DNA from: a bacterium UBP16_UBA6123 | GTDB taxonomy: Bacteria; Muiribacteriota; UBA9980 | Direction: 5' to 3' | Assembly: GCA_002423385.1 (NCBI GenBank) | Contig: DIVV01000217.1 | Location: 8,781 to 72,780 of the forward strand | DNA length: 64,000 nt | Part shown: positions 1-64,000 of the stretch, piece by piece | Position numbering within the stretch: position 1 is the stretch's first letter | How the letters are laid out: the number at the start of each line of letters is the position of its first letter | Position numbers and translations under genes: made by a program | The notes under the pieces: generated by a model | The model's input: only the letters and a program-made list of their open reading frames with translations | Told to the model about the DNA's origin: nothing | Databases searched by the model: none

Positions 1-1
1 G

Positions 2-3000
2 GTTCCGGCGACGCAGTTTGACGGCACTAACGTTAACAGCCGCGATCTTACATTAGCGGTTAACGCGATCGATGATCTTGCGCCTGTAACGCCCAATAAA
101 AATATAGCACAGACATTCACGGCGGTAAATATAATCGATTGTGCTCTGCCTTACTTACTTTCGATCGAAACTATCGATAATAATACCAATGGTAAAATTG
201 ATTATTTAAAGTATACATACAGTGAACCTGTAAAAGACACCACTTACGCTAACCGCGGCTCGAGTGTTACGACAGCCGGCAATGGCGCCGGTAAGCTCGG
301 TACGCCTGTTATTGCTTCTATAACGGCTGCGGGCACTCCGACGGGAAATGTCGTTGACGATGCAACCATATTTATGGTTGTCAACGAGAATACTGAGCCT
401 ACGGCCTATAATACCGGAGTGACCGGTAATTTTACTTCACATTCAACGCCTGAGCCTTATTCATTCGCTTCTAAATTCGGAACCACCGGCACTGGAAACG
501 GGCAGTTAACTGCTCCCCGTGATATTGTGGTAGATTCGGGTGGAAACATTTATGTAACCGAGTGGACTAATAACCGTGTTCATAAATTCAGCGCTGCCGG
601 TGTCTATATCGATAAATGGGGCGGCACTGTCGCTGGAACCGGTGATAAGCAATTCGACAGGCCTGATGGTATTGCCATCGATTCCGAAAATTGTATTTAT
701 GTTGCCGACAGATATAATCATAGAATACAAAAGTTCGATTCACAGGGTAATTTTATTACTAAATGGGGTAAAAACGAAGGAGCCGGCGGAGCAGGAGCGG
801 CAAGCGCCGTTGCGGGCGAGTTCAATCAACCGGTAGGTATATGTGTTGATAAAAATGACACTATTTATGTCGTCGATTATTCAAATAAGCGAGTTCAAAA
901 ATTTAATAAAAATGGCGGTTTCGTCGAAGCCGTTATCACTGCCGGCCTTACTGGCCCGCAAGGTGTGGCAGTCGATAACGACGGAAATATATTCGTCGCT
1001 GAATACGACGGCGCCGATGGTAATCAAATCAAAAAATTTAACAGCTCCGGCGTTTTTCAAACTTCATGGGGTGCGACCGGGGCCGCTGATGGTGAGTTTT
1101 CCGGCCTGGTTTATATCAAAGTCGATAAATTTGGCAATGTTTACAGTGGTGAAATCACCAATAAGCGCGTTCAAAAATTTACTAACGCCGGCGTTTTTGT
1201 CACAAAATTTGGAACGGGACCCGGAACCGACGACGGACAGTTTGCCGGTGTTATGGGCGTATTTGTGGATAAAAACCAGAATGTATATGCAGTGGATATG
1301 ACTACTAATAACCGTGTTCAGGTATTTAGAAACGGCATGATCAAAGATATCGCCGGTAACAACATGGTGCCGGTTTCCGCCTTCGCGCTTACCGATAAAG
1401 CCTGCCCTGTCGTGCTTAATACGACTTCCACCACTCCCGACGGCTGGTATAAGGCAGGTTCGGCTGTTAATGTCAGCGTGCAGTTCAGTGAAACTATGAC
1501 CGTTAATACAGGCGACGGCTCGCCTTATATTATCCTTAAAATGGACGGGCCCGGCCCGAACAGATGGGCCGTATATAACGGCGGTTCAACCACCGATACG
1601 CTTTCATTCGGTTATACTATAGTCGATACCGTTGGCACTGAGGATAATGCGGCCGACCTCGACTATAACGAAACTACTTCGCTTAAGTTGAACGGCAGTC
1701 TCATAACGGACGCCGCGCCTGTGGCAAATACGGCCATTGTAACGCTTAAAACGCCCGGCGCCGCCGGCTCGCTCGGCTTTAATAAAGCTATAGTTATCGA
1801 TACGATCAAGCCGACCGTAGTTGCGATGCATACGCTGGATACCAATGGCGACGGCATTACAGACGCGCTTGAAATTGAATTCAGCGAAAGTATCAAAGAC
1901 ACGGTTACCGCCGACTGGGTGCAGGATTGCAGCGTCACGCCCGCTAACTTCGCTATGGACGAAACCGGTCAGGTTGGCTGGGACGCATTTGACGGGTTCA
2001 GTACGACCGTTACTTCAGTGACTCCATTGAATTCGACTATTAACGATAAATATATACGCCTTACAATATCTGTGCCTGCGCTGTCTGCTATAACCACTAC
2101 CGGTATCATGGATTTTAAATACACCGCCGGCACTCTCGCCGACTGGGCCGGTAATATCATGGATACTTGCGCCGCGGCGGCCGCTGTCGATAAAGCACAG
2201 CCACGCGTTAAAAATATTACTTCGGCTAATGCCGACGGCAAGTACCGTACAGGCAGAGGTATAGAAGTAAATGTAGAATTCTCCGAAGTCGTCATTAGGA
2301 CCGGAACGCCGCGCATACTTCTTGAAACCGGTGCGACCGATAGATATAATAATTATTCAGCCGGTTCAGATACCAGTATTTTATCTTTTGACCCTTATAC
2401 CGTTCAAATGGATGATGAAAGCGCCGATCTTGATTATAAAGCGACGACCGCGCTCGAGCTGAATCTCGGCACCATCAAAGATAAATCGACCACTCCGAAT
2501 GACGCCGTTTTAACTCTTCCCGCTCCCGGCGCGGCAGGCTCGCTCGGCGCTAATAAAGCCATAATTATCGACGGTAAAATACCTCCTGTTGCAGCTGGAA
2601 TGGCTTTCACGCCGCTCGATTTTACGGGCGCCGATACCATAAAATGGACGAAAAGCTCCACGCCTCAGATAACATGGACCGCTGTCGGCGCAGATAATGG
2701 CCCTGCGGGTTATCCGGCTGACGGTAAAAAATACAGAATAATATTTACCAACAGCACTCAGGGCGTAGCCGATCCATTGGGCGCCGATCCTGATACGGTC
2801 GTCAACGACGGCACCAATCGTATAGATTCCGGCTGGATAATACCCGAAAATTATACGCCCACGCTCGCTAACGGCGAGTATCGCTATAGAATTTACGTAA
2901 AGGACGATGCTTCTACAACCTCGCCAACCGGTAATGGTAATGTTTCATTTACAGCTATTCAAAAAATGCGAGTCGATTTAAGCCAGCCTGACGCCGTACC

Positions 3001-6000
3001 GACGGCTAATGCTGAAATTAAAAAAAGCACGGGCTCCTTTACCAGCATTAACACATATTACACGAATCTCGATTCAAACTACATAAGAAGCACCATAGAT
3101 GTAAGTGATAACGGTAATCCTGCTTCAAATTTCAATACGGCGGCTAAATACAGGGTTATAATTTGTGAAAACGCCGATCCCGGAACCGGCGTATTGTTTG
3201 ACACAGCGCATCCGATGGCGGGTTCGGTTTTTGATTCCAACTGGATATCCTATGCAACCTTTAACGCCGGTTATAATTTCAATTTTGCCGCTAAGACCGA
3301 AACTTATTATAAATGGCGCGTTTACACTAAAGATAACGTCGGCAATGTTAATTATTCAACCGTTAAGGATGTTTACTACGATATACAAAAACCTTCCGAA
3401 CCTTCGCTAACATTGAAAGTTGCAGATAAACATTACGCTGATCCTTCCGATTTTTACTGGACTAAAAATAATCAGCCCGGCTTTACCGGCACCGTCGTTA
3501 CCGATACGCCAGTCGGGCTTGACGGTTCAGGGCTTCATTCCGCCGGCGCTTACAGGTTTTTGATCTACACCACGCAGACGCCTAAACCTGCTGACGAAGA
3601 TTCATTTACGCTTGTTCCGGCCAATGTGGCTTACGATACAGGTTGGGCGGCTTCTACGACCGATTTCGCCCCGGCCGCCGCTCTGGCTAACGGCACTTAT
3701 TACTGCCGCATCTATGTCCGCGATAACGCGGGTAATATAAATTATTCAAACAATACAAATGCGGCCGAAAGCTGTAATGCTAACGGTGATCTTATAATTA
3801 AAGTTGACGTCACCGCGCCTTCGATTAGTGCCAATAATTTTTCGCCGCATGCCTGGGTTGATTCTATTAATCCAACTTTCGGACAGGTAGTCGATAATTC
3901 ACCTACTTCAGAGCAGCAAAAAGCGGGTTCCGAAGTTACCAGCAGCGATGGCGCCGGTTCTGGCATCAAATCATACAGAATACAGGCTGGTGTTGGTTTC
4001 AGCGCGTGGGATATCGGCGTTGAATATGATTCCGGCATTATTTTAACCGGGTTGACTACTATGCCAGCGCGTACAACCAATGTTAACGGCGGCGACGCCG
4101 GGTTTATAACTAAAACTTTCGCCGACGGCAATTTAGTTAAATGGATGGTACGCATTGAAGATAATGTAGGCAATGTTCGGTATACACCTACACCCACACC
4201 GTTGGTTATGACCTTCGGTATCGAAGATCAAAATCCTAACGCAGTCACGCATAATTTCCCCGGAAACGATCTGTGGATAAGCAAAAATACATTCGATGTC
4301 AAATGGAACCCGGGTACCGATGTCGGAACTGCCGGAGCCGGCCATTATATCGTTTATGTTGCCAGTGCTGATTTTGCGGGCAGCGATCCGGCCGGCTGGA
4401 GTATTATACATAATTCGGCTAATTTAATTCCGACCGTGAATAATCCCGAATTATGGACCGTTCCGGTTATGGCGCTGGCGACTTATGAAGGCAAGACCAT
4501 TTACTGGAAGGTAAGATTTTACGATAAAGCGCTCAACTATACCGATTCAGCCACGACAACTTTTAAAATCGATATGACCAAACCGACCGTTGCGCTCAAT
4601 GCGCCCACCGTGTCCGGTGCCGAACAGGCGCCGCAGTCTATAACCGGCACTTCACACTGGGTGAATACACGCACGCCTAAACTTAACTGGAGCGCGCAGA
4701 CCGATCCTGACGGCGCGGCGGGCCAGCCGGGTTCGGGTTGGCAGGTTGCCGGTCAGTACGGCGCGACCTACGCTTATAAACTTGAGATATCGACCACTAA
4801 TTTCGGCGCTATTTTCTGGGATAACGGCGTTCTGGGCACCAATCCGCTCGATGTTAATCACATCATTCCCGCCGGCGCTTCGCTCGTCGATAGCACATTT
4901 TACTATTATCGCGTCCGCTTTTTCGATAAAGGCGGCCAGGCCGAAGCCATAGACGGCAATTTCAATACGACTCCCGTATGGAGCGTTAAATGCGATATAA
5001 CTAAACCGCAAAAACCAGTTCTCGTATGGCCGGGCGATGCGGCCGGAACCGAATGGATAAGCGCGGCGAAGCCGCTTCTGCACTGGAGAGGCGGCGACGA
5101 TAACGATGGCCTTGCGACTCCGAAACCCGGTATCGGCACCAAGGAAGTAATCGTGCAGATCGCTACAGATGCGGCGTTTGCCGATCTCGTTTTAAACAAA
5201 ACTATTAATTATACCGGCACGCCTGCCGCGCTTGACACCTATCAGATGGCCGCAGTCGATCCATCGCTTGCTGAAAGCACTTATTATTACTGGCGCGTTG
5301 CCGTTAAAGATAAATTCCTTCAGCAGTCCGACTGGTCCGATGTGTTCAGGTTCCGATGCGATTTCACGAAGCCGACGGCCGCCGTTCTCGACGGGCCCGG
5401 TAATATATATCCGCCTGGCAATACCAGCGAGGACGCATACTGGATAAATACACGAACTCCTACATTTAAGTGGACGCCGCCCGTCGATGTTGACGTAAGC
5501 GGCCAGTGCGCCGGTATGGCAAGCGTCGAAATACAGATTTCGAATAATGTTACCGTCGTAGGGAGCGATGTTACATTTAACTCTTATTTTTACACGAAGA
5601 AACTTATGAAGGGTGAACTGGCTTACGAAAATGGCGAATTCACCCTGCCCGACCCGAATAAGCTATCCGGTAACGGACCTTATTACTGGCGCGTTATTTC
5701 TTACGATAAAGCCAATAATCCAGTCGCTAATAAAACTATTTCCGATGTTTTCGTTTTCAGCATGGACTTCGTGCCGCCTGATTATTTTTCGATCAATCAC
5801 GAATACGCCGATAGCGGCAGCGTTAATTTAACTGTGCTCAGAATAAGGCCTGTGGGCCCGAATAAAACTACCGGTGACGCCTACGACGAAGTCGCCGATT
5901 TGTTTACGGGCGTCGCGACCGCCGGTATCAGTAAAATTCAATACTGGTACAGAAAACATCCTTCTACGACATGGACGATGGCCGGCTGGACCGATGAAGT

Positions 6001-9000
6001 TAATATGGTGTATGAAGTAGTGCTTCCCGATAGCGGTGTTTATGATATCGGCGCTAAATTATTCGATCGCTCCGGCAACGTCAGAGGCTGGGATTATGTG
6101 AATGACGGCCAGGATAACCAGGGTTTCTTTTCTTCATATCATTATAGAGCAGGTGCGAGCGACACTAATGAACTACGCCTGCGCCGTATCGATCAGTCGA
6201 TATTTAATGATTGGGGCAATGAATCACCGACTTCGTTATTGCCGGCCGACGGTGGTTATAGTAACTGGATCGTTCCGCCTAATGATTTTATAGTCCACTG
6301 GAGCGGGCAGTATTATGTTTCTACGGCGGGTATCCATACTTTCCGCACAACGACCGACGATGGCGTCAGGTTTTATATCAACGACACAATTAGAATCAAT
6401 AAGTGGATAGACCAGGGGCCTACTCCTTATACAACCGATCCGAATTTATCCGTCGGCTGGCATAAACTCGATATGTATTATTATGAAAAAGGCGGCGGCG
6501 CCACCGCTAAACTCGAAGTTGACCTGCCCGGCGGCGGCACTACATATTTACCGGTTCAGATACCTGATGTCCGGTCGCAAAACCCCGACGCTATCATAAC
6601 CGACTTAAGGGTTGACGCACAGCCGCCTGAAAGTAAATTTCCTTCTCTTCTTTCCTATACCAGCGATGATATATTCAATGTCGCCTGGAAGGTCGAGGAT
6701 ACATTTGAAATGACCACCGATAATAAGTTTAAGCGTAATTTCGAAGACCTCGGCCTCGGCGGGTTTAAAAATAAAACCGCGAATTGCGCCGATATTAAAA
6801 ATACCGATGGTGTGGGGCTGGCGCGCGCTTATGATAATAAGCGCTGCTTAGTAGTTAAAAAAGGCACCAATAATTCGGTAATAGATTTTTTTACGCCAGT
6901 GGATGGGTCAACTACTTATAACCTTTCAACCTATAAGTATGTAAGTTTCGCATACTGTACTTCCGGTCCTGTCAAATTTGATTTAATCGCAACTATTACG
7001 GTTAACAACAGGACGGGTTTGTATGTTATTCAAACCTGCACCGATCCCGTAATCATTAATAAAACTGTCGCCGAAAATCCGGGTGTCGGCCTCGGCGTGG
7101 CGCCATGGGGACTTGCTGAATTTTCAGGTAAAACACCTAATTTTAGAAATGATGAAAACTGGCATACCGTTACTATTAATCTGTACGAACAGATCAAACT
7201 CAAATACGGCAAAGTTTCCGCCGACAGCGCTCTGCTTCGCTCCGTTTATTTTTACGGCGAAAATCCTTCCGATGATGCCGCGATATATATAGATAATTTC
7301 TCTCTGTCGAGTAAAGGTATGGCGCAATCTAATGTAGATTTCAGAGACGGCTGGCATGGTAAATGGACGCGCTGGGAAGACGATACCTATTCAAATACCA
7401 TAACTTCATATAATCGCGATTTTGAAGAGGCGCAGGACGGCTCCGTTTATTTCTTCCGCGGCCGCGCTATCGATAATGCGGGTAATATGGAACCGGCAAC
7501 AACCGCCGCCGATGAAAATAATTACAACCCGCCGCGAATTTCAATAGTTAAATCGCCGCCCGATCCGCCTACTAACTTAAGATGGCAGGCGCTTGACGCT
7601 GACGGTGTCACATGGGTGGAGGCTCGTAATTCAAATGCCAATCTTACCGACCCGAAGAACCGTAAAATAAGGGCGGCATGGGACCCGCCTAAAGATCCGT
7701 CAGGAATTAATGACTATTACATCCAGGTTGCCACGAGTGAAACTTTCACAACTAAAAGTTTGGTGAGCGCTCATACTAAATGGCTTACGAAAGCCGCGCC
7801 GGTTTTTGTTATTAATGACAGCTTCAATTCGGGTATCGATGCAGCTACCTGGCCGGTTAACGAACCGCCGTTTGTCAATAATAAAGGAGCCGCTTATTTT
7901 GACGGCGCTAATAAAGATAATAAAAAGTTAATATCTAAAGAATTTAACCTGGCATCGTATAACGACTACAGTTACGCGGCTTTTGAATTTAACGCATATT
8001 TCGACTCGGAAGACGCTAATGATTATATGCAGGTCGGAATTCAGTATTACGATAATAACACATCATCATGGGTTACCGATAAGTTTCTGGAGCTTAAACA
8101 GACCACGCAAAAATGGAAATTTAAATCTTACGTTATAAGCCATTACATAGGCAAGCGTATTAAAATATATGTCAATGTAAAAGCCGATGCTAATTCGCCA
8201 AACCCTAAGGCCGGTATCGATAATGTTAAAATATGGGTTGAGAAAAATTGCTATGAATTTACAGGTATCGACCAGACTATATATTACTTCAGGCTTCTAT
8301 CTAAAAATAACGCCGGATTCAGCAAACCGACGACTATCACCGATAGCTACCGCTCGTATTTTTCGACCGCGAAGGGCGACACTATAGGCACTAACGAAAC
8401 AAGCGTATCGCCCGCCAACTGGAACAGCCTTAATATTACAAACGATAAATTAGTAAGCGACTGGGGCTGGGGCACTACCGAGTTAATGACAGTTTATAAG
8501 GAAACTAATATATTTCAGGACAGTTTTGAAACGGGTATAAAGGCCGCAAACTGGCCGACTGTTGGCTCCCACTTTAAATATAACAATTCAATTGGTTGTG
8601 TTGAAAATACTACTGAAATTAAAACTGGTGGCGCAGCCGATAGCATACTGACTGAGGAAATGATATCTAAAGAATTTAGTCTTGCAGGCTATGACCGGGC
8701 TACAATGGAATGTAATGTTGCATATAAATTTGCTGACGTTAATACTCCTAACGACAGGGCGACGATCAGTGTTGAATATAAAGATGGCACTAACTGGATT
8801 ATAGACCAGTCATCTTATTATGATAAAAACACATCTGATCAGTTCAGTGGTGCATCTCCCAATTTAACAGATTGGCGTTCCGTGTCTTTAAATTTATCAA
8901 GTTCCTTAGGTAAAACCGCCGTACGAATCCGTATAATCGTTACCGCAAATAAAACTGCTCTTAATCCCATGGTTTATCTTGACAACTTCATGCTTAACGC

Positions 9001-12000
9001 CGCTAAAAAAGTCAACTCGAAGATCGCCGAAACTTTCTATGAAGATAACTTCGATACGGCTATAAGCTCCGACTGGACCAACGGCGATACCGGCGTGTTC
9101 AAGTGGCAGGACAGCGGTTATGATAAAACAAACGACGGCCATGTGCATATTGAAGCGACGGCTAACGTCAATAATAAAAAACTTACTTCTAAAATATTTG
9201 ATCTGTCAAAAACTTACGAAGGCTCGGCTGAATGTCTCATTTACCTTGATACTAATGATAGCGCTGATTCGATTAAATTCGCAGTTGAATATAAAAAAGG
9301 CGCAACGTGGACCGAAGATCAGAGTGAAACCATTAAAACCAATTCAGTCAACTGGAAAAAATTTGAGCTGCCTTTTAAAGACGCGCTCGGCAAATCTCAA
9401 GTCAGAGTGGTGTTTACGGCATATACGAATAACCAGCCGCTCAAGATAGGTATAGATAACTTTAAAATGACGCGCGGCAGCCAGTATATATTCAAGCAGG
9501 GCGATACCACTTCAAGTTTTTACAGGCGTGAAATTAAATTTTCTAAATATTCCAAAGGTAAAAAAATCACTATTTCAACGCAGGGCACGGCTAACTACTC
9601 GATATACGTAAATGGCGGTGAAATTTTAAATGGCAGCGATATAGCCACCGACGAAGTTAAGACATTTTCCAACCCGTACGACTTTAATTTCGGCGACGAC
9701 GATACATGCTGCGTAGTTACCTTTAAACTCACTAACACTAAATTCGATGAATTCAATTCGCCGGCTATTTCTTATAAAGTAACAGTTGATGAAAAGATGA
9801 AAGGCATAGTCGATACAACGCCGCCGCGGCCGATGAACCTTGTCGCTTACGCCAAAAGCGGTAAAAATATCGATAAAAAAGGCAATCCGTCGCCGTTCCA
9901 GTATTCAAAAGATTTTATAGTAACTACCGATTCATCCGATATAAGCGGTATTAGAAGATGCTACTATAAGGTGTGGTCCTATACCAATGCGGCCCTCGGC
10001 GGTAAAAACGCCCCGGCGAGCGATGTCGATTATACCGGTTACATAGATTTCCCGGCTACCGAAAAAACCGATAACACTATTAACATAGATGTAACCGTTG
10101 CTTTAGCGACTGAAGATTCATCGGGCCGCGAAACATGCAGCGTGTGGTTCGTCGATAATAACGATATCAACGGTTTTGATTACAGGGAAGAAGTATTGCT
10201 TCGCGTTGACCGCCAGAAACCGCCTAAACCGGTTCTGCTTAAATTTAAAGCGGATAACGGAGTCGAATATGTCCATACGACTATATGGGACCAGAAGAAA
10301 CCTACTTTCAGATGGGAAAAATCAGTTGATCCTAAATTTAACAATACGCATTTGAGCTCTGCGACTTTGATGGATGAGTCCGGCACCGGCCATTACCAGT
10401 TGCAATTAACTACTACGGACGATTTTGCTAAATCCGATCTCGAAGTTTTCATTAAAAATGATGAAACTATATTTACACAAGAAGTTAATTTCGTGCCTAA
10501 AGATAATCTGCCGATGGGTGATTATAAATGGCGCGTAAGGGCTATTGACTCTCTTACCGATACTACCGAGCTGAATTTTTCAGCCTGGTCGGATACAGGC
10601 GAGCTCCATTTAGACTTTCACCCGCCTGATTCTTATGTATTGATACCGCCGCCGGACGGCCCGTATTATCGCGAAACCGATAACGTCGAATTTCTGCCAA
10701 GCGTATATTTTTCGATAGTGCAGACCGATCATGCAAATAAATGGCATAAAATACTCAGTAAAATGGCGACCGGCAATACTACTACACCTGTTGAATTAAC
10801 CGACCTTACTCTCGACGACGATAAGCCGCGCGTCGATAGAGACGGTAATTACATCGTATTTGAAAGAAAAAATGCCGATAAATCCGAAATTTGCTATATG
10901 GAGTCGAGCGGTGAAAACGCGTTGATTCTTTCAAGACAAACTTATGATACTAAAAATTTATCGTCCGGCGATAAGATCAAGTATAGCGGTACCGTTAAGG
11001 CTACCGCGACTGGCGATTGTTATCAAAACTATATATTCTCGACTAAAGAAATCGCTCTCACAAGTGATCAGACCGGATTGTATATTGAATATGATTACTA
11101 CGCAGACACGACCGGCGCCGGTATATGCGGTATCAACATAATGTATGAAACAACCTCCGTCAGCTATGGCGTTAACGGCAAGTGGGAATTAAGGCTCGAT
11201 CCGGCGTGGCCCGCTACGGTTAAACCTTCCGCCGACCTCGGAACGGCACATCATAATAAATGGCAGCACCGTAAGATCGAAATACCATCAACTTTAATGA
11301 TAAACGAAGTCGCTATTAAAACCTGGGAAGTTTCATTCGAAAATGATACGCCGGGTAAAAGCATAAACGCTTATTATGATAATATCACAATAACCAATTC
11401 TGACGGCCGTATTCAAAACGCTATTTATTCACGCGGCCCGCTTGAATTTACTCAGGCTTCCGATTATTACAACAATTATGAAAATTACTCAGTTTCGATT
11501 GAAAAAGAGAGAATAACCAACGAAGAAATCAACATTAAAGTCACTAAAGATAAGTCGCCTGATATTTCTTCGAACGGCCGTAAAGTTATATTTTCATCGT
11601 TTGACGGCTACAGGCGTTATCGTCTTAAAATAAGCGAGGCGCCGTCCGGCTATACGGTTAAAGCTAATATACTCGATGATACGGCAAAAGGTATTTTTGA
11701 TTCCTCGATGGATAATGGCGATGACTTTAGAATTATATGGCAAAACTACGACATTGCCACTTCTAAAACGGTTGAAGTCGATCTTGACAGATATCTTGAA
11801 AAATTCACCGCCGATGAAATAATCGTATGGTTTAAAATACAGGAAAGCGCTGGCTGGAGCGGTGGGCTTTCAAATTATTACGTTGAATACGGCCGTAATA
11901 AAGTGGGTCTTCCGCCGACGGATTACACTAAAGTTTATAAATATTATGACGATTTCAACGAATATTTTGACACTTCTAAGTGGAAAGCGATAGGTAAAGC

Positions 12001-15000
12001 CGTGTGGCAGAACGATGGAACCGTTAAGCTGCCTGACGCCGAAAATTCAGCTTCAGGTAATGGTTTCTATTCAGTCGATCAGTTCGAACCTGGAATCGGC
12101 GTGCTTATGTATATGAAAACCGAATTCGTAACAAGTGAAATACGCCTTGGTTTTTCAAACTCAGATTTCAGTAATGCTTTTGTGTTCCGTTCAGATGATC
12201 TTGATCAATATCTGCAGGCGTATTATGAAGTATCGGCCAAGAAAGCCGTATGGGCCAATGACGACAGAGTTACGCCTTCGGTTTATCAGTGGATAACTCA
12301 CCCTACTGGCTTAGAATCGATTGAAAACAACCTGGTTAATTATCCGTCTAGTGCCGCGTTTGCCGATGATAGCGGAAAATTTAATACTTACGCGCTTTCA
12401 TGGATGAAACGCTCGGGCGATTCGGTTAATAAATTAAGGTGGTATTATAACACCGATACATTCCCCGATCCGTCAGATTCAACTCCGACTTATGATCTCG
12501 ACAGTGGAAGTTTGCCGTTGTATTTCATGAATAAAAACTCCACTTCTTCCGTTTATATAGATAAGGTCATAGTAAGACTGCTTCTTGAAGAAGAACCGAC
12601 TGTCGAAGTCGATACTAACGAAAGCACTACGACCGGCCGTTACGAGCTTGCAGTCGTTAATATCGAACGCGGCAACAACGATAACGGCATGAAACTTATA
12701 ACTAAAAACTCCGATTATGACCGTATTAACCCGAGAATCAGCCCCGACGGATCTAAAATTGTATATATGGCCGATGTCGGCGACGATCAGTATGATGTTT
12801 ATCTCATCGATACTAACGGCGCTAATAATACGAAATTGACGACTTATTCCGCTAATGATAAAGATCCGACTTTCTCGCCTGACGGTAAAAAAATAATATA
12901 TCTTCAGGACACCGATGCGGTTACCATAGGCGCCGGTACTCTTGACGGAACGGTAAGTATCATTATGACCATGAATTTAGATGGCACCGAACAGCAGTGG
13001 ATCGAAACGCTTACTCCGTCCGATAAGTGGAATTTCAGGTCGCCTGTTTACGGCCCCGTCGGCGATCGTATTTATTACGCGCGCGTTTCCGATTCGGATA
13101 ATTATGAGGTTTACTGCCTGTGGGCGCGCGATTCATATCTTGGTAAAACTATTGAAAATTCCGAAGACCTTGTCGAAGATCAAATATCGGAACTCGACAC
13201 CGCTCAGGACGCCGATTATATTTCAATCGAAGGACTTAAGAAAATAGGCTGGTATTATTCGAAGCCTTCAATCAAGGTTTATGCCCGCGACGCGGAAGGC
13301 CATGGCGCGCGAATATATCATAACTGGACCGGCGATTCGCTTGAAAATAATCTGTACAGCGCTTCCACTACCGGCGTCGGCCTGATATCATACGATGTGC
13401 CTTATTATATGCCGGACGACCATGAATATCGCGAGCAGCTCAGTTTCTTAGCGACCGATGTTAACGTTCATCCGTCTGATGAATACTTTGTCGATAAACA
13501 GGATTCAGGTAACGTCGAACTTGCGCATAAACTTATACCGCTTATAGATGACGCCGCGCCCGCCAGCGACATACGCATTCATATCGTTGACCGTGACGGC
13601 GCCACGGTAGGCGTCGATAAGGACAACCGGCTTGAATATACTTCTGAAACGACGCTTGGCAGCAAAAATGGTTACGGCGGCGATAACGTTTTAAAGACGG
13701 CCGAAGTAAGTTTATTAGTAGCCGTCGATAGTAAATATTCCGACTGGGTTTATATTTCTAATTATGAAACCGCTCCCGTCGGATTCCATCCCGAAGGCGC
13801 CGCGCCGCTTGGTTATGAAACCGAGCCTGTCAGCCTGGATGTAAGCGAAACTTCGAATATATGGCTCAGATCTGAAAAGGCCGCCGAGTATTTTTACCCG
13901 GAATTAAAATGGACTTTGAAAGATACCGCGGAATCAGGACTAAAAAAAATATACACATGGTACGGTTCCGAAGGCCGCGTCATTAAAATGGTATCTGAAG
14001 AAATATACCTGGTCACCGATATACCGCTGCTTTATAAAGAAAGAGTTTATGTGACTACTAATTCTAATTTTGCGCTTGGAACCATGGGCAGTAATATTAG
14101 AGTTGAAAATGACAGTATCTACATTGAAAAAGCCAACTCCGGTACTTATGAGACGCCGATAATGAATCTGGGCTCGCATATTACCGATTTAACCAAATTA
14201 TACTGGATAAGCGAAACCGGCTCGGATACTACCGCCGTTGCGACTAAACCGGTTAAATCGATTCAATTGAGGCGCGGCACCACTAAAAATCCGTCGGCTT
14301 CCTCCTGGACCGATTGGATAACCGTCGGCGACACGATGCTCGAAGACGCCACTTCTGAAATCGACATATCCATGGGCGTTACAGGCGTATTTTTTGAACT
14401 CGAAGATAAAACCCAGGGCTGGCCCGTGGGTTCTGACGAGGTCGTTTACGTTCAGGCCCGTTTCGGTCTCGCGGGATATCTCAGAATTACCGAAATAGGT
14501 TTTGCTTACGACCGATGCGCTGATGGATTGCGCGCTTATGACGACGATCCTAACGTGGATACCGCTCCAGTGTGGTTCAGCGTGTATCGAACCATGCCGC
14601 GTATGACTTTCGGTTATAACACTAAATCGTCTTTTGATAATCCAATGAATATAAGATATTATTGGAAAAATTCAAGAGGAAAGTCGGGCGGCTCCGTTGA
14701 CGAACCGCTTACGCTCGATTACAACTCGGTTTTAACGCCTGGAAGTATTTCAGTTCAATTGATCGGATCTACTTATCAAGACTATGCGGGCACTAAATAT
14801 AACCCGTCAGGCACTATAAGTGTCGCGCTCGATACAGCTAAAACTCAGGAAATAGTTCTTGATACCGGTTTTGTTGACGGTTCCTTCGAAATTACCGTAT
14901 GGGCGATAGATCTTGCGGCGAATGAAACGACAAAAGAAACTTACGTATTTTACGTGAATAATTCACCGATAAGCGAGCCTGAACTTGATATAAGCCGTTC

Positions 15001-18000
15001 GACGTCGAATGAAAATAAATATATGACCAATATACCGTTTCCTGTATATAACAATGACCTGTACAGCAATATACAATTTGTAGATGCGACCATGGAGGTT
15101 ACCGGTTGCGTTTACCGTCAGATATCCAACCGGCCAGATTTTAAAGATGTTTTGTGGTTGAAAATGAAAACTTCCGAGTCGAATCCTATCAGTATATGGG
15201 AATTTTCGACAAATACGGTCGGCCTGTTCAATTACGATATCACTTATGATGGTTACTCTACTCCTTACCTTAACAGTGTAGGTAATAAAGAACCTGATAT
15301 TTACGATGGTAAAAAAGTGGTTTATGCCCGTTATAAAAACGGCGCCGGCTTGATTTTAGGCCCTGTTACAGATGAAATAATTCTCGACAGGACCATGCCG
15401 GCAACTTCACTGCAGGGCGTTACAATTAACGATGATGAAAAACTTGGCGTCAACGGCGGTGAAATCGTTCTTCAACTTACCGCGCTCCATGATTTCGAAG
15501 ACGGTACTTCTTCGGTTACCTCGAGAATGGGAACCGTCGAAACCGCCGTAATAGTGAGTGAGAAATATAACGCAACTTACGTTAATGAATTTAATTATCC
15601 TGACGCGAGTTTAAGGTTGAGATACCACTCCCAGGACACCGGTGAAATAGAATCCGGTTCATATACATCACCGGTATATCTTATTGGAACTCACATCAAG
15701 CAGTCGCCGCTCGGACGTATCAGGTGGACACAGGTATCTGACACCGATAATTCGGTTGAAATATGGCTGCGCGCTATTCCTGATAAAGGCGACGGCACTC
15801 CAGACTTTGCTAATGCCGGCGACTGGAATAATGGAGGCGCCGCTCACAGCAAGGTTGGAATCGGTACTACCGAAGTAGTTGCATGGCAGGATATGGTTAT
15901 CGAAGGTAATACCGTGTCGGCGTTTGATTATCAGTTTATTCAATTCAGAATCAAGTTAACGACAAAACTGCCGACTGGCATATATCCTAAAATAGACCAG
16001 ATCGAGTTTGAATTTAAGCGTAAATCTGAAATGACTTCTTTTGATCCGATAAACGATTCTGAAGGCAGCTCGGGTTATTTTGAAAATCCAGTAGTGGTGA
16101 ATATAGCTAAAAATAACGAACTCGATAAAATAATGTACCGCTGGTCTTATTCCGCATCTCCAGGCGCGGTCGGCGCATTTACGGAGCTCATTCCGACGGC
16201 TCTGCTTAACGTTGAAAAGCCGAAGTACATACTTGAAGTTAATCAGGACCGGCCTTCGTTCCTGCAATGGTTCAGTGTTTCTAATACGGGTGATACTGAA
16301 GCGGTTACCCATTCAAAACTGTTTAAATTTTCGCTTAAAGGCACTAAAGATTCATGGGTTAAAATACTTGATAACGCCGCGCCTTTCGATGATGGTATCA
16401 TAATGGGCCCGAACGTTAAGCTGAGACTTAATCCTGCCGTTCCCGGTGATCCTTCGCTGCCGGGTAAAATTAAAATATCCACTAACCCCGAAATGACGCC
16501 TTTATTAGCAGAACTCGAATATACGGTGAGCCCGTCGCCTGTCGAGGAACCTATTACGCTTAAAGCCCCCGATGGCCTTTCACCCGCGCTCGAAGGGCGA
16601 GTTACCGTTTACGCGCAGTTTGAAAGTTCGTTCGGTGAGACTACCGAGATTGTATCGCATTCGATTATGCTCGATCTTAACAGCCCTAATGCCATTCATA
16701 ATCCTAACGCCAATCTTTACAAAATTGGTGATTCCGAATATGCCGATTATTCGAAAGGCAAGTTTACCAATGTTACTTATGCCGATATTAACGGCGATTC
16801 ATTTGAAGTGAAGCTCGGTTATAAAAACGATCTGGTGCTTGATAAATTTGATGCATTAGCGGCTAACTGGGATACGCCTCAGGGCGTTGCGGCCGATTCA
16901 GACTCGGTTTTCGTCGCCGATAGCGTTAAGCAGAAACTTTATAAATTAAGCACGCAAACTCTTGCCGTTCAATCGTCGAAAACGGGGTTAGGCTCTCCGT
17001 GCGGCGTTGAAGTTGACGGCGATCATGTTTATGTTTCTGATAAGATCAGGCATATCGTTTATAAATACCGTAAATCCGATTTTACGAAAGTCGGTTCTTT
17101 CGGCGTTGAATATAATGCGGGTTCTCTGGAAAATATGCTCAAGGCTCCCGAAGATATAGCTATAGATCCGTCCCGTAACTACCTTTATATAAACGATGCC
17201 GGCAATAAACGCATAGTTAAAGTCAGTCTCGAAGGCTTAAGTTACGTAGCCGATAAACCTTATACATTTTTTGAAAAAATGGATTTAGTATCGGGTATAG
17301 CAGCGGATGACGAAGCTATTATTCTGTCTAACCCGGGCGGACATATAATTGGTAAATACGATTCTAATTTCGCTTCCGGCACCGCTCAGAGTCTGTTCGG
17401 TGAATATAATTCCGCGGATGACGACGACGCCCATCTTAACACGCCGCTGCAGTTAGGTCAGGACGCCGGCTATATTTACGCTGCCGACAGCATGAACAAC
17501 AGAATAGTCAAAATGTCTTATAATCTTAAGTATATATCCAGTTACGGCTCCGCTTCAATACCTTATCTGAACAATCCGGTTGCCGTTTCTGGATGTAACG
17601 ATAGAATTTTCGTGTCGGATTTGAACAATAAAAGATTGGTTTCTTTAATTAAAGTGCTCGATGAATATGAATTGAAAGCTACGCTTGGCGCTTCTGATGG
17701 AAGTTTTTCGCCTCCCGGCCAGAATAAGCAGGACGTTCCTTTCAGGCTTTATGAACCGGCTATGATTACCTCCGATACGGTTTACAGTTATGTGGCCGAT
17801 ACTAAAAATCATAGAATATTGAAGGTTAATAATGAAACAATGCTTGTAGAGCGTCAATATGGCGTTACTGGTGTTTTGGGCGCGGACACGGCTCATTTGA
17901 GTAATCCGAATGCCGCATGTCCTGATTTTACTGATAAAACCGCCGGTTATATTTTCGTTTCAGATACAGGTAATAAGAGAGTTATTAAACTTAAAAATAA

Positions 18001-21000
18001 TTTCGGCAGTTTCGCCTATCTGACTGATTCTTTATCAACGGGCACGCCGGTTTCAGTAGATTTTGCGGGCGGGCTGTGCGTCGATAACAGCGCGGTTCCC
18101 GCTGAGCTTTATGTGGCCAATAAAACGAATATAATTGTATTCAATGCGTCAACGATGTTAAAAATCGATGAAATAACCGCTCTGGATGGAGCTTTTGTTA
18201 ATGTTACCGACGTCAAGTATGCCGGCGGTTATTTTTACGTTGTTGATAACGGCCGTCATCAGATTTATAAAGTGCAGAAATTGCGGCCCGTGTCGGCTGA
18301 AATCGTTAAGTATAATTCATTGACGACCGCTTCGGCATTTGCTAAGGGGTTGAATTCTCCTTATTCAGTCGCAATTTCTCCGGATTATAAAGACGTTTTT
18401 ATTACCGATAGGCAAAATTATAGAGTGCTTCACCTCGACTCGTCGTTTAATTATAAATCGAATCTGGGTTATAACGGTATCGAGGGAATCGGAACGGTAA
18501 GCGTTACCCTTAATAAGCCGATGGGCGTTACCTGTATAAAAACGCCTGCCAGCAAGTATATACTTGTTACCGATACTCTAAATAACAGGCTCATTAAAGT
18601 TAAATACGATACTTATTCATATTCGCCTTACGGCGAGTTTGCCTCGCGCGTAATAAGCCTTGGTAATTACGTCGTGCCTCTTGCAGATGGAGTCGGGGGC
18701 GCCGGCATTAAAGTTGAAACTAAATATTTGCATTACGATCCCGTTTCCACTCAGGGCGTTGAATTATGGGTAAGAACCGCTCCGGACCGCGGTGATGGAA
18801 ATTATGACGGACGTTATTGGTCGAAGTGGGAAAAATTCCTGCTGCCTAATATTACCGACGTAAGCGTCAATAATTCTTTTATTAACAGGCGCGCGTTGAG
18901 CGATACGCAATTCGTTCAGTATAAATTGATTTTATCTACTCAGGACCTCCGCCAGACGCCGAGTGTCCGCACTACAATGTTTACCTATAAGCGCGGCTGC
19001 GATGGCGACCTTGTGACACCGAGCCCGCACACGGGGTATTATCTCACTCCGCTTTATGGTACCCTGGACCATTTCAATATAGTTTATGAAGATGAAAATA
19101 TATTGAGCATCAACTATGATCAGGGCAACGTTCATTATAAGTGGAATGCCGGCGCTGAACAGGTTATTAACGAATTAGTTTACGCGGTAGCCGAAGGCGT
19201 TAACACGCTTACATATTACGCTAAAGATATCGTGGGCAAAGTGTCGCCGACTGCGAGTATAACTTATTCTATCGATACCGTACCGCCGGTTAACCCCGCG
19301 GTACGCGTTACTGAAACCGCGCCGATCAGTACCAACAGTGTTAATCTCGATTTGACCGGTGTTATGGATACTAATGCCACTCCTCAACTTCAGATGATAG
19401 TATCTGAATTTGCCGATTTTAATAACACTACATGGGAAAGCTATTTAACAAGCAAGAACTATATTTTCACCGGCACTCTCGAAACCGGTATTAAGCGCAT
19501 TTACGCGCAATTTAAAGATAATGCCGGCCAGAAAACCCTTAAAGTATGGGACACCGTGCGACAGAAGAAAGCTAGCGAAGCTCCAGTCGCCCGTATTAAA
19601 TCTTACGAGCATGGCGGCAAGTATGATTTTGAACGTGGTTCTCTCAACGGAACGCAGGTTGACCGTTACGGTCATGTGAGTCTGGCTAATGATACTTTCG
19701 GTTTTGTGTCTTCGCTCAGCGATCCGAATTTGAGTAAACCTATGGGAGTCGCGGCTTATTATAATAAAACCTTGAAATTGTTCGAAATATTCGTAGTTAA
19801 CTCGCAAAATCATACGATTAATAAGTTTGTTTCGAGCGATGACACTCCTAATATAATAGAATTTGTAGCATCGTATGGTGAAACCGGTGTCGCCGGCTCC
19901 GATGAAGTTCATTTTAACACACCGACCGGCGTGGCTTATGACGGCACATACGTTTACGTCGCCGATTCGCTTAATCACAGAATCGTTAAGCTCTATAATC
20001 AGTCGGTGCCGCTTAATAAAATGAGTTATATGTGCCAGTTCGGCAATCCCGCATCGCCTGGTACGGGAACTTCAAATCTTAATACGCCGTTCGATGTCGC
20101 CTGGGCCAATGGTTATCTGTATATTTCCGATTCCGGAAATAAGCGTATCGTAAAATTAATATCTAACAACATGAAATACATTGCGGCTTTGAATACCGAA
20201 GTTAATCTGCGCGGCCTTACTTCTGACGGTTTTTACTTATACTACATAGCAGACAAGGATGTAACACGCGTTAAAATTGATTTTGGCGGCTCTCCTCTTA
20301 AATATAGCGTGGTTAACGCAGGTGCGCTGGTTGATCCTTATTTCGTTCAATCTGATGGGTTGAACCTTTATATAGGCGATTCCGGGGCTAAAAAAGTAAA
20401 AATGACCGCGCTCGATTTTAAAATTAAGAGCGAATACGACCAGCTTGTGAGTATTGGCGGAATAGCTTCAGTTCAGGGTTTATCCACGGTTTATTTATTT
20501 ATAGCTGAAAGTTCGACTAATAAGTTATACAAGTTGAATTCCGTTGACACATTCTACAAGAGTTCAGGCATTTATATTTCGGAACCGTTAGATATCGGTT
20601 CTCATGTCACTAAAATAGATAAGGTTTATTATACGGTTGAAGGCAGTTCTAAAACCAGCGCCAAGTTCGAAATGAGGGTTTATCCCGACAAAATAGATTC
20701 ATTGGGAGAACATAGCGCTGATTTAAGCTATTACGAAGGCGAAAACGGATGGACGGTTCTCGATGAAACCGGAAGCGAATTCCCGCCGTCCGGTTTCCCG
20801 ACGCAGCCTAACTCGATGACTAATTTTGCGGGCCAGTACCGTTATTTTGTACAGTACAGGGCTACTTTAAGTACTATAGATAAACAGGTCACTCCTATAT
20901 TGAAGAATTTCAGGGTGGAATTTTTGAAACGCGGCGACGGCCTTTCGTCTAATTTACTTTCGCTTCCCGGTATTTCAATCTATGCTGATAACTCTAACGA

Positions 21001-24000
21001 CTGGCCTGGCTGGTATGTAACTCCGCCGTCTTTTTCAGTGTCCGCGGCTGAATGGGACCTGTTTAAAATTAAATTGACTAATAGCGCCAATATGGCCGGT
21101 ACCGAATACAGCTTTACCGCCGGCGCTAAAATTCCTGTAATCACTACGGTTGCGCCGACGACGGCCGGACTCGGAAATTTTATATTCACCGAAGGCACTA
21201 ACAGCGTTACCACCTGGTCAAAAGATATTTCCGGTAATGCTTCTTTTGGCGAAACCATTGAGATTTATTATGATAAAACGCCTCCCGGCAAGCCTGAAAT
21301 CATACTTGTCAGCACGGCAATAGATGATTCTGAAAATCAGACTTATTACGTTAAAACTTCAAAAATAAGTTTTGATATAAAAGTCGAATCGTCAGACGGC
21401 CGTCCAAGGCGCACAGTATTTTCCAAAAATGTATCCGAGCTTACCGTGCCGCCCTCAGATTCGACAAAATGGTTTGAAATGACGGATAAAACCGTTGCGG
21501 GTCACCTCATACATAAAGTGATTGACTATAATCTGAGTGAAGGGTTGAACATAATATATACCAAGTGCAGCGATCAGGCTGGCAATATTTCTAACGTCAG
21601 CTATATTAAAGTTCACCTGGATACCACTAAGCCGAAATCTTATAACGACAGGGTAATTCACGCTTCTAAAGAAGCGTTCGAGTTGAGCGGCCGTGAGTTG
21701 GATGGCGTATTGATAATAAACGACGGGCTTATGATGTCAAAATGGCTTTACAATAAACATTTTGATTTCTCGCCAGCCCTGCCGAATTTCGTTTCTTCCG
21801 ACAGTAAATACGTTTATACCTGCGATACTTCGATTACCGGCCCCCGAATAGGCGTTATGGGCAAATTTTTAGACGGCATCAAGGCCACTAAAAATAAATT
21901 CATATTGGGTACTACCGAGATTCTTCTGAAAGCCCCGGTGGCGGTAATTCCTTTTAATGATAAGCTATTCGTGCTCGATAAGGATTTACATATTTTATTC
22001 AGGGTAGCCTTAGATAAACACACTAACGATCCCGCTAAAATAATTGGAAATACAATGGAAGTAGTATTCGGAACCGTTAATACGCCTTCTACATCGCCGC
22101 GAGGCCTGAATAGTCCTCAGGGATTGTCTATTTTCGGTACCGAAGAGATATATGTCGCCGATACTCTTAATAACAGGGTATTTAAAACCAATGTAAATTT
22201 GACCAGTATAACGGCCCAGTACGGATCGGTTTTTGCCAGCTCCATTAAATCGCCTGTTTCGGTAACCGTTGATCAGTCAAATGTATTTTTAGCCGAAAAA
22301 GGTTTAAGCGGTCAGAACCGCGTTATACAGTTGGATAAAAACTTAAACGAAATACAGTCGTTTGTCGATTCGGCTTCCGGCGTTTTAATGGACGATATAA
22401 AAGCGATAACCTCCGACGGCAGCTATCTTTACGTGTCTCATAAAAATGGCGCCGAGCACAGAATCTCGAAATTTATAATCAATCCGGTTATAAGTTATTT
22501 AACCTATGTTAAAGAATTTACGATAGGCGGCGTGGCAAGCACTTTCAATGACGTACGGGGAGTTTTTGCCGACGGCGAAGATATTTATCTGGCTGATACG
22601 GGCAATAAGCGAATAATTAAAACTTCGTCTATTTCGTGGAAATATAAATCACAATTCGGCGTTACGGGCGTTCCGGGAAATGACGCGTTTCACCTCAACA
22701 GGCCCACCGCGCTCTGCTCGGACGCTTCACATCTATATGCGCTTAATTACCATCCGACTTATAATGGCATAGTTTATAAGATCAGAAGCAGTTTTATCCG
22801 TGATACTGAAAACAGATATATATTCCTTGAAACACCCACCGGCGTAGCCGCTACCAAGGATTTCGTATATCTTGTCAACCCCGGCGCCGGCGATGATAAA
22901 AAAGTATTGCTGATATGGGGAAAAGATATGCAGACAAGATATCCTTATGATAACTCGGTCGTATCGCCTCCTTTGATTTATCCTATCGATATATGTTCGT
23001 ATTTCGACGGATCGAAGTATTTCGTATATATCGCCGATTATCAGTCGCAAAAGGTATATAAATACGAAGAAAAATTAGGACAGTTATTGAGAGTCGGCGA
23101 ATCGGCGACGGGTAAACTTATAAGGCCTATAGCTTTGAGCGTCGATGCAAGCGGCGTGTACGTTCTTCAGGGAGACAGTACTGTAGTTAAATTAACTCCT
23201 GATATGCAAAATGTCGCTACAAGCTACGGCCGCGAAATCAGATTCGGTATCACCGGCGTTTCCGGCGTGGACGATTTCCATTTAGATCCGTCTCCTAAGT
23301 TAGATCTTACAGGTGTTACGGTATATTCAAAAATAGTGTCTACCGGCAACCGTGTTTATGTGACGGATACCAATAATCACAGGGTAATGAAATTTGATAC
23401 TTTCCTTAATTATAAGGGAGAATTTGGTGAAAGAGGAGTTCCGGGCACCGGCGATAATAATTTTAATAAGCCTTCCGGTATTACGATTTTCGCCGGCGAT
23501 ATATACGTTAACGACAGCGGTAATCAGCGTTTGGTTAAAACCGGAAACGATGCGGGCGTTTATACCTCCGCATGGGTTAATATAGGATCGCACGTTAATA
23601 AGATGAATAAAATGAATTACAGCGGAAATATTCCGTCCGGTTCAGGGCTTAATATAGAAGTGCGATTCGCTTATCAAAAAGAAGGCGTTCCATTCATGCC
23701 GGATGTGACTGAATGGGAAGCGCTTTCCCAGATGGCCGATGCTCCGGTGCAGACGCCGGTTAATCATCCTTCGCCGGAAATTAACCAGTATTTGCAATAT
23801 AGAGTTTCATTCTTGACTGATTCATCGGCGAGCGTTCCGCGGCTCAATAATATCGAGTTTTCTTATGTGAAAACGGCCGATGGCGAACAGGACCCCGATC
23901 TCACGGTGGCTTCCGGCCTGGGTTATTTCAAGAAATTCCCGGAAATATCTCTTGCCATGAATGAAAAAGGCGGTCTGTTCTACCAATGGTACAGGTACAA

Positions 24001-27000
24001 TGAAGTTACCAATTCTGAAGATGCGGTAGATCCTACCGTGCCGAATACTTATAATTTATTCGGAATTAACAGTGTTTTACCGATACCGCTTGTTGGCGGC
24101 GAGCGTAAAGACGGGCTTTACATAATGAGATATTACTCCCGTGATTATGTGGGTAATACTGAGTCAACCAATTCTTATCAATATCGTATAGATACTACCC
24201 CGCCGAAGATATTAGAAGGCAAGGCCGTCGCTAACGGTATAGCCGGTTACTCGTTTAATAAAAAAGAAGGCGCCGTAGATATTTATGTGAGACTCGATAA
24301 TAATACCGATAAACTTCCCGATTTCAAGAATGGCGTAATTACCGGTAAAGTCCGTATCATATCAAATTCGACGTCTTATGATTCAAATGCCGATTTTACG
24401 GCAGGCAGTAATTTTATTTTAACTTACTATGAAGGCGCTAACGTTCCTGTCGGACAGGTATGGTTCACCGCCCGCTGGAAGATCAATCCTAACGACTACG
24501 TTCAGGAAGGCTCCGACTTTCAGGTTTACGTTTCGGTTAAAGATCCCGCCGGTAACGAAGATGAAAACTTCGCTTATGGCTACGCTAACTCGAAACCAGC
24601 CCTTACGCTTCAAATTTATGGCGGCGCGCCTAATACGCGCAACCAGCAGATCGTTCATGTAAGTCGTCAGGATTTCGCTAAAGGCACGCTTAAAGAGGTC
24701 AGCGTAGAGCGCAGTGGAACGAAAGGTCTTGTAAGGCTTCGTACAAACGCCGATTGGGGCGGTCTTGCTCAGGGCACCGGAACGCCTGCGTTCAGCAGGC
24801 CTTACGCTATTGCATCTGACGGCAATTACGTTTATCTGTCGGATATTAATACAAACTATCTTTACAGGCTTACCTCGAGCATGACGGTTTTATCGACTCT
24901 TACAAGTGTTGTATCCGGCGCGCAGGGTATCGCCTGTGATGGTCAATTTGTTTATGTAGCCGATACCGGTAATAACAGGATATTAAAATTGGATTCAGCA
25001 TTATCCAAAATTTATGCGGAATGTTTATACACCGGCGTGCCCGATGGTATCGACGGTCCTGTTTCTATCGCGGTTGACAGCCAGAGGGTTTATTTTACCG
25101 ATATGAAAAAACGTATCGTAGTATTGAATAAATCACTCGGTTATGTGACGGAATCTCCCGTTATAATCGGAGGGCATACGCTTTCCGATAGGCTTAGAAT
25201 TTGCACCGACGGCAGTAATGTTTACTTACTGGATCGCGCGGCTTCGAAGATATTGCATTTATCTTCCCAGCTTACTTATAAGTCTTCTTACGGCAGCGTC
25301 GGAACCGGTCAGGACCAGTTTACGGACGCGCGTGATATATCGACCGACAGCAGTTACTTTTATGTTACTGATAATGGTAATAACCGTGTTATAAGATTGA
25401 ATATAGAAGAAGACGGCAGTCTTTCCTTTAAAGAACAATTTATGGGTACGGGCAAAGTAGATCCAGGAAAATTAATTACTACGGTTTTATCGGAAATTAA
25501 CGGTGTCGCTACCGATGGATATTATACATATGTGTGCGAAACCGGTAAAAACCGGATAATAATGACGGGCGACGTAGCTAAAAAAACCGAATGGAACGAG
25601 CTCGCGCAGTTCGGCGTTACTAATGTTTCAGGTAATGACAATACCCATTTGAAGACTCCTAACGGTATTTCATTTTCAGGCATTTATTTTTATGTAGCCG
25701 ATACCGGCAACGACCGTGTTGTAATGCTCGATCAGGAATTAGGTTACTACAAGAGTTCGCCGGCTGCTTTATACAGCTCGCCTAAAGATTTATATTACAA
25801 CGAACAGGGTCTTTACGTGCTCGATGCCAACGGAATAAGCGTTTCAACCGATGAAGTCCAGACAAAAGCGATTACACGCGCATTGGCGGGGCTTAAAGGC
25901 ATTTGCGGTTACGACAGTATTAATTTGCTTGTTACTTCCGGTAATGATATCATATGGCTTAACGGCATTACTCTCGCTAATATTAAAAATTCTATGAGTT
26001 ATTCAGGCATACCGGCTCCCGCGGCGCTTAACAATCCGACCGGTTTAGTGACTAACGGCGTTGATGTTTACGTTTGTGATACCGGTAATAACCGTATAGT
26101 CAAATTTAAAATCGATAAGTCGATACCGGGTGATCATAAGTTGATTTATCAGGGCCATTATTCACAGGATGTTTCGGGGCCTTTATACATTTCGCTCAGT
26201 CCTGATTTTATATACTTTACCAATGGCGGTTCGTTTAAAAATATAGTTAAACTCGATTTAAACCTTAATTTTATCGCTAAATATCCGGGAACCGGAACAA
26301 TGAACACTCCTACAGGCATAACGGCTTTCGGCCAGTATTGTCTGGTATCGGAAAATCTCGGACATAGAGTGGTAAAAAGCGGTATATCAAAATTCGCGGG
26401 CGAAGTGGCCGTGGAAAATTCTTCGGATGATTCGAACGTCGGTCATTCAAACCACTCTCTTGCCTTAATTACAAGCGAATCAGACGCGACGAGCCTTCCT
26501 TTAGTTATGTATGAAAAGAACGGCGTCATTTACCATAGACTTTCAAAAGACGAGGACGGCAATGTGTTTGATGGGCAGGTGGCCGATTTTAACGGCACGC
26601 AGTTCGCCCTGGCTTCTAAAGCTAATAACGCTTACGTAGCTTATGTGGATGGCGGTCAGATAAAATTTTCGACTACGGCCAACGGTAAAACTTTCACATC
26701 GCCGAATTTGGTGAGCGGAGCCTATTTGGGCTGTTCCAATCCATCTATAACAGTAGATAAAGATAACTTTATATACATAGCCTGGGAAAGCGGCGGTAAA
26801 ATTAATTATAACCGTTCGACGCTCGCCGTCGTTAATACCAATAACGCTTTAAATCCGTCTTTATTTGCGGGAACCAATATAAAACAGTTTGAATCATCCG
26901 CGGACGGTATCTTCAGTCAGGTGTCGCTTACCGCCTCGCGTGAAACCAGCGCGATTCACGCCGTCTGGATCGTCACCAAGGACGGATTCAGCACGGTTAA

Positions 27001-30000
27001 GTACGGCCGCGGCGATACATTTTCTACCATAAAAGACGTTAAAACTTTTGAAAGCGGCGCCAGCGACAGCGTCAGTGGTCCAAAAGTGGCGGCCGGCGCT
27101 GCTAATCAGCTTTATATAGTCTGGACTGGCCTGGATATGCAGACCGATATTAAGTACGTCGCTTCAATTGATGCGGGCGTTAATTTTGAAAACGTTAAAA
27201 CAATTAACACCACTAAAAACGGTTATCAAAAAAATCCTTCGATTACAATCGGTCTTGACGAATTCGGTAAAGACGTCGCTATGGTTGTATGGGAATCGAC
27301 TTCTAACCTGACTTTTTACGATGAAGATATTTATTTTACTAAATCTTCATCAGGCATATTTGAAGCTAATACGAGGATCAATACGAAAGTTCAGAGCCGC
27401 GCACAAACTAAGCCGTCTGTTTATTCGACGCCTGACGGTTTGATCGTTTTTGCTTCCTGGCTCGATTCTTCAAAAAGCGATTCGGACCACGATGTTTATT
27501 GCGCAAGATTTACGGATGTTTCAATTTATCAGTTGAAGGGTGTTTACACGTCTCAGATAATCAATCTTGGAACTCACGTTAAAGATTTCGATAAAATATC
27601 ATGGGTTGACGATTCGCAGTCTAAAAAATCAACTAAAATATATTTGAATACGAGATTGTGCCCTGATGACGGTTATGGCAATCCAGACACCGGTTCCTGG
27701 TCGAAATGGTCTTCGAATTATAAGAATTCCAACGTAGATATTCAGAAGGACGAAGAATACAGCGGAATGTCGCCGAATCTTTTCGAAAACCAGTATATAC
27801 AGTATAAGGCGACTATTACAACCAGAAATAAAACTATTACGCCAAACCTTTATAAGGTTATAGTCAATTTTGTGCGCTCGGGCGATAGTCCTGAAAGTTT
27901 TAAAGCATCGGGCGATATTAAATTTCCTTTAACGCACGGCGGTATTATAAATACTAACTGGTTAAATGATTACAAAGGCCCGATCAACGGCTGGTATATC
28001 AATCCGCCGCGTATGACGATGACGGCCGATAAAGAGGCTATCACTTATTACGACTGGAAAAAACTGCCGGCTTCAGATGTAATCGTTCAAACCGGAGCGC
28101 ATCTGGCTTATGCTCCTTTTGTAATTCCTTATGTTAATCCTACCACTCAATCTACTCCGCCGGTAATAGTTGCCGGTAAGTCGGTCAGACCGGTTAAGGC
28201 TGAAGGTAAACTTACTTTATATGAGTATAGTATCGACTATTACGGCAATGCCGAATATGAAAAAACTAAAGAAGTATATTTGGATACTATTCCGCCTACG
28301 AATCCTGAATTTGGCGTTACTACCAAAGGATATGTCGTTAACTCTAAGAAAGCATCCATTACGATAGATCTTTCAGGCGACACGAGCTTTGGAGAGGATG
28401 ACGCCGGCGGATATGACGTTTTCGATATCGATTCATCTAAAGATAATTCAGTTTTCGCTTTCAGCGGAACTAACGAAGCGTTTTTCGTGGGCACTAACTC
28501 CGTCGGAATAACCAATGCCACCATCGAAATCGGTACCGGTATAAATTCCGGTTTCGTAAGGTTTAAAGGCACATCGACTTCAGGAATAGATAGAATATCC
28601 ATGAGTAAGGTCCTTAATCCTCCGATTAACACGAGTTATTACAAAAATATATTCATAAGGCTTCGCGGCGACAGATCCGATTTAGCGAACCCCTCTTCAT
28701 TGCCGATCGGCGATTATAGAGTGCTCGTTCAATCCGACAGCGGAAGAATTTACAGAACTATTCCGTTCAGAAATTCCGTTCAGCTAAAACCTGTCAATGC
28801 GACTGAGGAAGTCGTAATGATGAAACTTCCAGTTAACGAAAGAATCAGTATGGTATCTATTGAGCTTCAGGATATTACGAGCGAAGTCGGTACGGCGAAT
28901 AAAAATATGGCTGTATGGGTTGACTGGATAGCCTTTACGGCGGCAGCTCTCAACACGCCTTCGCCGACGCTCGATCTTTCGGGAACAAATAAAACATTTA
29001 CGCTTTCCAATATTTCGGATAATACGACGCATGAAATAATACTTGTCAGATACGACGCACGCGGTAATTACGGTATCGGTTCTAAAACGGTCGTAACGCC
29101 CGACAGAACTGAACCGCCGCCGCCGGTAGTAGATCTTTACATGAGCGATGGCGGTCTTAACTCCGGCGATAGCATCGAAGTTGTCTGCCAGTGGAAAGGC
29201 GTTAAAGACGGACATTCGAAATCTTACAGGTATAACGTGGATGTCTCCATTACCGATGCGGCCAATAAAGAGGACTGGAAGCGACTGAGCATAGTTCCTT
29301 ATGAATTCGGCAATAAATGTTCGGTTACCGAAAGCGTCTTGATTAGAAACGAAGCTAAAAATATTTACGGTATGCTGGATACGGTTATCAATAAAATATA
29401 TGACACGGATTACTACGGATTGAAAAAACTTTATATATTTTATCCAGAAACCAGTGCCGATGCTGCTAAATGGACTGATAAATGGAGGTACGTATCCAAG
29501 GGAAGTTATCTGGGTGAATATTTTAAAACGCGCGGTTTTGTTCAAATCAACAGTTATGCGGATCTTGCCGCTACAATGAATGCTTCAGTACTTGCTAATG
29601 ATTGCGTGGATACTATAATAATGCTTCCGTTCGGTACTGTTCCGTTTAATATAGTAGACCCCGCGGTCGGCTATGAAAATACACCGCTTAAAAAATATCT
29701 TAAAAAAGGCGGCACTATAACATGGCTTGGCGATTTCCCGTTAGAATGGACCTATAATAACTTAGCCGATTATAAGTCTAACTCAGATCCGCAGAATGTA
29801 AATATAAATCCTATTTTCAGTAATATATTGAATATGACCTCTCAGCGTGTTCTTTCAGGGCCTACATTCTCGGATTATATGCCGCGTCTCGGAGTTACTC
29901 TTCAGCCTGAAATAACCGATAACGGCGTGCGTATGCTCGATATTCGCGCCGCTTACACTTCGGATGCGCTCAGGGCATATTCATGGCTTGCCACTTACGA

Positions 30001-33000
30001 CGATAATTATCCGACAAAAGGTTTCATAAGGTACCTCACTAAGATAATCGTCGATGGTATAGATAAAGAAGCTCTTAAAAACATATACAATATATCAACA
30101 TTTACTAATATATTGGCTAAAAATGGCGGCGTTGACGATGCCACGGATTATTTCGCTACTATAGCCCGCGGCCCCTGCGGATTTTTCTATAAATTCAGGG
30201 TTACGGCGATAGATTCCGAAGGTAATATTTCCAGTACTGGCGGTATATCACCGGTTAAAAAGGCCCGCGATACGCAGCCGCCGGTCGTCGATTTTGGATA
30301 CGGCTTCGCTTCGGATTATTCGGTAGTAATTACCAAATCGCAGTTAGCAACCGATATATGGGATAAATTCGTTATAACCGACGCCGTGCCGTCATCGGGA
30401 ATTGTAAAAGCTGAATGGTTCTTTGAAATCAGGGACTCCAAACAGACCTGGGATTGGCCGGCTAATAAAGATCATCAAACCATTACATATTTTAATGGTT
30501 CGGAAGCGGTAAGCGTTTCGTGCAATCGTGAAATAGTAACAAAAGCTCCGTGGTATCCGACGCGTAATAAGTTTGTTCGCGCCGGTACATATAGAATTTT
30601 TGTGAGGGCATACGATAAAGACGGAAACTATAATACTAACTATGCATGGCAGACTTATAACGTAGTAGCTTCCGATCCTTATAAGTTAGTTTTTGCCGAT
30701 GAATCGTCGTTAAAATTCGACGCTTTAGGAAGGCTTATCGATTACACGCCGTTGACGCGTGAAACTAACTATAAGGCGCCTTATATGAGAGCCGGCGATA
30801 CTAAAAAACTATATGTAGTATCCGCCGATAAAGATTTCGATATAGTAACTATCGAAGCTGATTCAGGTTTTGTGAGATTCGATACATCTAACGCCGTTAA
30901 AAATGGAAGTGATCCGATGGCGAGCGTCAGGATATATCATGGTCTTGAAAGTAATGGAATGACCACTACCGAAGCGTTTAAACTCAGCGACACTACTAAA
31001 ATGGCTATTTTAGAACCAGATGTTATCGGAGTTAATTCGATGTGGTCGAAGGGTTTTGTAACCATAATGTATTATGAAACCCGTGATATCAATACCGAAG
31101 ACGGTCGCAGCGATATGCAGATAATGATAAGTTCGCCTTCATTCTCGCAGAACGCTATGGCTGATATCGAATTAAGGCCGAATGTATTCCATCACCTTAA
31201 ATTCGATAACGAACCTCCGTTCACCGAATATAAAAAGCCTTATAATTTTAAAGCCGATGAAGGCGTTTTGATAAGTTTCGACAGGCGCGACGAATATGAT
31301 AACTTAATTTATTCGTCTGAAGATACCGAAGCGGTAGCGGTAAGTTTTATAAACGAACACACCTCTACTATTGATGGTAATATCATTAACAGATACAATT
31401 ATCATCATAACAACGGCAGGTTATACTGGAATTCAAAATCAGGTTCTAATTCTACTTTAAAGGCCGTAGATGACGAGGGCTGGTATCCATGGGAAGTCGC
31501 TTCCGCGGAAACCGAACCGGTCGGTATAGCTCTTGGCAGTTCCGGTAATTTTACAGACGGTCACGTATTTAAAATAGAAGACGCTATTTATTCCAGTTCG
31601 AATACTTCGAAATCCACCTACGTAGTTGACGGCACGCAGAGAATTAAACTGATATCGACTCTGGCGAGCCGGCCGGATCGCTATGATAAACATCAATTTA
31701 TAATCAACGGCAAGAAGTCGTCATTATGGTACAACGACACTTTCGCTACAGGTGAAACGCTGCTTACAGCTTATATCTACGCTTTCGATACGACCGAATC
31801 GCGGTTTGAAGTTGAAAAGCCTTTACAGCAGGTTGAAATTGAAGTGCAGCATTCGTCGGCGCCCGGCAGGCTCAAAATTACCGGTATCGGCACTTATAAG
31901 ACGATGGGCGGCACTCTGGTGACCGGCGGCCCGCAGGCGGGTTTATATAATAAATTCCACGTGGACGCTACTGACAGATGGTCGAATCCTATGGTAGAGA
32001 CGGGTTCATTTATGGCAGCGCTTAAGGCCTATCCGAAGGATGCGGAGCTGGTTAACAGGATGACCATATACTATGGAAATAAAAACAAATCAAGTTTTGT
32101 TTTTTATAACCTTGAAGGTAATATGGTCAATTCCATTAGAATAGCTGATGGCGGCGCCGATTTCTACTATCAGGATATGGTGGCTTCGCGCAATCTTACT
32201 GCGGATCGTAAATATAACAAAAATAAATCGACGGTATCGGTAATTGAAATTATCGATACGCGACTTACGGCCGGTTTTGAAAACGATTCGGAAGAAGTTG
32301 AATTGACCGCCGATCGTGGCGATTACGTTGTAGACAGTTATGACGTCAACTGCGATAGGCATAGATTCGGCGGAAAATTACCAGAACTCGAAGAAAGCGC
32401 CTATACTATAGACGATTTAGACGCCGCGCGTTTTTCTCTTGAAGTTAACGATGAAGCGCATAACTCGCTTGAAAGACTCGAAGGCATGATCGCTGAGACT
32501 ATCACCGTAAATCTTTTTGATAGATACGGCAATTTGTGTGATGCTTTTGGCGAAGGCACGAATGGCGTCGGCTTCGTGGAATCCGGTTATCCGACAGTGC
32601 TCATTAAAGACCGTCGGGAAGAAGATGAATACCGTACGCCGCATCCGCCTGATTTTGCGGGCGATGAAGAGATTAGCGCGGATACCATCCCGCTCGGCGA
32701 AGTGCCGTATACTCTCAACGGTATTGGAACTCCAGGTTTTGTAGAAGGCGTTCTGCGTCAGGATCTTTCTATAGAAACAAGCGGCGTTATTTTATTGTTA
32801 AAGTATAAGGCCGAACTGCCCTGCTCGTATAAAACATATAAGCCCGAAGGCACTTTAGAGGTTGCCGTCGGTCTTATAGAGCCCAAATTGTGGGGCGGCG
32901 TTTCGGAAACTTACTTCTATCAGGAGCTGGATAAGAAGATTATACACGATTATATCCGTGAGGCAAACACTGCCATAAGCGAAGGCAAAAATATCAAAGA

Positions 33001-33703
33001 AAGACATCCTGGATTCGTTTTGTCGGGCTGGGCCAAAGTCGGCACGGACCTGGACTTTGAAAAGTATTGCGACAAGCCGCATAATCCTGTGCCGCCGCAT
33101 GCGCTTCATATAAGCTGCACCTCGGAAATATGCGCCAACAGAGCGGAAATAGCTTTTGAACAGTACGATCTCGACGGAACTCCGCTTGGCACCGAAACTA
33201 AATTCAGTATCGGTATAGACCTTCTGGGTAATGTTTATTCTTACCAGAGCGGAATAACGCCTGTGCTCGATGCTAATAATAAGGCAACCAACTTCGATAT
33301 AACTGAAACTAATTACTATGAAAGTTCGGTTACGCCGCGTATGCATCCTAAATATAAAAATTTCGCTATAAAGCCGGGCGAAACGGTTTCACCGGGCGGA
33401 ACGCGCGCTAAAAACATCAACAGGTGGAAGCGCATATTCATACATTTTTATCCGCCTGTAGGAGGCGCGAACGGACTTATCGAAGGAAAGCGTTATATAC
33501 TTTATATGTATCCTAAAGAAGGCGCATATTCGGGTATGGCGGTTTATTTCGACGGTATTCAGCTACAGCGTTCCAAATACGCTACGCGTTATACGCATGA
33601 TAAAACACTCATCCTCGGCCCTTTAAAAGAATACGACGATCAGGGAAAAATACAGGATGTCGTAAAACCGTTAAACGAACTATTGCCATATCAGATGAGA
33701 TAG
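2..33703 (+). CDS. Giant (>11,109 aa; 5' end outside window) multidomain NHL-repeat / FN3 / PA14 / BNR surface adhesin-like protein
   Basis: ORF track gives 374..33703 (11,109 aa). Frame 2 also has no stop from nt 2 to 374, and the upstream translation (…TIDNNTNGKIDYLKYTYSEPV…) matches internal modules, so the true start is upstream of the window. Recognisable NHL (…GNIYV(A/T)D..N(H/K)R(I/V)QKF), FN3 (YYWRV.A.D.AGN.S), PA14, BNR (S.D.G..F/W) and PD40 motifs. The ORF ends at TAG 33701-33703. Confidence 0.9.
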   Translation, partial: VPATQFDGTNVNSRDLTLAVNAIDDLAPVTPNKNIAQTFTAVNIIDCALPYLLSIETIDNNTNGKIDYLKYTYSEPVKDTTYANRGSSVTTAGNGAGKLGTPVIASITAAGTPTGNVVDDATIFMVVNENTEPTAYNTGVTGNFTSHSTPEPYSFASKFGTTGTGNGQLTAPRDIVVDSGGNIYVTEWTNNRVHKFSAAGVYIDKWGGTVAGTGDKQFDRPDGIAIDSENCIYVADRYNHRIQKFDSQGNFITKWGKNEGAGGAGAASAVAGEFNQPVGICVDKNDTIYVVDYSNKRVQKFNKNGGFVEAVITAGLTGPQGVAVDNDGNIFVAEYDGADGNQIKKFNSSGVFQTSWGATGAADGEFSGLVYIKVDKFGNVYSGEITNKRVQKFTNAGVFVTKFGTGPGTDDGQFAGVMGVFVDKNQNVYAVDMTTNNRVQVFRNGMIKDIAGNNMVPVSAFALTDKACPVVLNTTSTTPDGWYKAGSAVNVSVQFSETMTVNTGDGSPYIILKMDGPGPNRWAVYNGGSTTDTLSFGYTIVDTVGTEDNAADLDYNETTSLKLNGSLITDAAPVANTAIVTLKTPGAAGSLGFNKAIVIDTIKPTVVAMHTLDTNGDGITDALEIEFSESIKDTVTADWVQDCSVTPANFAMDETGQVGWDAFDGFSTTVTSVTPLNSTINDKYIRLTISVPALSAITTTGIMDFKYTAGTLADWAGNIMDTCAAAAAVDKAQPRVKNITSANADGKYRTGRGIEVNVEFSEVVIRTGTPRILLETGATDRYNNYSAGSDTSILSFDPYTVQMDDESADLDYKATTALELNLGTIKDKSTTPNDAVLTLPAPGAAGSLGANKAIIIDGKIPPVAAGMAFTPLDFTGADTIKWTKSSTPQITWTAVGADNGPAGYPADGKKYRIIFTNSTQGVADPLGADPDTVVNDGTNRIDSGWIIPENYTPTLANGEYRYRIYVKDDASTTSPTGNGNVSFTAIQKMRVDLSQPDAVPTANAEIKKSTGSFTSINTYYTNLDSNYIRSTIDVSDNGNPASNFNTAAKYRVIICENADPGTGVLFDTAHPMAGSVFDSNWISYATFNAGYNFNFAAKTETYYKWRVYTKDNVGNVNYSTVKDVYYDIQKPSEPSLTLKVADKHYADPSDFYWTKNNQPGFTGTVVTDTPVGLDGSGLHSAGAYRFLIYTTQTPKPADEDSFTLVPANVAYDTGWAASTTDFAPAAALANGTYYCRIYVRDNAGNINYSNNTNAAESCNANGDLIIKVDVTAPSISANNFSPHAWVDSINPTFGQVVDNSPTSEQQKAGSEVTSSDGAGSGIKSYRIQAGVGFSAWDIGVEYDSGIILTGLTTMPARTTNVNGGDAGFITKTFADGNLVKWMVRIEDNVGNVRYTPTPTPLVMTFGIEDQNPNAVTHNFPGNDLWISKNTFDVKWNPGTDVGTAGAGHYIVYVASADFAGSDPAGWSIIHNSANLIPTVNNPELWTVPVMALATYEGKTIYWKVRFYDKALNYTDSATTTFKIDMTKPTVALNAPTVSGAEQAPQSITGTSHWVNTRTPKLNWSAQTDPDGAAGQPGSGWQVAGQYGATYAYKLEISTTNFGAIFWDNGVLGTNPLDVNHIIPAGASLVDSTFYYYRVRFFDKGGQAEAIDGNFNTTPVWSVKCDITKPQKPVLVWPGDAAGTEWISAAKPLLHWRGGDDNDGLATPKPGIGTKEVIVQIATDAAFADLVLNKTINYTGTPAALDTYQMAAVDPSLAESTYYYWRVAVKDKFLQQSDWSDVFRFRCDFTKPTAAVLDGPGNIYPPGNTSEDAYWINTRTPTFKWTPPVDVDVSGQCAGMASVEIQISNNVTVVGSDVTFNSYFYTKKLMKGELAYENGEFTLPDPNKLSGNGPYYWRVISYDKANNPVANKTISDVFVFSMDFVPPDYFSINHEYADSGSVNLTVLRIRPVGPNKTTGDAYDEVADLFTGVATAGISKIQYWYRKHPSTTWTMAGWTDEVNMVYEVVLPDSGVYDIGAKLFDRSGNVRGWDYVNDGQDNQGFFSSYHYRAGASDTNELRLRRIDQSIFNDWGNESPTSLLPADGGYSNWIVPPNDFIVHWSGQYYVSTAGIHTFRTTTDDGVRFYINDTIRINKWIDQGPTPYTTDPNLSVGWHKLDMYYYEKGGGATAKLEVDLPGGGTTYLPVQIPDVRSQNPDAIITDLRVDAQPPESKFPSLLSYTSDDIFNVAWKVEDTFEMTTDNKFKRNFEDLGLGGFKNKTANCADIKNTDGVGLARAYDNKRCLVVKKGTNNSVIDFFTPVDGSTTYNLSTYKYVSFAYCTSGPVKFDLIATITVNNRTGLYVIQTCTDPVIINKTVAENPGVGLGVAPWGLAEFSGKTPNFRNDENWHTVTINLYEQIKLKYGKVSADSALLRSVYFYGENPSDDAAIYIDNFSLSSKGMAQSNVDFRDGWHGKWTRWEDDTYSNTITSYNRDFEEAQDGSVYFFRGRAIDNAGNMEPATTAADENNYNPPRISIVKSPPDPPTNLRWQALDADGVTWVEARNSNANLTDPKNRKIRAAWDPPKDPSGINDYYIQVATSETFTTKSLVSAHTKWLTKAAPVFVINDSFNSGIDAATWPVNEPPFVNNKGAAYFDGANKDNKKLISKEFNLASYNDYSYAAFEFNAYFDSEDANDYMQVGIQYYDNNTSSWVTDKFLELKQTTQKWKFKSYVISHYIGKRIKIYVNVKADANSPNPKAGIDNVKIWVEKNCYEFTGIDQTIYYFRLLSKNNAGFSKPTTITDSYRSYFSTAKGDTIGTNETSVSPANWNSLNITNDKLVSDWGWGTTELMTVYKETNIFQDSFETGIKAANWPTVGSHFKYNNSIGCVENTTEIKTGGAADSILTEEMISKEFSLAGYDRATMECNVAYKFADVNTPNDRATISVEYKDGTNWIIDQSSYYDKNTSDQFSGASPNLTDWRSVSLNLSSSLGKTAVRIRIIVTANKTALNPMVYLDNFMLNAAKKVNSKIAETFYEDNFDTAISSDWTNGDTGVFKWQDSGYDKTNDGHVHIEATANVNNKKLTSKIFDLSKTYEGSAECLIYLDTNDSADSIKFAVEYKKGATWTEDQSETIKTNSVNWKKFELPFKDALGKSQVRVVFTAYTNNQPLKIGIDNFKMTRGSQYIFKQGDTTSSFYRREIKFSKYSKGKKITISTQGTANYSIYVNGGEILNGSDIATDEVKTFSNPYDFNFGDDDTCCVVTFKLTNTKFDEFNSPAISYKVTVDEKMKGIVDTTPPRPMNLVAYAKSGKNIDKKGNPSPFQYSKDFIVTTDSSDISGIRRCYYKVWSYTNAALGGKNAPASDVDYTGYIDFPATEKTDNTINIDVTVALATEDSSGRETCSVWFVDNNDINGFDYREEVLLRVDRQKPPKPVLLKFKADNGVEYVHTTIWDQKKPTFRWEKSVDPKFNNTHLSSATLMDESGTGHYQLQLTTTDDFAKSDLEVFIKNDETIFTQEVNFVPKDNLPMGDYKWRVRAIDSLTDTTELNFSAWSDTGELHLDFHPPDSYVLIPPPDGPYYRETDNVEFLPSVYFSIVQTDHANKWHKILSKMATGNTTTPVELTDLTLDDDKPRVDRDGNYIVFERKNADKSEICYMESSGENALILSRQTYDTKNLSSGDKIKYSGTVKATATGDCYQNYIFSTKEIALTSDQTGLYIEYDYYADTTGAGICGINIMYETTSVSYGVNGKWELRLDPAWPATVKPSADLGTAHHNKWQHRKIEIPSTLMINEVAIKTWEVSFENDTPGKSINAYYDNITITNSDGRIQNAIYSRGPLEFTQASDYYNNYENYSVSIEKERITNEEINIKVTKDKSPDISSNGRKVIFSSFDGYRRYRLKISEAPSGYTVKANILDDTAKGIFDSSMDNGDDFRIIWQNYDIATSKTVEVDLDRYLEKFTADEIIVWFKIQESAGWSGGLSNYYVEYGRNKVGLPPTDYTKVYKYYDDFNEYFDTSKWKAIGKAVWQNDGTVKLPDAENSASGNGFYSVDQFEPGIGVLMYMKTEFVTSEIRLGFSNSDFSNAFVFRSDDLDQYLQAYYEVSAKKAVWANDDRVTPSVYQWITHPTGLESIENNLVNYPSSAAFADDSGKFNTYALSWMKRSGDSVNKLRWYYNTDTFPDPSDSTPTYDLDSGSLPLYFMNKNSTSSVYIDKVIVRLLLEEEPTVEVDTNESTTTGRYELAVVNIERGNNDNGMKLITKNSDYDRINPRISPDGSKIVYMADVGDDQYDVYLIDTNGANNTKLTTYSANDKDPTFSPDGKKIIYLQDTDAVTIGAGTLDGTVSIIMTMNLDGTEQQWIETLTPSDKWNFRSPVYGPVGDRIYYARVSDSDNYEVYCLWARDSYLGKTIENSEDLVEDQISELDTAQDADYISIEGLKKIGWYYSKPSIKVYARDAEGHGARIYHNWTGDSLENNLYSASTTGVGLISYDVPYYMPDDHEYREQLSFLATDVNVHPSDEYFVDKQDSGNVELAHKLIPLIDDAAPASDIRIHIVDRDGATVGVDKDNRLEYTSETTLGSKNGYGGDNVLKTAEVSLLVAVDSKYSDWVYISNYETAPVGFHPEGAAPLGYETEPVSLDVSETSNIWLRSEKAAEYFYPELKWTLKDTAESGLKKIYTWYGSEGRVIKMVSEEIYLVTDIPLLYKERVYVTTNSNFALGTMGSNIRVENDSIYIEKANSGTYETPIMNLGSHITDLTKLYWISETGSDTTAVATKPVKSIQLRRGTTKNPSASSWTDWITVGDTMLEDATSEIDISMGVTGVFFELEDKTQGWPVGSDEVVYVQARFGLAGYLRITEIGFAYDRCADGLRAYDDDPNVDTAPVWFSVYRTMPRMTFGYNTKSSFDNPMNIRYYWKNSRGKSGGSVDEPLTLDYNSVLTPGSISVQLIGSTYQDYAGTKYNPSGTISVALDTAKTQEIVLDTGFVDGSFEITVWAIDLAANETTKETYVFYVNNSPISEPELDISRSTSNENKYMTNIPFPVYNNDLYSNIQFVDATMEVTGCVYRQISNRPDFKDVLWLKMKTSESNPISIWEFSTNTVGLFNYDITYDGYSTPYLNSVGNKEPDIYDGKKVVYARYKNGAGLILGPVTDEIILDRTMPATSLQGVTINDDEKLGVNGGEIVLQLTALHDFEDGTSSVTSRMGTVETAVIVSEKYNATYVNEFNYPDASLRLRYHSQDTGEIESGSYTSPVYLIGTHIKQSPLGRIRWTQVSDTDNSVEIWLRAIPDKGDGTPDFANAGDWNNGGAAHSKVGIGTTEVVAWQDMVIEGNTVSAFDYQFIQFRIKLTTKLPTGIYPKIDQIEFEFKRKSEMTSFDPINDSEGSSGYFENPVVVNIAKNNELDKIMYRWSYSASPGAVGAFTELIPTALLNVEKPKYILEVNQDRPSFLQWFSVSNTGDTEAVTHSKLFKFSLKGTKDSWVKILDNAAPFDDGIIMGPNVKLRLNPAVPGDPSLPGKIKISTNPEMTPLLAELEYTVSPSPVEEPITLKAPDGLSPALEGRVTVYAQFESSFGETTEIVSHSIMLDLNSPNAIHNPNANLYKIGDSEYADYSKGKFTNVTYADINGDSFEVKLGYKNDLVLDKFDALAANWDTPQGVAADSDSVFVADSVKQKLYKLSTQTLAVQSSKTGLGSPCGVEVDGDHVYVSDKIRHIVYKYRKSDFTKVGSFGVEYNAGSLENMLKAPEDIAIDPSRNYLYINDAGNKRIVKVSLEGLSYVADKPYTFFEKMDLVSGIAADDEAIILSNPGGHIIGKYDSNFASGTAQSLFGEYNSADDDDAHLNTPLQLGQDAGYIYAADSMNNRIVKMSYNLKYISSYGSASIPYLNNPVAVSGCNDRIFVSDLNNKRLVSLIKVLDEYELKATLGASDGSFSPPGQNKQDVPFRLYEPAMITSDTVYSYVADTKNHRILKVNNETMLVERQYGVTGVLGADTAHLSNPNAACPDFTDKTAGYIFVSDTGNKRVIKLKNNFGSFAYLTDSLSTGTPVSVDFAGGLCVDNSAVPAELYVANKTNIIVFNASTMLKIDEITALDGAFVNVTDVKYAGGYFYVVDNGRHQIYKVQKLRPVSAEIVKYNSLTTASAFAKGLNSPYSVAISPDYKDVFITDRQNYRVLHLDSSFNYKSNLGYNGIEGIGTVSVTLNKPMGVTCIKTPASKYILVTDTLNNRLIKVKYDTYSYSPYGEFASRVISLGNYVVPLADGVGGAGIKVETKYLHYDPVSTQGVELWVRTAPDRGDGNYDGRYWSKWEKFLLPNITDVSVNNSFINRRALSDTQFVQYKLILSTQDLRQTPSVRTTMFTYKRGCDGDLVTPSPHTGYYLTPLYGTLDHFNIVYEDENILSINYDQGNVHYKWNAGAEQVINELVYAVAEGVNTLTYYAKDIVGKVSPTASITYSIDTVPPVNPAVRVTETAPISTNSVNLDLTGVMDTNATPQLQMIVSEFADFNNTTWESYLTSKNYIFTGTLETGIKRIYAQFKDNAGQKTLKVWDTVRQKKASEAPVARIKSYEHGGKYDFERGSLNGTQVDRYGHVSLANDTFGFVSSLSDPNLSKPMGVAAYYNKTLKLFEIFVVNSQNHTINKFVSSDDTPNIIEFVASYGETGVAGSDEVHFNTPTGVAYDGTYVYVADSLNHRIVKLYNQSVPLNKMSYMCQFGNPASPGTGTSNLNTPFDVAWANGYLYISDSGNKRIVKLISNNMKYIAALNTEVNLRGLTSDGFYLYYIADKDVTRVKIDFGGSPLKYSVVNAGALVDPYFVQSDGLNLYIGDSGAKKVKMTALDFKIKSEYDQLVSIGGIASVQGLSTVYLFIAESSTNKLYKLNSVDTFYKSSGIYISEPLDIGSHVTKIDKVYYTVEGSSKTSAKFEMRVYPDKIDSLGEHSADLSYYEGENGWTVLDETGSEFPPSGFPTQPNSMTNFAGQYRYFVQYRATLSTIDKQVTPILKNFRVEFLKRGDGLSSNLLSLPGISIYADNSNDWPGWYVTPPSFSVSAAEWDLFKIKLTNSANMAGTEYSFTAGAKIPVITTVAPTTAGLGNFIFTEGTNSVTTWSKDISGNASFGETIEIYYDKTPPGKPEIILVSTAIDDSENQTYYVKTSKISFDIKVESSDGRPRRTVFSKNVSELTVPPSDSTKWFEMTDKTVAGHLIHKVIDYNLSEGLNIIYTKCSDQAGNISNVSYIKVHLDTTKPKSYNDRVIHASKEAFELSGRELDGVLIINDGLMMSKWLYNKHFDFSPALPNFVSSDSKYVYTCDTSITGPRIGVMGKFLDGIKATKNKFILGTTEILLKAPVAVIPFNDKLFVLDKDLHILFRVALDKHTNDPAKIIGNTMEVVFGTVNTPSTSPRGLNSPQGLSIFGTEEIYVADTLNNRVFKTNVNLTSITAQYGSVFASSIKSPVSVTVDQSNVFLAEKGLSGQNRVIQLDKNLNEIQSFVDSASGVLMDDIKAITSDGSYLYVSHKNGAEHRISKFIINPVISYLTYVKEFTIGGVASTFNDVRGVFADGEDIYLADTGNKRIIKTSSISWKYKSQFGVTGVPGNDAFHLNRPTALCSDASHLYALNYHPTYNGIVYKIRSSFIRDTENRYIFLETPTGVAATKDFVYLVNPGAGDDKKVLLIWGKDMQTRYPYDNSVVSPPLIYPIDICSYFDGSKYFVYIADYQSQKVYKYEEKLGQLLRVGESATGKLIRPIALSVDASGVYVLQGDSTVVKLTPDMQNVATSYGREIRFGITGVSGVDDFHLDPSPKLDLTGVTVYSKIVSTGNRVYVTDTNNHRVMKFDTFLNYKGEFGERGVPGTGDNNFNKPSGITIFAGDIYVNDSGNQRLVKTGNDAGVYTSAWVNIGSHVNKMNKMNYSGNIPSGSGLNIEVRFAYQKEGVPFMPDVTEWEALSQMADAPVQTPVNHPSPEINQYLQYRVSFLTDSSASVPRLNNIEFSYVKTADGEQDPDLTVASGLGYFKKFPEISLAMNEKGGLFYQWYRYNEVTNSEDAVDPTVPNTYNLFGINSVLPIPLVGGERKDGLYIMRYYSRDYVGNTESTNSYQYRIDTTPPKILEGKAVANGIAGYSFNKKEGAVDIYVRLDNNTDKLPDFKNGVITGKVRIISNSTSYDSNADFTAGSNFILTYYEGANVPVGQVWFTARWKINPNDYVQEGSDFQVYVSVKDPAGNEDENFAYGYANSKPALTLQIYGGAPNTRNQQIVHVSRQDFAKGTLKEVSVERSGTKGLVRLRTNADWGGLAQGTGTPAFSRPYAIASDGNYVYLSDINTNYLYRLTSSMTVLSTLTSVVSGAQGIACDGQFVYVADTGNNRILKLDSALSKIYAECLYTGVPDGIDGPVSIAVDSQRVYFTDMKKRIVVLNKSLGYVTESPVIIGGHTLSDRLRICTDGSNVYLLDRAASKILHLSSQLTYKSSYGSVGTGQDQFTDARDISTDSSYFYVTDNGNNRVIRLNIEEDGSLSFKEQFMGTGKVDPGKLITTVLSEINGVATDGYYTYVCETGKNRIIMTGDVAKKTEWNELAQFGVTNVSGNDNTHLKTPNGISFSGIYFYVADTGNDRVVMLDQELGYYKSSPAALYSSPKDLYYNEQGLYVLDANGISVSTDEVQTKAITRALAGLKGICGYDSINLLVTSGNDIIWLNGITLANIKNSMSYSGIPAPAALNNPTGLVTNGVDVYVCDTGNNRIVKFKIDKSIPGDHKLIYQGHYSQDVSGPLYISLSPDFIYFTNGGSFKNIVKLDLNLNFIAKYPGTGTMNTPTGITAFGQYCLVSENLGHRVVKSGISKFAGEVAVENSSDDSNVGHSNHSLALITSESDATSLPLVMYEKNGVIYHRLSKDEDGNVFDGQVADFNGTQFALASKANNAYVAYVDGGQIKFSTTANGKTFTSPNLVSGAYLGCSNPSITVDKDNFIYIAWESGGKINYNRSTLAVVNTNNALNPSLFAGTNIKQFESSADGIFSQVSLTASRETSAIHAVWIVTKDGFSTVKYGRGDTFSTIKDVKTFESGASDSVSGPKVAAGAANQLYIVWTGLDMQTDIKYVASIDAGVNFENVKTINTTKNGYQKNPSITIGLDEFGKDVAMVVWESTSNLTFYDEDIYFTKSSSGIFEANTRINTKVQSRAQTKPSVYSTPDGLIVFASWLDSSKSDSDHDVYCARFTDVSIYQLKGVYTSQIINLGTHVKDFDKISWVDDSQSKKSTKIYLNTRLCPDDGYGNPDTGSWSKWSSNYKNSNVDIQKDEEYSGMSPNLFENQYIQYKATITTRNKTITPNLYKVIVNFVRSGDSPESFKASGDIKFPLTHGGIINTNWLNDYKGPINGWYINPPRMTMTADKEAITYYDWKKLPASDVIVQTGAHLAYAPFVIPYVNPTTQSTPPVIVAGKSVRPVKAEGKLTLYEYSIDYYGNAEYEKTKEVYLDTIPPTNPEFGVTTKGYVVNSKKASITIDLSGDTSFGEDDAGGYDVFDIDSSKDNSVFAFSGTNEAFFVGTNSVGITNATIEIGTGINSGFVRFKGTSTSGIDRISMSKVLNPPINTSYYKNIFIRLRGDRSDLANPSSLPIGDYRVLVQSDSGRIYRTIPFRNSVQLKPVNATEEVVMMKLPVNERISMVSIELQDITSEVGTANKNMAVWVDWIAFTAAALNTPSPTLDLSGTNKTFTLSNISDNTTHEIILVRYDARGNYGIGSKTVVTPDRTEPPPPVVDLYMSDGGLNSGDSIEVVCQWKGVKDGHSKSYRYNVDVSITDAANKEDWKRLSIVPYEFGNKCSVTESVLIRNEAKNIYGMLDTVINKIYDTDYYGLKKLYIFYPETSADAAKWTDKWRYVSKGSYLGEYFKTRGFVQINSYADLAATMNASVLANDCVDTIIMLPFGTVPFNIVDPAVGYENTPLKKYLKKGGTITWLGDFPLEWTYNNLADYKSNSDPQNVNINPIFSNILNMTSQRVLSGPTFSDYMPRLGVTLQPEITDNGVRMLDIRAAYTSDALRAYSWLATYDDNYPTKGFIRYLTKIIVDGIDKEALKNIYNISTFTNILAKNGGVDDATDYFATIARGPCGFFYKFRVTAIDSEGNISSTGGISPVKKARDTQPPVVDFGYGFASDYSVVITKSQLATDIWDKFVITDAVPSSGIVKAEWFFEIRDSKQTWDWPANKDHQTITYFNGSEAVSVSCNREIVTKAPWYPTRNKFVRAGTYRIFVRAYDKDGNYNTNYAWQTYNVVASDPYKLVFADESSLKFDALGRLIDYTPLTRETNYKAPYMRAGDTKKLYVVSADKDFDIVTIEADSGFVRFDTSNAVKNGSDPMASVRIYHGLESNGMTTTEAFKLSDTTKMAILEPDVIGVNSMWSKGFVTIMYYETRDINTEDGRSDMQIMISSPSFSQNAMADIELRPNVFHHLKFDNEPPFTEYKKPYNFKADEGVLISFDRRDEYDNLIYSSEDTEAVAVSFINEHTSTIDGNIINRYNYHHNNGRLYWNSKSGSNSTLKAVDDEGWYPWEVASAETEPVGIALGSSGNFTDGHVFKIEDAIYSSSNTSKSTYVVDGTQRIKLISTLASRPDRYDKHQFIINGKKSSLWYNDTFATGETLLTAYIYAFDTTESRFEVEKPLQQVEIEVQHSSAPGRLKITGIGTYKTMGGTLVTGGPQAGLYNKFHVDATDRWSNPMVETGSFMAALKAYPKDAELVNRMTIYYGNKNKSSFVFYNLEGNMVNSIRIADGGADFYYQDMVASRNLTADRKYNKNKSTVSVIEIIDTRLTAGFENDSEEVELTADRGDYVVDSYDVNCDRHRFGGKLPELEESAYTIDDLDAARFSLEVNDEAHNSLERLEGMIAETITVNLFDRYGNLCDAFGEGTNGVGFVESGYPTVLIKDRREEDEYRTPHPPDFAGDEEISADTIPLGEVPYTLNGIGTPGFVEGVLRQDLSIETSGVILLLKYKAELPCSYKTYKPEGTLEVAVGLIEPKLWGGVSETYFYQELDKKIIHDYIREANTAISEGKNIKERHPGFVLSGWAKVGTDLDFEKYCDKPHNPVPPHALHISCTSEICANRAEIAFEQYDLDGTPLGTETKFSIGIDLLGNVYSYQSGITPVLDANNKATNFDITETNYYESSVTPRMHPKYKNFAIKPGETVSPGGTRAKNINRWKRIFIHFYPPVGGANGLIEGKRYILYMYPKEGAYSGMAVYFDGIQLQRSKYATRYTHDKTLILGPLKEYDDQGKIQDVVKPLNELLPYQMR
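455..1340 (+). other. NHL-repeat six-bladed beta-propeller (domain 1 of giant protein)
   Basis: Six repeats of type PRDIVVDSGGNIYVTEWTNNRVHKF / PDGIAIDSENCIYVADRYNHRIQKF / PVGICVDKNDTIYVVDYSNKRVQKF etc. Confidence 0.8.
1400..2580 (+). other. Ig-like / 'DxNGDGxxD' beta-sandwich modules (3 copies; one more partially visible in nt 2-373)
   Basis: Repeated ~125-aa units ending …ADLDY(N/K)(E/A)TT(S/A)L(K/E)LNG(S/T)(L/I)(T/K)D…TLK(T/L)P(G/A)PGAAGSLG(F/A)NKAI(V/I)ID, alternating with LDTNGDGITDALEIEFSE-type units. Typical of giant S-layer/adhesin proteins. Confidence 0.55.
2580..6110 (+). other. Array of ~8-9 fibronectin type III-like modules
   Basis: Each ~150 aa module begins D(I/V/M/F)T(K/A)P…TP(K/T)(L/F)(N/K)W and carries an FN3 F-strand-like motif: YRYRIYVKDDAS, YYKWRVYTKDNVGNVNYS, YYCRIYVRDNAGNINYS, YYYRVRFFDKGG, YYYWRVAVKDK, YYWRVISYDKANN. 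Confidence 0.6.
6250..6560 (+). other. PA14 domain
   Basis: …FIVHWSGQYYVSTAGIHTFRTTTDDGVRFYINDTIRINKWIDQG…WHKLDMYYYEKGGGATAKLEV matches the PA14 signature (G.Y.F….DDG..L.I.D..VI.NW….G…..Y.E.GG.A.L.L). Confidence 0.75.
7800..9480 (+). other. Three tandem ~165-aa MAM/lectin-like beta-sandwich modules
   Basis: Repeat units are (I/F)(N/Q)DSF(N/E)(S/T)GI.AA.WP……(L/K)(I/T)SKEF.LA.Y……(K/T)W……(R/K)I..(V/T)…….GIDN(V/F)K(I/M). The three copies are INDSFNSGIDAATWPV…GIDNVKIW, FQDSFETGIKAANWPT…YLDNFMLN and YEDNFDTAISSDWTNG…GIDNFKMT. Confidence 0.5.
12700..13130 (+). other. PD40 / TolB-like WD40-like beta-propeller repeats
   Basis: NPRISPDGSKIVYMAD…DVYLIDTNG, DPTFSPDGKKIIYLQD, SPVYGPVGDRIYYARVSDSDNYEVY correspond to the PD40 repeat consensus (sPDGk.iaf.s.r.g…iy). 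Confidence 0.6.
16870..18612 (+). other. NHL-repeat region 2 (~12 blades = two propellers)
   Basis: 12 successive NHL-like blades, e.g. PQGVAADSDSVFVADSVKQKLYKL, PEDIAIDPSRNYLYINDAGNKRIVKV, LNTPLQLGQDAGYIYAADSMNNRIVKM, LNKPMGVTCIKTPASKYILVTDTLNNRLIKV. Confidence 0.7.
19730..20545 (+). other. NHL-repeat region 3 (one six-bladed propeller)
   Basis: FNTPTGVAYDGTYVYVADSLNHRIVKL, LNTPFDVAWANGYLYISDSGNKRIVKL and four further blades. Confidence 0.7.
21925..23545 (+). other. NHL-repeat region 4 (~11 blades)
   Basis: LNSPQGLSIFGTEEIYVADTLNNRVFKT, FNDVRGVFADGEDIYLADTGNKRIIKT, …TGVTVYSKIVSTGNRVYVTDTNNHRVMKF, FNKPSGITIFAGDIYVNDSGNQRLVKT. Confidence 0.7.
24790..26385 (+). other. NHL-repeat region 5 (~12 blades = two propellers)
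   Basis: FSRPYAIASDGNYVYLSDINTNYLYRL, GAQGIACDGQFVYVADTGNNRILKL, LKTPNGISFSGIYFYVADTGNDRVVML, LNNPTGLVTNGVDVYVCDTGNNRIVKF, MNTPTGITAFGQYCLVSENLGHRVVKS. Confidence 0.7.
26440..27520 (+). other. BNR/Asp-box (sialidase-like) beta-propeller region
   Basis: Asp-box-like motifs S-x-D-x-G-x-(T)-F/W: STTANGKTFTS, SIDAGVNFEN, SSADGIFSQ, SSSGIFEAN. Interspersed hydrophobic strands (IYIAWESGG, LYIVWTG, AMVVWEST) are typical of BNR propellers. Confidence 0.55.
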
Positions 33704-33740
33704 TGTATAATAATAGTGTATAGTGTATAGTGCATAGTTA
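33701..33740 (+). repeat. Tandem heptamer (TAGTGTA)n immediately after the giant-gene stop codon
   Basis: tagtgta-taataa-tagtgta-tagtgta-tagtgca-tagtta. The TAG copies at 33701, 33714, 33721, 33728 and 33735 fall in all three + frames. Confidence 0.7.
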
Positions 33741-33766
33741 GGGTATTGAATAAATAAATCAGCGTA

Positions 33767-33830
33767 GAGCCGGGGGTGGAGAGCCATGAAGCTGTCCGCT
33801 TCCGGTTCCCGGCTGGTAGTCGTGGAGTGA
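33767..33830 (+). terminator. GC-rich inverted repeat (AGCCGGG…CCCGGCT) containing a 14-codon micro-ORF; possible terminator/attenuator after the giant gene
   Basis: agccggg at 33768-33774 pairs with cccggct at 33808-33814. Embedded GGAG-N6-ATG (33786) MKLSASGSRLVVVE stop 33830. No strong U-tract, so the terminator call is weak. Confidence 0.3.
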
Positions 33831-33834
33831 TATT

Positions 33835-34503
33835 ATGAAAACATATAACGGGATTAAATTGCTGGGTTACCAAAGCGGGCGCCGGGGCGTGCTGCTGTTC
33901 GGTATAATAATGGTCATAGCGATACTCGGCATAGTTTATTTCAAGGGATTCACGCTTTTTAGCACCGAAAACAGGCGCGCGAGGGAGCATGAACTCGATT
34001 CGAGGCTTTCACAGATGCGCAAAGCGCTGGATATGGCTAAAAATAATGAAAATTTCAGGTCTGATTCAGATTTTGAAGGTCTCGACGAAAAAACTTCTTC
34101 GGATGACGTTCAGAAAAAATTAGTGGCCGCGCTTCGCAACAGCTCTACTTATCAGCGTAATAAAATGGATGCGAAGTCCGTTTATTTAAGGCAGGAATTC
34201 GACGCCCCGATGCTCGAGGTTGACGTAGATGAAAAACTTAATGTGGGATGGCGTATTGCCGTCAACCGCGTTAATTCGTCGAGCTTCGAAGGCGATAATT
34301 TCATGAAAATTTACAGGATTACGGAACAATCGAACGTGGCGCAGGTTAATCAATGGTGGTTCGCGACGACCACCGAAAACAGCCTTATTTCAATCAGAGC
34401 TGATTCCGATAAACCTTCTGAGTCCGATTATCCAGGTCAGCGCGACACTGCCGGCGCGAAGGGCAAATACGGCAAAAACGTACTGCAGATGAAAGTGAAG
34501 TAG
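33835..34503 (+). CDS. Hypothetical membrane-anchored protein (N-terminal TM helix, charged/coiled periplasmic or extracellular domain)
   Basis: GGAG 8 nt upstream of ATG. N-term RRGVLLFGIIMVIAILGIVYF is hydrophobic. No recognisable catalytic motif. It lies directly downstream of, and co-oriented with, the giant gene. Confidence 0.5.
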   Translation: MKTYNGIKLLGYQSGRRGVLLFGIIMVIAILGIVYFKGFTLFSTENRRAREHELDSRLSQMRKALDMAKNNENFRSDSDFEGLDEKTSSDDVQKKLVAALRNSSTYQRNKMDAKSVYLRQEFDAPMLEVDVDEKLNVGWRIAVNRVNSSSFEGDNFMKIYRITEQSNVAQVNQWWFATTTENSLISIRADSDKPSESDYPGQRDTAGAKGKYGKNVLQMKVK

Positions 34504-34533
34504 TATTCAAGACGGCCGCCACGTGCGTTTAAA

Positions 34534-34986
34534 ATGAGCGGCGCGTCGTATAAAAGGCGGTATTTAATGAGCTATTTATCTAAAGTCGAACTGCTTGAAA
34601 TTTTATATGATATGGATTCGCCGTCTAATGAAGGCTCGCTGCTCGTTCATGAAAGCAGGAGCGGCGAAGAGCTTTTATGCTGCGACGTCGATTGCGGCGA
34701 TCATCTTGATTTATTTAAAATAGGCGGGCATTACGAAGCTTTTTTCTCCACGTTCGGAATGATAACTCACGCAGACGAAGAAAACGCCGTGCCGAAAGTC
34801 GAAAAAAACCAGTTTCGCGGCGTAACGCGGTTAAACGCCACTATCATAGATATCAGGGATAACTGGTATATATGCGACGCCGGTTTTTATGTTTACGCCA
34901 TGTCGATAACCAATATAAGCGGCCTTAAAAAAGGCGACAGGGTAACGATAGCCGGCGGGCTCAGAGTCGATCTTATCGTTAAATAA
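34534..34986 (+). CDS. Hypothetical protein (150 aa)
   Basis: ORF follows the previous gene after 30 nt. No recognisable motifs. Convergent with buk, 10-nt gap, with a small palindrome taaact-atc-agttta at the junction. Confidence 0.4.
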   Translation: MSGASYKRRYLMSYLSKVELLEILYDMDSPSNEGSLLVHESRSGEELLCCDVDCGDHLDLFKIGGHYEAFFSTFGMITHADEENAVPKVEKNQFRGVTRLNATIIDIRDNWYICDAGFYVYAMSITNISGLKKGDRVTIAGGLRVDLIVK

Positions 34987-34995
34987 ACTATCAGT

Positions 34996-36069
34996 TTATT
35001 CTAATTTTTTCGCCTGTTCCTGCCCCGAAAGCACGCGATATGCGCCGGCAGCCATGGAAGCGAGTTCGTCTTCGCCGCCGAAGACCAGCACTTTTGAAAT
35101 GAATGAAACGCGCTGCTTGATTAATTCGACGAGCTTTTTAAAGCGCGCGAGGCCGCCGGTTAAAACGATGGCGTCAACCCTGCCGCGCAGTACCGTCGAC
35201 ATTCCGCCGATTTCCTTGCATACCTGGTGGCAGAGGCCGTGCATAACCATTTCGGCTTTTTTATCGCCCGCGGTGACCATGTCTTCGAATATTCTGCCGT
35301 CGTTAGTGTTCAGATAGGCTATGATTCCGCCTTTTTTCATAAACATTTCCTGGATTCGCTTTTTATCGTATTTGCCGCAGAAGCATATATTGATGAGCGC
35401 GCGCAGCGGAAGACCGCCCGTGCGGTCGATGGAAAATGGGCCTTCGTCGTAAGCGTTGTTTACATCGATCATTTTGCCCTGATCGTGCGCGGTGACAGAT
35501 ACTCCCGAGCCTAAATGCGCTATTACCATATTCAATTTATCGTAAGGCGCGCCCAGTTCTTTAGCGGCAAGGCGCCCGACGGCTTTAATGTTGAGCGCGT
35601 GCGACAGGCTTTCGCGCTCGATTATCGGATGGCCGCTCACGCGCGCTTCGTCGCACATTTCATCCACGCATACCGGATCGACTATAAAAACGTTTTTAAC
35701 CGTTTCGCCGGCGAGATTTTTCGCGATCAGACCGCCTAATATCGATACGTGCAGGACGGAGTATTTAGTTTTAAGCTCCTCGACCATTTTTTCCTCGATT
35801 ATATAAGTGCCGGAAGCCAGAGAGCGTATGGGGCCGCCGCGGCCTACTATCGCCGATAATTCGGTTACCGCGACTTTATGTTCGGTTAAAAACTTTTTAA
35901 CCATATTGGTGCGGTAGTCGAGCTGATCGAATATGCATTCGAATTCTTGAATTTCAGAATCTGGATGGCTTATGTTTTTTTCGGATATTTTTTCTTCGTT
36001 TTTATAAAGTCCTACTTTAGTAGAAGTGGACCCGGGATTGATGGTTAATATTAAATGATTTGACTCCAT
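34996..36069 (-). CDS. buk: Butyrate kinase
   Basis: N-term ILTINPGSTSTKVGLY is the acetate/butyrate kinase ASKHA phosphate-1 motif. Length 357 aa. Adjacent to the ptb homolog. Confidence 0.9.
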   Translation of the reverse strand: MESNHLILTINPGSTSTKVGLYKNEEKISEKNISHPDSEIQEFECIFDQLDYRTNMVKKFLTEHKVAVTELSAIVGRGGPIRSLASGTYIIEEKMVEELKTKYSVLHVSILGGLIAKNLAGETVKNVFIVDPVCVDEMCDEARVSGHPIIERESLSHALNIKAVGRLAAKELGAPYDKLNMVIAHLGSGVSVTAHDQGKMIDVNNAYDEGPFSIDRTGGLPLRALINICFCGKYDKKRIQEMFMKKGGIIAYLNTNDGRIFEDMVTAGDKKAEMVMHGLCHQVCKEIGGMSTVLRGRVDAIVLTGGLARFKKLVELIKQRVSFISKVLVFGGEDELASMAAGAYRVLSGQEQAKKLE

Positions 36070-36211
36070 GACTACTCCTTAATTATTATATTTATATTTA
36101 TACTTATTTTATATTTATTCAAAATTTTTAACTGTCTATCATTAATTGTTAACTATTATAATCTATATTAATTTATGTTTATCCGCCTGTTTGTTAATCT
36201 TAGTCTTGCGT

Positions 36212-37243
36212 TTAATTAAAGATTGAAAGCAGTGCGCCTAAGGCCATTGAATTTAATTTTGTATTGAAATTATCCGCGCGGGAGAGCATTATAACCGGTT
36301 TTGACGTACCGCAGATAATTCCCGCCGACTGCGAATCGGTAAAATATAAAAGCGATTTACCGAGAAGGTTGCCCGTTTCTATATTCGGAACTATTAATAT
36401 ATCGGCGGGGCCGTCGAAATTTAATTTGATGTCATTTTTGGCGGCGGCTTCGGGTGAAATCGCCGCGTCTAAAGTGATCGGCCCGCTTATGGCGGCGGGC
36501 GAACCGTCGATGAATAATTTTAGATCGTCTCTTACGGCCGCCATGGCGACGGATGACTTTAAAAGCGGATCGGGCCGGTTGAAAGCGGATATCAGAGCTG
36601 TTTTCGGGATTCGACCGCAAATTTTGTAAAACGCGTCGACGGCGTTTTCGGTTATATGGCAAAACTCTTCGTAACCCGGATATAAATTCATCCCGCCGTC
36701 TGATATCATTTTAATATTGCCTGTGACGGGGCATTCGAATACCTGTATGTGCGAAAGAAGTTTCGATTTTCTAAGACCGCTCTGTTTATCCAGAACGGCT
36801 TTTAAAAACATTCCGGTCGATAGATGCCCTTTCATAAGTATCTGGGCGCGTCCGCCCCGGACAGCCTCTGTAGCGAGTGCGGCGGCTTCGCGTTCGCAAG
36901 TCGTGTCGATAATTTCGATACCGGAAATATCGACTTTATATTCATCCGCGGCTTTTTTTATTTTATCGGCGTTATCGAAAAATATAAAATCGAGAATGTT
37001 TTCGCTGCCGGCTATTTCGGCCGATTTTAAAACGGCTTCATCCGCGGCGCAGACGACCGCGACTTTTTGTTTCGGCCTGGATTTAATATAATCGAGAACG
37101 GCTTTGAAATTATTGCGCGTGCCGCCCGCGGTGCTTTGCATCATAACTACCCCCGTTATTGCCTGTTTGTATTTTTGGGTTATTATATTTCTATTTATAA
37201 TTGTGTCAACTGTTATATTATCAGGTAATCGATTTTGAATCAC
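36212..37243 (-). CDS. ptb: Phosphate butyryltransferase / phosphate acyltransferase (PTA_PTB family)
   Basis: …KVAVVCAADEAVLKSAEIA…GHLSTGMFLKAVLDK… is PTA_PTB-like. Upstream of buk on the same strand, the classic ptb-buk operon. The true start is probably the internal Met at nt 37144 (MMQST…), giving ~310 aa. Confidence 0.85.
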   Translation of the reverse strand: MIQNRLPDNITVDTIINRNIITQKYKQAITGVVMMQSTAGGTRNNFKAVLDYIKSRPKQKVAVVCAADEAVLKSAEIAGSENILDFIFFDNADKIKKAADEYKVDISGIEIIDTTCEREAAALATEAVRGGRAQILMKGHLSTGMFLKAVLDKQSGLRKSKLLSHIQVFECPVTGNIKMISDGGMNLYPGYEEFCHITENAVDAFYKICGRIPKTALISAFNRPDPLLKSSVAMAAVRDDLKLFIDGSPAAISGPITLDAAISPEAAAKNDIKLNFDGPADILIVPNIETGNLLGKSLLYFTDSQSAGIICGTSKPVIMLSRADNFNTKLNSMALGALLSIFN

Positions 37244-37518
37244 CGGACCAGGTTATTTATATTTGAATCGTTTATAAAAAAAGATGAAATTATTAAAAAG
37301 AGAAAAGGCAGCAAAATTATAGCCATCAGGATAAGGTAAATAATGGCTTTTTTCGCTGCTTGAAACATTTGATAGGCTATCAGCAGCATTATAATCAATA
37401 TTATGCCGTTTAAAATATTAACCGACATAAAATTCATTCCGAGCTGCCTTAAATAAAGCACGACTGAAAATATTAATTCGTTATACTGCGAGGCAAAAGT
37501 TTTAAGTATTGCGCTCAT
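37240..37518 (-). CDS. Small hydrophobic membrane protein (hypothetical)
   Basis: 92 aa with two or three predicted TM segments. Overlaps neighbours by 4 nt on both sides (operonic). Confidence 0.4.
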   Translation of the reverse strand: MSAILKTFASQYNELIFSVVLYLRQLGMNFMSVNILNGIILIIMLLIAYQMFQAAKKAIIYLILMAIILLPFLFLIISSFFINDSNINNLVR

Positions 37519-37970
37519 AATTCATCAACCTCTGTTTTTTTATTTGTTCTAAGCACTATCCAATCGGAATTTTGAGATTCGCGGTAGCGCATAACGCTGA
37601 AGGGTTTTAGTTTTTCGTTGTCAACGTTTACTTCCCGCTCTATCGATATTATCATTTCATCGGCCGATACTTTCGAAGCGTCGTATCCGATCTCCGCGAA
37701 GCGGTTGGATGTGTAAGTTTTTATCGATAAAATACCGGGCAGTTCGTCGAGCCATTTTGCGAAGGTTTTCGAAGTGCCCAGGCAGACGACGCCGTTGACT
37801 TCGAACTCGGCGGTTTTATAATCGGCGGCCGTAGCGGATTTGATCAGTTCTTCATTTGCATGGTAATAAGTCGGCATCCTGAAAAACCATGCAAAATAAG
37901 AGCACGCCGAGAAAATCAGGACGATGAATATCGGTATTATAATTGGATTAACGCCGGATTCCGGTTTCAT
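37515..37970 (-). CDS. Membrane-anchored hypothetical protein with possible HMA-like (ferredoxin-fold) domain
   Basis: N-terminal TM helix. FEVNGVVCLGTSKTFAKWLDELPGILSIKTY…GYDASKVSADEMIISIE resembles a heavy-metal-associated-like fold with a single Cys. Confidence 0.4.
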   Translation of the reverse strand: MKPESGVNPIIIPIFIVLIFSACSYFAWFFRMPTYYHANEELIKSATAADYKTAEFEVNGVVCLGTSKTFAKWLDELPGILSIKTYTSNRFAEIGYDASKVSADEMIISIEREVNVDNEKLKPFSVMRYRESQNSDWIVLRTNKKTEVDEL

Positions 37971-37973
37971 AAT

Positions 37974-38732
37974 TTAAAACCCTATCTTTAAAGAATTATT
38001 TTTGCCGCAGGCTGAAATGCAGTTTAAGCACATAGTGCAGCCGCGCTTATCGATTTTAACGGTTTCGGAAATTTTAATTTCATTAGGGCAGGCGTCGTCG
38101 CAGAGTTTGCAGTTAACGCAGGTTTTTTCGTCGCGGTATATTTTAAAAACGGTGCGTATATTAAATAAATTCAAAAAAGCGCCGAATGGGCATAGCGTTC
38201 GGCAGAAGCCGAGTTTAATAAAAAAAGTCATCAGCAGGGCATTTGCGAGTATAAAATAGCTGAGCGTTTCGGTGGTGTGGCCGTGAAGCCCGAAAGCCGT
38301 AAAGTAAGGGCAGTAAGGCCGGAACACGAGATCGTAATTTTGATAGGTCACGACGACAATAACTATAAGCAATATATACTTAATGGAATATAAAGGTTTT
38401 AATATATTCGCGCTTAATGGTTTATATTCAGCAAAACGCCCGCGCAGCGAAGTTAATAATTCATTGACCGCGCCGAGCGGACAAACCCATGAGCAGAAAA
38501 CGCGTTTGAAAAATATGGTTAAAATTAAAACGCCGGCGAGTATCGAATAGTTGAATTCGTTCACGGCGCAGGGAAATTTCGCGGTTTTTACGAAAAGCGC
38601 CATCGTTTCAACTGCCCCGAACGGACAGTAAGTTTCACAGTTTTTATAAGAGGCGCCGAGTGAAAACAAAACGGCGTGATATAATATCAATTCTATGAAA
38701 AACAGTTGGAATAAAAATCTTATAGTCCGCAT
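37974..38732 (-). CDS. Membrane-bound 4Fe-4S polyferredoxin (NapH/MauN/CcoG-like)
   Basis: CETYCPFGAVE and CSWVCPLGAVNELL (CxxxCP membrane motifs), plus C-terminal CVNCKLCDDACP and CTMCLNCISAC 4Fe-4S ferredoxin motifs. Multiple TM segments. Confidence 0.7.
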   Translation of the reverse strand: MRTIRFLFQLFFIELILYHAVLFSLGASYKNCETYCPFGAVETMALFVKTAKFPCAVNEFNYSILAGVLILTIFFKRVFCSWVCPLGAVNELLTSLRGRFAEYKPLSANILKPLYSIKYILLIVIVVVTYQNYDLVFRPYCPYFTAFGLHGHTTETLSYFILANALLMTFFIKLGFCRTLCPFGAFLNLFNIRTVFKIYRDEKTCVNCKLCDDACPNEIKISETVKIDKRGCTMCLNCISACGKNNSLKIGF

Positions 38733-38748
38733 TATATCACACCGCCGG

Positions 38749-38795
38749 TTAAGTTAAGTTAAGTTAAGTTGAGTTAAGTTAAGTTAAGTTAAGTT
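38749..38795. repeat. Pentanucleotide microsatellite (AAGTT)9 on + strand = (AACTT)n on the gene strand
   Basis: gtt-aagtt-aagtt-aagtt-aagtt-gagtt-aagtt-aagtt-aagtt-aagtt fills essentially the whole 62-nt gap between the stop of the 38795..39289 gene and the start (38732) of the polyferredoxin gene. Confidence 0.9.
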
Positions 38796-39289
38796 TATTT
38801 AGCTGATTTTTCTATGTTTAAACCTATCGATTCGAGGTATTCGATTTTTTCTTTTTCGCCGCCCGCGGCTATTTTGACCCATAATTCGGAAGCTATATCA
38901 ATAAGCTGGCAGTCTTGATTTTTTTTATTTTCGATTTTAAATTTCGCGGAGAAATCGGCGGCGAGTTTTTCTAAGAGTTTTTTATCGCCTTTTATTTTAA
39001 TTATGACCGTTTTAGCGGTTGCGCGCGAGACGGCTGCCAGGGCCGAAAATTCGGTTTTAACCGCGCCAGCGGATGATGTTGCGCCAGACGTTTTAGCGCC
39101 GTCGGCCGTAAAATTCAAGCTCTCCGTCCGGGCAGCCGGAGAATCGCCGCAACTGCCGCCGGCTTTAGCTTCGCTGCATACTTTTTTTGACGCGCATCCG
39201 TCGCACGACGAGGAGGCGAGCGCAATGCCGGTAAAAGAGCATGATAGAACCGCAATAATGATTATCGATAAAACAAGGTTTTTTGCCAT
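38795..39289 (-). CDS. Secreted/lipoprotein-like hypothetical protein
   Basis: Signal-peptide-like N-term MAKNLVLSIIIIAVLSCSFTGIALA followed by Cys/Gly/Ala/Ser-rich segment. 164 aa. Confidence 0.5.
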   Translation of the reverse strand: MAKNLVLSIIIIAVLSCSFTGIALASSSCDGCASKKVCSEAKAGGSCGDSPAARTESLNFTADGAKTSGATSSAGAVKTEFSALAAVSRATAKTVIIKIKGDKKLLEKLAADFSAKFKIENKKNQDCQLIDIASELWVKIAAGGEKEKIEYLESIGLNIEKSAK

Positions 39290-39442
39290 AGATAGATTAC
39301 CCTCCGTTAATATTGTAATATTGTATATTTATTATTTTTTTGCGTTTCGTTGAACGTGTACCATTATATAATAACGACGGCGTTAATGTCAAGAAAAAAG
39401 GCGTGCCGTGTTTGGGGATAAAGTTATTCGCCGCGCCTGAAG

Positions 39443-40612
39443 TTAACGTGAGATTTTTAAGGAGCTCAGACGGCCGGCCGCCGCGGCGAGCGTTTCTTCT
39501 TTTTTGCAGAAGGCGAATCGGACGAGCTTTTCGCCGTGCCGCTTGTTAAAATAAAACGCGGTCGGCGGTATGGCGGCTACTTTAATTTGTGAGGCAAGAT
39601 ATTTACAGAATTCCACGTCGTTGGTGAAGCCGAAATTCGTAAAATCAGCCATTATAAAGTAAGAACCTTTCGGCATTACTATTTTAAAGCCGCAATCGGT
39701 AAGAGTTTTAGCCATCATGTCGCGTTTTTTAGTATAAAATTCTATTAATTCTTTATAAAAGGAATCCGGCGCCTCGAACCCCTTTACCATGGCATGCTGA
39801 AAAGGAGTAGCCACGGCGAATATTACGTATTGATGCGCCGTGCGAACGGCGGCGCATATAGGCGCGGGCGCGCATACGGTGCCGATTTTCCAGCCGGTCA
39901 TGCTGAAAGTTTTGCCAGTCGAAGATATCGTTACGGTGCGCTCGAACATTCCTTCGATAGAGGCCGTCGGTATGTGTTTTTCGCCGTCGAATGTCAAATG
40001 CTCGTAAACTTCGTCGGAGATGACGGTTAAATCGTGTTTAACCGCGATTTTAGCCAGCGTTTCCAGCTCGGCGCGAGAAAAGACCTTGCCGCTCGGATTG
40101 TGGGGCGTGTTAATTATTATCATGCGCGTTTTATTGTTTATCAGCGATTCGAGTTTTTCGAAGTCGATTTTGAAATCGGGAAATTCGAGCGTCAGGTAGC
40201 GGCAGAGGCCGCCGGCCATGGTGACGGCTACCGGATAGCTGTCATAATAAGGTTCCATTATTATAACTTCGTCGCCGGAGTTTATAATAGATATTATCGT
40301 GGTGAATATGGCCTCGGTCGCCCCTGCCAGTATTGAAATTTCGGTGTCCGGGTTATACGACAGGCCGTAAAATTTATTGTATTTATCGGCTATGGCCTTT
40401 CTTAAGGCGGGAACGCCGAATGTGTTGGCGTACTGGTTATGCCCGGCGTTTATAGCCTCACAGGCGGCCTGCTTTATGAATTCGGGGCCGTCGAAGTCGG
40501 GGAACCCCTGTGAAAGGTTGATGGCGTTGTTTTCAAGTGCCATTTTAGTCATTTCGGCGAATATGGAACTGCCGAAAGGCTGAAGTTTCGAAGTTAAATA
40601 GTTTTTAGACAT
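39443..40612 (-). CDS. PLP-dependent aminotransferase, class I/II (methionine/kynurenine aminotransferase-like)
   Basis: …INLSQGFPDFDGP…, …NPHNPSGKVFS… and the SxxGKTFxxTGWKIG Lys-containing PLP motif (ISSTGKTFSMTGWKIG). 389 aa. Confidence 0.85.
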   Translation of the reverse strand: MSKNYLTSKLQPFGSSIFAEMTKMALENNAINLSQGFPDFDGPEFIKQAACEAINAGHNQYANTFGVPALRKAIADKYNKFYGLSYNPDTEISILAGATEAIFTTIISIINSGDEVIIMEPYYDSYPVAVTMAGGLCRYLTLEFPDFKIDFEKLESLINNKTRMIIINTPHNPSGKVFSRAELETLAKIAVKHDLTVISDEVYEHLTFDGEKHIPTASIEGMFERTVTISSTGKTFSMTGWKIGTVCAPAPICAAVRTAHQYVIFAVATPFQHAMVKGFEAPDSFYKELIEFYTKKRDMMAKTLTDCGFKIVMPKGSYFIMADFTNFGFTNDVEFCKYLASQIKVAAIPPTAFYFNKRHGEKLVRFAFCKKEETLAAAAGRLSSLKISR

Positions 40613-40641
40613 TTTAAAAACTCCTTTATAGCTATTTGTTC

Positions 40642-42495
40642 TTAAATTTTATCGTTTGGTTGAAGGTTTTTATCCGCGCCGTGAAGATAATCATAAATTA
40701 AGCGCGCTATGGGTTTGGTTATATTGCTTACTAAGGCGAGTTCGTCAACGCTGGCGGCCCGGATGCGTTCTATGGTTTCGAAATGATCATAAAGGGCCGA
40801 TATTCTGTTTTTGCCGAGACCCTTAATTTCAGCCAGCAGCGAAAGAGTCATTTTGCCTTTACGCAGTTTTTTGTGGTAGCTGATGGCGAAGCGGTGCGCC
40901 TCGTCGCGAATGCGCATTAAAAGATATTGACCCTGTGATTTTTTATTTAAAAATACGGGCACGGAATTGGCCGGTTCGTATATGTCTTCGTTTTGTTTGG
41001 CTATGGAGCACAGCGCGACTTTAGCGTTCAGGCCGAGGGCGCTCATCGCCTCGCAGGCAGCCGATAAATGCCCGATTCCGCCGTCGATCATTACAAGATC
41101 GGGCAGCGTCTGCCCTTCGTTAAGCGCCCTTGTAAAGCGCCGCCGCAGGACTTCTTTCATCATCATATAATCGTCTATTTTATCGACGGTTTTAATTTTG
41201 AATTTTCTATATTCTGATTTTTGCATGCTTCCGTTAATAGCCACGACCATGGAGCCGACGGCGAGAGTGCCTGATATGTTTGAAATATCGTAACATTCGA
41301 TGCGTTCGGGAAGAGATTTTAATTTTAGAGCGTCGCGGATCTCCGATAAAGCCTTTTGCGATTTGATGCTTTTAGCGGCGGCTTCGGCTTCTTTAATTTT
41401 GAGGGTATTGAGCGCGTTACGATGAGCCATGGCTATAAGCTCGCTTTGATTCGAATCGTAGGCGCATATAAATTCAGGTTTTTTACCGCCGGCGTTTTCG
41501 AAAATGCCGCCTATAAACGTTTTGGTTTCGGCGGACGGCGCGCTCGAAGTTATTATTTCGTCGGGCGTCTGGTTTTCGTTCGGATAGCAGCGGATGATAA
41601 ATTCGTCTATTAAAGCGCCGCCGATGAGCTTATCGCCTTCTATAACAAAAGAGCTGTGGCCGAGAAGCACGCCGCGCCGCACGCAGAATACTTCGATTAC
41701 ATCGATTAGAGAGCCGCGCGCCTCTACTATTATGTCGCGGTCTAAAAGATCGGCGCATACTATATTTTGTTTTTTCGATATATTTTCGACGGCTTTTATC
41801 TGATCTCGTATGGCTGCGGCTTTTTCAAAATTAAACGCCGCTGCGGCTTTTTTCATTTTATCGCCGAGGTTTGCGATCTGGCCTTCATAATTGCCGCGGA
41901 TAAAATCCCGTACCATGGCGACTATATTCAAATATTCGATTTCACTTATATATCTTACGCACGGCGCCGCGCAGCGGCCTATGTGATATTGAAGACACGG
42001 CTTTTTGCGGGGCGCCGAAAGATTTAAATTGCAGGAGCGTATATTGTATATATCCTGAGCGAGTTTTATTATGACGCGCACCGACCATTGATCGCTGTAA
42101 GGGCCGAAATATTCGGCGCCGTCTTTTTCCACTTTGCGCGAGAGTATGGCGCGCGGCCAGTCTTCGTTAACGGTCAGCTTGATGAACGGATAGGTTTTAT
42201 CGTCTTTAAACATTATATTGTAGCGGGGCCTGTGCTTTTTTATAAGCGAGTTTTCAAGTATAAAGGCCTCGTGTTCGCTCGAAGTTATGATATATTCGAT
42301 ATCGTCGATATTAGAAACGAGCGCCGCCGTTTTAGCGTCGTGCTCGGCGGCGTTCATAAAGTATGACTTGACACGGTTTTTAAGATTTTTAGCCTTGCCC
42401 GTATAAATTACCGCGCCGTTTTGCGCTTTCATAAGATAAACGCCCGGCTTTTCGGGAAGCGACGATAAAATATCATGTATTTTAGAACTTATCAT
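40642..42495 (-). CDS. uvrC: Excinuclease ABC subunit C
   Basis: GIY-YIG N-term (GVYLMKAQNGAVIYTGKAKNLKNRVKSYF), UvrBC motif, C-terminal RNase H-like endonuclease and (HhH)2 region. 617 aa. Confidence 0.95.
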   Translation of the reverse strand: MISSKIHDILSSLPEKPGVYLMKAQNGAVIYTGKAKNLKNRVKSYFMNAAEHDAKTAALVSNIDDIEYIITSSEHEAFILENSLIKKHRPRYNIMFKDDKTYPFIKLTVNEDWPRAILSRKVEKDGAEYFGPYSDQWSVRVIIKLAQDIYNIRSCNLNLSAPRKKPCLQYHIGRCAAPCVRYISEIEYLNIVAMVRDFIRGNYEGQIANLGDKMKKAAAAFNFEKAAAIRDQIKAVENISKKQNIVCADLLDRDIIVEARGSLIDVIEVFCVRRGVLLGHSSFVIEGDKLIGGALIDEFIIRCYPNENQTPDEIITSSAPSAETKTFIGGIFENAGGKKPEFICAYDSNQSELIAMAHRNALNTLKIKEAEAAAKSIKSQKALSEIRDALKLKSLPERIECYDISNISGTLAVGSMVVAINGSMQKSEYRKFKIKTVDKIDDYMMMKEVLRRRFTRALNEGQTLPDLVMIDGGIGHLSAACEAMSALGLNAKVALCSIAKQNEDIYEPANSVPVFLNKKSQGQYLLMRIRDEAHRFAISYHKKLRKGKMTLSLLAEIKGLGKNRISALYDHFETIERIRAASVDELALVSNITKPIARLIYDYLHGADKNLQPNDKI

Positions 42496-42520
42496 TTAAT
42501 CTGCCTGTATTCAGTTACTA

Positions 42521-43828
42521 TTACTCATTCGCCTGTATTTTTTTTATTCTGATCTGCAGGCTGCGGAGTGAAATATTTAAAAGTTCGGCCGTCCGGGTTT
42601 TATTGCCGCCGGTCATTTCCAGGGTTTTTAATATGATCGTGTCTTCGGCGTCCTGCAGGGCACAGGGTAGTTTAATAGTGACTTCGCCTGAAACTTTATG
42701 CCCCGAATGCTTCGGGCCGCCCTCTTTTTTCTGGTAATATGAGCGGCCGTCGAAGCTGTCTTTGGCTACCGGCTCGCCGCTTATAGGAAAATGTCCGCCT
42801 ACTTTGGAAATATAATCCATTTCCCGCGTTTCTTCTTCGCCCGTTTCGCCGCCGCTTCCGCCGCCGCGGCCCGCGTTCGAACCTCTGATTATCCGCTGAG
42901 GTTCGCCGCTTATTAGAGAGGCCGCCCCCGGGCTCGCGTTAGTGTTCATATAATCGTGGTTGAGTGAAACCGCGTCGTGCAGCGCGCGATTTATAATTAC
43001 TGGCCGCTTGCTTTTATTGTGCAGCCATACGTTTTCGATTATATCGCCGGCGGCCATTACCGCCGCGGCTTCGATAACGTTTTCAAGCTCGCGGACGTTT
43101 CCCGGCCAGTCGTGATTTTCAAGCCGCTTCATTACTTCGCCGCTGACGCCTTTGATTTCGCGGTTTTCACGCTCGTTATATTTTTGGATGAAATAATTGA
43201 TCAACCCGGCGATATCTTCGTGGCGCTCTTTAAGCGAGGGCAGATAAATGCTCACAACATTCAGGCGGTAATAAAGGTCGAGCCGGAATTTTTTTTCTTC
43301 GACCATTTCGCCGAGATCACGGTTGGTTGCGCATACTACGCGTACGTCGCATTTGCGAGTTTTAGTTTCGCCCACGCGTTCGAATTCGCGCTCCTGAAGA
43401 ACACGCAATAGCTTAGCCTGCATCGCCTGGGATATGTCGCCTATTTCGTCTAAAAAGATGGTGCCGCCCTCCGCGGCTTCGAATTTGCCGGCCCGATCGG
43501 CGTAAGCGCCGGTGAACGCGCCGCGCGCGTAGCCGAAAAGTTCCGACTCGAGAAGGTTGTCGTTTAAGGCGGCGCAGTTTATTTTAATGAACGGATTTCT
43601 GGCGCGTTTAGAGTTTAAGTGCAGGGCGCTTGCTACGAGTTCTTTGCCGGTGCCCGATTCGCCGAGTATTAAAACCGTCGAATCGGATTTCGAGACTTTT
43701 TTAATGATATCGCAAATTTTTTGAACGGCCCGGCTGCGGCCGTATATGCAGTATTCAGAATTTATTTCGCCGGCTATTTTCTGCCGCAGCGTATCCATAT
43801 TTTTTATTTTCATGGCATAGCCTTTCAT
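42521..43828 (-). CDS. Sigma-54-dependent transcriptional activator (AAA+ core + Fis-type HTH; no N-terminal sensor/receiver)
   Basis: Walker A GESGTGKE, GAFTGA motif (RGAFTGAYADRAGKFE), ESELFGY, C-terminal HTH TRTAELLNISLRSLQIRIKK. The AAA+ core starts ~30 aa from the N-terminus. The start may be the Met at 43813. Confidence 0.85.
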   Translation of the reverse strand: MKGYAMKIKNMDTLRQKIAGEINSEYCIYGRSRAVQKICDIIKKVSKSDSTVLILGESGTGKELVASALHLNSKRARNPFIKINCAALNDNLLESELFGYARGAFTGAYADRAGKFEAAEGGTIFLDEIGDISQAMQAKLLRVLQEREFERVGETKTRKCDVRVVCATNRDLGEMVEEKKFRLDLYYRLNVVSIYLPSLKERHEDIAGLINYFIQKYNERENREIKGVSGEVMKRLENHDWPGNVRELENVIEAAAVMAAGDIIENVWLHNKSKRPVIINRALHDAVSLNHDYMNTNASPGAASLISGEPQRIIRGSNAGRGGGSGGETGEEETREMDYISKVGGHFPISGEPVAKDSFDGRSYYQKKEGGPKHSGHKVSGEVTIKLPCALQDAEDTIILKTLEMTGGNKTRTAELLNISLRSLQIRIKKIQANE

Positions 43829-43849
43829 CGAATTTTACAGATTTTGTGC

Positions 43850-44692
43850 TTATCTGTCGTTCCAGCATATCAAAGTTATGGCGCAGAACATATTATAAAA
43901 GTAAGGAAAATCGGGAGCTTCGAAGTAAATGGTCCGGCCGTCGAGTCTTTTTACAACGGGAATAAGAGCCGCCATATCGGTTTTTACGGTATTTAAAAGT
44001 TTAATTTTAACTTTAAGCGGATACTGGTATGTAAAATATTTTCCCGTCCATTTTTTTTCGGTCAGAGTTTTTTCCACCGCACCCTCGATTGCCGAATAAA
44101 CTTTTTTAGGATGGTCTAGAACCGCGGAATATCTGGCTATAGCCTGTTTGGTAACCACCGTTTCGAATCCGAGTTTTTCTTTATATACGCTTATTTGATC
44201 TATAAATTTATCGTCCCCCGAAACGTAGGCTATGGGCACTTTATAATGACCCGCGAGCCCCGCGTTAATTTCGAACTCGCCGACTTCGCTTCCGTTAATT
44301 TCAACGCCGTATATGGCCGAGCCTGAAAAAGTGTGGTCCATGCCGGCTTCCATAGTGCCCGCCCGGGCGTGATGGCCGGCTATGAATACCGCCTCGAAAG
44401 ACTCGTCAATACATGGCATCATGTAATAAGAACGAGGAAATCCTCTTATAAGTCTCACGTTTTCGCAAAGATCGGCGTGGCAGATATTAGTTCCAGTTGC
44501 ATGTGAATCGGCTACTACTATGTCCAGACCGCCGCCTGTAAGGCCATGTGAGTGTTTATTTACGGCGGAGCAAAGGGCATTAACCTCCGCTGTCATCATT
44601 TTTGATGTGTATCCGGCCTGGGTTTCCATTTCTTTGAAGTTTGAAACGCCGGTTATTCCTTCCATATCACAGCATACATAATATTTTTTCAT
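43850..44692 (-). CDS. dppA: M55-family D-aminopeptidase (DppA-like)
   Basis: MKKYYVCCDMEGITGV… matches the DppA/M55 N-terminal signature (…DMEGI(S/T)G…). The ORF extends to 44713 but the MKKYY start at 44692 fits the family. Confidence 0.75.
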   Translation of the reverse strand: MKKYYVCCDMEGITGVSNFKEMETQAGYTSKMMTAEVNALCSAVNKHSHGLTGGGLDIVVADSHATGTNICHADLCENVRLIRGFPRSYYMMPCIDESFEAVFIAGHHARAGTMEAGMDHTFSGSAIYGVEINGSEVGEFEINAGLAGHYKVPIAYVSGDDKFIDQISVYKEKLGFETVVTKQAIARYSAVLDHPKKVYSAIEGAVEKTLTEKKWTGKYFTYQYPLKVKIKLLNTVKTDMAALIPVVKRLDGRTIYFEAPDFPYFYNMFCAITLICWNDR

Positions 44693-44777
44693 TGACGCCT
44701 CCCCCGATTTCAAGCGAAAAGGCCCATAAGCTTTTCTTCAGCCAGGGCCTTTATCGCGGAATTAAAATTTATTTCGG

Positions 44778-44794
44778 ACCGGTAAACTACCGGT
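44778..44794. promoter_or_regulatory. Perfect 7-3-7 palindrome ACCGGTA-AAC-TACCGGT in the divergent dppA/tetR region (candidate TetR operator)
   Basis: Read directly from sequence. Lies between the divergently oriented dppA-like (-) and TetR-like (+) genes. Confidence 0.4.
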
Positions 44795-44997
44795 TATTAA
44801 TGGCCGCCCCCTCATTTTCCGGTACTGCAGGCGGGATCTTCGGCGGGAGCCGCTTCGGTTTTTACTTCAGCGGTTTCATTGGCAGCCGGCGCCGCAGTTT
44901 CAGTTTTTACTTCGGCGGTTTTGCCGGAGTCTGCCGCCGGAGCTGCTGCTTTAACTTCAACGGCTTCGCCGGCCGCAGGGGCCGCCGCAGTCGCTAA

Positions 44998-45579
44998 TTG
45001 ATCGAGGTTTTTTTCGAAATCGGGCATGGCGGGATGTCCGCTCCATGCTATTTTCTGGTCGGCGCGGCGACCATCAGGCAAATAGCCGGGGCCGCCGGCG
45101 TCGCGGTAGGCACCATATATGTTTATTTTAAAAACAAAGACGATATCCTTCATGAATTATTAAATCGGCACAAAGAAGAGCATTACTTGCTTTTTGATAA
45201 GATGTCGGTTTTAAAGCCCGAAAAAGCGATCAAATTTTTTTATGAAGACCGGTTTAAATCTCTTTCAAAACTCAATAATTTAATAAGCGTTTTCATGTTT
45301 GAAGTAACGCGGGATAAAAAACTCAGAGGAATAATTCACAAAAAAATATTTGAAACGATTAACGAAAAAATGAAAACTTTCTTTAAAACCGCTATCGAAA
45401 AAAAGAAGATCCGCGATTTTAAAGATATCGAAGTTTTAAGCGTTTTAATGCTGAGCATAGTCTCCTCGATTGTAAGCTGGAAAGAATGCGTTTTTTCAAA
45501 ACAACTCAAAGGCATAACCTACGAACGCTTCGCGGACGCCGTCACGGATCTTGCGATGAACGGCCTGGCCTTAAAGTAA
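44998..45579 (+). CDS. TetR/AcrR-family transcriptional regulator
   Basis: HTH IRQIAGAAGVAVGTIYVYFKNKDDILHELL matches the TetR_N consensus (…IAkaaGVskGTlYhYFksKeeLl). TTG start at 44998. The alternative ATG at 45034 gives a product with a shortened helix-1. Precedes the efflux operon. Confidence 0.6.
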   Translation: MIEVFFEIGHGGMSAPCYFLVGAATIRQIAGAAGVAVGTIYVYFKNKDDILHELLNRHKEEHYLLFDKMSVLKPEKAIKFFYEDRFKSLSKLNNLISVFMFEVTRDKKLRGIIHKKIFETINEKMKTFFKTAIEKKKIRDFKDIEVLSVLMLSIVSSIVSWKECVFSKQLKGITYERFADAVTDLAMNGLALK

Positions 45580-45586
45580 ATCTGGA

Positions 45587-45814
45587 ATGGAGCGTAAAAA
45601 TATGAAATTAGAAATAATCGGAAATCCAATAGATAAAATATTCGACATATTAAAAACTAACGAAAAAGTGAGCACGCTGAAGTGTTACAGCGGAAAAATA
45701 AATATCAATCTCTGCGACGACGTAAGCCGCGAAACTCTTCACAATATTAAAAATTCAATAATAACCAGATTGTCCGGCGCTGTCAAGAACTATATAATGA
45801 AGGTGGTCAATTAA
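45587..45814 (+). CDS. Small hypothetical protein (75 aa), translationally coupled to downstream TolC-like gene
   Basis: Stop TAA overlaps the ATG of the next gene (TAATG at 45812-45816). No motif recognised. Confidence 0.35.
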   Translation: MERKNMKLEIIGNPIDKIFDILKTNEKVSTLKCYSGKININLCDDVSRETLHNIKNSIITRLSGAVKNYIMKVVN

Positions 45815-47364
45815 TGGAAAGAAAAACTGGTAATTTTAAAAAAAGCGAAAAAGCGTCTTCGCCGCTTTACTCATTATTGCTCTACGGCACGCTGCTTGCG
45901 GCATTTTCGCCCGCGGCGGCGCAGTGCGCGACGAATTCGACGGCGCAGGTTGAATTGAAACCGTCCGAAATAATATTAAGCCTGCTGAATAAAAGTTCTG
46001 AATCAGTCGAATTAAGAGCGCGGAGGGCCAGGTTAAAACTGACGGGAAAAAACGGTGAAACTGCCGTAGTTAAAGCTGATGTAATTAAAACCGGCGAAGA
46101 AAAATTACCCGCGATGCCGTCGAAAACATCCGAAATCACAACCGGCAACCAGTTAAGTTTAACCGACTGCGTAAGTATAGCGCTAAAAACTAACCCGCAA
46201 ATTTTAGAATCTCTGTTTAGTATAAACACCTACAAATATAAACTCGAGCAATCGAAAGCGTCGTTAAGACCGCAGACTTCCGCCGGAGCGAAAGGCGGCT
46301 GGCAGGGAAGCGATGCCCAGACGCGCGCCAGCGAAACGTCTTCGCTTTATTCGAGCCGTGGCGCCAGTTTATCTTATTCACAATTAATTTATGACGGCGG
46401 CAAGACGAAAAGCGGAATAGAAGCCGCTGGAACTAATCTTGAAATTCAGGAATTAAACCATAAAAAACTCCTGATGGATATTTTCTTGAAAATATGCGAA
46501 AATTATTATTCATTAGTCACTTCGCTCAGACTCGAAAAAATCGCTTTGCAGGCATACGAGGGTTCTATTTTACATCAGAACCTCGCGGAAGCCAATTTTA
46601 ACGTCGGAATTTCTCCAAAAACCGATTTTATAAGAGCGCAAACGAATACTTTCGAAAAAAAATACAGCCTCATCGCGGCGCAAAACGCCAATAAAAAATC
46701 GAAGCTCGCGCTTAACTACACACTTGGGCGCGCCGGTTACGATATCGAAGTGATAGATTCTCTTACATGCGACACCATAGGAATAGATTTAGAAAGCTCC
46801 ATAAACAAAGCGCTTCTTTCGCGCAGCGAAATCGAAGCCGCCAAAAAAGGCATCGAAGTTTATAAACTTCAAATCAGGCAGATAAAAGCCGAAAAATCCC
46901 CGCAGATTTCACTCGGGGCGAACGCGGGCCTGGATTTCGACAACTCCGCCAATAAAAGCGAACGCTCTTCCTACTCGTTTACTACAAACATTTCGATGCC
47001 TATTACCAACGGATACATTACCGAAAATAAAGTAAGCGAGCTCGAAGAAAAAATAAGGGCCGAAGAACAAAAATTACAGCAACTGATCTTAACTATTAAA
47101 TACGACGTAAACCAGGCATATTTAAATCTTTTCGAATCTTACGAACAAATAGGCGCGGCCGCTAAAAACGTCGAGTACGCCGATTTAACTTTAAAACTGA
47201 CCGACGAACAGTACAAAGTCGGACTGGCCACCATGCTCGATTTGATCGACGCTGAACTCGCCTATAACCGCGCCATGACCAATCACATACAATCGCAGGG
47301 AAATTTTTTGACGGCTAAATGCAAGTTCAGAAGAAATATCGGCGACGAGGAGTTTTACAGATGA
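45814..47364 (+). CDS. TolC-family outer-membrane efflux protein
   Basis: Signal peptide (…LLYGTLLAAFSPAAAQ), two-repeat OEP-like architecture with …LSLTDCVSIALKTNPQI… and coiled-coil segments. 516 aa. Confidence 0.8.
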   Translation: MERKTGNFKKSEKASSPLYSLLLYGTLLAAFSPAAAQCATNSTAQVELKPSEIILSLLNKSSESVELRARRARLKLTGKNGETAVVKADVIKTGEEKLPAMPSKTSEITTGNQLSLTDCVSIALKTNPQILESLFSINTYKYKLEQSKASLRPQTSAGAKGGWQGSDAQTRASETSSLYSSRGASLSYSQLIYDGGKTKSGIEAAGTNLEIQELNHKKLLMDIFLKICENYYSLVTSLRLEKIALQAYEGSILHQNLAEANFNVGISPKTDFIRAQTNTFEKKYSLIAAQNANKKSKLALNYTLGRAGYDIEVIDSLTCDTIGIDLESSINKALLSRSEIEAAKKGIEVYKLQIRQIKAEKSPQISLGANAGLDFDNSANKSERSSYSFTTNISMPITNGYITENKVSELEEKIRAEEQKLQQLILTIKYDVNQAYLNLFESYEQIGAAAKNVEYADLTLKLTDEQYKVGLATMLDLIDAELAYNRAMTNHIQSQGNFLTAKCKFRRNIGDEEFYR

Positions 47365-48890
47365 AACGATTTCTTTCCATCAGGTATATAACCGCTTTTG
47401 CCGCGATCGCGATTTTACTTTATTTTATCAATCCATTCGGCGGCAGCAAAACAAGCGCGGGCGACGCCGCCGATAAAACCGCGCAAATTACCAGCGGCAC
47501 TTTCGAAATTATCGTTTCCTGCGCCGGAACGGTAACCGCGCTTTCGAGCGTCGATGTAAAATCGCGAGTGGGCGGCACCGTCGAGTATCTGAAATTAATG
47601 GAAGGCGATTATGTCAATAAAAACGACCTTATCGCCCACATCGATAAGAGAAATATACTTTTAAAGGTGAAGCAGAATGAAACCGATCTTAAATCAGCGC
47701 AGGCGCAGCTCGAAAAATCTAAAATTTCATTCGAGATAGATAAAAAAAACTACGCCAACGAATTTAAACGCGCCGAAGCCAACGCCGATTTGAGTTATTC
47801 AAACCTGCGGTTGCTCCAGAAAGGAAGCCGGCCGGAAGAGCTGTCCCAGGCCGAAGCGCAGATCGATTTAGCGCGCGCCAATTACGATAACAGCCGCAAA
47901 AATTTCAACCGCCACAAAGAACTTTATAATAAAAACTTAGTGTCGCAATCGGCGATGGACAGCGCCAGGGCCGCAAGCGACGTGGCCGCCGCTCAGTTAA
48001 AAAGCGCCGAGGAAAAATTCAATTTATTAAAACAGGGCTACCAGAGTGAAGAAATTCAAAAAGCTAACTTCCAGTATGAAGTTTCACTTTGCTCGGTCGA
48101 CGAAGCTAAATATAAAATCGAATCTTTAAAAATACGCGAGCAGGAAATTAAAAATCTGGAATCGATAGTCGAAAAATACGATATAATCCATCAGGACTCG
48201 CTCGAGCAGCTTAAAGACACGACTGTTTTAGCGCCTATTTCCGGCGTGGTAACTCAAAAATGGGTTGATGAAGGCGGAATTATAACCTCCGGCATCTCCT
48301 CTGTAACCTCCGGCACTAATATACTGACGCTATCGGATATGTCTGAAATAAAAATAAAAGCCAACGTAGATGAAACCGATATCCATAAATTATCGCATAA
48401 TTTAGGGGCGCGCGTTAAATTAGACGCCTATCAGAAGAAGGTATTCAAAGCAAAATTATCGAGCATCGGGCCGCGCGTATATCTAAAGGACAACGTGCCG
48501 GTAATCGATATAACCCTGGATCTTCTCGAAGGCAGCGACGAAGTAAAAGTGGGAATGACCGCGGACGCCGAAATAATAATAGCCAGTGAAACTGACGCGA
48601 AACTCATACCCAACGATTCGATAATCGAACGCGGCGGCAAACATTTTGTAAGATTATTAAACGGAAATGAAAGCCAGAAACCTGAATTACGGCCTGTCAA
48701 AATAGGATTGACCAACGGCGAAAAAACCGTTTTAATAAGCGGGCTCAATGAAAATGAACGCTTCTATACGGGCGAAGCGCTTAAGGCGATGAAAGAAAGC
48801 ACGGCAAAAGCCCAGCCGGGAATGCCGCTTTTAGGCTCCCCTCCAGGCGCCCGCAGCACACGGAGCTCAGGCAGCAGCAGCCGCAAATAA
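47361..48890 (+). CDS. HlyD/MacA-family periplasmic adaptor (membrane fusion protein)
   Basis: ATG at 47361 overlaps the TolC-like stop (ATGA). N-terminal TM, long coiled-coil (…LKSAQAQLEKSKISFEIDKKNY…), beta-barrel/lipoyl motifs (LAPISGVVTQKWVDEGG). Confidence 0.8.
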   Translation: MKRFLSIRYITAFAAIAILLYFINPFGGSKTSAGDAADKTAQITSGTFEIIVSCAGTVTALSSVDVKSRVGGTVEYLKLMEGDYVNKNDLIAHIDKRNILLKVKQNETDLKSAQAQLEKSKISFEIDKKNYANEFKRAEANADLSYSNLRLLQKGSRPEELSQAEAQIDLARANYDNSRKNFNRHKELYNKNLVSQSAMDSARAASDVAAAQLKSAEEKFNLLKQGYQSEEIQKANFQYEVSLCSVDEAKYKIESLKIREQEIKNLESIVEKYDIIHQDSLEQLKDTTVLAPISGVVTQKWVDEGGIITSGISSVTSGTNILTLSDMSEIKIKANVDETDIHKLSHNLGARVKLDAYQKKVFKAKLSSIGPRVYLKDNVPVIDITLDLLEGSDEVKVGMTADAEIIIASETDAKLIPNDSIIERGGKHFVRLLNGNESQKPELRPVKIGLTNGEKTVLISGLNENERFYTGEALKAMKESTAKAQPGMPLLGSPPGARSTRSSGSSSRK

Positions 48891-48936
48891 TAGATAAATT
48901 ACTTATCAATCTTAAAAACAAGCGATGTGAAACGAT

Positions 48937-49710
48937 ATGACAGATGAAAACAAACCGATCATAGAAATAAAAGGATTGACCAAGATATACGATACCGGCA
49001 AAATTAAGGTAAACGCGCTTAACGGCGTGGACTTTTCAATAAAAGAATGCGAGCTTATAGCTATAATGGGGCCTTCAGGTTCCGGCAAATCTACTATGAT
49101 GAACGTTCTCGGCTGCCTGGATAAACCTACCGACGGCACGTATCACTTAGACGGCACCGACGTTTCCACCATGAGCGAAGACGCTCTCGCCGAAATCAGA
49201 AATCAAAAGATAGGCTTCGTTTTTCAAACATTTAACCTGCTTTCCCGCACCAGCGCGCTTAAAAACGTGGAACTTCCAATGGTTTACGCGAAAATACCGG
49301 CGGCCGAACGCGAGGAACGGGCCAAAAAAGCGCTGAGCGCCGTCGGTCTCGAAGAACGAATGTATCACATGCCTAACGAACTTTCGGGCGGGCAGCAGCA
49401 GAGAGTCGCCATAGCAAGAGCGCTTGTCAACGATCCGAAGATAATACTCGCCGACGAGCCGACCGGCAACTTAGATTCGCGTTCATCGGAAGAAATTTTA
49501 TTAATATTCCAGCAGCTTAACCGCGCCGGCAAAACTATAGTTATCGTAACGCACGAACCCGATATTGCACAGCATTGCAAGCGCAACGTGGTTTTCAAAG
49601 ACGGTGAAATCGTAACCGATAAAAAAGTCGAGCATATTCTCGACGCGAAAGCCGTGCTGGAAGAAATTAACAAGAAAAGCCATCATCTTCACCCGCATCT
49701 AAATCAATAA
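48937..49710 (+). CDS. ABC transporter ATP-binding protein, MacB/LolD-type
   Basis: Walker [10 protein letters not shown], signature [15 protein letters not shown], Walker [12 protein letters not shown]. Confidence 0.9.
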
Positions 49711-49721
49711 AGGACGTTAAA

Positions 49722-50936
49722 ATGGATTTTTTCGAATTAGTCAAATTATCGCTGATAAGCCTTAACGCCAATAAAATGCGTTCCGCGTTAACGATGCTCG
49801 GCGTTATAATAGGCGTAGCCTCCGTAGTCGCCATGATATCCATCGGCGAAGGCGCCAAAGGCCTTATCACCAAATCTATCGAAGATATGGGAACCAACCT
49901 GCTTTTTGTAATGCCCGGTCAGATGAAAGTCGGCGGGGGCGGCCACGGCATGGGTTCCATCCAGACGTTAACCTTTGAAGACTGCCGGGAGATCGAAAAA
50001 AACTGTCCATCGGTCGTCGGCTGCGCGCCGGAAATATCAAAATCGGCTAAAATAAAGGCCGGCAACCAGAATACCGTAACGCAGGTAGTCGGAACCAGCG
50101 AACGCTACCCCGAAGTTAGAAATACCAAAATAGCCCAGGGCCGATATTTTACATCCTTAGAGCTGCACAATCAGAAAAAAGTAGCCGTGCTCGGACAGAG
50201 CGTTGTAGATAACATTTTTTTCAATATAGACCCTATCGGAAAAGATATTTTAATCAACCGCATTTATTTTACCGTTATAGGCGTACTCGAAGCCAAAGGC
50301 CAATCGGGATTCACCAACGTTGACGACATGATAATGGTTCCGGTCACTACCTTTCAAAAAAGATTGTTCGGCCTCGACTACCTTCGAAATATCAGTGTAC
50401 AGGTAAAAAGCGCGGAGCTTATGGATTCAGCGGAGCAGGAAGTCGGCGAATTATTAAGAAAACGCCATAGAATTTTAAATCCAGACGACGACGACTTTAC
50501 CATCAGAAAACAAACCGAAATGCTCAACCGCATGAGCGATATTACATCCGCTTTTACGATGCTGCTCGGCGGCATCGCCTTTATATCACTTTTAGTCGGC
50601 GGCATAGGCATTATGAATATAATGCTCGTATCGGTCACCGAACGAACGCGCGAAATCGGCTTAAGAAAAGCCATAGGCGCAAAAAAAGCCGATATTTTAA
50701 AGCAATTTCTCATTGAATCGATCGTTTTATGCGTTATGGGCGGCCTTATCGGAATTTTATCCGGCATAGGAATGTCTTATTTAATAGCGAAATTCGGCAA
50801 CTGGAACACTTCAGTTTCGACCGCCTCGATATTGCTTTCATTCGGCTTTTCAATAGCCGTCGGGCTGTTTTTCGGAATTTATCCGGCCAACAAAGCCTCC
50901 GGGTTGAACTGCGTCGAAGCTCTCAGATACGAATAA
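49722..50936 (+). CDS. ABC transporter permease, FtsX/MacB-type
   Basis: N-terminal TM, MacB periplasmic domain and C-terminal FtsX-like 3-TM bundle (…GGIGIMNIMLVSVTERTREIGLRKAIGAKKADIL…). Confidence 0.85.
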   Translation: MDFFELVKLSLISLNANKMRSALTMLGVIIGVASVVAMISIGEGAKGLITKSIEDMGTNLLFVMPGQMKVGGGGHGMGSIQTLTFEDCREIEKNCPSVVGCAPEISKSAKIKAGNQNTVTQVVGTSERYPEVRNTKIAQGRYFTSLELHNQKKVAVLGQSVVDNIFFNIDPIGKDILINRIYFTVIGVLEAKGQSGFTNVDDMIMVPVTTFQKRLFGLDYLRNISVQVKSAELMDSAEQEVGELLRKRHRILNPDDDDFTIRKQTEMLNRMSDITSAFTMLLGGIAFISLLVGGIGIMNIMLVSVTERTREIGLRKAIGAKKADILKQFLIESIVLCVMGGLIGILSGIGMSYLIAKFGNWNTSVSTASILLSFGFSIAVGLFFGIYPANKASGLNCVEALRYE

Positions 50937-50992
50937 CGCCGGCCGTTAAAATACCCTTCATTCAAAATCTTTTAGGCTTTTTACGCTTTTTA

Positions 50993-51022
50993 TTTGCATT
51001 TTTGGTTGATTTCGTGATATAA
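50993..51022 (+). promoter_or_regulatory. Sigma-70-like promoter upstream of rpsA (TTGCAT-N18-TATAAT with an upstream TG)
   Basis: ttgcat at 50993-50998; tgaTATAAT at 51014-51022; AAGGAG RBS ~10 nt before ATG 51066. Confidence 0.5.
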
Positions 51023-51065
51023 TTTATCTGCGATAATTCTTAAATGGGTTAAGGAGAAAAATAAT

Positions 51066-52331
51066 ATGACTGAAAATTTCGCCGATTTATTCGAACAATC
51101 AACGGTATCAAAACAAAAAATCCACTACGGCATGAAAGTTAACGCTAAAATAGTCGGTATGGACGAAAGCTCCGTCTTCGTCGATATAGGCGCAAAAACC
51201 GATGGTTACGTCGAAAAAGCCGAATTAATCGATACGGATGGCAACTTTAATTATAAAATAGGCGATTATCTCGAACTTTACATAGTGACGAATAAAGAAA
51301 GCGAACTCAAGCTCAGCCGCGCGCTCAGCGGCGACGGCAGCTATAACGTGATAAAAGACGCTTTTGAGCGTAAGATAACCGTGTCCGGCAAAGTAAAAAG
51401 CGTCAATAAGGGCGGCTTCGACGTTACCGTCATGGGCAAACGCGCTTTCTGCCCCATCAGCCAGATGGACGTTAAAAAAATCGAAAACGCCGAACAATAC
51501 GTAGGAAGCGTTTTTAATTTTAAAGTCAGCGATTTCGAAGAAGAAAAAAAGAATATAGTCTTATCACGCCGCCCCATTCTGGAGGCCGAACAAAAAGAAG
51601 CCATAGATAAACTTATCGCCAATTTAAAAGAAGTCGATGTAATAAGCGGCAAAGTCACTAAAGTATCCGAAATAGGCGCTTTCATCGATTTAGGCAGCCG
51701 GCTCGAAGGCATGATCCACGTGTCGGAACTGGCATGGACACGCGTGGCCCACGCTTCCGAAGTGGTAAAACCCGGCGATATCGTTACCGCAAAAGTTTTA
51801 AAGGTAGAACACGCCGAAGGCAAAAGATATCCGCGCATATCGCTTAGCTTAAAGCAGCTTTCGCTGCATCCGTGGGAATCGGTCGCCGCCCGCGTTAAAC
51901 AGGGCGATATAATCAACGGCCGCGTAACCCGCTGCGCGGACTTCGGCGCGTTCGTAGAGCTTTTCCCCGGAGTGGAAGGCCTGGTTCACATATCCGAAAT
52001 AACCGGCGAAAAACGCATTAAAAAAGTCAACGAAATAATAAACCCCGGCGATATGGTCGAAGCGATCGTTCTGGGCGTAGATCTCGAGCAGAAGCGCATA
52101 TCGCTTAGCATTAAAGAACTGCAGAAGAAAAACGATCCCGCGCCCGAAGCGGCGGCCGAACCCGAAACCGGAAATAAATCCGAAAATAATCGCCTCAGGG
52201 CTGCTGCCGGAAAAAATCGCAGCGACGAAGATAACTGGCGCAATTATACTAAAATCGAAGACGCCCCGGACGCGGACGACGAAGAAGACGAAAATCCATT
52301 TAAAGCGCTTAAAAATAAACTCAACTCATAA
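51066..52331 (+). CDS. rpsA: 30S ribosomal protein S1 (short, ~4-5 S1 domains)
   Basis: Repeated S1 domain motifs (G.KVNAKIVGMDESSVFVDIGAKTDGYV; G.ISGKVTKVSEIGAFIDLG..LEGMIHVSEL; G.IINGRVTRCADFGAFVELFPGVEGLVHISEI). Acidic C-terminal tail. Confidence 0.85.
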   Translation: MTENFADLFEQSTVSKQKIHYGMKVNAKIVGMDESSVFVDIGAKTDGYVEKAELIDTDGNFNYKIGDYLELYIVTNKESELKLSRALSGDGSYNVIKDAFERKITVSGKVKSVNKGGFDVTVMGKRAFCPISQMDVKKIENAEQYVGSVFNFKVSDFEEEKKNIVLSRRPILEAEQKEAIDKLIANLKEVDVISGKVTKVSEIGAFIDLGSRLEGMIHVSELAWTRVAHASEVVKPGDIVTAKVLKVEHAEGKRYPRISLSLKQLSLHPWESVAARVKQGDIINGRVTRCADFGAFVELFPGVEGLVHISEITGEKRIKKVNEIINPGDMVEAIVLGVDLEQKRISLSIKELQKKNDPAPEAAAEPETGNKSENNRLRAAAGKNRSDEDNWRNYTKIEDAPDADDEEDENPFKALKNKLNS

Positions 52332-52365
52332 AAAAATCTTAAAATTTTAAAACGAGGTGCAGTAA

Positions 52366-52893
52366 ATGTCGAATAAATGTCCGCGCTGTTGGGGCGCGCT
52401 TGAACTGCTTGATATCGACGGCGTTAAAATAGACAGATGCGGTTCATGCCGCGGAATTTTTCTTGATAAGTACGAACTCAACCGGCTTAACGCCTTAAAC
52501 AGCGAAGCGGCCGAGTGTTTAAACGACGGCGCTGCCGGCCATTCTACCATTCAAACGCCGGATGCGTCAAAAAAAATTAACTGCCTGCGTTGCTCGAGCG
52601 TAATGCAAACCGTTAATTTTTCATATACTTCAGGAATTTTAATCGATCACTGCCCCGCGTGCGAATCGGTATGGCTCGATAACGGCGAACTCGCCAAAAT
52701 TTTAGAATTTTTAAAAGCGAGCGAATCTATCAGCGAAGAAGAAAGCGCTTCATATCAAAACACTTTAAACGAAATTAAAGACAGCGCCAACAAACAGAAA
52801 GAAAGCGGTTTCCGCTCCATTTCATCCGGCGGCAAAATGGGTTCCATAGTTAATTTCGTTTATAAAATGATAAGCAAGGTTAGCGGCGAATAG
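52366..52893 (+). CDS. Tandem zinc-ribbon (zf-TFIIB-like) domain protein
   Basis: Two Cys4 ribbons: CPRCWGALELLDIDGVKIDRCGSCRG and CLRCSSVMQTVNF…IDHCPACES. Confidence 0.6.
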   Translation: MSNKCPRCWGALELLDIDGVKIDRCGSCRGIFLDKYELNRLNALNSEAAECLNDGAAGHSTIQTPDASKKINCLRCSSVMQTVNFSYTSGILIDHCPACESVWLDNGELAKILEFLKASESISEEESASYQNTLNEIKDSANKQKESGFRSISSGGKMGSIVNFVYKMISKVSGE

Positions 52894-52929
52894 ATTTAAT
52901 AACATTTTCCCCTTCAACGGCGGTTTTTT

Positions 52930-52990
52930 GAAAGCGGTTCCGCTATAGCGCTTTTTAAAAGCCGCCCGTTATTTTTTCGGGCGGTTTTAT
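52930..52990 (+). terminator. Tandem hairpins with U-tract (rho-independent terminator candidate) abutting the next start codon
   Basis: GCCGCCCG-ttatttttt-CGGGCGG followed by TTTTAT, preceded by a weaker AAAGCG…CGCTTT hairpin. The 3' arm ends 5 nt before ATG 52991. Confidence 0.5.
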
Positions 52991-54592
52991 ATGAAAAAAA
53001 TTAAATCTTATCTTATCGCGGTCTGCATAGTATTTTTATTGATTTTACTGTTATTCCACGATAATATCGTCGGGTTTTACCGAGGCGGCGCCCGCGGCGA
53101 AGCCGCTCTGATATACGGGCGCGCCTACGACGCCATCTCGCTGGATCCGCCCAATCAATGGGACGGTTCGTCCTCAGGCGTCATTAACAACGTATATGAA
53201 AATTTAGTCCAGTTCGTCGAAGGATCGTCTGACCTCGAACCGGTTTTAGCCGAATCATGGCTAATATCCGAGGATCTGCTCGAATATTCCTTCGAAATTC
53301 GTAAAAACGTTTTATTCCACGATAAAACAATATTTAACGCCGACAGCGTAATTTTTAATTTCGAACGCCAGATGCAAAAAGACCATCCTTACAGGCTCGG
53401 TAACTGCGAGTGCTTCGAAAGCAATTTCGCCGTCCTTGAATCGGTTAAAAAAATCAACGATTATAAAGTCGTTTTCCGTCTAAAAAAGCCATATACGCCT
53501 TTTTTAGATCTTTTAGCCATGACGCCGCTTGCAATAGCCTCGCCGGCCGCCATAAAAAAACACGGGGCCGATTTTTATAAAAATCCCTGCGGCAGCGGCC
53601 CTTTTATATTCAAACAATGGATAAAAGACGATTCCATAGTTCTTGAGCGCAATAACGATTACTGGCGCGAGAAAGCAAAAGCCGATAAAATAATATTTAA
53701 GACCATTCCCGACAATAAGCTCCGCCTGATGCAGCTTTATTCAGGACTGATAAATATAATGGACGGCATCAACCCCGACGATATCGAAACTATCAAGCGC
53801 AACCCTGAAATTACTCTATTGACCGAACCCGGAATGAATATCGGTTATATAGCCATGAATACCGAAAAACCGCCATTTAATAAAAAAGAAGTCCGCCTGG
53901 CGGTCAACCACGCTATAAATAAAAAAGCGATAATAAATTTTTTATACCAGCAAACCGCCACTCTCGCCAAAAATCCTATGCCGCCAAATATTTTCGGTTA
54001 TAACAACGAGATAACCGGCTACCGCTACGATATCGAGGAAGCAAAACGGCTTTTAAAACTCGCCGGGTTTGAAAACGGCTTTAAAACAACGCTTTATGTG
54101 ATCCCCATAACGACGATGTCATTTCCCGAACCGGACAGGGTCGCAGGGGCCGTCATAGCCAATCTTAAAGACGCCGGCATCACCGTCGAAAAATATAGCT
54201 GCGAATGGGGCGACTATCAAAAAAGAGTTATGAACGGCGACCATGAAATGGCGATGTTCGTATGGAGCGCCGATATTCCTGATCCAGATAATTTTTTATA
54301 CGTTCTGCTCGATAAGGACAACACCGTCAAAGGCCAGGCGCAAAACGTTTCTTTTTACGTAAACGACGTATTGCACTATACTTTAATGAAGGCCCAGAGC
54401 GCTTTAGACGTTAAACAACGCGGCGAGTTGTACCGCAAGGCGCAGGAAATAATACACGAAGACGCGCCATGGGTGCCGATGACGCACGCGAATCAAATGA
54501 TAGCCTTCCGCAATAACGTTAAAAACATTAAATTATCGCCGGTCACATTCGAATGTTACAGAAATATAGAAATTACCGACAGCGGAAAGTAG
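52991..54592 (+). CDS. ABC transporter substrate-binding protein, family 5 (oligopeptide/dipeptide/nickel type)
   Basis: Signal peptide MKKIKSYLIAVCIVFLLILL. SBP_bac_5 hallmarks (…IYGRAYDAISLDP…, …YWREKAKADKIIFKTIPDN…). 533 aa. Confidence 0.85.
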   Translation: MKKIKSYLIAVCIVFLLILLLFHDNIVGFYRGGARGEAALIYGRAYDAISLDPPNQWDGSSSGVINNVYENLVQFVEGSSDLEPVLAESWLISEDLLEYSFEIRKNVLFHDKTIFNADSVIFNFERQMQKDHPYRLGNCECFESNFAVLESVKKINDYKVVFRLKKPYTPFLDLLAMTPLAIASPAAIKKHGADFYKNPCGSGPFIFKQWIKDDSIVLERNNDYWREKAKADKIIFKTIPDNKLRLMQLYSGLINIMDGINPDDIETIKRNPEITLLTEPGMNIGYIAMNTEKPPFNKKEVRLAVNHAINKKAIINFLYQQTATLAKNPMPPNIFGYNNEITGYRYDIEEAKRLLKLAGFENGFKTTLYVIPITTMSFPEPDRVAGAVIANLKDAGITVEKYSCEWGDYQKRVMNGDHEMAMFVWSADIPDPDNFLYVLLDKDNTVKGQAQNVSFYVNDVLHYTLMKAQSALDVKQRGELYRKAQEIIHEDAPWVPMTHANQMIAFRNNVKNIKLSPVTFECYRNIEITDSGK

Positions 54593-54601
54593 CCCCGAAA
54601 G

Positions 54602-55531
54602 ATGAAAACAGACGTAATTTTATTTCACGGCGATTTCGACGGCATAGCCTCGGCCGCGCTCATCGTTAATATTTTAAAACCCGCCGAAGGCTACCTTGCC
54701 CTTCCATGCGAGCCTTTCGGCGTTAATAAAATATTAAGGCGTTTTGACTCGCTCAAAACCGAGGGCGCCGAATTCAACGAATTATTTATGGCTGATATCG
54801 CAGCTAATAATAAATGTATGGGCATGACCGAAAAATTCGCCGCCAGATGCGCCGAAATTTTTAATAAAGTAACGATTTACGACCACCACGACGGCTGGGA
54901 AAATATCAAACTGCCCGATTCCATATTCAAAATTATCGATACGTCGTTCAAATCATGCGCCGCGCTTATTTACAGCAGCCCCGGCGAAAAAAATGATTTT
55001 TTAAATTCGATAACGCGAGACGCCGATATAATCGACAGCGGCGGCTACGACGGCATCGGCGAGCGCTCGGCCGCCGTTTACAGGGCGCTTAAAGCCAATC
55101 TCAAAGACGAAGAAATAAAAATTAAATCTTTAGAGTTCATGCTTTCCGGTTACGGCGATACGCGCCTTTACAACCTTCTGCTTCAACGGGCCGCCGATTA
55201 CCAGATCATATTGAAGCGTTCGCTGGCTTTAATGACGGCCGGACTGATCGAATTAAGCCCCCGGATATGCTACATCGATATCGGAAAAAACGAATGCGAT
55301 ATAACCGCGATAATGATGCGCTGCTACGAAAAATATCCGGTAGTTATAATCGAATATCAGGCGGGAACGGTCGTTTTCAACGTAGTGGCAACCGCCGCCG
55401 CCGGAGTGGACCTCGTTAAAATCCTCGGATTAAAAGGCGGGGCGAAATACCGGGTTACGATAATTAAAAGAGATTTAAATGAATTAGTCAAAACGCTGGA
55501 AGATAGTATTTTTAAGGGCGTATCCAGATAA
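54602..55531 (+). CDS. DHH-family phosphoesterase (putative)
   Basis: N-terminal ILFHGDFDGIASAALI (DHH motif I/II) and IYDHHDGW (DHH motif III). Confidence 0.6.
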   Translation: MKTDVILFHGDFDGIASAALIVNILKPAEGYLALPCEPFGVNKILRRFDSLKTEGAEFNELFMADIAANNKCMGMTEKFAARCAEIFNKVTIYDHHDGWENIKLPDSIFKIIDTSFKSCAALIYSSPGEKNDFLNSITRDADIIDSGGYDGIGERSAAVYRALKANLKDEEIKIKSLEFMLSGYGDTRLYNLLLQRAADYQIILKRSLALMTAGLIELSPRICYIDIGKNECDITAIMMRCYEKYPVVIIEYQAGTVVFNVVATAAAGVDLVKILGLKGGAKYRVTIIKRDLNELVKTLEDSIFKGVSR

Positions 55532-55548
55532 CCGGGAGTATAAATATT

Positions 55549-56346
55549 ATGACAGGCATTAAAAATATCGTTTTTAAATACGGGGCGCACCTTTCACTCA
55601 CTGCGCCTGATTATGTAGAAGAACTTATTCAAAGCTGCGGCTTGAGCGCGATTCAAATTTTTATATCGAATCCAAGATCCTTCAACCCTGTTTTTTCGCT
55701 AAACTCACGACAAAATTTAAATAAAGTTAAAGATAAATACCCGCATTTATTTATATGCGTTCACATGCCTTATGTGGTCAACCTCGCCTCGAATGACGAA
55801 AGCCTTCGCGCCAAAAGCATTGAACATATCATAGAGGCTCTTGGCGAGGCCGCGCAAATCGGAGCGGCGCATTACGTGGTTCATCCGGGATCGGGTTCCT
55901 ATGATAATTTTTTAGATTCGTTCGAAAAAATCATCGGCGCTTCGGAGGCTTTACCGGTAAACCTTTTAATCGAAAATACCGAAAACTCGGGCAATAAATT
56001 AATGGGCGGCCAGGATCAGATGCTCGATTTTATAAAAAAATTCGGAGGCGAGGCTAAATTCTGCTGGGATACCGCCCACGCCTTCGGCGCCGGCGTCGAT
56101 ACGCTTAAAATACCCGACGCGATTAAATCGGCCATAAAATTAGTACACCTCAACGATTCAAAAGTAGAATTTGGTTCAAAAAAAGACAGGCACGATGGTT
56201 TTTACACTGGCGCAATCGGAATTCAAACCATAGGGCGTATAATCGAATCGTTTATAAACCACGCGCCGTTTATCATTGAACGCGAAGGCCATGATGCCAT
56301 CTGCCGCGACCTTCTCTACATAAAGAGTTATTTAAATAAAACTTAA
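55549..56346 (+). CDS. nfo: Endonuclease IV (AP endonuclease family 2, TIM barrel)
   Basis: CVHMPYVVNLASNDESLRAKSIEHIIEAL matches the Nfo motif (HAPYLINLA…EKSI..L). HYVVHPGS and LIENTE metal-site motifs. Confidence 0.85.
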   Translation: MTGIKNIVFKYGAHLSLTAPDYVEELIQSCGLSAIQIFISNPRSFNPVFSLNSRQNLNKVKDKYPHLFICVHMPYVVNLASNDESLRAKSIEHIIEALGEAAQIGAAHYVVHPGSGSYDNFLDSFEKIIGASEALPVNLLIENTENSGNKLMGGQDQMLDFIKKFGGEAKFCWDTAHAFGAGVDTLKIPDAIKSAIKLVHLNDSKVEFGSKKDRHDGFYTGAIGIQTIGRIIESFINHAPFIIEREGHDAICRDLLYIKSYLNKT

Positions 56347-56406
56347 AAATATTTTCGTTTAACGGCTGTAATTATCATCGTCAAAGATTCAATGTTAAAG
56401 ATTCAA

Positions 56407-56435
56407 TTGACAAAACCGTTAAAATCGTATATATT
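56407..56435 (+). promoter_or_regulatory. Sigma-70-like promoter TTGACA-N17-TATATT upstream of DAHP synthase gene
   Basis: ttgaca at 56407-56412; tatatt at 56430-56435. Confidence 0.5.
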
Positions 56436-56447
56436 ATTTTAGATATA

Positions 56448-56522
56448 ATTACTACTCGCGTTTAGATGTTATTACTCGCGTGTTTATAATAAAAATTATT
56501 AAGAATATTAAGAATATTAAGA
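56448..56522 (+). repeat. Direct repeats between promoter and RBS of aroF-like gene: 2x ATTACT(ACT)CGCGT and 3x tandem AATATTAAG
   Basis: attactactcgcgt…attactcgcgtg, then attaagaat-attaagaat-attaagaat (56494-56522) ending ~25 nt before ATG 56548. Confidence 0.6.
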
Positions 56523-56547
56523 ATACGGTAATTTAGAAAGGCAGATT

Positions 56548-57594
56548 ATGCTCATTATTTTAAAGAGCGGCGCGGCCGAAAAAGACATCGAGCGCCTTAC
56601 CGGCAATATTAAGCAAAGCGGATATTCCTACTCGCGAGTACGCGAGGAAGGCGTCGAGATGATAGAAGTCGAAGGCGTTCCCGCTTATTTTCAGCTCGAT
56701 TATTTCAAATCTTTTGAATCGGTCAAAAAAGTGGTGACAAGCTCTGGATTCAGCGAAAAAGTTTACCGCTCCAGCCATAAAAGCGATACCCGCATTAAAG
56801 TAAACGGCCGCACTATCGGCGGCGGCAATATAGAGCTCATAGCAGGCCCCTGTTCGGTAGAAAGCTACGAACAGACCGAACGCATAGCCGAAAAGCTCTC
56901 TAAAATGGGCGTTAAATTATTCCGGGGCGGCGCGTATAAGCCGCGCACCTCGCCGTACAGTTTTCAGGGCCTTAACGAAAACGGCCTTAAAATACTCGGA
57001 CGCATAGCAAAAAAATATAACCTCGCCATTATAACGGAGCTCTTAGACATCAGAAATATAGACGCCGTAAGCGAATACGCCGATATTATCCAGATCGGAA
57101 CGCGCAATGCAAGTAATTACGCGCTTTTAAAAGAAGCCGGTAAATTAAAAAAACCGGTGCTTTTAAAAAGAGGCGTCAGTTCAACGATCAAAGAATTTCT
57201 TCTTTCCGCCGAATATATCATGTGTCAGGGTAATTCAAATATCATTTTATGCGAGCGCGGCGTTCGAACTTTTGAAACCGCCGCTTACAGAACGAGTCTG
57301 GATATAACCGCGGTATCGATAATTAAAGAAATATCGCATCTTCCGATAATAGTCGATCCCTCGCACTCCGCGGGCGCATGGAACCTGGTAGAAAGCCTGT
57401 CGCTTGCCTCTATAGCCGCCGGCGCCGACGGAATAATGATCGAAGTCCACGACAGGCCTCACGAAGCGTTATCAGATGCCGGACAATCTCTCATGCCTCA
57501 AAAATTAAAACCTTTGATTCAAAAAGCCTCAAAAATAGCGCAATGTTTTAATAAAACATTCATGAGCGACGCAAACGGCATTAAGAAAAAATAA
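56548..57594 (+). CDS. aroF: 3-deoxy-7-phosphoheptulonate (DAHP) synthase, type I-beta with N-terminal regulatory domain
   Basis: LIAGPCSVESYEQT…KLFRGGAYKPRTSPYSFQGL…ILCERGVRTFE…LPIIVDPSHSAG…GIMIEVH. Near-collinear with Thermotoga-type DAHPS/KDO8PS-family enzymes. ~70-aa N-terminal extension. Confidence 0.9.
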   Translation: MLIILKSGAAEKDIERLTGNIKQSGYSYSRVREEGVEMIEVEGVPAYFQLDYFKSFESVKKVVTSSGFSEKVYRSSHKSDTRIKVNGRTIGGGNIELIAGPCSVESYEQTERIAEKLSKMGVKLFRGGAYKPRTSPYSFQGLNENGLKILGRIAKKYNLAIITELLDIRNIDAVSEYADIIQIGTRNASNYALLKEAGKLKKPVLLKRGVSSTIKEFLLSAEYIMCQGNSNIILCERGVRTFETAAYRTSLDITAVSIIKEISHLPIIVDPSHSAGAWNLVESLSLASIAAGADGIMIEVHDRPHEALSDAGQSLMPQKLKPLIQKASKIAQCFNKTFMSDANGIKKK

Positions 57595-57596
57595 AA

Positions 57597-57665
57597 AACC
57601 GCCGATAAGAATACATGGCGGAATAAATATAAAAACCGCGCCGCCTTAGTTTTAATTATCTATAA
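57597..57665 (+). terminator. Two consecutive GC hairpins + T-run after aroF (terminator candidate)
   Basis: CCGCC-gataagaatacat-GGCGG, then GGCGG-aataaatataaaaa-CCGCGCCGCC followed by ttagtttt. Confidence 0.45.
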
Positions 57666-57728
57666 ACGATGATTCTGATAAGTATTTAATTAGCGGTTCA
57701 AATTTTAAATATATGAAAGCTGGAATTT

Positions 57729-58541
57729 ATGTCTTCAAATGAAGTATGCTTTCTCGAAGAAATAGCAATATCGAATATGTACGGCACCGAACTTGAAAAA
57801 AAGATCGTCGCTAATTTAATCAGCTATTTAATCAACGACCCCAATAATAGCGAAAAAATCGTCGAGCTGGCCGTTATAATCGAAGAGATAAAAAGACGCG
57901 AAATAACTCACATGGATTGGAACTGCTGCTTTTGCGACAAATGCGAACGCTATCATAACTGCCGCATTAAATGGTACCGCGGCGAGCGGCAGATGACTCA
58001 ATACTGCTGCAGTTACTGTCAGTACTTCGATAAATGCCTGGCAAAATTCCAGAAACTCGAAAAATCCAGACGGATAGTATCGGAAATATTTATGATCAAT
58101 ATCAACGGAAACGACGAACAGGTTGAAATCGCCCGTAATATTATCAATAACATAACGGATCTGGACTGCCTTATAAAATTATCGGTGCTCGCCGAAGAAA
58201 TTCGCGCCAGTGAAATTGTACGCATCAAATGGAACTGCTGCACCAAATGCGCCAGACACGACACCTGCCGTATTAAATGGCAGCGCGGCGAAACCTCGAC
58301 ACCCGATCAATGCTGCAGTTACTGTCAGAACTACAAAGAATGCCTCGAAAAATATCAAAAACAGGCCGCTAAAGATATCAGAATTTTAGAATCGGTGTTT
58401 TTGATCATTATGTACGGCAATAAAGAAGAAATCGATATATTCGATTCGATGGCCGATAAATTCTACTCGCCTAAAATCATAATAAAACTTGCCGCCATGG
58501 CGGAAAAAATTAAGGCGCGCACTTTTTTTACCGCCGGCTAA
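57729..58541 (+). CDS. Cysteine-rich tandem-repeat protein of unknown function (two 8-Cys modules)
   Basis: Two ~95-aa repeats each carrying WNCC.(C/K)C.(R/K)(Y/H)..CRIKW.RGE……(Y/Q)CCSYCQ(Y/N)(F/Y).(K/E)CL.K(F/Y)QK, preceded by a conserved helical segment (…LAVIIEEIKRREI… / …LSVLAEEIRASEI…). A third repeat lacking Cys forms the C-terminus. Confidence 0.55.
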   Translation: MSSNEVCFLEEIAISNMYGTELEKKIVANLISYLINDPNNSEKIVELAVIIEEIKRREITHMDWNCCFCDKCERYHNCRIKWYRGERQMTQYCCSYCQYFDKCLAKFQKLEKSRRIVSEIFMININGNDEQVEIARNIINNITDLDCLIKLSVLAEEIRASEIVRIKWNCCTKCARHDTCRIKWQRGETSTPDQCCSYCQNYKECLEKYQKQAAKDIRILESVFLIIMYGNKEEIDIFDSMADKFYSPKIIIKLAAMAEKIKARTFFTAG

Positions 58542-59278
58542 CTTTCCAGAAATCTCGACTTTTTAATACATAATTTATGGCCGGCATAGCGCGCGAGCGT
58601 TTGCAAAGTCGAAAGGCCATAGACGACGCTGTTTTTAAAACTTATCGACGAGGCATCATCCATATATTTACACGGGCAGGATACTTCGCCTATTTTAAAA
58701 TCAAAATAAACCGCCTGAACTAAAAATTCCTGGTCAAATACGAAATTATCCGAATTTTTGGCGAAAGGCAGAGTTTCCAGCACTTTACGGCTGTAGGCGC
58801 GGTATCCGGTATGATATTCTGAAAGATTAAGCCCCAGCACCTTATTTTCACAAAAAGTCAAAAATTTATTAGCCATATATTTATAAACGGGCATTCCGCC
58901 GGGCAGCGCGCTTCCATCGAGCATGCGCGAGCCGAGAACTACATCCGCCGTTCCGTTGATTATCGGCCTTACCATCTTAGCCATTATCTTCGGATCGTAT
59001 TGATAATCGGGATGAAGCATTACCACGATTTCCGCGCCCTGATCCAGAGCCATCTGATAACATGTTTTTTGATTGGCGCCGTAACCTTTGTTAACCGGAT
59101 GTTCGAATATCGTAAGCCCCAGATCGCGAGCCACTCTTACCGTCTGGTCGTGACTTTTATCATCGACTAAGATTATTTTTTTTACGATGTCCTTCGGAAT
59201 ATCGTTATAAGTCTGAATAAGCGTCCGTTCCGCGTTGTAGGCGGGCATTACCACAAAAATATCGGGTATTTTAGACAT
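58538..59278 (-). CDS. Family 2 glycosyltransferase (polyprenol-phosphate glycosyltransferase, DPM1/GtrB-like)
   Basis: VVMPAYNAERTL, VDDKSHDQT, D.D-like HPDYQYDP, …VVLGSRML…. Confidence 0.85.
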   Translation of the reverse strand: MSKIPDIFVVMPAYNAERTLIQTYNDIPKDIVKKIILVDDKSHDQTVRVARDLGLTIFEHPVNKGYGANQKTCYQMALDQGAEIVVMLHPDYQYDPKIMAKMVRPIINGTADVVLGSRMLDGSALPGGMPVYKYMANKFLTFCENKVLGLNLSEYHTGYRAYSRKVLETLPFAKNSDNFVFDQEFLVQAVYFDFKIGEVSCPCKYMDDASSISFKNSVVYGLSTLQTLARYAGHKLCIKKSRFLES

Positions 59279-59344
59279 AAATTACTCCTTTGATCTATTA
59301 TTATTTTATTCGATCTATTATTATTTTATAAGTAAATATAATAT

Positions 59345-60934
59345 TTATTTAATTACGTATATAACGAAGTTTGCCGTTTTTAAAATTATTTCACATGAAT
59401 CAGTGCTTAAGCCCGCGGTTTTTATAATATCATCGAATTTATTCCTTTCGGAAAAAAAAGTGATTTCAGCGCTCGCGGAATCAAAAACGCCGCCGCCGGC
59501 CGCGCCGACGGAAATTACGCCTATCGGCGGTCCGCCGCTTCCCACCGCGATAATTTTATTAATTTCCGCGGCTTTTACGCTATGGCGCGGGATAATTCCG
59601 GTATAAAACAAGAGCGGAAGCTGATAATCAAAATAATCGCAGTCGAATCCGGCCGGCTGAAATATGAAGTTTTTATTATAAACTGCGCCAGGAATGCTTT
59701 TAGCATACGCCGCGATTTCATTTTTATATTCTATGTTATCGGTTTTATAAAGTTTAACCGGAAAAACCGATATAATAAAAGCGACAAAAAACATAAAGAA
59801 TAAAAATCGGGAAATAAATCCAAGCGTTTTTTTGCGCGCGTCTTTTTTCAAAACGCCGCCGCGGGCAAAAAATCTTTCGAGCGCGAAGGCGCTTATAATG
59901 GCCAGTTGAGGATAAACCGACATTATATACCAGCCTTTTTTAGCGCTGGCCATGCTCATAACGCCTATATAACCAGTAACGAATATCGCGCCGTATAAAA
60001 ATAAAGCGTCTCTTTTATTCCGACCGCCCATGACGGATTTGCCAGCAAAAAAATCTTTGAAAATTAAAAATAATCCGGCCGCGGCTATCGGCAGCCATGG
60101 AATATATGTAAGCAGCAATATTTTCAGATATTGATACACGGGCGCCGCCTCGACAGGATTATCCGCCGCACGCTTAAATAGTATATAGCCGAAATGCACC
60201 CTGAAAAACTCGAGGCCGTTTACGTTATACTGGTATAGATACCAGGCGCCCGGAAGCACCGCCGCGCAAAGCGCGATAACGACAAAGTTAAAACTGAATA
60301 AAGATTTAAAATCGCCTTTAACTAAATAATAAATGACTATGGCCGTTATCGAAAAAGCGCCGAGAATATTTTTAGATAATATGGCAAGGCCCGCGCAAAT
60401 TCCGCAGCCTGCCGCGTAAAGAAGGCGGCCCCCTGTCCGGGTCTTTTCCGCGGATAATTCATGCCTGACAAAAAAATAAATAGCGGCCGCCGTAAAAAAA
60501 GAAAGGCAGACGTCGAGGTGGGCGTATCTTGAAAAGCGTATAAATTCCCATGTAGCGGCTAATATTAAAGAAGAAACAAGAGCGAAGCGGTAATTTCTTA
60601 GACGCGCGGCGGTCAAAAAAACCATTAAAACACTGAGCGCGCCGTAAACGGCGGAAGGGAATCGGGCGCAAAATTCACTGACCCCGAATATTTTAAACAT
60701 TAAGGCCATCGACCACAAATAAATAGGGTCGTTTTCATAGTTGACATTTAGCGCGTGGTGCATGGTAAGCGCGTCGCCGGTGACTAATATTTCTTTAGCC
60801 TGACCGGCGTAATAACATTCGTCGTAGGTGCGAAGCGGTCCATCATAAAGCCTGACTGAAAAAATAAAAAAAGCGAGTCCGATTACGATAAAATGAAGTT
60901 TTCTTTTTAAATATAGAGTTTTAATTATATCCAT
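59345..60934 (-). CDS. GT-C glycosyltransferase family 39/83 (ArnT/PMT-like)
   Basis: ~12 TM segments. First periplasmic loop RLYDGPLRTYDECYYAGQAKEI carries the conserved DE motif of ArnT/PMT enzymes. 529 aa. Confidence 0.8.
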   Translation of the reverse strand: MDIIKTLYLKRKLHFIVIGLAFFIFSVRLYDGPLRTYDECYYAGQAKEILVTGDALTMHHALNVNYENDPIYLWSMALMFKIFGVSEFCARFPSAVYGALSVLMVFLTAARLRNYRFALVSSLILAATWEFIRFSRYAHLDVCLSFFTAAAIYFFVRHELSAEKTRTGGRLLYAAGCGICAGLAILSKNILGAFSITAIVIYYLVKGDFKSLFSFNFVVIALCAAVLPGAWYLYQYNVNGLEFFRVHFGYILFKRAADNPVEAAPVYQYLKILLLTYIPWLPIAAAGLFLIFKDFFAGKSVMGGRNKRDALFLYGAIFVTGYIGVMSMASAKKGWYIMSVYPQLAIISAFALERFFARGGVLKKDARKKTLGFISRFLFFMFFVAFIISVFPVKLYKTDNIEYKNEIAAYAKSIPGAVYNKNFIFQPAGFDCDYFDYQLPLLFYTGIIPRHSVKAAEINKIIAVGSGGPPIGVISVGAAGGGVFDSASAEITFFSERNKFDDIIKTAGLSTDSCEIILKTANFVIYVIK

Positions 60935-60949
60935 TTCATATTATCATCG

Positions 60950-61804
60950 TTATTTTTCATCGCATTTAGCCAATACATCTACGGTGACCTTCTTTTTAGA
61001 TTTTGTGACCTGCGTTTCGACTAACTTTTTAAGCTCAGCTATGTGTTGGCTGTGCATTCTTATGCATCCTTCCGACGCTTTTGAACCGAGACTTTCGGGT
61101 TCGTCGGTGCCGTGTATGCCTATGCCCTGCCAGGGGGTTTTAAGCCTTAAAAACCAGGGGCCATAAGCATATTTGCCTTCATGGAGCCACTTATCGCTTT
61201 TATGTATCGATTCTATATAAAAATTTCCTTCGGGCGTGCGCAAATCGCCTTTCAGCTTTTTATCTGCGCCATCCTTATTGCGGCCTATAGCTATTTTATA
61301 AGTTTTAACCAGCACGCCGCCTTTATAAAGTTTAAAGGCGTAACGGCTTTTATCTACGACGATGCTGTAATCGCCGGGCATTTTACTGATTTTATCAACT
61401 GATATAATCGAAGATATTGAATCAGGCTGAGATGCAGCCGCATCTTTTGAATCAGGCTGTTGTTTTACAGCCGGTTCGTCGGCGGCCGGCTCGCCATCCG
61501 CGACGCTTTCATACTCTGCCGCTTCAGGTTCGGCGGCCGCTTCCACCGCTTCGATAGATTCTTTTTTCGAGCGCACCACTTTAAGTCCGCTGGCCGATTT
61601 AACGCCAGCATCAGCTTCAACCGGCATACCCATTACCTCCGCTGACATATTGGCCGGAAAAACAACCGGCTGCGACGCATCTCTGGCGCCAGAAGCCGAA
61701 GAGGCGTAATTGACCTTAAGCGTAAATATTATAAGCACCATCAGAAAAAAGGAGGATATCGCGTAAAATAATTTTTGTGAATTTACCCCGCTGTTCATAA
61801 TCAC
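60950..61804 (-). CDS. L,D-transpeptidase (YkuD) domain protein with N-terminal TM and acidic linker
   Basis: C-terminal GIGIHGTDEPESLGSKASEGCIRMHSQHIAEL is the YkuD catalytic motif (HGT…S.GC(I/V)R(M/L)). Confidence 0.8.
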   Translation of the reverse strand: MIMNSGVNSQKLFYAISSFFLMVLIIFTLKVNYASSASGARDASQPVVFPANMSAEVMGMPVEADAGVKSASGLKVVRSKKESIEAVEAAAEPEAAEYESVADGEPAADEPAVKQQPDSKDAAASQPDSISSIISVDKISKMPGDYSIVVDKSRYAFKLYKGGVLVKTYKIAIGRNKDGADKKLKGDLRTPEGNFYIESIHKSDKWLHEGKYAYGPWFLRLKTPWQGIGIHGTDEPESLGSKASEGCIRMHSQHIAELKKLVETQVTKSKKKVTVDVLAKCDEK

Positions 61805-61805
61805 C

Positions 61806-62759
61806 TCAATAATTTTTTTCGTAAACTTTTTTATCGTCGATCATAACGACGATCTTCATTCCGCCTTCGGCGATCAGATTGAGCGTGACCTTATCGCCGG
61901 CTTTATTACTCATATTATAAAGCACACTATCTGAATCGGCATTAATTTTCAAAATTTTAACGTTTACCGTTTCAGATTTTGACGGCGGAACTACGAATGT
62001 AAAATCAAGAGGCTGAGATGCGGCCGGTGAATTCGAAAAACTCTTATCGGCCGGATCGATTTTTAAGGTTATTGTATAATTGACCAGCGTTGGATTGTCT
62101 ATATCGACTTTAGCCGCATGGTTCAAATCGGCGCGATATATGGGAAGGGCATCGATTAATGTTTCAATAAATTTAGCGACGGTATTTAAGGGACGGTTAG
62201 CCGAACTGTATGCCGTGCCGACTATTTTAAAAAGCGTAGGATCTGAGCCATCGCGCTTGATCTTTTCGAGCGTAATTTTCTGGCCGGCGAAGTTATTATG
62301 AAAGTGTTTTAATATAACGTCTTCTAAATATAGCTTAACCTGCTGCTCGGTAACTAAAGTTTTTACGGCTTTTTCATCCCGCACAGCATTTTCGGCTTCA
62401 TCCGCGGCGGCATTAAAATTAATAATTTTAGCGCCTTTTTTATTTTGCGGCTTTTTTTTCTCCGAAGCCGGCTGAGTTTCAACGGCCGGAGCGCTTAAAT
62501 CACTCAGACAGTAAGGGCAGACGCTGTTGATCTCGTCCACCTGCTTTTTACAATGCTGGCAGGCGATCATCGCCGCAAAAAGCGATGTAGTCGAAAGCAA
62601 AACTGCCGCCAGAACCACAAAGACAGCAACTCTTAAATTAAGCGCGCCGCTAAAAATACCGGCGGGTTTTAAAACCGTTGGCCCTCCAGTAGTTTTAGTC
62701 ACTTTATTACGGATTATTTTTATTTTGATTATGTTGTTGATGAGGTTTTTTATGTCCAT
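61806..62759 (-). CDS. Membrane-anchored hypothetical protein with Cys4 zinc-ribbon
   Basis: TM segment VAVFVVLAAVLLSTTSLFAAMIA followed by CQHCKKQVDEINSVCPYC. The 5' end overlaps the upstream gene by ~50 nt, so the true start is probably downstream of the annotated one. Confidence 0.4.
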   Translation of the reverse strand: MDIKNLINNIIKIKIIRNKVTKTTGGPTVLKPAGIFSGALNLRVAVFVVLAAVLLSTTSLFAAMIACQHCKKQVDEINSVCPYCLSDLSAPAVETQPASEKKKPQNKKGAKIINFNAAADEAENAVRDEKAVKTLVTEQQVKLYLEDVILKHFHNNFAGQKITLEKIKRDGSDPTLFKIVGTAYSSANRPLNTVAKFIETLIDALPIYRADLNHAAKVDIDNPTLVNYTITLKIDPADKSFSNSPAASQPLDFTFVVPPSKSETVNVKILKINADSDSVLYNMSNKAGDKVTLNLIAEGGMKIVVMIDDKKVYEKNY

Positions 62760-63687
62760 AAAATCCAGGCCTCCCGTTTTGTTTTACATTTTTTACATTT
62801 TTAGAAACATTAGGAACCGTATTTTTTTTATGCTTTTCAATTTTTTGAATTATTTCATTTTCGAGAACGCTGATATAATCGTCGTTGATATTATAAGTTT
62901 CGATCATATTTTTAGTGACGCCGACACCGCGGCTGATAAGCATCGACGCGAGCTGTTCGATAGTTAAAAGCATTATCGGATAGGGCGAATTAGCCTTTAT
63001 ATATTCGTTGACGTCCGCTTCATATTCTGAAAATAATATAATAGCGCCCATATTGAATTTATGCGTGGTCATTATTTTTATGAGTTCCTCGGCGTTTTTA
63101 ACGCCGTATTTTCGCTGGGCCGGCCATCTTCTGATAACTACGAGCATATTGACGTTGCTTGCAAACTGTTGAAAATTTATGGCGTAGTCGATTCCGCCGT
63201 CGGTGCGCCGGTTGACGACCGTATATTTAGCGAAGCCAAGCTCGCGCAGAAGGTTTTCAACTAGCCGCTCGAAAACTAAAAATGGAAGTTTATTCAATTT
63301 TTCAATAAACTGAGCTTTTATTTTAATATAATTCGCGTTCAAATAATCCTGAAGGCAGTCTAACTGTGGCGCGGCAGCTTCTATGGAGGCGGGCGCCGGC
63401 ACTGGAATCGCTTCGGCAATTATAGCCGGAGCTTCTTCGACCTTAGGCTCATTATAATTTTTAAGGCCTATCAAACCGTTATTCAATTTTAAAAAATCGG
63501 TATGAATTTTTAACTTTTCCGCTTTTCTTACTTCGAGCGCTAAACGCGTTACTATAACGGTTTCAAGCGTCTGCGTGCCTTTTCTTTCGATTAATTTTTC
63601 GCTGCTGATAGTTCTTGCTATTTCTTTAAAATGCATGGGTTTTTTATTTTTAATCAATACATGTTTTATAGCTTCTAATAATTCCAT
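62707..63687 (-). CDS. Mrr-like restriction endonuclease domain protein with N-terminal HARE-HTH/winged-helix
   Basis: N-term ELLEAIKHVLIKNKKPMHFKEIARTI (HARE-HTH-like). C-term FERLVENLLRELGFAKYTVVNRRTDGGIDYAINF… matches Mrr_cat (…DgGiD…). AAGGAG RBS 9 nt upstream. Confidence 0.7.
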   Translation of the reverse strand: MELLEAIKHVLIKNKKPMHFKEIARTISSEKLIERKGTQTLETVIVTRLALEVRKAEKLKIHTDFLKLNNGLIGLKNYNEPKVEEAPAIIAEAIPVPAPASIEAAAPQLDCLQDYLNANYIKIKAQFIEKLNKLPFLVFERLVENLLRELGFAKYTVVNRRTDGGIDYAINFQQFASNVNMLVVIRRWPAQRKYGVKNAEELIKIMTTHKFNMGAIILFSEYEADVNEYIKANSPYPIMLLTIEQLASMLISRGVGVTKNMIETYNINDDYISVLENEIIQKIEKHKKNTVPNVSKNVKNVKQNGRPGFYGHKKPHQQHNQNKNNP

Positions 63688-63726
63688 TAATTAATACATC
63701 TCCTTAGTAAATTGAGCTGATTTGAT

Positions 63727-64000
63727 TCATCTGTCTAATTCGCCCGCTATAATATTCAACGAACCTAATGTAGATATGGCGTCGGCGATAAGGCCGCCCT
63801 CGACCATTTTCGCAAACGCCGATAATATAGGGAAGCAGGGCGGGCGAACCCTTACACGATAGGGACTGCGGCCTCCGTCTGAAACTACGTAAAAACCGAG
63901 CTCGCCGTTAGCGCCTTCTACGGCGGAATAGGCCTCACCCGCCGGCGGTCTGATGCCGTCTATAACTAATTTAAACTGCCTTATTAAAGCCTCCATCTGG
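63727..64000 (-). CDS. nuoD: NADH-quinone oxidoreductase subunit D, C-terminal end (gene continues beyond window)
   Basis: …YRVRVRPPCFPILSAFAKMVEGGLIADAISTLGSLNIIAGELDR* is collinear with the NuoD/49-kDa subunit C-terminus (…RVRAPSF.HLQ…MV.G..LAD…GSLD.V.GEVDR). Confidence 0.85.
   Translation of the reverse strand, partial: QMEALIRQFKLVIDGIRPPAGEAYSAVEGANGELGFYVVSDGGRSPYRVRVRPPCFPILSAFAKMVEGGLIADAISTLGSLNIIAGELDR

Follow-up and report, generated by a model that had tools for sequence, protein, structure and literature searches.

A lineage-specific AACTT microsatellite between the first two genes of a polyferredoxin-ptb-buk operon as a probable product of replication slippage

The pentanucleotide array described here is located on the minus strand (38748-38795) of the window, i.e. 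the whole 64,000-nucleotide stretch of DNA that was analysed, in the spacer between the gene of a 164-aa signal-peptide protein (h164) and the gene of a membrane polyferredoxin (pfd). We consider it probable, at roughly 0.6, that this array is a slippage-generated microsatellite between two cistrons of one operon, which acts at most as an unstructured leader. A slippage origin, a role as standby site or spacer and near-neutrality are what we infer for it.

The AACTT array and its operon

Tandem Repeats Finder and direct reading of the sequence delimit an array with a period of 5, 9.6 copies, 95% matches, no indels and a score of 89, the second-highest among the tandem repeats of the 64-kb window. 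On the minus strand it consists of four AACTT units, one AACTC unit, four further AACTT units and a partial AAC, leaving one perfect four-unit run on each side of the AACTC variant. The complete spacer reads TAA-ACTT(AACTT)3-AACTC-(AACTT)4-AAC-CGGCGGTGTGATATA-ATG, and the first base of the array doubles as the last base of the upstream TAA stop codon. An earlier reading of this DNA from its sequence only (referred to below as the sequence-only reading) had reported about nine AACTT units that take up an entire intergenic region; the repeat, with one variant unit, is real, but it fills only 46-48 of the 62 nt between the stop codon of h164 and the ATG of pfd. TAA stops are present in all six frames of the array, an inverted-repeat search found no inverted repeat inside it, and its RNA contains 10 C and 0 G in 46 nt (the transcribed strand is G-free).

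A search for the 15-mer (AACTT)3 with up to 2 mismatches returned 9 overlapping matches, all of them at the array, as compared with 0.17 expected from 100 dinucleotide shuffles, none of which reached this count (0/100). The periodic run is longer than in 500 of 500 dinucleotide shuffles of the same spacer. With its short head-to-tail units beyond chance, the array is a bacterial microsatellite. An assembly artefact was ruled out, as the array is identical in three further public assemblies (Logan SRR5323154, JGI 3300002498 and JGI 3300001567) and the 48-nt tract is shorter than a typical short read. The copy number is constant in these four consensus assemblies, whose sequences agree to 100% over up to 12.8 kb; since they may represent one strain, the mutability of the array in the window is extrapolated from sister lineages. 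A search for the conserved anchor CGGCGGTGTRATATARTGCNNACTNTAAGATTTTTATT across metagenomes yielded one contig, already among the loci compared, and no further strain variants.

The upstream cistron is h164 (38795-39289, minus strand; stop codon 38795-38797). Its product has a signal peptide with a conserved signal-peptidase-I cleavage context (A-x-A↓SSSC) and an invariant C-x2-C-x5-C-x8-C motif, and no family match was found in Pfam or NCBIfam. Because the Cys within the hydrophobic region is not conserved, the protein looks secreted rather than lipid-anchored as a lipoprotein. The downstream cistron pfd (37974-38732, minus strand; ATG 38732-38730) encodes a 252-aa membrane polyferredoxin (Fer4_5) resembling NapH/MauN with a score under the family cut-off. 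The rest of the operon (34996-37970, minus strand) encodes a 151-aa protein (h151, 37515-37970, minus strand) with weak MerTP/CopZ-like (HMA) similarity, a 92-aa membrane protein (h92) and, as the last two genes, a phosphate butyryltransferase (ptb) and a butyrate kinase (buk). The genes behind pfd are tightly packed, with a 3-nt gap and then a 4-nt overlap (92-aa gene). The gene context given by the sequence-only reading, with two small ORFs, ptb and buk behind the polyferredoxin gene, is thus correct except for the lipoprotein label of the upstream gene.

Homologues of the 164-aa protein, together with a scan of species-representative genomes, put the window among the relatives of Candidatus Wallbacteria; Ca. 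Wallbacteria bacterium GWC2_49_35 is one of the matches, along with several MAGs. Every locus long enough to show all six genes has them in the order h164-pfd-h151-h92-ptb-buk. The 164-aa and 151-aa proteins and the NapH-like polyferredoxin look like an uncharacterised membrane redox or metal module, which in this phylum is always linked to ptb-buk. For ptb, the 343-aa GTG-start ORF probably overstates the length: a 310-aa protein with an ATG start at 37144 is favoured by the orthologues and by one JGI annotation. Elsewhere in the window, an uninterrupted ORF of 11,109 aa (374-33703, plus strand) makes up half of its length, and in the JGI annotation this contig likewise has a giant product, of 7,087 aa, that extends past the end of the locus.

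Turnover of repeats in orthologous spacers

Loci with an h164 at least 76% identical were assigned to the clade of the window, and those with an h164 of 50-60% identity to distant lineages. The h164-pfd spacers of the clade measure 26, 32, 38, 42, 62, 100 and 118 nt. All of them end in CCGGCGGTGT[G/A]ATATA followed by [A/G]TG, and the stretch 5' of the Shine-Dalgarno (SD) block varies from 10 to 102 nt. The 62-nt spacer of the window carries (AACTT)9.6, and the 32-nt spacer of its closest relative (93.8% nucleotide identity) carries ATTTAAGTTAACTTAA, which is made of three degenerate NTTAA units (TTTAA GTTAA CTTAA). Two sister-lineage spacers of 42 and 38 nt contain (TTAG)4.5 and (TTAG)3.5, two others of 100 and 118 nt contain (CTAACTCGG)4 and (CTAACTCGG)6, and the 26-nt spacer AGTTAACTGA is repeat-free. 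Units of 5, 4 and 9 nt are therefore found at one and the same intercistronic position in sister lineages. In the closest relative two TTAAC copies adjoin CCGG, and they are the likely seed from which the array of the window expanded.

An alignment of two contigs, L011 and L008, shows no difference at 3,262 positions except one 18-nt gap, which corresponds to two 9-mer units; TTAG tracts of 3.5 and 4.5 copies separate contigs that are 97-98.5% identical. Because L011 and L008 differ only in the repeat, the h164-pfd spacer is a genuine VNTR hotspot, at which the repeat changes faster than point substitutions accumulate. The sequence-only reading had suspected a site prone to slipped-strand events, and the sister spacers, differing in both unit and copy number, bear this out. 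Prokaryotic short tandem repeats (STRs) have been described as indel hotspots arising via slipped-strand mispairing, and across Pseudomonadota species indel density correlated best with the density of pentanucleotide STRs (PMC12699852). The array shares with bacterial intergenic simple sequence repeats (SSRs) and VNTRs the short head-to-tail units and the non-coding location, and, as for other VNTRs, 4 versus 6 units at the orthologous site separate otherwise identical strains. It differs from them in its host, an uncultivated Wallbacteria-like lineage and not a host-adapted pathogen, and in that units of three lengths arose independently at one position, other spacers of the same operon behaving alike. 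An association of long SSRs with host-dependent organisms is mentioned in a passage of PMC4060949 that cites Mrazek 2007.

Distant Wallbacteria-like lineages have the same gene order and a repeat-free h164-pfd spacer of 17-43 nt with an SD only. Ancestral spacers of 17-21 nt are so short that they leave no room for a promoter, and the comparison points to a compact, co-transcribed h164-pfd pair as the ancestral state.

Lineage-specific, AT-rich tandem repeats are likewise found in the two other sizeable spacers of the operon, h92-ptb and ptb-buk. The window has (ATAAAT)5.7 in these operon spacers, L012 has (TTTAA)5 (L012:6028-6052) and a 10-mer repeated 4.4 times (L012:7097-7140), and L008 has (AAATAC)5.5 (L008:4759-4794) and an 8-mer repeated about 5.2 times (L008:5785-5836). 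The corresponding spacers of distant relatives, of 22-23 nt and 55 nt (132 nt in L021), are repeat-free, and no such arrays were found in about 42 kb of distant-relative loci. Of the 12 intergenic regions in the window that measure 60 nt or more, 6 contain tandem repeats equalled in no more than 3 of 500 shuffles. Other intergenic repeats, each held to the same limit in dinucleotide shuffles of its spacer, were located at 33713-33738 ((ATAGTGT)x3.7-5.7), 36086-36118 ((TTATAT)x5.7), 50970-50992 (9-mer x2.6), 56495-56525 ((TATTAAGAA)x3.4) and 59289-59329 (20-mer x2), several of them a few tens of nt from the SD of the next gene. The AACTT array is one case, the largest, of a clade-wide repeat tendency. 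Selection, and not mutational bias, could account for the clade-wide excess of repeats just upstream of SDs. A tandem repeat of another kind, with a 45-nt unit (15 aa, ...TAEVKTE...), was noticed in a 113-aa ORF (44812-45153, minus strand) that sits in a GC-rich stretch and that a crude gene call had left as intergenic.

Initiation signals, transcription and predicted folding next to the array

Between the array and the start codon there is a conserved 16-nt segment, CCGGCGGTGTGATATA (38733-38748, minus strand), with the SD GGCGG located 9 nt ahead of the ATG; it resembles the GGAGG/GGGGG sites of the other genes. The segment is identical in five of the six clade lineages and carries one substitution in L012, and the sequence 5' of it is completely different. 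As the array is situated 5' of this conserved SD-AUG block, the distance from SD to AUG cannot vary with copy number, contrary to the proposal that unit gain or loss would alter the spacing of the ribosome-binding site (RBS). The segment also includes the first five bases of a TATAAT / TGnTATAAT look-alike, the last T of which is the middle base of the start codon. Reading of the sequence confirmed this overlap, which had been pointed out before.

A tandem pentamer 5' of a gene with an adjoining TGnTATAAT match, at a site that is slippage-prone in relatives, might be taken for a transcriptional phase-variation switch, in which slippage would shift how promoter elements, or the RBS, are spaced for the polyferredoxin-ptb-buk genes. 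In Haemophilus, pentanucleotide tracts are indeed responsible for phase variation, though inside ORFs, as is the case for the (GACGA)n switch in H. influenzae hsdM (PMC2651432). For the array, the probability of such a switch appears to be close to negligible. Formally, TGATATAAT matches an extended -10 element, but the motif and the start codon overlap, and a transcript initiated from it, if it were active, would be predicted to start inside or around codon 3 and to lack the start codon. Its TG or hexamer is changed in two lineages, and the ATG/GTG and the N-terminal codons are kept as coding sequence in 11 of 11 lineages. By hand alignment, -35 candidates 16-18 nt from TATAAT match TTGACA at no more than 2 of 6 positions, and wherever a -10 element might lie 3' of the array, its -35 region would fall inside the repeats, in the same register at every copy number. 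The 46-nt array far exceeds any -35/-10 spacer. The invariance of the SD-AUG block 3' of the array and the insufficient length of the ancestral spacers for a promoter argue in the same direction.

Scans of the h164-pfd spacer predicted neither a sigma-70-like promoter (consensus scan) nor a terminator or terminator-like site. The likely operon promoter, TTGACA-N18-TATAAT with a 12/12 match, is found upstream of the 164-aa gene (39363-39392, minus strand) and is kept in seven of seven clade loci, which argues further against the phase switch. The proposed effect of copy number on promoter spacing accordingly finds no counterpart here, neither a promoter in the spacer nor a variable -35 register being predicted. 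Read-through from h164, which the sequence-only reading had itself named as the outcome that would speak against it, is the best-supported reading, since a conserved promoter exists upstream and none is predicted in the spacer; the spacers of only 17-43 nt in distant relatives likewise indicate co-transcription. On the basis of conservation and geometry, h164 and pfd are most likely co-transcribed from the promoter upstream of h164. The comparison of orthologous loci that had been suggested as a check of the switch did reveal repeat variation among sister lineages, but with the SD block fixed and the promoter elsewhere.

Two further elements were noted in the operon. A second perfect match, TTGACA-N16-TATAAT, precedes ptb (37182-37209, minus strand); it is not conserved in orthologous spacers and may be a strain-specific internal promoter or a chance occurrence in AT-rich DNA. 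The SD of the 164-aa gene is closely preceded by an 8-mer direct repeat (ACAATATT, x2.4-2.9; 39307-39329, minus strand), which the three nearest lineages partly share and which could act as an operator in the 5' leader of the operon.

SD and AUG of pfd are covered by the 5' arm (38730-38746, minus strand) of a predicted 17-bp helix, whose 3' arm ATATTATATCACGCCGTT (38670-38686, minus strand) comprises polyferredoxin codons 16-21. The predicted hairpin has a minimum free energy of -23.8 kcal/mol for 93 nt (z = -3.07; 2 of 200 shuffles are equally stable), and its arms were recovered independently by an inverted-repeat search. According to the folding prediction, the polyferredoxin start is the least accessible of 30 gene starts in the window (0.125 vs a median of about 0.45). 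The hairpin is predicted in six of six clade lineages; it is absent or partial in distant lineages, where the sequence of the 5' arm differs. Covariation across 11 lineages was at the level of shuffles (77% paired cells vs 75.6%, with 65 of 500 shuffles reaching the observed value). Two of the four stem substitutions within the clade are wobble-compatible and two are disruptive, and the 3' arm is also under coding constraint. The SD/AUG hairpin remains a prediction. A search of 34900-39500 on both strands with Rfam 15 gave no covariance-model match at E <= 1.

The array with short flanks (38703-38830) does not fold better than shuffles (z = +1.31), and the spacer is predicted to be only about 45-50% unpaired, with a mean unpaired probability of 0.44 for the tract, so that the term "single-stranded platform" is approximate. 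When 0-20 units were simulated, the predicted SD accessibility was flat at about 0.10 from 2 units upward, and a copy-number-dependent thermodynamic riboregulator was rejected because of this flat response from 2 to 20 units. Hairpin stability and spacer length gave a rho of about 0.66 in six lineages, which is not significant (hand calculation).

In the scenario that we favour, a slippage-generated microsatellite within the operon, replication slippage in the h164-pfd spacer would have produced the lineage-specific array as one state of the VNTR hotspot. In the operon mRNA the array would form a weakly structured A/U/C stretch, free of G and rich in stops, placed between the h164 stop and an SD/AUG block held in the predicted hairpin. 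The stretch 5' of the SD block would only have to be short or unstructured, its sequence and length being otherwise free, and different units and copy numbers may have arisen in sister lineages because of this lack of further constraint. Any role of the array would be to offer single-stranded landing space, i.e. a ribosome standby site, and to set the distance from stop to start. Unstructured 5' tails, including synthetic CA- and AU-repeats, rescue sequestered RBSs, and the effect saturates at 16-18 nt (PMC5934652). Since 46 nt are well beyond this saturation, single-unit changes would be near-neutral; gain or loss of units might otherwise cause a small graded change in the translation of the polyferredoxin and of the coupled downstream genes, with no ON/OFF behaviour. 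The efficiency of translational coupling drops as the stop-start distance grows and depends also on RBS structure (PMC12548453). A longer stop-to-start distance may lower re-initiation-type coupling, with a modest graded effect on the polyferredoxin and downstream genes.

The same relation could be put to adaptive use, if the VNTR served as a tuning knob that sets the distance from stop to hairpin and thereby heritably and reversibly adjusts coupling or re-initiation, and with it how much of the polyferredoxin module is made relative to the 164-aa protein. This main rival, a form of quantitative contingency acting in translation, we regard as unlikely, even though a predicted sequestered SD/AUG lies directly 3' of the array, the stretch in front of it spans 10-102 nt across the clade with strain-level polymorphism, three different units arose at one site, the downstream genes are tightly coupled (3-nt gap, 4-nt overlap), and coupling is known to respond to stop-start distance and RBS structure (PMC12548453). 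In equilibrium folding the predicted SD accessibility does not respond to copy number, the standby effect levels off at 16-18 nt, and the hairpin is without covariation support. The array is interrupted and hence less mutable, and it would act on metabolic genes instead of the surface or restriction genes that are the usual targets. Repeats are present also in other spacers that lack an obvious hairpin, which favours a general mutational tendency.

The tract itself might also be the functional element. Either TTAAC/GTTAA would be bound by a regulator or nucleoid protein, or AACUU would be an entry site for RNase E/Y or Rho that uncouples the two halves of the mRNA. RNase E prefers AU-rich single-stranded RNA, to which the tract would be suited; the regularly spaced TTAA core would suit a binding protein, and the G-free, C-containing RNA (10 C, 0 G) recalls C>G rut regions. 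Yet the sequence is not conserved in sister lineages, the TTAG repeats have G>C, and one lineage is repeat-free. A 5-bp period places successive sites on opposite helix faces, no cognate regulator is evident, and there was no Rfam match in the region searched. An array of such sites is very improbable, and a Rho rut region, RNase site or regulator-binding array has been rejected as the main explanation, given that neither sequence nor C/G bias is conserved between lineages.

Relation to known repeat systems and implications

SSR contingency loci include the (CTCTT)n repeat of Neisseria opa, an example of phase variation, and the (TA)n repeat of hif, which lies in a promoter spacer. The array resembles contingency loci in being a slippage-prone pentanucleotide tract by a gene start. 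It differs from them in its position, which is outside any ORF and outside a -35/-10 interval, within an operon and ahead of a fixed SD, as well as in its interrupted tract and its neighbouring metabolic and redox genes, and its geometry does not give an ON/OFF state. Location in an ORF or promoter, a long uninterrupted tract and targets in surface, host-interaction or restriction-modification functions, by which contingency loci are recognized, are all lacking in the array.

Ribosome standby sites, such as those of MS2 coat and tisB (de Smit & van Duin model), are similar in that a weakly structured A/U/C tract is found 5' of a predicted SD/AUG hairpin, and by this analogy the array may work like a standby site. 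It differs from them in that the arrangement is only predicted, the tract is intercistronic and not a 5' tail, its length is far above the 16-18 nt needed, and the hairpin is without covariation support. Mycobacterial MIRU elements are likewise variable-number tandem repeats between genes of one operon. Their units are about 50-100 bp long, with small ORFs that run into the start and stop codons on either side, whereas the units here are of 4-9 nt and the AACTT array has stops in all frames. A GC-rich spacer hairpin, as expected for intrinsic terminators or REP-like elements, is not present.

A pentamer tract beside a start codon, however striking, need not be a phase-variation switch, and three comparative checks, i.e. 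the conserved position of the SD, the conserved position of the promoter and the orthologous spacers, settle most of the matter. In a broader form, the intercistronic microsatellites of this clade might represent a selected evolvable device, in which unstructured tracts, formed again and again by tandem duplication beside SD-sequestering hairpins, heritably tune coupling or standby loading by their copy number and thereby the subunit stoichiometry of operons. We consider this quite improbable. If true, selected intercistronic tuners would give a free-living, uncultivated phylum a counterpart of contingency loci at the level of translation. The distances of 10-102 nt from stop to predicted hairpin in the clade constitute a natural series for models of coupling and ribosome standby, and the repeat site itself could become a strain-typing marker in methanogenic hydrocarbon-degrading and similar communities.

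Follow-up and report, generated by a model that had tools for sequence, protein, structure and literature searches.

A compact eight-cysteine domain, a candidate metal-thiolate module, in a tandem-repeat protein of an uncultivated bacterial lineage

Results

The locus and its coding status

The stretch of DNA analysed here (64 kb, in the following the window) comes from an uncultivated bacterium of Wallbacteria type and carries an open reading frame for a protein of 270 aa, 19 of which are cysteines. The cysteines are concentrated in a domain which we call Cys8. The genes and features of the locus are the following:

56548..57594, + strand: DAHP synthase gene (ferredoxin-like regulatory domain plus DAHP_synth_1), upstream neighbour
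57595..57728, no strand: spacer between the DAHP synthase gene and the Cys8 ORF, 134 nt, AT-rich, GC 0.28-0.31
57729..58541, + strand: ORF of the Cys8 protein, 270 aa; two modules of a helical subdomain and a Cys8 domain, then a Cys-less helical unit
57750..57917, + strand: helical subdomain 1, aa 8-63; acidic, net charge -6, with conserved YG-T-x-E-E and ELAVIIEEIKRRE elements
57918..58055, + strand: Cys8 domain 1, aa 64-109; W-N-CC-F-C-DK-C-x5-C-RIKWYRGE-x7-CC-SY-C-x5-C, 9 Cys
58056..58229, + strand: helical subdomain 2, aa 110-167; three helices in the AF2 module model (H2-14, H17-27 and H33-51, model numbering)
58230..58361, + strand: Cys8 domain 2, aa 168-211; canonical CC-x2-C-x5-C-x14-CC-x2-C-x5-C, 8 Cys
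58362..58538, + strand: helical subdomain 3, aa 212-270; not followed by a Cys8 domain
58538..59278, - strand: GT2 glycosyltransferase gene, convergent, followed by PMT/GT39 and YkuD genes; order syntenic in orthologs

The ORF is a genuine gene under strong purifying selection. Orthologs with 39-96% identity retain its reading frame and start codon, and the N-terminus is kept in their alignment. The dN/dS ratio against the closest ortholog was 0.116 for the whole gene and 0.041 for the Cys regions, which identifies a true coding gene and not a chance pattern and rules out a spurious ORF. In the six-frame translation of the window the half-motif CC-x2-C-x5-C was unique to this ORF, and no leftover Cys motif was found downstream of its stop codon. 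The peptides quoted in the sequence-only reading of this DNA were correct. The same reading had described the gene as convergent with a GT2/GT39 cluster, which agrees with the gene order found here; the stop codons of the ORF and of the GT2 gene overlap by 2 nt.

The DAHP synthase gene lies directly upstream in nine of nine multi-module loci, with spacers of ~20-135 nt, and is likely, judging from this arrangement, the operon partner of the Cys8 gene. Since the orthologous genes start ~20-65 nt past the DAHP synthase stop, the two are probably co-transcribed and the Cys8 gene is probably not transcribed independently. Thus, the AT-richness of the upstream region, as proposed earlier, stands, but the independence of that region does not. 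The linkage may also be no more than synteny passed down in a single lineage. A conserved GAAAGC[TG]GG was found immediately before the ATG of the Cys8 ORF. In the spacer, neither a sigma-54 nor a strong sigma-70 promoter nor a terminator was detected, and Rfam elements were found nowhere in the window.

Module architecture and the Cys8 core

The DNA repeat families within the ORF have a spacing of 306-312 nt, reflected in two modules of 102-104 aa. Module 1 (aa 8-112) and module 2 (aa 113-216) share 40% identity (E=6e-26); in each, three helices form an acidic subdomain that precedes the Cys8 core of 36 residues. The sequence-only reading had described two repeats of ~95 aa with eight cysteines each. 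The repeats are real and module 2 does contain eight cysteines, but module 1 contains nine, one being added by a 2-aa insertion (CCFCDKC). What had been taken for a conserved amphipathic helix in front of the Cys region is indeed a conserved helical element but in the AF2 model actually a three-helix subdomain of ~55 aa. A third, Cys-less repeat at the C-terminus was correctly recognised; it matches the helical part of module 2 with 33% identity (E=7e-10). In the orthologs P0003, P0005, P0008, P0009 and P0011, helical subdomain 3 is followed by a third full Cys8 domain.

The Cys8 core has the pattern CC-x2-C-x5-C-x14-CC-x2-C-x5-C and is itself an internal duplication, consisting of two copies of CC-x2-C-x2-aromatic-x2-C, with the aromatic residue at C+3 in both pseudo-symmetric halves. 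Seven of the cysteines are invariant and the eighth is conserved to at least 90% in an alignment of 41 proteins, in agreement with the module alignment. In a set of 47 domains, picked by a regular expression for the Cys pattern, none of the eight varies. The spacing is rigid, and a W, an R-G-E and aromatic positions (W, F, Y) are conserved as well. C-P-x-C knuckles are frequent, with proline after C2 in 10 and after C6 in 8 of the 47 domains. Deviations occur in the first half: module 1 of P0013 and of P0014 lacks C2, module 1 of P0010 reads C-x2-C-x2-C, and P0032 and P0036 read C-x2-CC. With such variation in the ligand set of the first half, a single rigid site model is difficult to apply.

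Predicted fold and localization

With an alignment of 14 full-length orthologs, AF2 left the Cys regions unfolded (pLDDT 35-47). A subsequent run on the module-level alignment gave a model with pLDDT 94.3 and pTM 0.84, and all five models reached at least 93.5. The predicted order is three helices, then knuckle-helix-knuckle-helix; a beta-bridge joins the residues just before each CC pair, and the module is otherwise mostly helix and coil. Neither a TM segment nor a signal peptide was found in the ORF product, which is thus predicted to be a soluble cytoplasmic protein and not a disulfide-rich secreted one. The mean net charge is +1.6 for the Cys8 core and -5.5 for the helical subdomain; the mild positive charge of the core would be about enough to offset anionic metal-thiolate centres.

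Relatives, distribution and genomic contexts

An exhaustive HMM search of 1.84 billion representative proteins gave 60 relatives in all, counted as cluster representatives. About 30 are single-module proteins of 100-170 aa, whose hosts are Riflebacteria and others, while forms with two to three modules occur in Wallbacteria; P0102 is an independent two-module protein. Bare Cys8 domains of 46-67 aa also exist, one of them a complete gene of 65 aa (P0073), as do tandem proteins consisting of Cys8 only. Moreover, Cys8 is fused to a TPR histidine kinase, to PEP-CTERM-type ATPases and to DUF4912. In the kinase, a protein of 1599 aa, it forms the N-terminus, and the kinase gene is followed by a sigma-54 activator gene. 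The module is therefore an evolutionary unit present in one to three copies per protein, and the Cys8 core is an autonomous domain, since it occurs both by itself and attached to the N- or C-terminus of unrelated proteins. A word-indexed search with a 46-aa domain profile returned only 3 proteins. A metagenome scan with a codon skeleton of 8 x TGY was swamped by (TGY)n repeats; among the matches listed, one (L089) was a true member. The hosts identified are MAGs of Wallbacteria and Riflebacteria from digester and groundwater, uncultivated lineages which, judging from these sources, are apparently anaerobic.

Outside the Wallbacteria clade the gene contexts are heterogeneous and share no universal partner gene. 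Flanking unknown genes are unrelated between loci, except for the pair L022/L025, and no homolog of this flanking-gene pair was found in the window. Of nine independent contexts, four have a near-consensus sigma-54 promoter no more than 100 nt upstream; the background frequency of such promoters was 0.018 per kb. Unlike in these four distant contexts, the copy in the window lacks such a promoter. An NtrC-type activator gene adjoins three of the four promoter-bearing members, and such genes are adjacent to the Cys8 genes in L017, L022 and L025. Some single-module genes lie directly downstream of genes for a histidine kinase and an NtrC-type regulator. For these regulators the NCBIfam matches to AtoC, NtrC and PrsR equal or exceed those to ZraR, which stay below threshold. 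The Riflebacteria locus also contains a rubrerythrin gene and, ~4 kb upstream, a radical SAM gene; a cation-efflux gene is present in locus L027.

Comparison with described families

A novel family had been proposed from the sequence, and the searches agree with this: no described match was found in Pfam, NCBIfam, PDB, Foldseek or the literature, and the HMM search led to no described family but only to the 60 relatives. At E<=10 Pfam gave no match for the ORF product or, in general, for the 47 isolated domains, where Zn_ribbon_Elf1 appeared as a sporadic weak match in 3 (best E=0.035). Among the 41 relatives scanned at E<=0.01, no Pfam match fell on Cys8. The NCBIfam scan of the ORF product gave noise only, and a TscT match (18.8 bits against a cut-off of 100) was rejected as an effect of Cys composition, as was a match to NIPM/CHCH in the PDB (E=0.04). 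Nothing else was found in sequence and profile searches of the PDB, and Foldseek searches of PDB (E<=0.001) and BFVD with the module model of pLDDT 94 returned no neighbour. PADLOC and PHROGs gave nothing above noise, and a defence-system or phage protein was rejected as a reading. In the literature searched, CCX2CX5C or a 'CCXXC motif' appears only in synthetic peptides or eukaryotic secreted proteins, and the motif described here was not among them.

The earlier exclusion of ferredoxin, rubredoxin, zinc-ribbon and metallothionein spacings holds, although the sequence-only reading had overlooked the extent of the family beyond this protein, the duplication inside the Cys region and the close linkage to DAHP synthase. 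Like Cys8, clostridial 2x[4Fe-4S] ferredoxins have eight cysteines in ~40 residues and an internal duplication, and the 3+1 cross-ligation proposed below is similar. However, their pattern is C-x2-C-x2-C-x3-C-P and not CC-x2-C-x5-C, no Fer4 match was obtained, and Cys8 is smaller and has another predicted secondary structure. Rubredoxins and zinc ribbons, in which two C-x2-C knuckles on beta-hairpins form one M(Cys)4 site, share the C-[P]-x-C knuckles, but Cys8 has one C-x2-C knuckle per half, and a helix N-cap and the vicinal cysteines would supply its other ligands. Such a hairpin ribbon is absent from the Cys8 model, which has no match in the PDB. A vicinal Cys-Cys pair serves as metal ligands in desulforedoxin. 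Metallothioneins, of the SmtA/BmtA type and others, have few or no aromatic residues and tolerate variable spacing, whereas in Cys8 the spacing is rigid and W, F and Y are conserved; no profile matched.

The fungal Zn2Cys6 domain (Gal4-type) is small and places two tandem C-x2-C-x(5-6)-C halves, related by a pseudo-twofold and ending in short helices, around a metal-thiolate core. Cys8 has similar tandem half-motifs, a similar pseudo-twofold relation and a helix at or near the end of each half. It differs from Zn2Cys6 (PF00172; C-x2-C-x6-C-x5-12-C-x2-C-x6-8-C) in having eight instead of six cysteines, a spacer of 14 instead of ~6 residues between the halves, and vicinal CC pairs. Cys8 comes from bacteria, gave no Zn_clus match and shows no sign of binding DNA.

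In the [4Fe-4S] sites of Wbl/WhiD (PMC7363131), NUBP1 (PMC10108433), SPASM auxiliary clusters (PMC10452713) and RseC (PMC11729352), three of the ligands come from a C-x2-C-x5-C triad. Cys8 resembles the sites of Wbl, the EndoIII/MutY loop, the NUBP1 N-terminus, RseC and SPASM in that each half contains this triad with a fourth cysteine available. The Wbl motif C-x(n)-C-x2-C-x5-C is present twice per Cys8 core, but a motif match alone is not homology; the Whib profile (PF02467) did not match, and in Cys8 the motif is doubled within 36 residues, with vicinal CC. Wbl proteins are known only from Actinobacteria and actinophages and have a C-terminal G[VI]WGG turn and a basic tail. On inspection, neither turn nor tail was present in the Cys8 proteins, the hosts of which are not Actinobacteria. 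In the SPASM/Twitch auxiliary-cluster domain attached to a radical SAM core (C-x2-C-x5-C-x3-C) the triad is followed by an x3-C which Cys8 lacks, and the ORF product had no Radical_SAM or SPASM match. The HdrB-type CCG domain (PF02754) has the spacing C-x31-39-CC-x35-36-C-x2-C, unlike that of Cys8, and gave no Pfam match. SCIFF and other Cys-rich RiPP precursors are short and adjoin a dedicated radical SAM maturase; they differ from Cys8, which has no maturase beside its gene in the window or the orthologous loci and is fused to large proteins.

Hsp33 and the RsrA/ZAS anti-sigma factors use cytoplasmic Cys-rich Zn sites to link thiol oxidation to a signalling output. The analogy with Cys8, which occupies the input position in the histidine kinase fusion, is functional only; there is no likeness in sequence or motif (no H-x3-C-x2-C, no C-x-C...C-x2-C).

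Discussion

Overall, our data strongly suggest that the Cys8 core binds metal, because its cysteines are near-invariant, the protein is predicted to be cytoplasmic and the modelled fold consists of compact knuckles and helices. The interpretation we put forward, tentatively and with somewhat less than even confidence, is that Cys8 is a new metal-thiolate domain, autonomous and with each core holding two metal centres, preferably Zn(Cys)4, and that it probably has a role in sensing or interaction. Each core would fold around two centres related by a pseudo-twofold. Each centre would be of a '3+1' type, in which the C-x2-C knuckle and the helix-capping Cys of one half are joined by the extra Cys of the CC pair of the other half. 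Two tetrathiolate Zn(II) sites are favoured, which may be structural or act as a zinc-thiolate redox switch, so that the domain could act as a rigid knob for sensing or interaction. The Wallbacteria protein, with two such knobs (three in some orthologs) on helical spacers, would then act multivalently as an adaptor or sensor, and would be expressed together with DAHP synthase. The single-module proteins of distant relatives may come from inducible genes under sigma-54/NtrC control. The kinase fusion, the sigma-54 promoters and the adjoining NtrC-type activators probably connect the domain to signalling, as a sensor or interaction module.

The main rival is an iron-sulfur domain with cross-ligation like that of 2x[4Fe-4S] ferredoxins, three ligands of each site coming from the C-x2-C-x5-C triad of one half and the fourth from the opposite half. 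Variants would be one cluster with spare thiols or a rubredoxin- or desulforedoxin-like Fe(Cys)4 site, and the function would be that of a mini-ferredoxin array or of a redox, O2 or NO sensor. The triad is a documented [4Fe-4S] ligand motif and the hosts are apparently anaerobes, which makes this a serious alternative, although a less probable one. The eight cysteines with their pseudo-twofold symmetry, the position of Cys8 as N-terminal input of a histidine kinase and the rubrerythrin gene in the Riflebacteria locus are consistent with it. We favour Zn-type sites, as the C-P-x-C knuckles, more typical of mononuclear sites, are frequent, the complete 65-aa bare domain seems very small to bury two cubanes, and Cys8 is a terminal add-on to large proteins. 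The missing Fer4, Whib, CCG and radical-SAM/SPASM matches, even at E<=10 in Pfam, and the varying ligand positions of the first half also argue against Fe-S. To our knowledge, a bare domain of 46-67 aa would be the smallest di-cluster protein. Unlikely, in our view, is the more specific reading of Cys8 as a new minimal iron-sulfur fold of ~40 residues with two clusters, or with a non-cubane cluster held via the vicinal Cys-Cys. Two or three of these on helical spacers would form an electron wire, or a sensor of O2, NO or redox state feeding two-component and sigma-54 signalling in uncultivated anaerobic phyla.

The high Cys density, with 19 Cys in 270 aa and two to three Cys8 units per protein, might also suit a cytoplasmic, metallothionein-like buffer, detoxifier or chaperone whose clusters sequester Zn, Cd or Cu. 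Its induction by a metal-responsive sigma-54 two-component system would loosely resemble ZraSR-ZraP. Single-module genes do lie behind sigma-54 promoters and directly after genes for a histidine kinase and an NtrC-type regulator, ZraR is among the high-scoring sub-threshold matches of those regulators, and locus L027 contains the cation-efflux gene. We nevertheless consider a buffer improbable: the spacing is rigid, W, R-G-E and aromatic residues are conserved in a confidently predicted fold, fusions to a kinase, ATPases and DUF4912 do not fit buffering, and the regulators do not match ZraR better than AtoC, NtrC or PrsR. Distinctly improbable is a tandem zinc-finger array that regulates transcription or RNA by binding nucleic acid, with the basic K-W-x-R-G-E-[RK] helix between the knuckles as reading head. 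The core is basic, its central helix bearing conserved K, W and R, the modules stand in tandem and regulator genes are often nearby. However, the charge of +1.6 would turn negative with two divalent metals bound by eight thiolates, and the helical subdomain carries a strong negative charge. Models of HTH or other known DNA-binding domains did not match, and target repeats were not seen. The alternation of leader-like helical and Cys-rich segments recalls a multi-core RiPP precursor, the helical part being the leader and the Cys-rich part the core peptide on which a radical-SAM or other maturation enzyme would act, and the Riflebacteria locus has its radical SAM gene. This reading is very hard to maintain, given that neither the window nor most other loci have a maturase, protease or exporter gene next to the Cys8 gene, that large enzymes carry the domain at their N- or C-terminus, and that a globular fold with conserved W, RGE and aromatic core residues is confidently predicted.

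The importance of the metal-thiolate domain is limited by its rarity, with ~60 cluster representatives in 1.84 billion, and by the many uncharacterised Cys-rich domains already known. If confirmed, it would be a new and very compact metal-thiolate domain, with eight cysteines in 36 residues, an internal duplication and vicinal Cys pairs, and with no relatives in sequence or fold among described families. Being small, as the natural 65-aa protein illustrates, and confidently modelled by AF2, it is easy to test and possibly useful as a minimal metal-site scaffold. Cys8 has apparently been recruited repeatedly in candidate phyla without cultured members, as a stand-alone protein, in tandem arrays and as input or appendage of kinases and ATPases. 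The sigma-54/NtrC link of its distant members offers a concrete route to the inducing signal.

Coding status and repeat structure

57729..58541 (+): Cys8 gene, encoding 270 aa with 19 cysteines

When this gene was compared with its closest ortholog (locus L011, 88% amino acid identity), dN/dS came to 0.116 for the whole gene and to 0.041 for the Cys regions. The CC-x2-C-x5-C half-motif has no further occurrence in the six-frame translation of the 64-kb window. The low dN/dS identifies the ORF as a genuine, constrained coding gene. Neither a TM segment (maximum Kyte-Doolittle 0.99) nor a signal-like N-terminus was found in the protein. It is a conserved, selected and cytoplasmic protein made from a new modular domain, on which the cysteines are the dominant constraint.

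The protein consists of three repeat units, and DNA repeat families within the ORF are spaced by 306-312 nt. Identity between unit 1 (aa 8-112) and unit 2 (aa 113-216) is 40% (E=6e-26). The C-terminal unit (aa 217-270) has no cysteine, and its similarity to unit 2 is limited to that unit's helical half (33%, E=7e-10); this bears out the sequence-only reading of Cys-rich tandem repeats with a Cys-less third repeat. In each full unit, an acidic subdomain (about 55 aa) precedes a 36-residue Cys8 core. The subdomain has a mean net charge of -5.5 across the family and contains the conserved elements F-x-E-E-I-F-I-V-N-L-Y-G-T-x-E-E and L-I-E-E-I-K-R-R. The core contains CC-x2-C-x2-aromatic-x2-C twice, with 14 residues between the copies, and its profile is W-x-CC-x-[RK]-C-Q-x-[FYW]-x-[TNS]-C-x-[ILV]-[KN]-W-x-R-G-E-[RK]-G-x5-CC-[SP]-x-C-x2-[YF]-x-[ED]-C.

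The 41 relatives found by HMM, once aligned, share seven cysteines without exception; conservation at the eighth position, which is the second Cys in the first CC, is 90% or higher. All eight are invariant in 47 domain instances, a partly circular figure since these were extracted by a Cys-pattern regex. Only the first half of the core varies in nature. Module 1 of the Wallbacteria proteins carries a 2-aa insertion bringing an extra Cys, module 1 of the relatives P0013 and P0014 lacks C2 (the second cysteine of the half-motif), module 1 of P0010 reads C-x2-C-x2-C, and P0032 and P0036 have C-x2-CC.

Predicted structure and comparison with known families

With the full protein and 14 orthologs, AF2 folded the helices alone (pLDDT 70-88; Cys regions 35-47). 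A 28-sequence module alignment gave a mean pLDDT of 94.3 and a pTM of 0.84, with all five models at 93.5 or higher. The model shows helices at 2-14, 17-27 and 33-51, then a knuckle (CC-x2-C), a helix at 69-76, a second knuckle and a helix at 90-103. A beta-bridge joins the residues directly preceding the two CC pairs, as a pseudo-twofold arrangement of the core halves would give in such a model.

Pfam gave no match at E<=10 for the window protein, none at E<=0.01 for 41 relatives and scattered noise only at E<=10 for 47 isolated cores. NCBIfam hits were noise far under the cut-offs, PADLOC and PHROGs gave no match, and PDB sequence and profile searches returned nothing meaningful. Foldseek with the confident module model reached a best TM of 0.39 and gave nothing in PDB or BFVD at E<=0.001, and a natural CCX2CX5C motif was not found in the literature. 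The proposal of a novel family is supported by these comparisons.

Distribution and domain architectures

An indexed search yielded only 15 close homologs. The multi-module form occurs in seven MAGs among GTDB species genomes, two of them being Candidatus Wallbacteria GWC2_49_35 and bacterium ADurb.Bin243, and a Wallbacteria-lineage genome is therefore the most likely origin of the window. The HMM search that had been proposed as a check covered 1.84 billion cluster representatives exhaustively. It recovered 60 proteins at E<=1e-3 and extends the family beyond the window gene.

Architectures of Cys8-family proteins
Proteins with 2-3 modules: Wallbacteria
Single-module proteins, 100-170 aa: about 30, e.g. 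Candidatus Rifleibacterium, Wallbacteria HGW-1
Independent two-module protein: P0102
Bare cores, 46-67 aa: including P0073, a complete 65-aa gene
Tandem cores lacking the helical subdomain: P0045, P0046
C-terminal core on PEP-CTERM-type (TIGR03015-like) ATPases: variable linker between
N-terminal core on a DUF4912 protein: inside a glycogen (GH57) cluster
N-terminal core on a TPR histidine kinase: 1599 aa

These architectures show the core to be a self-contained, mobile domain, with the helical-plus-core module as a unit of second order. Where the window protein ends, orthologs P0003, P0005, P0008, P0009 and P0011 have a full third core, and that of P0007 is degenerate. Since it varies among orthologs, the terminal core seems dispensable, and it was probably lost more than once.

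Several Cys8-fused or adjacent proteins (P0040, P0052, P0060, P0063, P0062; L022 5473-6843; L025 5460-6836) have sub-threshold best NCBIfam matches to four XrtA/PEP-CTERM accessory components: the TIGR03015 ATPase, PrsT TPR, PrsK kinase and PrsR regulator. These may reflect a real link to exopolysaccharide/exosortase regulation or just generic family similarity. Convergent to the bare-core gene P0073 lies a gene (L014 4216-5862, -) for a 548-aa protein with an MshEN-type c-di-GMP-binding N-terminal domain, a long Pro-rich linker and a DnaA-like AAA+ core, apparently without the DnaA DNA-binding domain.

Genomic neighbourhood

At the window locus and at each of the eight orthologous multi-module loci that we examined, the Cys8 gene lies directly 3' of a type I-beta DAHP synthase with a ferredoxin-like regulatory domain, at spacers of about 20-135 nt, and is convergent on GT2, PMT/GT39 and YkuD genes. 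In L004 the linkage persists at 43% identity, though more distal flanks are rearranged. The window spacer of 134 nt is AT-rich (GC 0.28-0.31), and no recognisable promoter or terminator was found in it. The Cys8 gene is likely co-transcribed with DAHP synthase rather than independently. The convergence with GT2/GT39 and the AT-rich upstream region noted earlier are both present.

58539-58540: 2-nt overlap of the Cys8 stop (TAA, + strand) and the GT2 stop (TAG, - strand)

The arrangement is the same in L001-L003. It leaves no room for a terminator, and therefore the two transcripts must overlap.

Other genes in the window were also recorded.

44998-50936 (+): TetR regulator, then OEP/TolC-like, HlyD, ABC ATPase and MacB/FtsX tripartite efflux cluster
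52366-52893 (+): Zn_ribbon_TFIIB (PF13453) gene, about 5 kb upstream of the Cys8 gene; also in orthologous loci
61806-62759 (-): 317-aa ORF without Pfam match, between YkuD L,D-transpeptidase and Mrr/HARE-HTH genes
62707-63687 (-): HARE-HTH + Mrr_cat restriction-endonuclease-like gene, about 50 nt shared with the preceding ORF

Given the outer-membrane factor in the efflux cluster, this lineage should have a diderm envelope. L001-L003 keep the synteny of the HARE-HTH/Mrr_cat gene and have a similar-sized gene, likewise without Pfam match, at a position like that of the 317-aa ORF. In the unrelated locus L027, a larger Zn_ribbon_TFIIB protein (5328-6260) and a ComFB gene lie immediately upstream of the single-module P0103.

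Regulation of distant members

Outside the multi-module Wallbacteria clade, no universal neighbour gene was found in the loci examined. Near-consensus sigma-54 (-24/-12) promoters were located 32-88 nt upstream of four independent distant Cys8-family genes.

L017 521-536: sigma-54 promoter, TGGCACCTAACTTGCT
L022 6968-6983: sigma-54 promoter, TGGCATGTAAATTGCA
L025 6949-6964: sigma-54 promoter, TGGCACGGTTATTGCT
L026 6174-6189: sigma-54 promoter, AGGCATGGAAAATGCT

The strict pattern has a background of just 0.018 per kb over all fetched loci, and genes for NtrC-type activators (enhancer-binding proteins) adjoin the Cys8 gene in L017, L022 and L025. These predicted promoters are a recurrent regulatory signal of Cys8 genes outside the Wallbacteria clade; neither promoter nor adjacent NtrC-type gene was found at the window copy or its close orthologs.

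Directly 3' of the single-module gene, the unrelated loci L022 (7353-7889, 178 aa) and L025 (7337-7795, 152 aa) encode related small proteins (29% identical over 133 aa, E=5e-8; CheW-like match sub-threshold only), which may be operon partners. No homolog was found in the window. HIT-family hydrolase genes lie adjacent to or two genes from single-module Cys8 genes in the unrelated loci L089 (1458-1964) and L022 (4943-5440); this may be coincidence.

Proposed metal chemistry and function

The sequence-only reading had regarded the protein as probably metal-binding, and the conserved cysteines, cytoplasmic location and duplicated core support and extend it. Structural disulfides are ruled out because the protein is cytoplasmic, and we infer that the core is a metal-thiolate domain. 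The core is mildly positive, and its charge of +1.6 would roughly balance the negative charge brought in by two such centres, whether M(Cys)4 or cluster. Two centres are suggested by the internal duplication, the beta-bridge before the CC pairs and the knuckle-plus-helix-cap arrangement of the model. Each would be ligated 3+1, by C2, C3 and C4 from one half and C1 from the other.

We tentatively favour Zn(Cys)4 sites, a redox-switch variant included, because C-P-x-C knuckles are common, the bare domains found in nature are tiny and the domain behaves as a terminal add-on. The main rival is an Fe-S domain. C-x2-C-x5-C is an established [4Fe-4S] triad, the hosts appear anaerobic, and the kinase-input position would suit a redox sensor; we rate this reading as the less likely of the two. 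Cys8, probably metal-binding, is a new domain family in the well-known class of small Cys-rich modules that bind metal; it is rare and so far limited to uncultivated bacteria. Its core may serve as a sensor or interaction knob; on this view the window protein, with its two knobs, would act as an adaptor or sensor produced together with DAHP synthase.
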